Positions 1 through 42,330 of a stretch of 42,330 nt of DNA are shown here, piece after piece. The stretch comes from an uncultured Clostridia bacterium (GTDB lineage Bacteria; Bacillota; Clostridia; Christensenellales; Borkfalkiaceae), in contig CAZACR010000001.1 of the NCBI GenBank assembly GCA_964483715.1, forward strand, positions 1 to 42,330, in the 5' to 3' direction. How positions within the stretch are numbered: the stretch's first letter is position 1; the number at the start of each line of letters is the position of its first letter. The notes beneath the pieces are model-generated. The model ran no database searches. It saw only the letters and a program-made list of their open reading frames with translations, and was not told where the DNA came from. Position numbers and translations under genes: made by a program.

Positions 1-698
1 AAAACGTAGTCCTTAATCTGCTCCTTGGGTACGATGTTGTGTACCTTTACCGCCTCCGCAAGTATGCCGCCGACGGTGCTTCTGGGGGGAAGCGAAGAAT
101 AAGGGTCCTGGAAAACTATCTGCATTTTCGTGCGTAAGGGGCGCATTTGTCTGGGTTTATACCCCGCTATATCCTCGCCTTCGAAGAAAACCTGACCTGC
201 CGTGGGCTGGTGAAGCTTTAATATCGTTCTGCCCATAGTGGTTTTACCGCAGCCCGATTCGCCGACTATACCTAAAGTTTCGCCGGGCATAATTTTGAAC
301 GACACGTCGTCCACCGCTTTCAACGTGGAGAGCGGCTTGCCCGTAATTGTTTTCTTTAATACAAAGTGCTTTTTAAGGTGTCTTACTTCTAAAATCGCTT
401 CGGGGTCGGGAGGAAGAAGTTTGTCCTCTTCTATCTTTTCGTCCCTTGCGGTCTGCTCTTTCGCAAGCTCCGCCGCATCGTCGAAATGAGAAAACTCGCC
501 TGCCGCTATCTGAGCGTCCAACTGCTCGGCGGTTACGCTTTCTTCCGCCGTCTCCGCTTCCGCGGGTTTTTCGGTTGTTTCCTTAGCCTCTGCTTCTACG
601 GGATTTTCAGTTGTCTCGTCAACAACGGGGGGCAGCTTTTCCTCTTCGGAAGACGCTTCAGCCTGCGTTGGTTTTTTATTGTTTTTCTGGTTTTGCAT
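1..698 (-). CDS. oppF: Opp/Dpp-type ABC transporter ATP-binding protein (OppF-like); 3' end cut by window edge
   Basis: Absent from the ORF track because it runs off the window. Manual reverse-complement translation from ATG 698-696 gives MQNQKNNKKPTQAEASSEEE...ILEVRHLKKHFVLKK...[75 protein letters not shown]. This shows Walker A (GESGCGKT) and the FQDP Q-loop typical of OppF/DppF. The start lies 1 nt after the oppD TGA (702-700), and it is the fifth gene in an SBP-B-C-D-F order. Confidence 0.85.
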   Translation of the reverse strand, partial: MQNQKNNKKPTQAEASSEEEKLPPVVDETTENPVEAEAKETTEKPAEAETAEESVTAEQLDAQIAAGEFSHFDDAAELAKEQTARDEKIEEDKLLPPDPEAILEVRHLKKHFVLKKTITGKPLSTLKAVDDVSFKIMPGETLGIVGESGCGKTTMGRTILKLHQPTAGQVFFEGEDIAGYKPRQMRPLRTKMQIVFQDPYSSLPPRSTVGGILAEAVKVHNIVPKEQIKDYV

Positions 699-699
699 A

Positions 700-2109
700 T
701 CAGTCTTCCTTTGTTCCGTACAAGTGGCAAGCAACAAAATGCGTAGGGCTTATCTGCACCATTTCGGGGTATTCTCCCGCGCACTTAGCCGTGCATTGCG
801 AACACCTTTCCCTGAAATAGCAGTTGTTAGGCATATCTACGGGGTTGGGTACGTTGCCCGGAATATTAAAAAGCTTATCTCCCGATGATTTCATAGTGGG
901 TTTGGATTTCTGCAAACCCTGCGTATAGGGATGGCAAGGCTTATGGAAAATTTCCGAAGCCGTGCCTTTTTCTATTATTCTGCCGGCATACATAACGACT
1001 ACGTAGTCAGCCATTTCGGCAATTACGCCCAAGTCGTGCGTAATGAGCAGAATAGAGCCGTTTATCTTCTTCTTTATATCGTTAAACAGTTCGAGAACCT
1101 GCGCCTGAATGGTAACGTCGAGCGCCGTCGTGGGCTCGTCCGCAATAATCAGTCTGGGTTCGCATGCAAGCGCCATTGCTATCATAACGCGCTGGCGCAT
1201 ACCGCCCGACAACTCGTGAGGATATGACGCGTAAACCCTTTCAGGCATCGCTATGCCTACCATATTAAGCATATCGATAGAGCGCTTTTTAGCAAATTCT
1301 TTAGTGGCTTCGGGTACGTGCAAAAGCGTAACCTCGTCCAACTGGTTGCCTATCGTAAATACGGGGTTTAACGAAGTCATGGGCTCCTGGAACACCATAG
1401 ACATCTGTCTGCCGCGCAGCCTGTACATTTCGCGGATGGGCATTTTCGCTATATCGAAAACGCGCTCTTCCATCTCGTACTTGCCTATACCGTCCTCGTC
1501 CCTTACCTGTTTGGGGCGCATTACGGGCTGTCCGTCCTTGTCGAGCTTGGGCTTGCCTGTTTTATCCGTTACGGGTTCGTAAACAATCTGTCCGTTGGCG
1601 TCTTTTTCGTAAACGGGGATAAATCTGCCGTTTTCGTCGCGCTTGAAATCGTTAGCTTTAAAGCGGATAGAGCCTTCAACTATCTGTCCCGTAGGACCTT
1701 GCAGCAAGCGCATAACCGACATCGAAGTTACGGATTTGCCGCAACCCGATTCGCCGACGACGCCTACCGTGGAATTCAAAGGTATGCTGAACTCAACGCC
1801 GTTTACCGCCTTGACTACGCCCTGGTCGGTAAAGAAATATGAATGAAGGTTTTCGATTTCAAGAATATTGTTATCATCCTTCATCTGTGTGATGTATTCG
1901 GATTCGGGCTTTTTGCGGTTCTTCTCTTTTTCGAGCCTGCGCATTTCAGCGGCGTTTGCCTTGGCGATTGCCCTTATTTCCTTACCCGTAAGGTAATGGT
2001 TGGAGCTGACTACGCCGTTATCTTCGCCCTCGCTACCCTTTTTGAAAAGCTTTAAAACTTTCTTTTTTGCGTTTAAAGCCGTGTTTTTGATTTTATCTAA
2101 TATTTCCAT
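700..2109 (-). CDS. oppD: Opp/Dpp-type ABC transporter ATP-binding protein (OppD-like) with an N-terminal extension and an internal insertion
   Basis: 469-aa ORF with ATG at 2109. Motifs: Walker [10 protein letters not shown]-loop [12 protein letters not shown], signature LSGGMRQR, Walker [14 protein letters not shown]-loop ITHDL, and the oligopeptide-type C-terminal HPYTQGL followed by a Cys cluster. The ORF starts 3 nt after the oppC stop. Confidence 0.93.
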
Positions 2110-2112
2110 AAC

Positions 2113-3192
2113 TTACCGCCTCTGCTTGGGATCGAGCGCGTCGCGCAAGCCGTCGCCTATGAAGTTGAACGCAAGTACGGCAAGCAAAATGCATATACCT
2201 GAAGGCACCCATACCAGCGGGAAGTTCTGTAAAATATCGCTTCGGCGCGAGATAACTTCTATCATCGTGCCCCACGAAGCATAAGGTACGGGCACGCCCA
2301 ATCCGAGATAGGAAAGCGTGGATTCGTACAATATCATACTGCCGAGCGACATCGTCATAGAAACGAGTATCTGAGGAAGTATGTTGGGGATAAGGTGTTT
2401 GAAAATGCGCCTTGCCGTAGAATAACCCATAGCTTCAGCCGCAACCATATATTCCTGTTCACGCAGATACAGTATCTGACCGCGCACAAGCCTTGCCATA
2501 CCGGGCCATGAGAATACGGATAGTAACGTCATCAATAAGTAAATATACGACGTGGCCGGAACGCCGTTGGCTTCCAGCACCGTACCTAAAATAAGCATTA
2601 GCGGCAAGCCCGGCAAGCATATTAGCATATCGCAAATACGCATTATGATATTATCTACCGCACCTCCGTAGAAGCCCGCAATACCGCCTAAAATTATACC
2701 GATAATCGACGTTAAAAATACTGCCAGAAAGCTGACTATAAGCGAAACTCGTCCGCCGTACATCAAACGCGCAAAAACGTCCATACCGATTTCGTCCGTA
2801 CCGAGAAGATGGTCGCCGGAAGGAGCGGCAAGATAGTTGATGCCGCCGCCGGTCACTACTATCTGTACAAATTCGCCGTCCTCGCCGTTAATAGTCGCAG
2901 GCTGTGAATAATTGATAGTACCCGTACGGTCGGTTTCGGTTTCGCCCCATTGCCGGTAAACGACGGGACCGAACCAACAGAATATGAACAGTGCAGCCAG
3001 AATTATTATGCCGGCAATAGAAAGTTTTGAACGGAAGAAACGGCGCAGAATCATACGCGTAGGCGACATAAGCTTTACGTTTTTGTCGAGCGGCGTTTCT
3101 GTTTCCGTTTCCGCCGCTACCGCTCCTTCAATTGCGGTTTCAGCGGGCTGAACTTCAACCTTTTCCTCTTCCAAAAGATTTTTATCTTCCAT
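2113..3192 (-). CDS. oppC: Opp/Dpp-type ABC transporter permease (OppC-like)
   Basis: The ORF track starts at a TTG (3210). I prefer ATG 3192-3190, which is preceded by AAGGAG (about 3203-3198) at good spacing and avoids overlap with oppB. Motifs: LLGTDEIGMDVFARLMYGGRVSL and EQEYMVAAEAMGYSTARRIFKHLIPN (EAA-loop region of the binding-protein-dependent permease family). Multiple hydrophobic helices. Confidence 0.9.
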   Translation of the reverse strand: MEDKNLLEEEKVEVQPAETAIEGAVAAETETETPLDKNVKLMSPTRMILRRFFRSKLSIAGIIILAALFIFCWFGPVVYRQWGETETDRTGTINYSQPATINGEDGEFVQIVVTGGGINYLAAPSGDHLLGTDEIGMDVFARLMYGGRVSLIVSFLAVFLTSIIGIILGGIAGFYGGAVDNIIMRICDMLICLPGLPLMLILGTVLEANGVPATSYIYLLMTLLSVFSWPGMARLVRGQILYLREQEYMVAAEAMGYSTARRIFKHLIPNILPQILVSMTMSLGSMILYESTLSYLGLGVPVPYASWGTMIEVISRRSDILQNFPLVWVPSGICILLAVLAFNFIGDGLRDALDPKQRR

Positions 3193-3202
3193 TTTTTCTC
3201 CT

Positions 3203-4192
3203 TTATGCAAGCTTTACGCGAGGGTCTACCAAGCCGTACATTAAGTCGGCAAGAAGCACACCCAGAACCGAAAGTATTGCAAGGAACATATTGTATGTCA
3301 TTATAACGGGAATATCGCCCTGCTGCATTGCCTTTAACGCATAGCTGCCGATACCTGTCAGGTCGAATACCTGTTCGGTAATCATTGCACCGGCAAACAG
3401 CGAAGGTATCAAGCCCGCAAGGCTGGTTACCAAGGGGATTAATGTATTGCGGAAAGCGTGTTTGTAAATTACCTTGCCTTCCTTTAAGCCCTTTGCACGC
3501 GCGGTACGGATATAATCGGAATTAAGTACTTCAAGCATATTGGTACGCGTCATACGCATTCTTCCGCCGATACTTAAAATTACAACTGTAAGTACAGGCA
3601 GGAATAAATGCCATATATAGTCCATAAATTCCGCAAAACCGTTTTCGAACGTTACGCCCGACGTAACCATACCCTGTACGGGGAACCAACCGAGTTTATT
3701 GGCGAATATATCCTTCAGCATCTGTCCGAAGAAGAACGACGGAAGCGATATACCCATAAGCACCAATACAGTTACAACGTAATCACGTATCGAATACTGG
3801 TGGGTTGCCGCCGTAATACCGAGAGGAATCGCAATCAAAAATTCAAACACGGTAGCAATCGCCGCAACTAAGAACGACGTACCTACTCTGTCCGCGTTGA
3901 AGATATCCGACAATACGGGGCGACCCGTAATAAAGCTCGTGCCGAAGTTGCCGGTTAAAATATTGCCAAGCCAATTAAAGTATCCGCTTATAATATTTCC
4001 GTCAAGCCCGTAAGCTTTATACATTGCCTGTTTCATCTCTTCCTGCACTTCCGCGCCGCCCGTGGTGAGTGCAATAATTTTCGCCTCAACAAAGTCCGTA
4101 GGCATACAGCGCAGAAGCGCGTACAGTATAAGAGAAACGCCAAACAATATTAAAATGGATATCAATAATCTTTTAATAATGTATTTAGCCAT
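3203..4192 (-). CDS. oppB: Opp/Dpp-type ABC transporter permease (OppB-like)
   Basis: 329-aa ORF with ATG at 4192. The N-terminus MAKYIIKRLLISILILFGVSLILYALLRCMP and the motif SDYIRTARAKGLKEGKVIYKHAFRNTLIPLVT are typical of OppB/DppB permeases. Confidence 0.92.
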   Translation of the reverse strand: MAKYIIKRLLISILILFGVSLILYALLRCMPTDFVEAKIIALTTGGAEVQEEMKQAMYKAYGLDGNIISGYFNWLGNILTGNFGTSFITGRPVLSDIFNADRVGTSFLVAAIATVFEFLIAIPLGITAATHQYSIRDYVVTVLVLMGISLPSFFFGQMLKDIFANKLGWFPVQGMVTSGVTFENGFAEFMDYIWHLFLPVLTVVILSIGGRMRMTRTNMLEVLNSDYIRTARAKGLKEGKVIYKHAFRNTLIPLVTSLAGLIPSLFAGAMITEQVFDLTGIGSYALKAMQQGDIPVIMTYNMFLAILSVLGVLLADLMYGLVDPRVKLA

Positions 4193-4206
4193 TTTTTATC
4201 CTAAAA

Positions 4207-6816
4207 TTATTTTATAAGTTCAAGTTCCCAAATCTTTTCCAAAGGTGAAGAATAAGGATTCATATCCTGCGAATTAGGATCGTCCGTCTTGGGAAGGCCC
4301 TTTATCGTCTTGCCGTTGTAAGCGTACAGATTCTGACGCTGATATATAGGCATTTCAACTGCCAAATCAAGAACCAAGCCCATAGCCTGTTCGTACAGTC
4401 CTATTCTGGTATTCCGACTATTGGTAGAACGAGCGTCCTCGATTATCGTACTGAGCTCATTGATAATCGAATACTCGGTACTGTACAGAGTGGTGTTCGC
4501 CTTTATTTCACGGTAACCCCAAGCGTATACGGAGGTCGCGTTGGAATTCTTGTGGTAAACCTGATACATATCGGGGTCAATAGTCGAACCCCAAGCAGCA
4601 GCCCATACTTCCAAAGAGCCTGTGGAAAGCTTTGTAAGCGCCTGGCTGTCAGCCTTTACTTCTACAGTCCAGCCCAAATCGTTGAGAATTTCCGCCGCCT
4701 GTTTGAATACGTTATAGGTAGGGTGGTCGGAAATAGACGCACCTGCGATTGTAAACTTGATTTTATAAGAAACGCTGCCGCTCGCCTCAGCCTGTCTCAT
4801 TTCGTCGCGAATCTTTTCTTTTGCCGCTTCCACACCGGACCACTGCGTATAGGTATGCTTGTTATTCTTTGACGTTTCGCCGTCGTCCTCGTACGGGTAA
4901 GCCCAGTTTACTTTAGACATAGGCCAATCAATCGTAGAGCAAGTACCTGCCGAGTAATACTGTATTGCAAGTCCCGGCTGCATTGCCGCCATTATTGCAC
5001 GGCGAACGTGAATATTGGGAACTTTGCCCGCGTTTATGCCGACATAGCCGTAACCGAGCTGCCAAGCCGCAAGGTATTCGTAGCCGCTATTGTGCATAGA
5101 AACAAGGCGGTCATAGTTATCTTTGGTAAATTGAGGCGTGATATAGTCAACCTGATTCTGTTCCAACGTATCGATAGCATTGGAAGAGCTTACTACACGC
5201 ATCTGTATCTTTTCGGTCTTAACGTCGAACATAAAGTTTTTATTAGCTTTATAGTAAACAACGTTGTTGGACCAGAATTCGGTATCTGCGGGGCTGTCCG
5301 CATTATCTCTATTGGTAGCCTGGTATGCGCCAGCGCCAAGAGGCACAGAGTTGTTTCTGGGCGACTGTATTACGCCGCTCTGGAAAGAAGAACTTGCATA
5401 ATCGACGCCGAACTTATCGTGCTCGATATCCACTTCTCTGCCGCTGTAATAGTGAACGGGCGCAACAGAGAAGCCGAAGTTATATATTGCTTTGGGGTCA
5501 ACGCCGTTTATAGTTACTTCCAGTACGTCGTATGCTTCGCTGTCCGTAGGAACGCCGTTTGCGTCGTGGCTGGTTGCAACTTTATAAGGTCTGCCGTTTA
5601 CGGTAACACTCGGCGTAGGGCTGGGATTATTTTCCGTTCTGTGACCGAGCGATTTGATACCGTCGATTCTGGGGAACTCCAAAGAGCCGTCGTCCTTTTT
5701 GTTTGCGGAAAGCAGAATTTCGGTCGCATCCGCAGCGTACTGCGTAGTCAGAGTGCCTGCCGTACCCCAATAAGTAAGCACGCCTTTAAGGTTTGTCTTA
5801 ACCGTATCCTCGTACACTCTGTTTATAGCCGCTTCCTGCGTCGTATAAGTAGTGGCATATGCCTCGCCGTTGAACTTTTCTATCTTGTCTTTTTGTTCTT
5901 TACCGTTAACCTTTTCATATTCTGGAGTGATGTAACCTTCATACAGGAAGAACTTGAAAATGTCGTTGGCAAGTTTGTCTTTCCATTCGCTGTAAGGAGG
6001 CGTGTTCAAATCGTAAGATTCCTTAGCCGCCCTGTAATCGGACTCCAACTCCTCTTTAAATGTTTTAAGAGTGAATTCATAGTCTTTAAGAAGCTGAGCA
6101 TTGAAGTCAAACGTGTCCTTCTCGTTTGCGGTTGCTACTGCGTCCATATAACCGGTGCTGACAGACCAATTTCTGATTGTTTCTCTCATTTTAGCATCAT
6201 CGGCGCTTAAGCTGGACGAACCAGGAACCTCGCCCGCTGTTTCGAAAACGTCAATCAGCTCGAAAATTCTCATCTGAGCGTTAGTATTAGCACTCTTTGC
6301 AAGTTCTTCTGCCTGCTTGTCGCTCTCGTTTTCACTGAGATTTTTTTGCAGTCTGTATTTTGCAAGACCCTTGATATCTATCGAGTACATGGTGGATGAA
6401 CCCGTGTATACGGGGTCGAGATACTCGTACATATTGAACAATACGTCGTTCATTGTCAAAGGTGTGCCGTCCGAGTACTTTATGTCGTTTTTGATAACGA
6501 ACGTGTAAACGGATTCGGTTTTACCGGCATTGTCTACTTCCTTGACCTCGTAATCCTTTACGACAGTAGCCAAATCGTCGCCTGCAACCGTTTTGCCTTC
6601 TTCGTTGGTCGAAAGCATGGAAAGCTGCGTCATACCAACTACGTCCATATCCGTGCCCGAAGTCGCATAGAACGGATTGAACAAACCGCTCAGCTCTTCA
6701 GTCATTATTACTATAGCGTCTTTTTTGCCACAGCCTGCGAGCGAGGGTACGCAACCTACGCCGACCGCACCGCACATCAGAAGCGCCATTGCACGAATCA
6801 ACTTCTTCTTTGTCAT
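4207..6816 (-). CDS. oppA: ABC transporter substrate-binding lipoprotein, family 5 (OppA-like), unusually large at 869 aa
   Basis: ATG 6816 is preceded by GGAGG. Signal peptide with lipobox SLAGC (Cys29). Family-5 SBP motif YTFVIKNDIKYSDGTPLTMNDVLFNMYEYLDP. The gene sits directly upstream of oppBCDF with a 14-nt gap. Peptide specificity is inferred only from family and context. Confidence 0.8.
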   Translation of the reverse strand: MTKKKLIRAMALLMCGAVGVGCVPSLAGCGKKDAIVIMTEELSGLFNPFYATSGTDMDVVGMTQLSMLSTNEEGKTVAGDDLATVVKDYEVKEVDNAGKTESVYTFVIKNDIKYSDGTPLTMNDVLFNMYEYLDPVYTGSSTMYSIDIKGLAKYRLQKNLSENESDKQAEELAKSANTNAQMRIFELIDVFETAGEVPGSSSLSADDAKMRETIRNWSVSTGYMDAVATANEKDTFDFNAQLLKDYEFTLKTFKEELESDYRAAKESYDLNTPPYSEWKDKLANDIFKFFLYEGYITPEYEKVNGKEQKDKIEKFNGEAYATTYTTQEAAINRVYEDTVKTNLKGVLTYWGTAGTLTTQYAADATEILLSANKKDDGSLEFPRIDGIKSLGHRTENNPSPTPSVTVNGRPYKVATSHDANGVPTDSEAYDVLEVTINGVDPKAIYNFGFSVAPVHYYSGREVDIEHDKFGVDYASSSFQSGVIQSPRNNSVPLGAGAYQATNRDNADSPADTEFWSNNVVYYKANKNFMFDVKTEKIQMRVVSSSNAIDTLEQNQVDYITPQFTKDNYDRLVSMHNSGYEYLAAWQLGYGYVGINAGKVPNIHVRRAIMAAMQPGLAIQYYSAGTCSTIDWPMSKVNWAYPYEDDGETSKNNKHTYTQWSGVEAAKEKIRDEMRQAEASGSVSYKIKFTIAGASISDHPTYNVFKQAAEILNDLGWTVEVKADSQALTKLSTGSLEVWAAAWGSTIDPDMYQVYHKNSNATSVYAWGYREIKANTTLYSTEYSIINELSTIIEDARSTNSRNTRIGLYEQAMGLVLDLAVEMPIYQRQNLYAYNGKTIKGLPKTDDPNSQDMNPYSSPLEKIWELELIK

Positions 6817-6835
6817 TTTTTTGCCTCCATTTATG

Positions 6836-8413
6836 TTAAACTGAATAAATTATTTCAAAGTTTTCTTTTTCGTCGTAATACGAACCATACGAATAAGATA
6901 CGGTACCGTCCGCCGCTATCGTCGCCTGGTTAGCCCTGTATTCGTAACGGTATCCTCTGCCGTTTATAAACCTGCTGCTTAAGAACCGCAAAGTGAACTG
7001 ACCGACTGCCTCCGGACCACGGCCTTCATACGTAAAAAGGTTAAGGACCGGTAAGTTTACCAACGGCATATTCACTACTTCTAATACACCGCCGTCCAGT
7101 TTTGAGTTCGTAATCGTTGCCCCGTTCTCTACTGAGCCTGCAAACAATCCCAACTTTACTACCAATGTTTTATCTTCTGCTTCTTCGCTCTTTTTTAATT
7201 CAATATTAATTGAAAGCGAAGGTGCTTTGAACGTGATATTTTCAAATACTGCCGATTGTGTTATCACACCGAACAATCCGCCGTATTCGTTGTATCTGTT
7301 AGTGTAAGTTGCCGAAATATTTTTGAACTCGCGCACCTGACTGTCCGAAGAATAGAACCTGCCTTTAAACTCGCCGGACATAAACACGGCAGGCCAGGTC
7401 AAATCGGTAAAATCAAGGTCGGAGGAAATCTCGTACCAACCCAGACTGTTGCCGTTTTCACTCAACTGCTTTGCGTTGGAAATTTTATACCGCTCGCCTT
7501 CTACGACTTCAACGTAAACGTTCTGAATCCTGTTAATTGCAGTCGCCGTTGCTACGTCGAGCGTGCCCTCGTGTTTCAGATATCCGTCGGTTATTTCCTG
7601 TGTACAAGCTTCGTCTTTATAAGCTTTGAAAAACGTAGTACCGCTGACCTTGGGGAATTCGTAAGTATCCTTTTGATTGTTATAAGTGTGCTTGTATTGA
7701 ACGGTTATGTCACCATCATTCCAAACGGGAAGGAAAATCGTATCGCGGTCAGACGTTGTCGACCCCGGAGCGTTTGTGGTTTTATAGTCGAACGAGTAAG
7801 TCGAGTTGGACTTTTCCCATTCGCCGTTTTCATTTTTGAAGTAATAATTGAATTCGTAATACTGCACCCAGCCGGCGTAGAGCGTAAACTCCTTTTTTCC
7901 TTCCGACTCTTCATAAGTAAAAGTATCGGTTTCAAAGTCCCACAAATCGTCGTACGTATAGGCGGGTTCGGAACTCTGCGGTTTTTCGTTGTTTTCCGTA
8001 CCCTTAATAACGTAGCCGTCGAGAGTTTCCGTTAATACTTCGCCCTTTTCGTTGATTACTTCGCCTTGCTCGTTTTTCATTATGTTGCGCGTAGCGTACC
8101 AACCGGTAAAGAAATGCTCCTGCTTGGTAAGAGTAGCGGGCTTCGGACGTACGGAACTCTGCGGCTCAGTCAGTTTTATCTCTATTTTGCCGTCCGCGCT
8201 CTTTTCGAATTCGTCGGGTTTATACAAATCCATAATCTTTGAGTTTTCGGATTCCAACATCTTACCGCCGTTGGAATCGTAAGTAATTTGAATTTTATAC
8301 CCTTGTGCTTCTAAATCGGGAATCGGACTTTTAGAGGTTGCGCATGCCGCAAGACCTGCGGCAAGCGTACCCAAACTCAATAAAGCCAAAATGCATTTAA
8401 GCTTTTTAAACAT
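6836..8413 (-). CDS. Lipoprotein of unknown function, with an N-terminal Flg_new-like repeat region and a C-terminal GLUG-motif-like module
   Basis: 525-aa ORF with ATG 8413. Lipobox LAAC (Cys24). Repeat motifs HFFTGWYATRN...FTLYAGW. C-terminal segment ISNAKQLSENGNSLGWYEISSDLDFTDLTWPAVFMSGEFKGRFYSSDSQVREFKNISATYTNRYNEYGGLFGVITQSAVFENITF matches, from memory, the pattern around GLUG motifs. No search was run. Confidence 0.75.
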   Translation of the reverse strand: MFKKLKCILALLSLGTLAAGLAACATSKSPIPDLEAQGYKIQITYDSNGGKMLESENSKIMDLYKPDEFEKSADGKIEIKLTEPQSSVRPKPATLTKQEHFFTGWYATRNIMKNEQGEVINEKGEVLTETLDGYVIKGTENNEKPQSSEPAYTYDDLWDFETDTFTYEESEGKKEFTLYAGWVQYYEFNYYFKNENGEWEKSNSTYSFDYKTTNAPGSTTSDRDTIFLPVWNDGDITVQYKHTYNNQKDTYEFPKVSGTTFFKAYKDEACTQEITDGYLKHEGTLDVATATAINRIQNVYVEVVEGERYKISNAKQLSENGNSLGWYEISSDLDFTDLTWPAVFMSGEFKGRFYSSDSQVREFKNISATYTNRYNEYGGLFGVITQSAVFENITFKAPSLSINIELKKSEEAEDKTLVVKLGLFAGSVENGATITNSKLDGGVLEVVNMPLVNLPVLNLFTYEGRGPEAVGQFTLRFLSSRFINGRGYRYEYRANQATIAADGTVSYSYGSYYDEKENFEIIYSV

Positions 8414-8439
8414 TTTTTATCTGTCCTTGACTTGTTACT

Positions 8440-11400
8440 TTATTTTTCTTCGTCTGTTGATGCTTCTTTGTTTTCGACTTCGCCGTCGGCATTAACTTCT
8501 GCATTGCTCTTCTTTCTCATTGTGGTGAGCACAATATAACATACAAGCGCAACCACAGCCACACCCGCTATAATATAGCCGATATAGAAGTTCTTCTGCC
8601 AGAACGACAAACCGTCGCCTTCTTCAGTTGCCGGAGTTACAGGCAGCTCACCTTTTAAATAAACGATAAGCCTTTCCGCTTGCACAAGCGTGGAGTAGTT
8701 GCTTACAAGCGCCTGCTGTTCGGTTGAAGGCAGAGCGTCATACGCCGTACGCGCCGCTACTACCGCATCCTCGTCAGACAATTTAATATTCTCAGGCAAT
8801 GCGTCTATTAAAGCTATAACGTTAATCGTTGCCGACGTCGCAGCATTGGAGCCCTGCACAACCGTATCGAAATACTGCGAGAATATAAACGTGTCATATC
8901 CCTGTCCGTTAGCGGGCTTAACCATTACGAGGTTGCTGTCTATATGTCCGATATAATCGACGAAGTTTGCACCGAAGTAGAAGTTGTTGGGGCTGGAAGT
9001 TATATTCCACATATAATATTTGGAAATGCCCAAGCCTTCGTATGTCGTAGTTCCGCCGTTGCCGTCGCTGGTTACAAGATAACCTGCAAACGGTAAATTC
9101 AGATAAGAGACGTAGCTGCTGCTGTACTCTTCTTCGAGTGCGGGAGCGTCGTAGCTCTTGAATACAACCGTCGTTAAATAATTACAGCCGTAGAAAGCTT
9201 TATCGCCGAGCGACTTTAATGTGTAAGGAAGCGTTACCGTTTTCAGCGAGCTGTCGCAAAGCGCTCTTGCCGATATTCTTACGGTTCCCTCTTCCACTAC
9301 GTAATCCGTACGGTCGCTTAATACGGGGTAGCTGACGAGAACAAGTCCGTTAGGCACTTGCGAATACAGTACGCCGTCTATTACCTTAACGTTGTCGCTG
9401 ACTGAATAGTTTTCGACGAGATTATATCCTACCACCTTACCGCCGAATACGACTTCTTCGAGTTTTCCGAAGCTTGCTATTGCACAGCCGTAGAAAGGAT
9501 TTTCGCCCAGAGCAGCGAGTTTGCTGCCGAGCTTAAGACTCGTAATAGCCGATTGAGCAAACGCAAAGTCGCCGATATATTCCGCCGCCGAAAGGTCTGC
9601 CGACGTTAAAGCAGTTCCTATAAACGCGAAGGCACCTATTTCAACCGCTTTATCGAGATTGCCTACTTCGGTAAGGTCGTAGCAATAACCGAACGCGTTA
9701 GCGCCTATTACTGCCCCCTCCTTTAAGTTTACCACGGAAATGGCGGTGTTGGCAAGCGCTGCCGCGCCCAAAGTTTCGACGTTTGCCAAATTTATGGTAT
9801 TAAGCGCCGAACCGCCGAACGCATAAGCTCCTACCGAACTTACTTTTTCGGGAAGAGTTATCGATTTAAGCTGCTCCGTCATATAGAACGCGTAAGCGGG
9901 TATTTCGGTTATACCGTTACCCAAAGTTACGCTTGAAAGCTTAGAGTTGAACGCGAACGCCCCGAGACCTAAGGAGCTTGCCGCCGAGAGGTCTACGCTC
10001 TCTATCTGAGGAGCGTTTACGGAATAAACGTAATCTACGATATAACGTTCGCCGCCTTCTCCGTTTTCGTTCTCGATATAGGTAAATTCGTAAGCATACA
10101 TCCAGCCGTTAGCCGTACTCCAGTACGCTCTAGTTCTGTTACCTGTAAACGCTTCGTCGCCGACGCTCTTGACTTTGGAAAGGTCGATAGCAGTTATGCC
10201 TACGCAGTCGTAGAACGCAGCCGCACCGATAACGGCGTCTTCGCCCAGGGTTACGTTACCGAGTCTGGGGTTGAACGCAAACGACTGGTCGCCGATAGTT
10301 ACGTTATTACCTATCGAAAGCGTCGTTAATTTGGATAAGCACATATCCGCAGTATTATAACGGTAGTACCTGTAAGTTTCGGGTTCGCCGTTTACGCCCA
10401 CGCTTTCATAATTGAAAGGAGTGTAATATCTTGAGAACCAGTTGTTAACGCCTTCTGCTGACGTAGCCGTGCAATTTTCAAACGTATACGAATAGTTGAC
10501 GTAGTTTGCAAATGCAAGATTGCCGATTTTTACGTTGTTACCTATCGTCACGCTTTGCAGGTTGTCGCAGTTCCTGAACGCCGCAACGCCCACTTCCGCA
10601 CCGTCGGGAATTACCACTTGCGCAATTTTCGAAAATGCGAACGCAGCGTCGCCTATATATTTTATTTTTGAAAGGTCGGGAGGTGTCTGATTAAGACTTG
10701 TCGCGAAGAACGCGTAATCGCCTATCTCCTCCACCTTAGGCATATTCACTGTGTGAAGGTTTTCGCAGTATGCAAAAGCCCTAGCGCCGACAGAAACAAC
10801 ATTAGGTGCGTTTACAACGAATATCCTCTTGTTTGAAGCGAACGCGCCGGCAGCTATGGAGGTTGCGTCCGTGTTCAACACGTTGGTCGCATATGCGGGA
10901 GCAATAAGAACAAGTTCGTCTCCGTTATATACGAGAGTGCCGTTTTCCTTTGCTGTTAAAACAGTATTTTTTGCGTCTATTCTGAAAGAAGATACGTTAG
11001 TTCCCGCAAATGCAAATTCGCCGATAACCGCTACGTCTTTACCGAGAGTTACTCTCGTAAGAGCTTCGCAACCGTTGAACGCATAAGAGGAGATAACAGC
11101 TGCGTTTACGTTTACGGAAATGAGTTTCGTACATTCTGCAAAAGCATACGAACCAATCTTGATTTTCGCCGCTTTGAATTCTACGCTGTTAAGATACTCG
11201 TTTTTGTAGAATGCACCGATACCGAGCGTCTGCGAAGATTCGGGAAGCACCAGGCTGGAGATCTTGCAGTTTTCAAAAGCGTAATTGCCGATTGCAACAA
11301 CCGAATTCAGATTAACCTGATTCAAAGCACAATTCGAAAACGCTCTTTCGTTAATGAATTTTACGTAATTAAGGTTTATCGTGGTCAGGTTTTCACAATC

Positions 11401-14400
11401 TTTGAACGCGCCCACGCCTATCTTTTTAAGCGTAGAGGGAAGAACTACTTCTTTAAGCGCCGTAAGCTTTGCAAACGCGTAAGCTTCTATCGTTTCCACG
11501 CCTTCGGGGATAACGATTTTGGTTATCGTGTCTTCACCGATGGGCGCCTGTTTGATATAGTAAGGGTCTTCTTCGTCGATTATATCGCCTGCCGCCAAAT
11601 CCTTTTCAACGAACTCGTAATTCGAGAACGCATAGGATTGAATTGTCGTTACGCCTCTGTCGTCGGGAATAATAACTTCACCGCCGAGTCCCTTATACGA
11701 CATAAGATAAATCGAGTTTGTAGTATACGGGTCTTTTACGCTGATTGATACGCGTCCCGAATAAAGCGTATTCTTACCGTCGAACGCTACGTTTACGGAT
11801 ATAATGGTGTTACCTTCCGCCTGGGCAACTATAGTACCGTTTTCGTCAACAGTAGCTATCCTTTCGTTGCCCGAACGGTACGAAACCGTAGTTCTGTCGG
11901 GGAAATAGGAATCGAGAGCGTACTGCAACGTTACGCTTTCTGAAGGGAACATCGAAAGGCTGTACGTATTACCGAAATCGTAAGTGCCGCCCGTAATACC
12001 GATCTCCCTCTCCTCGCTCGAAGTTGCGTAATATGCTTTTTCCGTCTTGTAGCCGGTGAGCGTAAACTTATTGACTTCGGGTATTGACAGATTGCCGTTA
12101 TAACCTTCGTCGCCTTCTCCGCGCACTTTTACGCTCAACTGAGCCGTTACTTCCTTGCCGTCTTTATCGTAACCCGTTACGGTTATAACCGCGGTACCGC
12201 TCGATTTTGCGATAAGCGTCTGGTTTGCTACGCCGACAATGTTCTCGTCGGAAGAGGTTATGTCAAGAATCTGCTTCCAGCTGTCGGCGGGATATATATT
12301 CAGGCTTTCGGTAATAAGGAGTGTTTCGTTCGGATTGAGTTGAACCTCTTCCTGCTCGAAGAAAAGCGAAAGCACTTCGTCGGGAAGCCTTATTTCATAG
12401 GTTGCAGAGTTCATTGCATAGTCGTAAACCGACGCAATAAAGCTGTTATTATTAGTATTAATAGATACCGAACCGTCTTCGCCGTAAGAGAAACCTGCCG
12501 ACTGCTTTATCTGATTGATATAATCGGTAAGTTCGACCGTTACTTTGGAAGTGGAATTGAACGACGAATATACGGGGGTTATATACTTTCCGAACGAATG
12601 CATTGTGAACGCGTATTCGGAGCCCGGTTCTGATTCGGTTATCTGACCGAACGACACACCCATCGAATAGTGGTTGTCATAGATGGACAAGTCCGCATAC
12701 AAATGAGTTTGTCTGCTCGTTCTGTCATACTCAGAGCGGAACTCTACGTCCGTTACTATGGGCGCTTCGAAGTCGATAAACAGGGGGAACGTGAACGTAT
12801 TGCGCACGTTTTTCTGGTCGACGTATTTTTCGCTCTGTTCGTCGTATGTGCCGTAGTCGATGTAAGCTTCCACGGTTACGGTATACTTGGTATTGTTTTT
12901 GAGGTTGTTCTCAAGCGCACCGAACTCTACGTCTATGGAAGAACCGTAAATCGTATTACCGCTGCTGCGCGATTTAAGCTGGTTCCATTCCGTTCTCGTG
13001 AAAATACAATTACCCGTAGAATCTTCTACGATTGAGATATCGATTTTTTTAGCATTTCTGAGCAAACCTGCTGTTATGCTTCTTATCGAGTTAATCGCCG
13101 AATTGTTGTCGTCCTGCAAATTGGAAATTGCGATATGGTCTTTGCTTGCCGCAATCGGAGTCGACGCAGGATTCTGAACGAAATAGTATGTGCCGAGCGT
13201 TGCGATATAGTCGCTGTACAATCCGCCGATTACACGGGTTGCATAAGCGTCCGCCATAAGCTTGTCTTCGTCGTCCAGACCTTTATCGAGTTCGTCCACA
13301 TTCGTATCGTAGTATTCTTCGTCGAATATAGGAGCTTCCGTCCAATCGCCGTAGAATGCAAGCATGGGAACGCTAATATCAACCGTCGTACCCTGCGTTG
13401 CCTTTAACGTGATAAAGCCTTCTACGTACATACCGTATTTGAACGATTCGTCCATGAACTTTTTATCCGCATCGGAAAGGGCTATCTTTACGCTTACTCT
13501 CGCGCTTTCGCCGGCCGCCACGGTAACCGAATTACCGCTTGCCGTACGTCCGTTGACAGCCGTAACCGTAGTCGTGGGATTGAGCAGTCTGCCTTCCATC
13601 GTTACGGTAGTATCACCGTGGCTCGTATAAGTCGGGCTGACGCCTTCCGTTTGTATTATGCTGCCGATATCGTACGTGACCGAAGACGAACTTACGTTGT
13701 TTACTGCAAAAGTCATTTCGTAAACGCCTGTTCTGTCCTTATCGTCGCCCAGTTCGAGCTTTGATTTGTTCATCTCGTTGCCGTCTGCATCGAAAGTCGA
13801 AATATAGGCAGCCGTAGTTGTCGATTTTGTAATGTTGATAAGTCCCGCGCCCTGCTTTCTTACAGCATACGGCAAACCGTTCTTGTTATAAACGATATCC
13901 GCCGTGGACATCATAAGCTGGTTTACCCTGGTTGTAACGGTTACGGGGTCGAGGTCGTTACCGAATGTTCCGCTGTACTTGACGTACTGGCGGATAAGCG
14001 TCGCCGCACCCGCAAGGTTGGGAGCAGCCATCGAAGTACCCGATAATCTGTCGTAATCCTGTCCGGGAACTGCGGATAAAATTTCGCCGCCGTGCGCCGT
14101 AATTTCGGGTTTAATCTTCAGATCCGAGGTAGGACCCCAGGAAGAGAAGTCGGACATGAAAGGTCCTGCCGTCTGGCTTCTGCTTATTTTAAGAACGCCC
14201 GTACCTGCCGCCGCGAGCTTCTCGCCCTCGTCCTGAGAGATAGAGCACACCGCACCGATATCCTTGCCGACCGACATAGATATAGTACCTGAAACGTTGT
14301 TGTAAATAATTATGCCGGCAGCGCCCTTGATATTGAGTGCGACTCTTACCTTGTCTTCGAACGTAGTCGTTCCGCGCTTTACAAGGACGATTTTATCTTT

Positions 14401-15867
14401 ATAGAAATCGTTCGTTTCAAGGTAGTCGGATTCACGTCCGATACCGGGAATCGTTACGTAAGTGAATTCGTAACTGTCAACACCTCCCACAGTGGAGAGT
14501 ATGTCATCCATGAAAGATTTCTTTTTCGCCGAAGACGTCGAAGCCTCGGTGAAGTAGATTATATCGTTATTGTATAAAAGATAGGGCGTTTTAACACCGT
14601 CTACGGAAGCAACGGAAAGCGAACCTTCGTATGTTGAAGGCGAGCCGACAGTACCCGAATCGGGATTGGAAGTCAAGCCGTTGCTGCCGTTTTTATCCGA
14701 GCCGAAAGTCGCGTTATAGTCGTTGGAAGCCGCAGTAATCAGCGATATACCCGCTTCGCGGATACTGTCGTAAATATCGTTTACATTCTGCTTATCTACT
14801 TCTCTCGTAAAGCCGCAGGAAGTTCCGAGCGACATATTTATAATGTCGACGCCGAGAATAACGCAGTCCTCGAGAGCCGCCATTATCCATGAAGTCTTAG
14901 CTCCGTCCTGAGAGTCGGAGAAAACCTTCATTATTGCGAGCTGTGCGTTGGGCGCAACGCCCGTAATCGTGTCGTCTTTGCCCGCGATAATGCCCGCAAC
15001 GTGCGTACCGTGCTCCGAATTTATAGGAGCAACGTCCACGTCCTTGTCGGCATAGTCGTATGCGTAAGGCACTTTTTTATTCAAATAAACGTCCTCGCCA
15101 GTAAGATTGGACGTAAATCTGCTTGCCGCAGTTTTGCCGACTTTTTCGGAAACGTTCTGCAAGGTAAACGCTTCCTGTGTAGTAGTGAAGTTTTCAACGC
15201 TGAACGCGCTGTGCGTGTAGTCAAGACCGGTATCGAGAACCGCAACGACAACGCCGTCGCCCTGATATTCGGAAGACGAGCTGTCGAATATACCAGTTTC
15301 GTAAACGTCGACGTCGTTCGTAACAATCTCGGTTGCCGCCTTTTCATAAACGTCGCCGACAATCAGCGTAGCGTCCGACGATAACAAGCTGTTCACCCTG
15401 TCAAAGTCCCTGGCTTTCAGCGTTATTTCAAAACCGCTGATAATCGTGTCGTACTCTTCGCCGACGGTGAAATTCACGCCCGACTTTTCAAGTTTATTTA
15501 TAAGCTTTACGCGTTCCGCAGCTACGTTATCCGCTATAACCTGCGCCTCGTCCGTGTTGGCAAATTCGGAAATTGTCTGATTCGCTTTCGAAACGGAATA
15601 TGCGTCCATTACCGATTGCGTACTCATAGTTACTATAACCGAAACTTCGTCGTTATCCGCTACCGTTTCGGGAAGCTTGTAAACAACTTCGCTATTAAAG
15701 TACTTGTCAACGTCCGACTTGATAGAGTTATCCACTCTGCTGATGGTATTGGCATAAGTCGTTTTGCCGTCGTCACCTTTAAACGCGTACGCAACCGCGC
15801 TTGATGCCAGACACGCCGCAGACAAAACCGCAAGCACGCTAACTGCTGATTTTCTTATCTTCGTCAT
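8440..15867 (-). CDS. Cell-envelope subtilisin-like serine protease (peptidase S8 with PA insert), fused to Big_2-like domains, a BspA-type LRR array and a C-terminal transmembrane anchor
   Basis: 2,475-aa ORF. Signal peptide ends AYA/FK. I9-like propeptide region. Catalytic triad motifs VAVLDTGLDYTH (D212), HGTHVAGIIAG (H286), SGTSMAAPNLAGAATL (S612). PA-like insert IVLVKRGTTTFEDKVRVALNIKGAAGIIIYNN sits between His and Ser. LAFYGDW segment resembles lactocepin/C5a-peptidase Fn3 regions. Two Big_2-like segments (ITSSDENIVGVANQTLIAKSSGTAVITV; RSGNERIATVDENGTIVAQAEGNTIISV). C-terminal helix FYIGYIIAGVAVVALVCYIVLTT is followed by MRKK. Confidence 0.92.
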   Translation of the reverse strand: MTKIRKSAVSVLAVLSAACLASSAVAYAFKGDDGKTTYANTISRVDNSIKSDVDKYFNSEVVYKLPETVADNDEVSVIVTMSTQSVMDAYSVSKANQTISEFANTDEAQVIADNVAAERVKLINKLEKSGVNFTVGEEYDTIISGFEITLKARDFDRVNSLLSSDATLIVGDVYEKAATEIVTNDVDVYETGIFDSSSSEYQGDGVVVAVLDTGLDYTHSAFSVENFTTTQEAFTLQNVSEKVGKTAASRFTSNLTGEDVYLNKKVPYAYDYADKDVDVAPINSEHGTHVAGIIAGKDDTITGVAPNAQLAIMKVFSDSQDGAKTSWIMAALEDCVILGVDIINMSLGTSCGFTREVDKQNVNDIYDSIREAGISLITAASNDYNATFGSDKNGSNGLTSNPDSGTVGSPSTYEGSLSVASVDGVKTPYLLYNNDIIYFTEASTSSAKKKSFMDDILSTVGGVDSYEFTYVTIPGIGRESDYLETNDFYKDKIVLVKRGTTTFEDKVRVALNIKGAAGIIIYNNVSGTISMSVGKDIGAVCSISQDEGEKLAAAGTGVLKISRSQTAGPFMSDFSSWGPTSDLKIKPEITAHGGEILSAVPGQDYDRLSGTSMAAPNLAGAATLIRQYVKYSGTFGNDLDPVTVTTRVNQLMMSTADIVYNKNGLPYAVRKQGAGLINITKSTTTAAYISTFDADGNEMNKSKLELGDDKDRTGVYEMTFAVNNVSSSSVTYDIGSIIQTEGVSPTYTSHGDTTVTMEGRLLNPTTTVTAVNGRTASGNSVTVAAGESARVSVKIALSDADKKFMDESFKYGMYVEGFITLKATQGTTVDISVPMLAFYGDWTEAPIFDEEYYDTNVDELDKGLDDEDKLMADAYATRVIGGLYSDYIATLGTYYFVQNPASTPIAASKDHIAISNLQDDNNSAINSIRSITAGLLRNAKKIDISIVEDSTGNCIFTRTEWNQLKSRSSGNTIYGSSIDVEFGALENNLKNNTKYTVTVEAYIDYGTYDEQSEKYVDQKNVRNTFTFPLFIDFEAPIVTDVEFRSEYDRTSRQTHLYADLSIYDNHYSMGVSFGQITESEPGSEYAFTMHSFGKYITPVYSSFNSTSKVTVELTDYINQIKQSAGFSYGEDGSVSINTNNNSFIASVYDYAMNSATYEIRLPDEVLSLFFEQEEVQLNPNETLLITESLNIYPADSWKQILDITSSDENIVGVANQTLIAKSSGTAVITVTGYDKDGKEVTAQLSVKVRGEGDEGYNGNLSIPEVNKFTLTGYKTEKAYYATSSEEREIGITGGTYDFGNTYSLSMFPSESVTLQYALDSYFPDRTTVSYRSGNERIATVDENGTIVAQAEGNTIISVNVAFDGKNTLYSGRVSISVKDPYTTNSIYLMSYKGLGGEVIIPDDRGVTTIQSYAFSNYEFVEKDLAAGDIIDEEDPYYIKQAPIGEDTITKIVIPEGVETIEAYAFAKLTALKEVVLPSTLKKIGVGAFKDCENLTTINLNYVKFINERAFSNCALNQVNLNSVVAIGNYAFENCKISSLVLPESSQTLGIGAFYKNEYLNSVEFKAAKIKIGSYAFAECTKLISVNVNAAVISSYAFNGCEALTRVTLGKDVAVIGEFAFAGTNVSSFRIDAKNTVLTAKENGTLVYNGDELVLIAPAYATNVLNTDATSIAAGAFASNKRIFVVNAPNVVSVGARAFAYCENLHTVNMPKVEEIGDYAFFATSLNQTPPDLSKIKYIGDAAFAFSKIAQVVIPDGAEVGVAAFRNCDNLQSVTIGNNVKIGNLAFANYVNYSYTFENCTATSAEGVNNWFSRYYTPFNYESVGVNGEPETYRYYRYNTADMCLSKLTTLSIGNNVTIGDQSFAFNPRLGNVTLGEDAVIGAAAFYDCVGITAIDLSKVKSVGDEAFTGNRTRAYWSTANGWMYAYEFTYIENENGEGGERYIVDYVYSVNAPQIESVDLSAASSLGLGAFAFNSKLSSVTLGNGITEIPAYAFYMTEQLKSITLPEKVSSVGAYAFGGSALNTINLANVETLGAAALANTAISVVNLKEGAVIGANAFGYCYDLTEVGNLDKAVEIGAFAFIGTALTSADLSAAEYIGDFAFAQSAITSLKLGSKLAALGENPFYGCAIASFGKLEEVVFGGKVVGYNLVENYSVSDNVKVIDGVLYSQVPNGLVLVSYPVLSDRTDYVVEEGTVRISARALCDSSLKTVTLPYTLKSLGDKAFYGCNYLTTVVFKSYDAPALEEEYSSSYVSYLNLPFAGYLVTSDGNGGTTTYEGLGISKYYMWNITSSPNNFYFGANFVDYIGHIDSNLVMVKPANGQGYDTFIFSQYFDTVVQGSNAATSATINVIALIDALPENIKLSDEDAVVAARTAYDALPSTEQQALVSNYSTLVQAERLIVYLKGELPVTPATEEGDGLSFWQKNFYIGYIIAGVAVVALVCYIVLTTMRKKSNAEVNADGEVENKEASTDEEK
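9157..11715 (-). repeat. BspA-type leucine-rich-repeat (LRR_5-like) coding array inside the protease gene (about aa 1385-2237)
   Basis: Recurrent units of roughly 22-25 aa, such as IPEGVETIEAYAFAKLTALKEVVLPSTLKKIGVGAFKDCENLTTINL and NVVSVGARAFAYCENLHTVNMPKVEEIGDYAFF. Boundaries estimated by eye. Confidence 0.8.
13828..15285 (-). other. Region encoding the S8 catalytic domain with the PA-domain insertion (about aa 195-680 of the 2,475-aa protein)
   Basis: Coordinates derive from my residue count: D212 about 15232-15234, H286 about 15010-15012, S612 about 14032-14034. Boundaries are approximate. Confidence 0.8.
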
Positions 15868-15910
15868 AATTTATCCTTCTATTATAAACAATTAACTGTC
15901 TTAATTTTTA

Positions 15911-18900
15911 TTAAACGCTTTCTTCCACTGCCTGAACAACCGCCACGCCGTCCTCGATTTTAACCGTGAACGTACCCGCGTAAGTCAGAACCGTATATGT
16001 GCCGCTTTGTTCGTCGTAAGAGCTGGACCTTGCCAACAACGAGTAACCATTGAAGTAAATCAACACAACTTTGTTATCGCCGGAAATATCCACATACGTG
16101 CGCGTGTTTGCACCGTAAGTTGTGGTAACTTCGGTTTTGACCACGCTTGCCGAAACGTACGGGGTTACCTCGTTTTCACTGCTTCCCGGCTTTTCCGCAA
16201 ACGAAACTTTATAATATGTGGTGGCAGTGATGCGGTTATCTTCTACAGTTCTTGAAATGTAGTAAACCGCACCGTCCTCGTCGATTATTCCTGAAGTGAA
16301 CGGAACATCTTCACCGTTATACTTCAAACTTATCCTATACGGGTTGCCGGGGGTAGTTTGCGAATCGGTCATTATTATTCTTTCTACTTCAACCGTATAT
16401 CCGCCGTCGGCTTCAAGAGTTTGTACGCGGGTTAAAGCTATTATCTGATAGCCCGACATACTTTGCATTACCTGTTGAACGCCGAAACGCAACCTGTATG
16501 TATAACCGTCCTCCAAAACAACTTCCGTAGTATACGTGCGGTTAGCGTAAGTGTAAGGAGTTTTAACGAAATTGAAATGATTACCTTCCGAGTCCACGAC
16601 TCCCATTCTCTCGCCGAATTCGGTAAGAATATAGGTTTCGCCTATGATATCGCAATTCACGTCATAATCCGCACCGATTGTTATAGTGCCCAAAACGTCC
16701 TGCAAATTTGCCGCATAATTGCTGCCCGTCAGCATATCCATAATCAGAGCGTACATATAGCTGTTTAAATACATCACCGACTGATATTGGTTGACCGCAC
16801 GGCAAGAAGTTATTTTATAAGTGTTAAGAATTGTGCCGTCTTCCGCAGCTCCGTTGTACTCTATTTCTATGTCGTAACGCATTACGCCGACGTTTAAACG
16901 AACGGTTAAATAGGTTTCTATAACGCCGTTCTTTTCTTCGCGGATAACGTTGCACGCTACGGGCTTGCCGTCTATCGTCACGGTGCCGCTGTTATTGAAC
17001 GAACTGCCGCCCGAAGGGGTAAAATTAAGGTTTTCCAACGCCGCTTTAACGGGAACCTGAACAGGGTCCTTTACGGGATTTCCGTTTTTATCCAAAACGG
17101 GGTTGCCGTTCGCATCAAGACGCGTTTCGTAAACTATGTTGCCGTATTCGTCCTTTTTATCTTCGTAACGCAAGATTATAGGATAGTTGTTTGCTTCGTT
17201 ACCCGCTTCGCCGCGCTTGAATTTCAGCTCAAATCCGTCGTTGGCGATATAATCTTTGCCAAGATAAGTTTTGTTATCGGTAAATTTGCCGAAATCTTCT
17301 ACAATAAAGCCGTATTCGTTTACAGTATCTTTTTCTTTGCCGGGACGGTAAATAATTATGTTGCCGTCTTCCGATTCCTGATAGTAATATCTGGACGCGC
17401 CGTTTACTACAACGAAACCGTACTGGGTAAAGCTGAGCGCTTCCAAATCCTTGGTGTAATAGCTTTTGCCTGTCAAATCCTTTATTTTCTCAACAGTCTT
17501 ATTCTGGGTATCGTAGATATAGGTGCCGGCACCTTCTTCCGAGCTACCCGCAAAATAGAGCATATTGTTTGTTACAAGGGTATAGCTTCCTCTCTCCCTT
17601 TCACCCTGCGCGTTATATCTTATAACGCCGCCGATTTTGTCGAGAATAAATACAGAATGGTCTTCACTGTTAACGTAAGTATGCTCAACTTCTTCGTGGA
17701 TAATAACGAGTACTGGTATGGTTGAGCTTCCGCTTGAAACATATCTGCGGGCGCCTACCAAAGTCTTGCCGTCACCATAGGTGATGGAAATTAAATCACT
17801 GCTGCCGATAATCTCGTAAGTAGCGTCATCTGCCAGCAACTTGAAGCCGTCCGGCTCGTCTTCGTCGATTTGACGGATTTCCGCATGTCCCTTTCCGTCT
17901 AAGAATACGATTTTTCCGTCAGAGTATCCGTTGTTGAGTACGACGTAATTGGAATACTCTTCACCGCGCAAATAGAAAGATCTGCCGCCTTCTATATCGA
18001 AGTAACGAATCTGACCTTCTATAGCCATAGCGAGTAAATTTTCGCCGGCTATCATATGAACGCCGCTGAAGTTGTTGCCCTCCTCGTCTGTGTATACAGC
18101 CTGGAAAGTGAAGCCGTCGAGTTCGAGAATGCCTTTGCCGGTATAAGTACCGTAATATTCCGTATTCCTCTTTGCAAAGAATTGCGCTGACGACGTGGAT
18201 ATCCGAATGAATTCGAAAGTCATACTGCCGTCTGATGCCGTGAAAGTGAATATATAATTACCGAACGAAGTTTCGCCGCTCCTTACATAAGTACCGACGA
18301 CGGATTTGAGTTCCGTACCCTCCATAAAGTTATAGGTTACACCGTTCTCCGTTCCGTCGAAATACAAATAATAGTTTTGGTCGGTATTGCCGTTTGCCTG
18401 GTTTTCGTATGCTGTGGAAGGCGCACTTACCAATTCCTCAAATGTTTTCGAAGAAGAATTCAGTCTGACGTAAACGGGGTTGGAAGCCGATATCGTGGTT
18501 ACTCCGTTAGAAGCCGTGGAGTAGCTACCTACCGAAACGACGCCACTCTTTGTGAATATCGCGTATCCCGCAACAAATTCTATTTTCGCACCGCTGTCGC
18601 TGGTATATACCGTAGTTAAATCGACTTTTTCGTCCTCGGTCTTTTCCACCCAGAAGTTTACAGGATAATTTCCGCTGTTTTCACTGCGGTAACCCGTTAA
18701 GAACTTGAACGATTTGAGTGCAACGACGTCGAAAGGAATTATTTCCGCTTCGTCTATTTCAAAATGTTCGGTCTTGGTGAAAACCATATAGCCGTCGCTT
18801 GACTGCTCGCAAGTGCCGTTCGCGATGAGTTTAATCGCACCGGTCTGCGTCCTTTGATAGAGAGACGCCTTGCCTGCGGCACCGTCGTTGAGAGCTAAAA

Positions 18901-27264: not shown

Positions 27265-29268
27265 TCACATATTGTCGCGCGCTTGTAGTAGCCACTCTAT
27301 GAAAAGCAGCCCCACCAACGCCGCGGCGAGCCAGACCAAAAGGTCGTTATAGTTATCGTTTGCATCATAAACCTTGCGCGGGTCGTATAAAACGTCCTCC
27401 AATTCACACACGTTGCTTTCTTCCGATGGAATGGATACGTAGATTTTTTCCACAACATTACTTGCGTGACCGAAAGGAATTTGTATAAGTTCGTAAGTTC
27501 CCGGCTTATGAAGCGAAATATTTGCCGGCAAATTTTCCAATACCTGTTCGCTTCCGTCAAATGATTTAACCGTAAGTTTATCTACTCGGGAATTGATTGT
27601 GATATTTTCGTCTACTTGGAAATAAGTGCCGTCTACCGTAGAAGGGAAGAAGTGCAAAATCATATTGCGCATTAGCATATAAAAATCGCCGGACGAAATG
27701 CCAAGATTGGACTTATGCAAGTCGAATGCGAGCACCATAACGTTTTCGAACTCGTTTTCTTTTAACAATATCGTTGGATTACTCCCGCACGAAGCCAAAA
27801 TTTCGTATTTCGAGATAGACGTGACCTTATTAACAAAACTAATGCCGACGCGGGAAATGTCTACGCCTTGCAACAGCGGATGTTCCATTTCCTGCTTCAT
27901 CGCGTACATACGTGTACCATTGCCGAGGGGCAGCTCACTGCCGAAACTAAGCCCGGAGCCCGCGGGGGCAGTGTTAGGATTAACCAGCATAACGACGCCG
28001 TCGCTGGGCATAACCTTAGGCATTGAGTGTTCGAAAATGTAAAAGTCGAATCCGTGATCAGCCGCATGCCCTACTTTCGGCTCCGCTATTTCTATGTCCC
28101 AATATGAGGAAAATCTGGTTTGTAAAACGGGCAAAACGCCTTGGAAAAACGGATTGGGTAACGAACTCGCATACTGAATTTTAAGCGTGCGCCTCTCACC
28201 GCCGTAAATGAAATAGTCGTTATCAGCCTCGAAGTTGTCCTGCTCGGTAACAAATATGTGAACGCTTTCGTAAGCGAATACCTTTTGGTTGTCTAAAAGC
28301 GAACAAACTATCGTATCTTCCGTTTCGTAATCCTGGTTAACTATCGAATCGCTTCTGAAAACCACAGTTTTAACATTATCGCGGTCGCAAACCACCGGCT
28401 GAGTATACTTTACAGTAGTGCCGTGTGGGTTGGCATCGTCGGGATTTGCGCGTATAATTTCCACGTTGACATTAAGTTCGGCATCCTTGCCGTAGCAAGC
28501 GACATCAACGAAGAATGTATAATAATTATCGTCTATTTGCGTGCGTGCGTTTAAAATCGCAGCGTTCCACTCCTCTTTTTCCGATACGTCAACCACGGTT
28601 ATGCCCTGCGGCACAAAGGAATATTTTTTATCCGTATAAAGATAAATTTGCGCAGAGGGATTAATTTCAAGCACCTCGTTGCAAAGCTCCATCGCTGCTT
28701 CAATGTCGGAGGAACCGTAAGAACAAGCCAAATCTTCGCCGTTAACCAAACTGCGGAGCGCGGTCTGGAACCTGTTTTTTTGCGTATACTCTGCACGGAG
28801 CATTGAAAAAACCGTACCATCCTCCTGCTCCACGCCGAAATAATAAGGGTTATCGTCTGCGATTATAACCGACAAAAAACCTTGCCGACCGAAAATTTCG
28901 TCGGAAAGGCTTTCTACTTTATCCACTGCTCTTTCGTAGCGCGTTTCTCCCGCTGTTTGCGTGCGCATACTCGCCGAAGAATCAACGATTGCTATTGCTT
29001 CGTATTCGTCTACAAAAGTCTTTGTAATCTGAACGGGTTTTGACAAAATTAACGCACAAGCAATGAGTATGAGAATTTGACAAAGTATGAGAATAATATT
29101 CCTTATCTTGCTGACAGGAATTCTTTTCTTTTTGTATTTCATACTCAGTTTCCATACAAAAGTACTGGAAACCAATTTTTGCTCGTAATTGGGGCGTATG
29201 ACGTAGATTAAAATCAATACGATTATTGAAATTAACCCCAATAACCCCAAAGGAATCAGTAAACTCAT
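27265..29268 (-). CDS. BatA-N-type double-TM / vWA domain membrane protein (667 aa) with a C-terminal TM helix
   Basis: ATG 29268 overlaps the DUF58 stop (ATGA), suggesting translational coupling. N-terminus MSLLIPLGLLGLISIIVLILIYVI, basic loop KYKKKRIPVSKIRN, then a second helix. MIDAS motif AIAIVDSSASMRTQ. C-terminal helix LLVWLAAALVGLLFIEWLL. Confidence 0.85.
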   Translation of the reverse strand: MSLLIPLGLLGLISIIVLILIYVIRPNYEQKLVSSTFVWKLSMKYKKKRIPVSKIRNIILILCQILILIACALILSKPVQITKTFVDEYEAIAIVDSSASMRTQTAGETRYERAVDKVESLSDEIFGRQGFLSVIIADDNPYYFGVEQEDGTVFSMLRAEYTQKNRFQTALRSLVNGEDLACSYGSSDIEAAMELCNEVLEINPSAQIYLYTDKKYSFVPQGITVVDVSEKEEWNAAILNARTQIDDNYYTFFVDVACYGKDAELNVNVEIIRANPDDANPHGTTVKYTQPVVCDRDNVKTVVFRSDSIVNQDYETEDTIVCSLLDNQKVFAYESVHIFVTEQDNFEADNDYFIYGGERRTLKIQYASSLPNPFFQGVLPVLQTRFSSYWDIEIAEPKVGHAADHGFDFYIFEHSMPKVMPSDGVVMLVNPNTAPAGSGLSFGSELPLGNGTRMYAMKQEMEHPLLQGVDISRVGISFVNKVTSISKYEILASCGSNPTILLKENEFENVMVLAFDLHKSNLGISSGDFYMLMRNMILHFFPSTVDGTYFQVDENITINSRVDKLTVKSFDGSEQVLENLPANISLHKPGTYELIQIPFGHASNVVEKIYVSIPSEESNVCELEDVLYDPRKVYDANDNYNDLLVWLAAALVGLLFIEWLLQARDNM

Positions 29269-30164
29269 GACATAATACCCACTTTAAACAGTTCGCCGAA
29301 AAAGACTTTTTCAATAGGCTGACTCGCGTCTACGGAAATGAAATCCACGCCGCGCTTACTGCAAAAATCTTTTATGCTCTGTTTAAAATCGTTAAAAGCC
29401 TGCGCATATGCGTTAAGCATAGAGCGGCTTATCCTTATTCTCATATTTTTATTATCCGATAAATCCACAGATTCGGAATCGAGAAGATTTATACGCCCGT
29501 TGTAAGACGGGTCCACTTCCTCCGGCGCAAGCACCTGCACCAAAAGAACTTGTTTTTTCTTGTAGCTGAAATAGTCCACCGCTTTTTTCCAGTCGCTGTC
29601 AGTGAAAAAGTCCGAAATAATAACCGCCAGACCGTTATTAGAACCGCCGTCAGTGCAACTGGCAACGCAAGCGTTGATGTCAGTATCTCCGTCAAACTGA
29701 ATTTCTTCAAGCGCGCTTATGGCCTTGAAGAACGCAGTTTTGCCCACTATCGTGCCGAAAGGGTTTTCAGCTTTGTCGCCCTTCATAACGTTAAAGCTGA
29801 CTTTGTCCATATTATGCACGGCGAGATAGCCCATAGCCGCCGCCGTTGCAATCGCGTACGCACCCTTTTTATGGTTGGACTTACCCATCGAAGCCGAGCA
29901 ATCCAGGAAGATTTGCACGTGCATTTGCCTTTCGTCTGTGAACAGTTTCAAAAAGTATTTTTCGAAACGGCTGAAAAGATTCCAGTCTATTCTCCTTATA
30001 TCGTCTCCCAGCTGATATTCTCTGTAATCGGCAAATTCCACCGTTTGTCCGTAAGTCTTGACAAGGTGTTTACCGCCGAAATATCCGGCGAGGTTTGGTT
30101 TTAAGTTGAATGCCAACGCTTCCAGCCTGCTGAAAAACGTATCGTTTAAATAGGAACCTTTCAT
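29265..30164 (-). CDS. DUF58 family protein (the vWA-fold partner usually found next to MoxR)
   Basis: 299-aa ORF. Hallmark motif ADYREYQLGDDIRRIDWNLFSRFEKYFLKLFTDE followed by FLDCSASMG. No TM helix or signal peptide. Located immediately downstream of the MoxR gene. Confidence 0.9.
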   Translation of the reverse strand: MKGSYLNDTFFSRLEALAFNLKPNLAGYFGGKHLVKTYGQTVEFADYREYQLGDDIRRIDWNLFSRFEKYFLKLFTDERQMHVQIFLDCSASMGKSNHKKGAYAIATAAAMGYLAVHNMDKVSFNVMKGDKAENPFGTIVGKTAFFKAISALEEIQFDGDTDINACVASCTDGGSNNGLAVIISDFFTDSDWKKAVDYFSYKKKQVLLVQVLAPEEVDPSYNGRINLLDSESVDLSDNKNMRIRISRSMLNAYAQAFNDFKQSIKDFCSKRGVDFISVDASQPIEKVFFGELFKVGIMS

Positions 30165-30200
30165 CGCTTCTCCGCCGAATTAAGTACGGCGACTTTTTAA

Positions 30201-31199
30201 TTACTTCTTTTCTTTGTATTTCTTGCTGACTTCGTCGACGATCAGTTTAACCACGTCGTCGGCACTTGCGCGCTCTGCAATAGCTTCGAAATTGAGCTTT
30301 ATGCGGTGACGAAGTACGGGCAAAGCAAGTTCGTTGATGTCCGAGTACGCAACGTTAAACCTGCCTTTTATAAGCGCCATAACCTTGCCTGCTGAAATCA
30401 GAGCTTGTCCCGCACGGGGAGAAGCACCTACTCTTACATATTTCTTAGCCGCTTCGGAAGCACATTCGCCGTCCGGATGCGTAGCAGAAATAAGCGTCAT
30501 CGCATAGCGCATAACGTCAGATGCAACTGGAATTTGGTTTGCCGTTGCACGCATTGCCAAAAGCTGTTCGCCGTCGCAAACGCCTTCCGCAACTTCCGCC
30601 ATCGTCTTTTGTGTCATATCTACGATTTGCATAAGTTCGTCCAGGCTGGGGTTAGGAACGTTTACTTTAAACATGAAACGGTCCATCTGCGCTTCAGGCA
30701 ACGGATAAGTGCCGTCCTGCTCTATAGGGTTTTGGGTTGCAAGAACGAAGAACGGTTCGTTCAACGGGCGGGAAGTGCCCATAACCGTTACGGTATGCTC
30801 CTGCATTGCTTCCAAAAGAGCCGACTGCGTTTTGGGAGTTGCACGGTTGATTTCGTCAGCAAGAATAATATTGCTGAAAATAGGACCCGGCTGGAAGCTG
30901 AAGGTCGAATTTCCGTCTTCGCCCTTTACGATAATGTTAGTACCGGTAACGTCGGCAGGCATCAAATCGGGGGTGAACTGAATACGCGAAAAGGGCAGAT
31001 TAAAAACTCTGCCCAGTGATCTTACAAGTCGCGTTTTACCTACGCCCGGTACACCTTCCAAAAGTACGTTACCGCCTGCAATCATTGCAATTATGGTATT
31101 TTCCACCACCTCTTTTTGTCCGATTACGTCTTTTGAAACCTCGGCAAAAATCTTGTCGCATTGCTTGCAAAACTGCTCTATGCTTTTTTCTGTAACCAT
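30201..31199 (-). CDS. moxR: MoxR-family AAA+ ATPase
   Basis: 332-aa ORF. Walker A LLEGVPGVGKTRL, Walker B plus family motif IILADEINRATPKTQSALLEAMQEHTVTV, and FFVLATQNPIEQDGTYPLPEAQMDRF, which is typical of the AAA_3/MoxR subfamily. Confidence 0.95.
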   Translation of the reverse strand: MVTEKSIEQFCKQCDKIFAEVSKDVIGQKEVVENTIIAMIAGGNVLLEGVPGVGKTRLVRSLGRVFNLPFSRIQFTPDLMPADVTGTNIIVKGEDGNSTFSFQPGPIFSNIILADEINRATPKTQSALLEAMQEHTVTVMGTSRPLNEPFFVLATQNPIEQDGTYPLPEAQMDRFMFKVNVPNPSLDELMQIVDMTQKTMAEVAEGVCDGEQLLAMRATANQIPVASDVMRYAMTLISATHPDGECASEAAKKYVRVGASPRAGQALISAGKVMALIKGRFNVAYSDINELALPVLRHRIKLNFEAIAERASADDVVKLIVDEVSKKYKEKK

Positions 31200-31225
31200 T
31201 TTAGTTAAATCCTCTATATTAAATT

Positions 31226-32281
31226 TTACTTTTCGATATTTTCGTAATAATCGTCTATGGCTTCCTTATCCTGGTCGGATACGTCATCCCTGGACGACAG
31301 GTCTTTAAGCGTCTCGCTATAAGCGTTGTCAAAAACCGCATCCCCGTAGAAGGTATTTCCGTCGAACACTTTGTTGGCGGGATTATTTTGGCTGGTAGAA
31401 TTATCGGAATCACCCGAACCGTCTCCGCCGCCGTTGTTGCTTGTTTTGGGAGGGAAGGGAGAATCATCGCCGTTTGTGCTTGACTCGCCGCCGCCCCCGC
31501 CGTTACCACCGTTTACTAACGGAAGATCGTTAAAAACAGGAATATTGTCCCCATCGTAAGTTACGAAATTTGCAACAACGTCTATATTTTTTTTAACGCC
31601 GTCCTCGCTTCTAATTGCGGAGGCAACACCGTCCGACCAACCGGCAAACATATAACCTGCCTCAGGAAAAGCGACTACCATTTTGCCGTCTTCGCCGGCA
31701 AGAATTTTTTGCTTCGTTTCACCGAAAATAGAACCGCCGTCCTCAGCCGAGTAGTTAATATCGTAATATTTGGGTGCGGGAGTGTTGGCTTCTTGTATCA
31801 TTTCCATGGCGCTTTTATCTATAAAAGACATACCCACGGTTGCACCAACGCCGAGCGCGCAGGTTACAGATGTAGCCACTATAAGCGGAACGGAAATTGC
31901 CAAAGCAAAAATTTTGGGGTCTATTTTGGAAAGTGCTTTGAGTGCGTCGTCCCTCTGCCTTTGCGCGATATACGAAGAACTTCCCTCCAACTCGTGCATT
32001 GTAATAATTCTTTCGTCAAGACCCAAAGAGTCTATACGGCGCGCCAGCCTTTGGGGCGTGGGGCGGAACGCAAAGAAATAAAACGATAAGGCGGTAGCCA
32101 CAGCAATTACTCCGAATAACGTGAAACTGAGCCAGATTATGCCTTTAAAACCGAAAAACCAGCAAGCTACCGCGCAAATAATCATTGCGCTAAATCCGGT
32201 AAGCAAACCGCAAAGCATGGCTTTAATACATGACTCCGCACGCAAACGTGATTCAAATTTTTTAAAGATTTCTTCAGACAT
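31226..32281 (-). CDS. Three-TM membrane protein with an extracytoplasmic Flg_new-like repeat, a Gly/Asn/Ser-rich linker and an acidic tail; first gene of the MoxR unit
   Basis: ATG 32281 is preceded by AGGAGG. Helices at about aa 20-43, 47-70 and 123-148. Loop ARRIDSLGLDERIITMHELEGSS. Ectodomain GYMFAGWSDGVASAIRSEDGVKKNIDVVANF. Low-complexity stretch NGGNGGGGGESSTNGDDSPFPPKTSNNGGGDGSGDSDNS. The gap to moxR is 26 nt. Confidence 0.8.
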   Translation of the reverse strand: MSEEIFKKFESRLRAESCIKAMLCGLLTGFSAMIICAVACWFFGFKGIIWLSFTLFGVIAVATALSFYFFAFRPTPQRLARRIDSLGLDERIITMHELEGSSSYIAQRQRDDALKALSKIDPKIFALAISVPLIVATSVTCALGVGATVGMSFIDKSAMEMIQEANTPAPKYYDINYSAEDGGSIFGETKQKILAGEDGKMVVAFPEAGYMFAGWSDGVASAIRSEDGVKKNIDVVANFVTYDGDNIPVFNDLPLVNGGNGGGGGESSTNGDDSPFPPKTSNNGGGDGSGDSDNSTSQNNPANKVFDGNTFYGDAVFDNAYSETLKDLSSRDDVSDQDKEAIDDYYENIEK

Positions 32282-32396
32282 AAAAACAACCTCCTTATAT
32301 TATTTTCCTTCTGAATTAACAAACTATTTAGGCGCTGCGAATATTCATTCTAATATGTATAAATTTATAGCCGCCTTTCGGTTTGTTTCGTATTAG

Positions 32397-32423
32397 TTTA
32401 TACCATTATAATCAGTTTGTCAA
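32397..32423 (-). promoter_or_regulatory. Putative promoter for the MoxR/vWA unit within a 346-bp AT-rich spacer
   Basis: On the minus strand: TTGACA (32423-32418), a 15-nt spacer (shorter than ideal), then TGgTATAAA (extended -10; hexamer 32402-32397). This lies about 115 nt upstream of ATG 32281. Other A/T hexamers in the spacer could serve instead. Confidence 0.3.
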
Positions 32424-32581
32424 TAAAAAATATACCATTTTATTATAAAATTTATTATAAAATCATATTTTTGCGCATATTCACACTTTTGTTATAAAAT
32501 TTATGCGTTATAAATGTATAAAAGAGTTAAACAAAACCATATGTCGATTATTGCACTTTTTTGCTTTATACTTAAAAGAAG

Positions 32582-32609
32582 AACGGGTGCAAAATAATTT
32601 GCACCCGTT
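32582..32609 (-). terminator. Rho-independent (bidirectional-looking) terminator after the 3,148-aa gene
   Basis: Perfect 12-bp stem AACGGGTGCAAA (32582-32593) / TTTGCACCCGTT (32598-32609) with a 4-nt loop. On the minus strand it is followed by CTTCTTTTAAG, and on the plus strand by TTTTATTG. It begins 18 nt after the TAA at 32628-32630. Confidence 0.75.
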
Positions 32610-32627
32610 TTTTATTGATTTTGCTTT

Positions 32628-35600
32628 TTAATCGTTGGATTGTTCTTCCTCGTCAAGTACGAACGTGATATCGGCATTGCTGCCTGCAAGCCAGTAAGCG
32701 CCCATATTGTAAACCGCAACCGCTTTACACTTAACGATAAGTTTTTGTTCTTCCGTCCAACCGTATATTATACTACCCGTCTGGCTCGTAGAATTAACAT
32801 TGACTACGGATGAAGGAATTATCAGCTGCTTAAGCGAAGTGCAGTTGAAGAACGCGCCGCTGCCGATAGTTTCCAATCCTTCCGGAAGCGTGATCTTTTC
32901 AAGCGAAGTACATCCGCTGAACGCACTGCCGTTAATCGTCTTAACCGTGGAAGGAAGAACGATGCTCTTAAGCTTTTCGCAACCCTGGAACGCCATAGAA
33001 TCTATTACTTCCACACCTTCGGGGATGGTAACCGAAACGAGCTCTTTGCAGTCCCTCATAATCTGGTTGGATATCGTATTGACACTTCCGGGGAAGGTTA
33101 TGCTGGTAAGTCCGCTTGATTCGAAAACGTAATTCTTTAAGGTGTCTACGGAGTCGGGAATGGTTATCGACTTAAGCGACGTGCAGCCTTCGAACATGCT
33201 TTGACCGAGAACCTTTAAGCCTTCCGTAAGCGTTACGCTTTCAAGCCAATCCATACCCTCGAACGCACCGTACGAACCCGCGTATGTGGTTATCGTGCTG
33301 GGAATAGTTACAGACTTCAGCTTAGTACAGCCGCGAACCATGAAGGGACTCATATAAGTCATGCCCTCGGGGAAGATAACTTCTTCAACCTCCGTACAAC
33401 CGTAGAACACGTGGTCGCTGGCGCCGCTCGAATTTACGAACGTTGCAGACGTGGGCATCGATTTGAGTCCGGTGCTGAACACTATGCGCTTTAACGGGTT
33501 GAACTGGAACGCTCCCTTGGTTATCGTTTCCAAACTATCAGGCATAACGAGTTCTTCAAGCTGGCAGTTACGGAATGCGTAATCACCTATCTTAATAAGC
33601 GTAGAAGGTAACGTTATGCTCTTTATGGAGCTTCCCTCAAATGCGTTGTTACCTATTTCGGTTATGCCTTCGGGCACTACGAACGATTCGCCTTCGTAGC
33701 CTGCAAACATACCCGCTTCTATCTTGGTCAAACCTTCCAGGCTGGTGTTGCTGCCGCCCAGATTCGTAACGGGAGTGAAATAAACAACGTCTTTGGTAGT
33801 AAGTAACGAACCGTCGTCGCCGACTTTATAAGCGGAGTTGCCGCTGTCAACGGTGATTTCGGCAAGTTTTGTACAGCCGTCGAACACTTTGGTACCGAGC
33901 GTGGTACACTTAGCAGGTAAACTGATAGAGGTCAATCCAGTGTTCTGGAAACTGTAGTTGCCTATCTGCGTAAGCGTTTCAGGCAGCTCTATACTCTTAA
34001 GCGATGTGCACCCACTGAATACGTAACCTGACATTTTAGTGAGCTTGCTAGGCAAGGATACGCTCGTCAAGCTCTTACAGCCGTAGAACGTGTATGCGGA
34101 AGCCGACGCAGTTGCCGAACTTGTCGACGTACCTATCATTGTAACGGTATCGGGAATAACTATCGACTTCAAGCCGCTATACTGGAACGTATAAGTACCG
34201 AGATAAGTCAACTTTTCAGGCAACGTAATCGAGGTGAGCGCAACGCAATTCCTGAACATATAATTGGCGAGCGCCGTAACATTATTGTTAAGCTTAACGT
34301 TGTTGACCGTAAGGCAGCCGTCGAATGCATAAGTGCCGAGCGAGGTTATATGAGAGATGTCGATAACCGGCTGTTCTGGTTTATCCGCATCGGTATAAAC
34401 CATGCTCAAAGACGAACAGTTCTGGAACATATACGGTCTTAATTCGTTAACGTTGGGATTAAGCTGAACTGTTTCAAGGTCTGTACAGCCTTTAAACATG
34501 CTGGACGAGTAACCTGTTACCCTGTAAAGCGAAATTTCTTTAAGTGCCTTACAATTTTCAAACGTATATGATTTCGAGCCGTTTTTGAAATCTATAACCG
34601 CATCTTGGTCGAACGTCACGGTTGTGAGCGCATGGCAATCCTTGAAAGTGCCCGTTGAAGCTTTGAATTTTGTGCCGCTGAAATATACCGTGGTCAGATT
34701 CTGGCAATCCATAAACATATAATCGGTCGCTTCGAAATCGCCGCCCAAGGAAACCGATTCCAGTTTCTGGCAGCCGACGAACATATACGTTGCCTTGGCC
34801 GCAGGGAACTTCGCGTTGAAAGTAAGCGCGGTGAATCCGCAATTGCCGAATATGCCTTTACCATCCGCCGTCTTTAAGCCCGTAGTACTGTTGTAGGAAG
34901 GAGCTGAGCCCGTGCCGAAGTTTACGCAGGTTGAAGGCAGGGTAACTGTACCCTCATCGCCGATTATTTCGCCCGAATCCGCCCTGTACTGAACCGTTTC
35001 GAGAAGCGGGCAGTTATTGAATACCGCCTGACCCAAAGTAGTCAGTTTACCGCCGAGAATAACCTTTTTCAGATTAGCGCAGTCCGCAAACGTGTACGCA
35101 GACGATACGCCGGTAGTTTTGTTGCTGCCCAGACTGGTTACAGACGCCGGAATTTCAATTTCGGTGAAACCTGTATTCCTGAACGTGTACGTGCCGAGGT
35201 AGGTAATCGCGCTGGGGAAGGTTATGCGGGAAAGCGAGGTACATCCGTCGAACATATAGTTGGGAAGCTCGGTGAGCCCGTCATTGAGTTTAACGTCCGT
35301 AAGCATAGAGCAGTTCTGGAACAAATACGTTCCCAATACCGAGCTGATCGGATACGTGCTTAAATCAACTTTTTCCAAAGCCGTTCCGGAGAATGCGTAA
35401 TCGGCGATTACTCTTACCGACTCGGGCAAGGATAACGTTCCTTCCTCCATTACCAGCTTGTCGCCGTCCCTGTAACCTACGGCAGTCAGCAAAGTGCAGT
35501 TCTTGAACGAATTTTTGCCGATACCTTCGAGCGTTGAAGGCAGTATAACCGAAGTAAGCGAGGAGCAACCGTTAAATATATCAGAGTAATAATACTTGTT

Positions 35601-38600
35601 ATATTCAAACGGATATTTCTCACTTGAACCGCAACCCAAGTATTTGAGCGACGCTTTTATATCCACCGTCTTTAAGCCCTTGCAGTTCTGGAACATATAC
35701 CTGCCCATAACTACCACGCTTTCGGGTATAACTACATTTTCAAGCGATGTACAGCCGTCAAACATATACATACCGAATACCTTAACTTCATTGCCGAAGT
35801 TTACGGTTTTGAGCGCGGTACAGTTTTTAAACACATTGTCGCCCATTACATATTCCGCAAAGGATTCATCGTAGTTGCAAACGGTGGCGTACGTAGCGGT
35901 AGTAAGTCCGAGCAAGTCTTTCCTTACGTCCGTGCCCTTTACAGGCTTGTAAGCGGGCATATTGACCGTCGTCAGCTTTCCGCATTCGGCAAACGCCGCC
36001 TTACCGATAAAGGTAAGTGATTTAGACAACGTAACAGTTTCAAGCGATACGCATCCGCTGAATACGCTTTGACCGATTTCACTGCAATTGTCGGGCAAGC
36101 TTATGCTCTTTAAGCTTGCGCAGTTATAGAAAGCAAAGCTGCATATCGTACGCAGGTTGCTTTGAGTGTTTCCACCAAAATCGATTTCCGTCATCCTCAA
36201 GCAGTTGGCAAATGCATATTCGCCGATTTCCTGCAACGATTTGGGAAGAACGAGTTTGGTTATGCGGTTCTGTCCGTCGAACGCACGCGCGCCGATTGAC
36301 GTGAAGCCTTCGGGTATGGTATACACTCCCGCACTTGCAGGAACTGCACCGAACGCGTAACGAACCGCCGTGCCTTCCAAGTTAAGGATAAGAGGCTGGC
36401 TTTCGTGAACTTTGAAGTTTACGCTGTCAGAAGCAATTTCTATCCTGGTAAGCTTGCGGCAATATGCGAACATATTCGTTATGTCTTTTACCGAACGTGA
36501 AAGATATATCGACTCTATCGGCGAGTTGCGGAAAAGATATCCGTCCTGCGTAATGCCGGTTATGTTGGTGCTTACGGGGAATATAAACGAGGTGAGAGCC
36601 GTATTCATGAACGTATCTTTACCTATAAAGCTTAAATCGCTTTGAAGCTCTTTGCCTACCGTACCGTCTTCAGCCGTTACTTCCACCTCTTTCGTATTGA
36701 AAATTACGCTTGCAAGCTTGGTACAACCACTAAACGCTTCACCGCCCACCACTTCGTTGCCGTCTTTTACCTGTCTGCCCAGAGATACGATTGACGCAGG
36801 CAATGTTATTTCGGTTAAAGACGTACAGGAAGAGAACGCTGCGTAGCCTATTAACGTAAGGTTCTCGCAATCTTCCAGATTGATTGAAGCTAAATTCGTG
36901 TTGCTCTTAAACGCGCCGTTGCCTATCGTTTCCAACAAAGAATTTTCCGCAAAAGTCACGTTGACCAAATTGCAGCTCTGGAACGCATAAGCGCCTATCT
37001 TTTTAAGCGAAGCAGGTAATTTGATATTTTCAACTTTTATGCGGCTATAAGAATAGAACGCGTTGCTTCCTATACTTTCAAGTCCTTCCGCAAACGTAAG
37101 CGTCGTTAAACTATTGCAATTGGAGAATGCATTGTTGCCTATCTTGTAGGCTACGTGGGTTGCGCCCTCAGCCGCCTCGGCAAACACAACCGTCTCCACA
37201 CCTGATCCGATAAATGCGCTGTCGCCGATTTCTTCTATCGTGGAAGGGAAATATACTTTTTTGATGTTTGTCAATTCTGCAAACGCAAGCGTTTCGATTT
37301 TCGTAGTTCTTTCGGGGAACCTTATTTCCGTCAACGAGCTACAGTTGTAGAACGATGCATTGTTATAAGTTTCTCCGTGATCTCCCGACGAAGTATATCC
37401 GGCGCCTATGGTAAGAGAATCGGTTCCGCCTTCCTCGAAATCCAGCGTAGCCAGTCTGGAACAGCCGTAGAAAGCTCTGGAAGCAATTAACTTAACCGTG
37501 TTGGGTATGTAGACGTAGGTAAGCGATGTACAGTTATAGAACGAGTTGCCTTCAATACTTTCCAAACCGTTGGGAAGATAGAACTTTTCAAGCTTTGTAC
37601 AACCGCTGAACGCGTCCATACCTATCGTAAGCGTTCCATCTATGCCTTCCGAGAATTTGATTTCGGTTACCGCTTTGTTGTTTTTGAAAGCGTTCGTCCA
37701 GATTTTCGTAACCGTTTTGGGAATATCGACTACGCCGCCTTTATTCGTGGGGCATACTACGAGCTCTTTTATCTCTCCGTCTTTCTTGATATACAAGATA
37801 CCGTCTTTGGAAGCAAACGCCTCGTTTTCTTCGTGAACGTTTATCGCTTCGAGAACAGTGCAGTTATCGAATACGCCAATTGTCACGATATCGGTTCCGT
37901 TTGCCGCATAAGTACCCATCTTAGCCAAAGACTTGGGAATGGTTATGCTTTCCAATTTAGAACAGGAAGCAAACGCACTGTCGCCGAGCTCTTGCAATCT
38001 CTCGGGCAAAACTACGGTCGTAAGCTTGCTGCAACCCTGGAACGCTTTGGGTCCTATTACGAGAGGTTCGGTTCCGCCTTCTTCAAATACGATAGATTCG
38101 AGGTTGCTGCAACCGTAGAATGCGGAGTCGCCCAGATATGTGATATTCTTATTTATTGTTATCTGCTGTATACCCGTTTTGCCGTAGAATACTCTGTCGG
38201 CGATACGCGTAACCGTATCGGGTATGGTATAGTTACCCGTCTTGGAAGCGGGATAATACAGAATTTGCGTTATTGCCTTGTCGAACAAAACGCCGTCTAT
38301 CGAAGTATAGTAAGGGTTAGCGGGATCAACTTCAACCGTCGCAAGAACGGAGCCGCCGAATACGCCGTTTATATCCATTACGGGAACGGACGCACCTAAA
38401 TACAACGATTCTACGAAACAGCCGCCGAATTTATTCTGGAAAGCTCCGGTCGCATAATCTACTTCGTCTTCTACTGCGCAGTTTACCGTAACGGCAACTC
38501 TGGTAGTGCTGAATGCAAACGCATTTTTTGCAACTTTTTTAAGGTTGGCGGGCAACGTAACTTCGGTTACGGGACCGCAATATTCGAACGCGCCCTGGTC

Positions 38601-41600
38601 TATCGTTAAAGGTTGGTTATCCGCCGTACCCATAAAAGTAATCTTGGTAATTTTATTGGTCGAAGGAACAATACTGCCTGTCGTCAAATTAACCGAAGCG
38701 AACGCATATTCGCCAATATAAGTAACGCCTGCGGGAATAACCAATTCGGTTAATTTTTTACAATCCGCCGCAGCTTCTTTGGCAATGGAAGTTACCGTGT
38801 TGGGAATTACCAAAGTCTGTCTGCCTCTGGGAACGTACACCAATTGAGTTTTATCTGCGGAAACGAGCAAACCGTCTACGGACGCAAATTTGGAGCTGCT
38901 ACCGGTAATATTTATATTTTCAAGATTTGTACAGCCTTTGCAAACAGCGGGATCAAGTTCGTTCAACCTTCCGGGGAAAGTTATTTCCGTAAGTTTGGAG
39001 TTACTTGCGAACGCCTCCTTGCTTACTGCAAGCGCCTCCGCCTGCTGACCTTCCGCGACGTCGGCGAACACTACTTTAGTTAAATTGTAGTTGGTGGAAA
39101 CTGCTCCCTCGCCTATGTGTGTTACAGTAGACGATATGTACAGCTCGGTTATACCGGACTGCTTCAACACGTTTTGCGGAAGCGCCTGAACGCCTTCGGG
39201 AACGTAATATACCGTGCCGTTCACTGCATTATAATTTATGGGATAATAGCAAAGCGACCAGCCGAGAGAGCTGTCTTTCAGGAACAACACGCCGTCGATA
39301 TCTTTATATACCGGCTCGAAGTCTGCGCGCTTGCTTGACGATTCGTAAACCGTAACCTCCTGTAATTTGTCGCAGTTCTGGAAGCAGGAACCGGAAGAAT
39401 TATTGCCCTTAGTGCCCACTTCTACGGAAAGAACCGTGTCTGGAATGCTTACGCTGGTTAAAGTTCTGCAGTCCGCAAAAGCACTTCCGAGTATTTCGAC
39501 GATGGGCTTTCCGCCGTACGTTTCAGGAACCTTTACCGAAGTAACGTAACCGATACCCGCGCCTTTCTTAACGGCATAGCCGTTACCTAAAGTGCTCGCT
39601 TCAAACTCAAGAATCTGATACCAGCCTGCATACAGCGTGGTTTCTTCGTCCTCGCGCCAATCGGAAAGGCTTACGCCGTAACCGTTGGTATAAGCAATAC
39701 CGGCGTTGTTGCGCTCTGTAAACCAGCCGGCAAATACATAGTTGGAATCGTTTGACTGAGGCGTGGGCAATTCGAATTTTTCGCCGTATTTTAATTTGAA
39801 ATTAACTTCGCCCTCGTAAACGCCGTTATCACCCACTTCGAGTTTGACGTTTATAAATTCGGCAACCCAGTAAGCGTACAGTTTTTTATCGGACTTAACA
39901 ACCCCGTCGGCAATTTTTTTACCGCCGGCGCGGGGACCGCCTTCCCTGTCGTACCAGCCGCCGAAAGCATAACCCGTTCTCTCGGGCTTGGGAAGCTCGT
40001 AATAAGAATTTGCTTCAACGTACTTGCTGCCTATTTCGTCCGCGCCGGAAGCTTCGAATTGAAGCTCGTACGCGTTAATTTTGATTTCTTCCCACTCTGA
40101 GCGGTTGTTATTTGCGTCCACACCGCAAATTGCAACAATGTTTTCGCCCGTTTTAGTGAGGTCGATTGCAACGCTTATCGCGCCGTCTTTCACCATTACT
40201 TCATCTTCATCGTTAACTTTTACCAAATAATATTCGGCAGTTACAGAAGCGGTCCAGGAGAGAACGCCGTTTTTATATGCGGGAGCCGTAGCAAGCGCCG
40301 TCTTGCTAAGCACTATAGCTTCGGAAGCTACGGAATTTTCCGCCGCGGAAGCACCGTTCGCCCTTACCGTAACCGTGACGTTGCCGTTAGCAAAGTCGGC
40401 TTCCTCAAGAGTGAAAGTCGTCTCTGTAGTCGCGGGCTTTTCCACACCGTTTACCGTTACCGTGTATCCGCCCGCGTTTTCAACCGCGTCCCAGCTCAGG
40501 ACGTAGCCGCTGACCTTTATGTTTGCGGGGCAGGAAAGCCTGCTCTTCGCGTACGCGTAAGTTTCCGCTTCGGAGTTATAACCGTCCGCAACGGGATATA
40601 CTCTTATGGTCATAGCGCCGGCAAATTCTTTTAAAGAGAAGCCGTCGCTTGCCGAGACTACACCGAAGGTACGGGTGGTCTCGCCCTGCACTATTTCAAC
40701 AACGTACGAAGAAGCGCCTGCAACGGGATTCCACTTCACCGTTTCATCTACAACGGTAAGCCCTGTAACTTTATCAAGGGTTCTTTCAACGGCAAACTCG
40801 CCTGCATAGGATTGCGCGTAACCTTGCGCACTCGCCGTTACGGAGAACTTAATGCCTCCCTTCTGCATTGTACAGCTGGTAAAATCGTATGACGTTTCAG
40901 TGCCCATATCCACGTCGATATGTTCGTGCCCGTCGTCACCGCAGTCTATGGTAAGCAGGTAGTTGGTTGCGTTGGGAACCGAGTTCCAGCTTACCACGTT
41001 GCCGTTTACCGAGAACCGGCAAACTTTTGCCAAAGCTTTGTTTCTATAATATAAAGTAGTAGTATATGTATCGCGAAGGGAAACAGTGATGACGTAATCG
41101 CCGGCATCTTTGTTTGCAAAATCGTATGCGAACTCGGATGTGCTCGTCGAGCCCGTCTCGGTAGCGCCGTCAGGGGTAGTAACCGTTACGGAATAACTAA
41201 CATTTGTTTCCTTGGAGGTAATTTTAAGACCGTTCGCTACTACTGAAACTGCAGGCGCATTGCCTTCCCAAACCGCAAACAGTGTGGTATCCTGATAAAG
41301 CTCCTGACCGGTGTATTGATAGGAAAGCTTTTCTGCGTCGTTGTAATCACTCACCCACCAGCCTACGAATTTGGCTCCGCTCTTGGAAACTTCGGGCAGA
41401 TTGTAAACGACGCCGTTGACGGTCTTAACCGCCGAAGGATCAATTACGCCCTCGCCTGCGTCGAACTTGACGTCAAACACATCTTTATTTGCATCAATCT
41501 GTACAAAACGTGCAAACACGTCGGTTGCACCTGTAATTTTTTTACTTGCAAAATCGAATTTATTAGTAAACGCCGCGTCCGAGTACCAGCCGATGAACTC

Positions 41601-42074
41601 ATATCCCGTTTTGGAAGGAGCTGCAGGCTGTTTAACAGTCTTTCCTTCCACTACGCCCGCCGAACTTATAACGCTGCTTCCGTCCTTAAAGCTGACCGTG
41701 TACTTGTTTACCAAAGCAAGCTCGAACGAAGTATTGCTATAAGTTATACTTAAAACGTACTGACCGTCCTCACCCGATTTCGTGAGTTTTGCCGGGATAA
41801 TATTGTTGACTACCGTTAAATTAAGGTTTGTTCCGTCGTAAGTGAAATCGCCCTGCTTAGCCGTGCCGTTGTACGAAAGCTTGAACGTTCCGTTTGAACT
41901 GCCGTCTAATTCGATTTCGCATTCCTTTCCGTTTGACTCGCCGTAATACACGCCCGTTACGTTATCGATGCTCACCTCGTGTTGACATCCCGCTAACGTA
42001 AAAGCCGCGGCACTGCTCGCCGCCATACCCATAACCAAACCGGCTATAAGTACCATACGCCTTTTTTTGCTCAT
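32628..42074 (-). CDS. Giant surface lipoprotein (3,148 aa): small beta module, Flg_new repeats, five Fn3-like modules, further Flg_new repeats, then a very long BspA-type LRR array
   Basis: ATG 42074 is preceded by GGAGG. Lipobox TLAGC (Cys30). Flg_new motifs TGYEFIGWYSDAAFTNKFDF...VFARF, GAKFVGWWVSDY...LFAVW, GYAFGGWYDREGG...LYAYW and NYVFAGWFTERNN...LYAGW. Fn3 signatures VSWNSVPNATNYLLTI, VKWNPVAGASSYVVEI, LSWDAVENAGGYTVTV and LSWTASVTAEYYLVKV. From about aa 845 there are continuous LRR units, such as IPDTVTRIADRVFYGKTGIQQITINKNITYLGDSAFYGCSNLESIVF. The ORF is an uninterrupted 9.4 kb. Confidence 0.9.
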   Translation of the reverse strand: MSKKRRMVLIAGLVMGMAASSAAAFTLAGCQHEVSIDNVTGVYYGESNGKECEIELDGSSNGTFKLSYNGTAKQGDFTYDGTNLNLTVVNNIIPAKLTKSGEDGQYVLSITYSNTSFELALVNKYTVSFKDGSSVISSAGVVEGKTVKQPAAPSKTGYEFIGWYSDAAFTNKFDFASKKITGATDVFARFVQIDANKDVFDVKFDAGEGVIDPSAVKTVNGVVYNLPEVSKSGAKFVGWWVSDYNDAEKLSYQYTGQELYQDTTLFAVWEGNAPAVSVVANGLKITSKETNVSYSVTVTTPDGATETGSTSTSEFAYDFANKDAGDYVITVSLRDTYTTTLYYRNKALAKVCRFSVNGNVVSWNSVPNATNYLLTIDCGDDGHEHIDVDMGTETSYDFTSCTMQKGGIKFSVTASAQGYAQSYAGEFAVERTLDKVTGLTVVDETVKWNPVAGASSYVVEIVQGETTRTFGVVSASDGFSLKEFAGAMTIRVYPVADGYNSEAETYAYAKSRLSCPANIKVSGYVLSWDAVENAGGYTVTVNGVEKPATTETTFTLEEADFANGNVTVTVRANGASAAENSVASEAIVLSKTALATAPAYKNGVLSWTASVTAEYYLVKVNDEDEVMVKDGAISVAIDLTKTGENIVAICGVDANNNRSEWEEIKINAYELQFEASGADEIGSKYVEANSYYELPKPERTGYAFGGWYDREGGPRAGGKKIADGVVKSDKKLYAYWVAEFINVKLEVGDNGVYEGEVNFKLKYGEKFELPTPQSNDSNYVFAGWFTERNNAGIAYTNGYGVSLSDWREDEETTLYAGWYQILEFEASTLGNGYAVKKGAGIGYVTSVKVPETYGGKPIVEILGSAFADCRTLTSVSIPDTVLSVEVGTKGNNSSGSCFQNCDKLQEVTVYESSSKRADFEPVYKDIDGVLFLKDSSLGWSLCYYPINYNAVNGTVYYVPEGVQALPQNVLKQSGITELYISSTVTHIGEGAVSTNYNLTKVVFADVAEGQQAEALAVSKEAFASNSKLTEITFPGRLNELDPAVCKGCTNLENINITGSSSKFASVDGLLVSADKTQLVYVPRGRQTLVIPNTVTSIAKEAAADCKKLTELVIPAGVTYIGEYAFASVNLTTGSIVPSTNKITKITFMGTADNQPLTIDQGAFEYCGPVTEVTLPANLKKVAKNAFAFSTTRVAVTVNCAVEDEVDYATGAFQNKFGGCFVESLYLGASVPVMDINGVFGGSVLATVEVDPANPYYTSIDGVLFDKAITQILYYPASKTGNYTIPDTVTRIADRVFYGKTGIQQITINKNITYLGDSAFYGCSNLESIVFEEGGTEPLVIGPKAFQGCSKLTTVVLPERLQELGDSAFASCSKLESITIPKSLAKMGTYAANGTDIVTIGVFDNCTVLEAINVHEENEAFASKDGILYIKKDGEIKELVVCPTNKGGVVDIPKTVTKIWTNAFKNNKAVTEIKFSEGIDGTLTIGMDAFSGCTKLEKFYLPNGLESIEGNSFYNCTSLTYVYIPNTVKLIASRAFYGCSRLATLDFEEGGTDSLTIGAGYTSSGDHGETYNNASFYNCSSLTEIRFPERTTKIETLAFAELTNIKKVYFPSTIEEIGDSAFIGSGVETVVFAEAAEGATHVAYKIGNNAFSNCNSLTTLTFAEGLESIGSNAFYSYSRIKVENIKLPASLKKIGAYAFQSCNLVNVTFAENSLLETIGNGAFKSNTNLASINLEDCENLTLIGYAAFSSCTSLTEITLPASIVSLGRQVKDGNEVVGGEAFSGCTKLASVIFNTKEVEVTAEDGTVGKELQSDLSFIGKDTFMNTALTSFIFPVSTNITGITQDGYLFRNSPIESIYLSRSVKDITNMFAYCRKLTRIEIASDSVNFKVHESQPLILNLEGTAVRYAFGAVPASAGVYTIPEGFTSIGARAFDGQNRITKLVLPKSLQEIGEYAFANCLRMTEIDFGGNTQSNLRTICSFAFYNCASLKSISLPDNCSEIGQSVFSGCVSLETVTLSKSLTFIGKAAFAECGKLTTVNMPAYKPVKGTDVRKDLLGLTTATYATVCNYDESFAEYVMGDNVFKNCTALKTVNFGNEVKVFGMYMFDGCTSLENVVIPESVVVMGRYMFQNCKGLKTVDIKASLKYLGCGSSEKYPFEYNKYYYSDIFNGCSSLTSVILPSTLEGIGKNSFKNCTLLTAVGYRDGDKLVMEEGTLSLPESVRVIADYAFSGTALEKVDLSTYPISSVLGTYLFQNCSMLTDVKLNDGLTELPNYMFDGCTSLSRITFPSAITYLGTYTFRNTGFTEIEIPASVTSLGSNKTTGVSSAYTFADCANLKKVILGGKLTTLGQAVFNNCPLLETVQYRADSGEIIGDEGTVTLPSTCVNFGTGSAPSYNSTTGLKTADGKGIFGNCGFTALTFNAKFPAAKATYMFVGCQKLESVSLGGDFEATDYMFMDCQNLTTVYFSGTKFKASTGTFKDCHALTTVTFDQDAVIDFKNGSKSYTFENCKALKEISLYRVTGYSSSMFKGCTDLETVQLNPNVNELRPYMFQNCSSLSMVYTDADKPEQPVIDISHITSLGTYAFDGCLTVNNVKLNNNVTALANYMFRNCVALTSITLPEKLTYLGTYTFQYSGLKSIVIPDTVTMIGTSTSSATASASAYTFYGCKSLTSVSLPSKLTKMSGYVFSGCTSLKSIELPETLTQIGNYSFQNTGLTSISLPAKCTTLGTKVFDGCTKLAEITVDSGNSAYKVGDDGSLLTTKDVVYFTPVTNLGGSNTSLEGLTKIEAGMFAGYEGESFVVPEGITEIGNNAFEGSSIKSITLPSTLIKIGDYAFRNCQLEELVMPDSLETITKGAFQFNPLKRIVFSTGLKSMPTSATFVNSSGASDHVFYGCTEVEEVIFPEGMTYMSPFMVRGCTKLKSVTIPSTITTYAGSYGAFEGMDWLESVTLTEGLKVLGQSMFEGCTSLKSITIPDSVDTLKNYVFESSGLTSITFPGSVNTISNQIMRDCKELVSVTIPEGVEVIDSMAFQGCEKLKSIVLPSTVKTINGSAFSGCTSLEKITLPEGLETIGSGAFFNCTSLKQLIIPSSVVNVNSTSQTGSIIYGWTEEQKLIVKCKAVAVYNMGAYWLAGSNADITFVLDEEEQSND
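32805..39542 (-). repeat. BspA-type LRR coding array of the 3,148-aa gene (about aa 845-3090)
   Basis: About 6.7 kb of degenerate tandem units of roughly 66-75 nt, encoding the AF..C..L..I.IP..V..IG consensus. My rough estimate is on the order of 90-100 units; they were not counted rigorously. Confidence 0.8.
40071..41261 (-). repeat. Five tandem Fn3-like modules (about aa 272-668 of the 3,148-aa protein)
   Basis: Each module is about 80 aa and carries a W-x2-V-x2-A-x2-Y-x-V/L-type signature. Boundaries estimated from my residue count. Confidence 0.7.
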
Positions 42075-42195
42075 AAGATACCTCCGTAATCTCTCTTGAT
42101 TTTATGTTTAGTCAAACGCCTTTAAGACGTCATTTTTGAATATATTCATCGGAAATGCATAATTTTATATTCCCGATTTAGGTTTTAATGCATTA

Positions 42196-42225
42196 ATATT
42201 AAACTATTTATGCTAATTATGTCAA
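42196..42225 (-). promoter_or_regulatory. Putative promoter for the 3,148-aa gene
   Basis: On the minus strand: TTGACA (42225-42220), an 18-nt spacer, then TAATAT (42201-42196). This is about 120 nt upstream of ATG 42074 in AT-rich non-coding DNA. Motif inspection only. Confidence 0.35.
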
Positions 42226-42330
42226 GCACAAAACACTAAAAATCGCAATTTTTACAAAACTTTTCGTTATAACGGGTATAAATTTATCTTATAACACTAT
42301 TTTGAAAAAGATTTTATACATTTTTCTATG

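Follow-up and report, generated by a model that had tools for sequence, protein, structure and literature searches.

The locus raises the question of what X, the 1,694-residue product of a single open reading frame, is made of and what it might do. For about 80% of X (~1,350 aa) there is no curated sequence family, and no solved structure resembling it was found. A sequence-only reading of the window (the whole 42,330-nucleotide stretch of DNA that was analysed) had described X as an orphan lipoprotein built from 8–10 diverged small modules of lipocalin-like appearance, at the head of a protease/Opp unit. We show below that the repeat is genuine, that X belongs to a family with a conserved gene neighbourhood, and that this neighbourhood points, tentatively, to a role at the cell surface.

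The Gene and Its N-Terminal Region

The coordinates, strand and length of the open reading frame were confirmed exactly (Table 1). X begins with MKKFLLVISLILMGAASAFMASC and carries the lipobox MKKFLLVISLILMGAASAFMAS-C23, which agrees with the bacterial lipoprotein pattern of a signal peptide ending in [LVI][ASTVI][GAS]-C with a conserved cysteine. It should be noted that the −3 residue of X, M, is slightly atypical; L/V/A-x-[GAS]-C is found in most homologues. At least 90% of 56 homologues retain Cys23. In four homologues the N-terminal anchor is an uncleaved transmembrane (TM) segment rather than a lipobox. At the sequence level, then, X is a lipoprotein, as had been proposed. The 232-bp gap 5' of the gene holds both a terminator-like hairpin and a near-consensus promoter.

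Table 1. Features of the X gene, its product and its neighbourhood in the window (aa, residues of X).
Feature	aa	Position	Strand	Remarks
Bat-like module: MoxR AAA_3 ATPase, DUF58, BatA-type TM+VWA, 973-aa double-VWA membrane protein		24331–31199	minus	further upstream
BspA-type LRR_5 protein, 1,022 aa		21228–24296	minus	upstream neighbour; lipobox-like N-terminus
Terminator-like hairpin		21166–21197	minus	directly 3' of LRR_5 gene; 13-bp stem, 7 G-C pairs
Sigma-70-type promoter, near-consensus		21064–21093	minus	TTGACA, 18 nt, TG-n-TATGAT; 11 of 12 matches
Ribosome-binding site AGGAGG		21003–21008	minus	7 nt 5' of X ATG
X open reading frame		15911–20995	minus	ATG start, stop codon included
Signal peptide and lipobox	1–23	20927–20995	minus	...FMAS-C23; sequence reading, Cys23 conservation
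N-terminal region		20000–20917	minus	three Flg_new copies; ~65-aa segment aa 174–238 without family
All-beta segment	345–415	19751–19963	minus	highly conserved YL-x-RG-x-x-FKG-x-Y; homology to modules not demonstrable
Type-B module	416–512	19460–19750	minus	LHLDEYNG...KGTY; hhalign vs aa 1015–1105, 92%; HMMs u866, u1015
Module	520–590	19226–19438	minus	LKIDGYGNAV; iterated HMM u520 also matches aa 599–684
Type-A module	591–689	18929–19225	minus	LYMDGLYNAVY...TGSY; hhalign vs aa 940–1020, 92.7%; HMM E 5e-9
All-beta segment	690–786	18638–18928	minus	LALNDGAAGKASLY; homology to other modules not demonstrable
Type-A module	787–866	18398–18637	minus	IEFVAGYAIF...VGSY; hhalign vs aa 944–1009, 92.3%; HMM E 1e-9; AF2
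Module	867–940	18176–18397	minus	LYFDGTENGVTY...VGTY; hhalign vs aa 607–657, 81–86%; HMM u866; AF2
Type-A module	941–1022	17930–18175	minus	GTYTGKGILELDGFTFQAVY; type-A HMM seed; D960, G961 invariant; AF2
Type-B module	1023–1100	17696–17929	minus	VFLDGKGHAEI...DATYEII; hhalign vs aa 427–507, 92%; AF2
Type-A module	1101–1182	17450–17695	minus	FILDKIGGVIRY...RGSYTLV; HMM E 4e-16
All-beta segment	1183–1265	17201–17449	minus	highly conserved YYT..L..L.F...G ... N.YGF; homology to modules not demonstrable
Linker or lineage-specific insertion	1271–1320	17036–17185	minus	…DANGNPVLDKNGNPVKDPV…; gapped in about two thirds of homologues
C-terminal domain	1321–1694	15914–17035	minus	family-wide conservation, not repeat-related
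S8 peptidase, 2,475 aa		8440–15867	minus	PA, fn3_5 and LRR_5 domains, C-terminal TM anchor; 43 bp downstream of X
Rest of downstream unit		700–8413	minus	525-aa lipoprotein, 869-aa SBP_bac_5 lipoprotein, OppB, OppC, Opp ATPase

Flg_new, the Listeria–Bacteroides or InlB B-repeat, is the only Pfam family matched in X (PF09479, 67.5 bits against a cut-off of 27, E = 1.1e-18); TIGR02543 also matches, and a PDB profile search with the full-length X family returned the InlB B-repeat only. Three or four copies had been counted earlier, and three stand: Pfam finds three stretches and profile self-alignment (hhalign) three copies, at aa 27–98, 94–173 and 239–332. The match recurs in all 28 of the X homologues compared. 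With its three genuine N-terminal copies X resembles the InlB-type proteins of Firmicutes and Bacteroidota, and like Flg_new surface proteins such as Listeria InlB it is predicted to be exported and surface-located; in contrast to the characterised members, it devotes only ~300 of its 1,694 residues to Flg_new and lacks the LRR, GW, LPXTG or other domains typical of them. Over the ~1,350 residues that follow there is no Pfam, NCBIfam or PDB sequence match, in line with the earlier view that no characterised family covers them, and the Pfam, NCBIfam and PDB profile searches returned no enzyme family in X.

The Internal Repeat

All motifs quoted in the sequence-only reading were found in place (aa 427, 535, 610, 877, 957, 1030 and 1116). 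Between aa 332 and 1270 there are 9 instances of the pattern h-x-h-D-[GEK], where 5,000 shuffles give 1.65 ± 1.27, an enrichment of about 5-fold; instances followed by [GA]-[ST]-Y number 6, where shuffles give 0.12. Conserved family columns fall on motif positions (L957, L959, D960, G961, G1034 and G1036).

Self-BLAST of X as a single sequence was marginal (best E 0.004–0.05) and too weak to decide on the repeat, and profile methods were used in its place. A 42-sequence family profile aligned with itself by hhalign gave off-diagonal P values of 1.8e-13, 2.7e-8 and 1.3e-7, among others, with probabilities of 94–98%. Iterated unit HMMs connect eight modules of ~75–100 aa each and find 3–4 copies in every one of the 42 family members; controls made by reversing or shuffling the family sequences gave no match below 1e-3. 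The repeat and its signature are thus established, and the estimate of 8–10 modules is about right, because eight are shown to be homologous by profiles; three further all-beta segments of similar size (aa 345–415, 690–786 and 1183–1265) are not demonstrably related to the other modules. That the motif merely reflects chance or the composition of a beta-rich, G/Y/T/D-rich protein, with no true duplication, would suit the marginal self-BLAST and the 3 of 11 segments unlinked to others, but the profile P values, the copies in every family member with clean controls and the motif enrichment leave it a negligible probability, and for the eight modules a chance origin is already refuted.

The signature had also been read into the N-terminus of the 3,148-aa protein, where neither the core profile nor the unit HMMs match (best E 0.11–0.7); searched against the other window proteins and all open reading frames of 49 loci, they found no paralogous modules. 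In the conservation profile the module at aa 1101–1182 ranks with the best-conserved parts of the family, and most residues conserved in the family are G, Y, F, D or R. By self-hhalign the C-terminal ~370 aa lie outside the repeat. Five residues are invariant there (F1325, P1327, D1496, Y1500 and Y1595), none of catalytic look, and the domain has no Pfam or PDB sequence match; it may harbour an activity that escaped recognition. The eight related modules and this C-terminal domain are, at the least, candidate new domain families.

An AF2 model of five modules is confident (pLDDT 92.8, pTM 0.81) and all-beta, with 7–8 strands per module. An earlier model of 979 aa, built from 7 sequences, reached only pLDDT 71 and pTM 0.40, and Foldseek with it was uninformative.

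Distribution and Gene Neighbourhood

X is not an orphan. Its family comprises 339 clusters at 50% identity with uniform architecture, and at least 44 loci were found in species-representative genomes of Ca. Borkfalkia, Ca. Scatosoma, Christensenellaceae MAGs and uncultured Clostridia, from the gut of human, chicken, rabbit and ruminant. Full-length orthologues have 1,630–1,780 aa and the same architecture as X. Word-index protein searches had yielded 6 relatives from a single query and 7 from an alignment, a heavy under-report; the hundreds came from an exhaustive representative search and a genome scan. Judged by the sequences collected, the family is confined to uncultured gut Clostridia. 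X is kept at full length in hundreds of sequence clusters of poorly known, mostly uncultured bacteria (Borkfalkia, Scatosoma, Christensenellaceae). Databases name its relatives "hypothetical protein" and nothing further, and a literature search found no report on the family or its type of cluster.

The constant partners of X lie upstream. The LRR_5 gene directly precedes X in 40/40 loci, and VWA (36/37), BatA-VWA (34/34) and DUF58 (28/31) genes are likewise linked to it; in the window the Bat-type set is recognised by PF07726 (E = 2e-61), PF01882 (E = 1e-31) and PF07584 with PF13519. Downstream, the S8 gene comes next after X in 24 of 41 loci (59%), with gaps of 27–459 bp, and therefore a link to proteolysis is not obligatory. 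In the window X does look like the head of the protease/Opp unit, as had been suggested: a terminator and a promoter lie upstream, 43 bp separate it from S8, and the order X–S8–~520 aa–SBP5–OppBCDF recurs in other species, in 3/3 loci with an SBP5 orthologue (L052–L054). As a description of the family, a primary assignment to the protease/Opp unit is not supported: S8 is adjacent in those 24 loci only, against LRR_5 in every one of 40, and the partners that do not change (LRR_5, VWA, BatA-VWA, DUF58 and MoxR) are all upstream.

Signals for export or anchoring are present on most of the cluster's large products. Lipoboxes are present in X, the 525-aa protein, SBP5 and the 3,148-aa protein, and the N-terminus of the LRR_5 protein is lipobox-like; S8 has a signal peptide besides its C-terminal TM anchor, and both VWA proteins have TM segments. 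Similarity between the 525-aa neighbour and X is limited to signal peptide, Flg_new region and one weaker stretch (aa 95–364 against X 274–486, 76% probability).

Classical Bat operons run on into TPR proteins (BatC-E). The X cluster has the same core of MoxR (AAA_3), DUF58, a BatA-type double-TM VWA protein and a second VWA membrane protein, as in the Bacteroides aerotolerance operon, and differs in running on into a BspA-type LRR lipoprotein and X, often followed by protease and Opp genes. BspA-type LRR proteins are adhesins. A Bat-type MoxR-DUF58-BatA/BatB (VWA) operon is also formed by Borrelia BB0170-BB0176 (PMC5700661). In the literature searched, no description was found of a Bat-type module combined with an LRR lipoprotein and X. 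The gene marks a conserved cluster of ~38 kb that unites usually separate systems, namely Bat-type MoxR/VWA, BspA-type LRR, and protease with Opp.

A Proposed Role for X

From this context, X may be a non-enzymatic surface scaffold or binding protein in an apparatus for protein capture and peptide uptake, a reading that we favour at slightly less than an even chance. X would be Sec-exported and, in a Gram-positive Clostridium of the gut (Christensenellales/Borkfalkia group), lipid-anchored through Cys23 to the cytoplasmic membrane on its outer side, and would extend from the anchor outward through three Flg_new copies, about eleven diverged modules, a variable linker and a C-terminal domain of ~370 residues. 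The module array, of 75–100 residues and 7–8 antiparallel beta-strands per unit, is predicted to pack as one rigid body. X would then be the scaffold or ligand-binding part of an apparatus whose constant partners are the BspA-type LRR lipoprotein and the Bat-like VWA/DUF58/MoxR set, and which in most species is encoded alongside a giant membrane-anchored S8 cell-envelope protease, a lipoprotein, an oversized OppA-like protein and OppBCDF. In the window's genome X would be co-transcribed with the S8/Opp genes. Such a system would capture extracellular protein, cut it and import the peptides. The analysis shows the gene and its lipobox, the repeat, the family with its distribution and synteny, and a confident all-beta prediction; X's location at the surface, its lack of enzymatic activity, its scaffold or binding role and its link to proteolysis and peptide uptake are inferred.

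The words "scaffold or binding" rest on the absence of other signals, because no solved or viral predicted structure resembles the array, and the constant partners do not define a function, since the role of Bat-type MoxR/DUF58/VWA systems is itself obscure. X remains an uncharacterised, putative surface repeat protein. If the proposed role is right, the cluster would be a main protein-foraging or adhesion apparatus of these gut Clostridia and would open a way into the function of Bat-type MoxR/VWA systems.

Alternative Readings

The lipocalin-like impression recorded at the outset leads to a different reading, in which X is a tandem array of small lipocalin-like (calycin-type) beta-barrels. 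Each barrel would have a ligand pocket, and X would therefore bind small hydrophobic molecules or peptides multivalently and would not be a passive scaffold. We regard this as possible but rather unlikely. The impression stands in so far as two module types, in orthologues and in the family consensus, give borderline matches to Lipocalin_4 (PF13648) and DUF5640 (PF18692), families that share with the modules a size of ~80–90 aa, an all-beta meander of 7–8 strands, the pattern G-x-Y ... h-x-h-D-G-x-G ... G-x-Y-x-h and a place in lipoproteins. Among 98 module sequences, 5 match Lipocalin_4 and 4 match DUF5640, no other family matches more than two, and the matches are concentrated in the two mutually related type-B modules. 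The best orthologous unit scores 22.5 bits against the Pfam cut-off of 22.4 (E = 2.2e-4), with further ones at 15–18 bits; the family consensus against Lipocalin_4 gives E = 5.7e-4 and 8e-3, with 21.2 bits for unit 1023–1100 and 17.5 bits (E = 0.008) for unit 416–512. The predicted 7–8 strands in ~80 aa per module would also fit a small up-and-down barrel. When barrel closure was probed by mean-field DCA, 599 pooled type-A modules gave mostly gap-column signal, and only the adjacent beta3-beta4 hairpin was recovered.

However, X's own modules and the type-A modules match neither family, only profile positions ~25–80 of the 89 in Lipocalin_4 are covered, and DUF5640 reaches at most 18.7 bits against a cut-off of 28.5, so that the X-family matches are partial and, apart from one borderline unit, at or below the gathering score. 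The Foldseek top 50 of the confident five-module model contain no lipocalin. The h-x-h-D-G-x-G-x-h-x-Y hairpin may be a generic motif, because weak matches to bulb-type lectins occur as well, and the members of Lipocalin_4 and DUF5640 known to us are single or paired, not about eleven tandem copies in a rigid body.

X might instead be a dedicated accessory of the S8 protease that, by analogy with lactococcal PrtM, folds, positions, activates or restrains it. The S8+PA+Fn3-like architecture is that of lactococcal PrtP and the streptococcal C5a peptidase, both of which work with Opp; the genes downstream of X likewise encode an S8+PA+Fn3-like protease, an OppA-like lipoprotein and OppBCDF, as in the PrtP/ScpA-PrtM-Opp system, and there too a lipoprotein gene adjoins the protease gene. 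In the window the X gene, with its own promoter, ends 43 bp before S8, and the two are neighbours in the 24 loci and also in L052–L054. We nevertheless think the accessory role improbable. No S8 gene follows X in the other 17 of 41 loci, so that the linkage holds in only 59%, whereas that to LRR_5/VWA is universal; X and its homologues contain no PpiC/PrsA-type, Rotamase or other chaperone domain in Pfam or NCBIfam, and 1,694 aa is very large for a maturase, about five times the size of PrtM, whose parvulin/PrsA domain X lacks. X also diverges much faster than S8 (30–40% against 50–68% identity), and the linked protease itself departs from PrtP/ScpA in its BspA-type LRRs and a C-terminal TM anchor that is not of LPXTG or S-layer type.

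Comparably doubtful, in our estimate, is a reading that places the Bat-type machine at the centre: the module array would be an undescribed rigid beta-architecture, and outside the cell the MoxR/DUF58/VWA machine would have X and the LRR lipoprotein as its clients or partners. If true, this would give the widespread Bat-type system a first concrete output, the assembling or holding of a protein-capturing surface complex that supplies a giant cell-envelope protease and an Opp importer in the uncultured Christensenellales of the gut.

It is very improbable that the modules supply the beta-propeller-type part of a ternary conflict or signalling system of the MoxR-vWA-beta-propeller kind. The MoxR protein does match PF20030 (bpMoxR, E = 1.4e-10), and the top Foldseek matches are all multi-propeller proteins (DDB1, CPSF160, SF3B3 and BT4663), but AAA_3 fits MoxR far better, it is accompanied by DUF58, BatA and TM-VWA proteins in the manner of Bat-type operons, and X, an exported lipoprotein, is no cytoplasmic effector. 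Against PDB and BFVD the five-module model has no global analogue, with a TM-score of at most 0.19; values of 0.07–0.19 with an rmsd of 20–30 Å at that pLDDT mean that no closed propeller superposes, and the fold was rejected. WD40, Kelch and other propeller Pfam families have no match above threshold in X. DDB1, CPSF160, the BT4663 sensor domain and MORN-repeat proteins resemble the modules in local antiparallel hairpins (Foldseek probability up to 1.0) and differ in the lack of global superposition and an identity of ~8–10%.

Two other folds were rejected, and a third drew only non-significant matches. MORN repeats fail on TM-score and have no Pfam match. For an Rhs/YD-repeat shell there is no RHS_repeat match on the modules at E up to 10, and Rhs and teneurin structures give TM-scores of 0.07–0.09. 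Bulb-type lectins (beta-prism II) supply 7 of 17 weak PDB matches from pooled modules (E = 0.05–3.3), with no B_lectin Pfam match on the modules.

Internal Repeat and Model Structure

The motifs quoted in the sequence-only reading of the 1,694-aa protein (hereafter X) were all found in X at the positions assigned to them, and the pattern is enriched: at aa 332–1270, h-x-h-D-[GEK] was observed 9 times compared with 1.65 ± 1.27 in shuffles, and the same motif followed by [GA]-[ST]-Y 6 times compared with 0.12. Self-BLAST on the single sequence was marginal only, and the off-diagonal hhalign comparison of a 7-sequence family profile gave a best P = 2.5e-10. With a 42-sequence profile, fourteen off-diagonal alignments were obtained at >50% probability, the best with P = 1.8e-13 (98%). 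Unit-level comparisons and iterated unit HMMs linked eight segments, and the HMMs returned nothing below 1e-3 against reversed or shuffled family sequences. The proposed internal repeat is thus borne out.

Four modules, starting at aa 591, 787, 941, and 1101, form a tight set (type A), and two, starting at aa 416 and 1023, form type B; long alignments offset by ~170–200 aa suggest that A+B super-units were duplicated. Unit comparisons and HMMs found no link to other modules for the all-beta segments aa 345–415, 690–786, and 1183–1265, and profile self-comparison of the C-terminal aa 1321–1694 found neither an internal repeat nor a relation to the modules. The ~50 aa at positions 1271–1320 are an insertion specific to the lineage of the window protein; it holds the short tandem DANGNPVLDKNGNPVKDPV and is missing from about two thirds of homologues.

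Model 1 (aa 332–1310, 7 sequences) is all-beta with moderate confidence (pLDDT 71, pTM 0.40), and model 2 (aa 786–1180, five modules, 31 sequences) is confident (pLDDT 92.8, pTM 0.81). The latter has 35 strands and zero helices, so 7–8 strands in each module, and, judging by its high pTM, the modules would pack as one rigid body instead of forming loosely linked domains.

Predicted Membrane Anchor and Flg_new Region

The X ORF is preceded by an AGGAGG ribosome-binding site, and the N-terminus of its product, MKKFLLVISLILMGAASAFMASC, is a signal peptide with a lipobox at its end. Of 56 homologues, at least 90% keep the lipobox cysteine, and a few homologues have an uncleaved hydrophobic anchor in place of the lipobox; what is conserved therefore appears to be attachment to the membrane at the N-terminus. 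The long hydrophobic N-terminal anchors without a lipobox cysteine at homologue loci L034, L038, L041, and L049 suggest that lipid and transmembrane anchoring were switched within the family. The sole Pfam/NCBIfam match in X is the Listeria-Bacteroides (Flg_new) repeat. Where three or four copies had been claimed, profile self-alignment gives three and no fourth.

Features of X and its neighbours in the window
Feature	Position	Strand	Description
X ORF	15911–20995	−	ATG start, 1,694 aa
Linked segments of X	aa 416–512, 520–590, 591–689, 787–866, 867–940, 941–1022, 1023–1100, 1101–1182		Eight modules
Flg_new copies of X	aa 27–98, 94–173, 239–332		
Insertion in X	17036–17185	−	aa 1271–1320
Terminator-like hairpin	21197–21166		After upstream LRR_5 gene
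Near-consensus promoter	21093–21064		Ahead of X; TTGACA, 18 nt, TG-n-TATGAT
SBP5	4207–6816	−	OppA-like SBP_bac_5 lipoprotein, 869 aa, oversized
525-aa lipoprotein	6836–8413	−	LAAGLAAC; no Pfam match
S8 peptidase	8440–15867	−	2,475 aa; PA, fn3_5, ~seven BspA-type LRR_5 blocks, C-terminal TM anchor
Double-VWA membrane protein	24331–27252	−	973 aa; two VWA domains, TM segments at both termini
351-aa protein	31226–32281	−	Ahead of MoxR; Flg_new_2 domain, hydrophobic N-terminus
3,148-aa lipoprotein	32628–42074	−	Lipobox LAGC

Gene Context

The window holds a single long series of genes on the minus strand, in which the hairpin, the promoter, and a gap of only 43 bp between X and the S8 gene fit the earlier placement of X at the head of a protease/Opp (peptide importer) unit.

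Neighbours were counted at 49 non-redundant X loci, with loci having enough flank as denominators. Upstream of X lie a BspA-type LRR_5 protein (immediately, 40/40), the double-VWA membrane protein (36/37), a BatA-type TM+VWA protein (34/34), and a DUF58 protein (28/31), with MoxR present at every locus whose flank extended to it; an S8+PA+LRR_5 protease lies immediately downstream at 24/41, followed by a ~520-aa lipoprotein wherever it is present. Three loci found via SBP5 orthologues have the order X-S8-~520 aa-SBP5-OppB-OppC-OppD-OppF. X therefore stands at the junction of two gene modules: its linkage to the Bat-like/LRR module is universal, and that to the protease/Opp module holds in most species. 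Most large products of the cluster carry export or anchor signals. No description of this gene combination was found in the literature searched.

Loci where X is not followed by S8 include L001, L010, L013, L019, L025, L032, L034, L045, L046, L048, and L051; at L001 (15640–21692), two unannotated ~1,000-aa proteins follow X instead, and at L041 a relative of the 3,148-aa protein takes the place of the protease. At L041 and L046, the gene next after the relative of the 351-aa protein is that of the BatA type, and no DUF58 was detected between the two.

The S8 peptidase shares its PA and fn3_5 domain types with PrtP and C5a peptidase and has the LRR_5 blocks and the TM anchor in addition; it is far better conserved among orthologues than X (50–68% versus 30–40% identity). 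SBP_bac_5 matches in the 869-aa protein cover two stretches, of which the best listed spans only aa 102–170; its relatives at E ≤ 1e-30 number >1,800, and the 120 of them listed have lengths of 860–970 aa and identities of about 57–64% or more. The N-terminus of the 525-aa lipoprotein resembles the X signal peptide and first Flg_new repeat (hhalign, 96% probability), and its gene directly follows S8 in other species too. The double-VWA protein is larger than classical BatB and has a weak GATase1_like match (E 0.003).

Proposed Function and Alternatives

Pfam, NCBIfam, and PDB profile searches, including homologues, found no enzyme signature in X, and its conserved residues are mostly G, Y, F, D, and R. 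Together with the predicted lipid anchor, the predicted rigid beta-array, and the exported neighbours, these data suggest that X is a scaffold or binding protein of the cell surface with no enzymatic activity. In lactic acid bacteria, protein foraging is carried out by S8+PA+Fn3-like proteases together with Opp; BspA-type LRR proteins act as adhesins, and Bat-type MoxR/DUF58/VWA operons are envelope-associated and have no known function. On this background we propose, at slightly less than even confidence, that X would be a component of a surface apparatus for protein capture and peptide uptake. VWA proteins adjoining MoxR are likewise conserved in Borrelia (PMC5700661). As a putative surface repeat lipoprotein, X belongs to a known kind of protein.

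An overlapping reading, that X is a multivalent lipocalin-like ligand binder, is possible and rather doubtful. In a Pfam scan of 98 single module sequences, matches recurred only for Lipocalin_4 (in 5 sequences, with E 2.2e-4 as the best) and DUF5640 (in 4 sequences), and they were concentrated among orthologues of both type-B modules; a single such unit reached 22.5 bits against a gathering score of 22.4, and the family consensus matched Lipocalin_4 with E 5.7e-4 (unit 1023–1100) and 8e-3 (unit 416–512). The modules of the window protein itself and the type-A modules of the family matched neither Pfam entry. A pooled-module profile had no significant match to PDB sequences, several of the non-significant ones being bulb-type lectins, with an h-x-h-x-x-D-G-N-h-x-h-Y hairpin in common. 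The earlier lipocalin-like impression, with its borderline scores, is thus the best guess available, and lipocalin-like a candidate identity short of established membership.

It is unlikely that X is a PrtM-like accessory of the adjoining S8 protease, since S8 does not follow X at 17 of the 41 loci and X lacks a foldase domain.

X was also considered as a propeller component in a ternary system of the MoxR-vWA type. The top Foldseek matches of model 2 in PDB were exclusively multi-propeller proteins (DDB1, SF3B3, CPSF160, Elp, BT4663 sensor), and BFVD likewise gave propeller and MORN-type matches; because the PDB matches have TM 0.07–0.19 and rmsd 20–27 Å, the likeness of the model is local, at the level of antiparallel hairpins. 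No global fold analogue of the array was found in either database, and the TM-scores largely refute the propeller reading. The reading that X has no true repeat is refuted for the eight linked modules by the profile alignments.

Family and Distribution

X had been regarded as an orphan, and a word-indexed protein search gave six relatives only; this status is contradicted by an exhaustive search over 1.84 billion cluster representatives, with 339 proteins at E ≤ 1e-3 and 234 at E ≤ 1e-30, and by 44 loci in a one-genome-per-species scan. Nearly all of the 150 relatives listed are ~1,630–1,870 aa long and carry their module region at roughly residues 330–1,270, and identity to the window protein is 28–40%, except for one relative at 93%. 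The MAGs bearing X come from human, chicken, rabbit, and ruminant gut and are named Ca. Borkfalkia (placed in Christensenellales), Ca. Scatosoma, Christensenellaceae, or "uncultured Clostridia". In the sources checked, the family has no name beyond "hypothetical protein"; it is uncharacterised and lineage-restricted and likely holds two or three new domain types.

The 3,148-aa lipoprotein, whose N-terminal module had been credited with the same signature (GVYYGESNGKECEIELDGSS..., at aa 41), was matched neither by the X core profile (E 0.11) nor by any unit HMM (E ≥ 0.7), and the resemblance is confined in sequence to a short hairpin motif. A small module at its N-terminus has a weak DUF6672 match (E 0.007), and the protein has LRR_5-like similarity to the 1,022-aa LRR_5 protein encoded upstream of X (~25% identity, tblastn).

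Two MAGs contain two X loci each, RGIG8483 (L018 and L021) and RGIG10265 (L036 and L037), which could be paralogous clusters or strain mixing in the bin.
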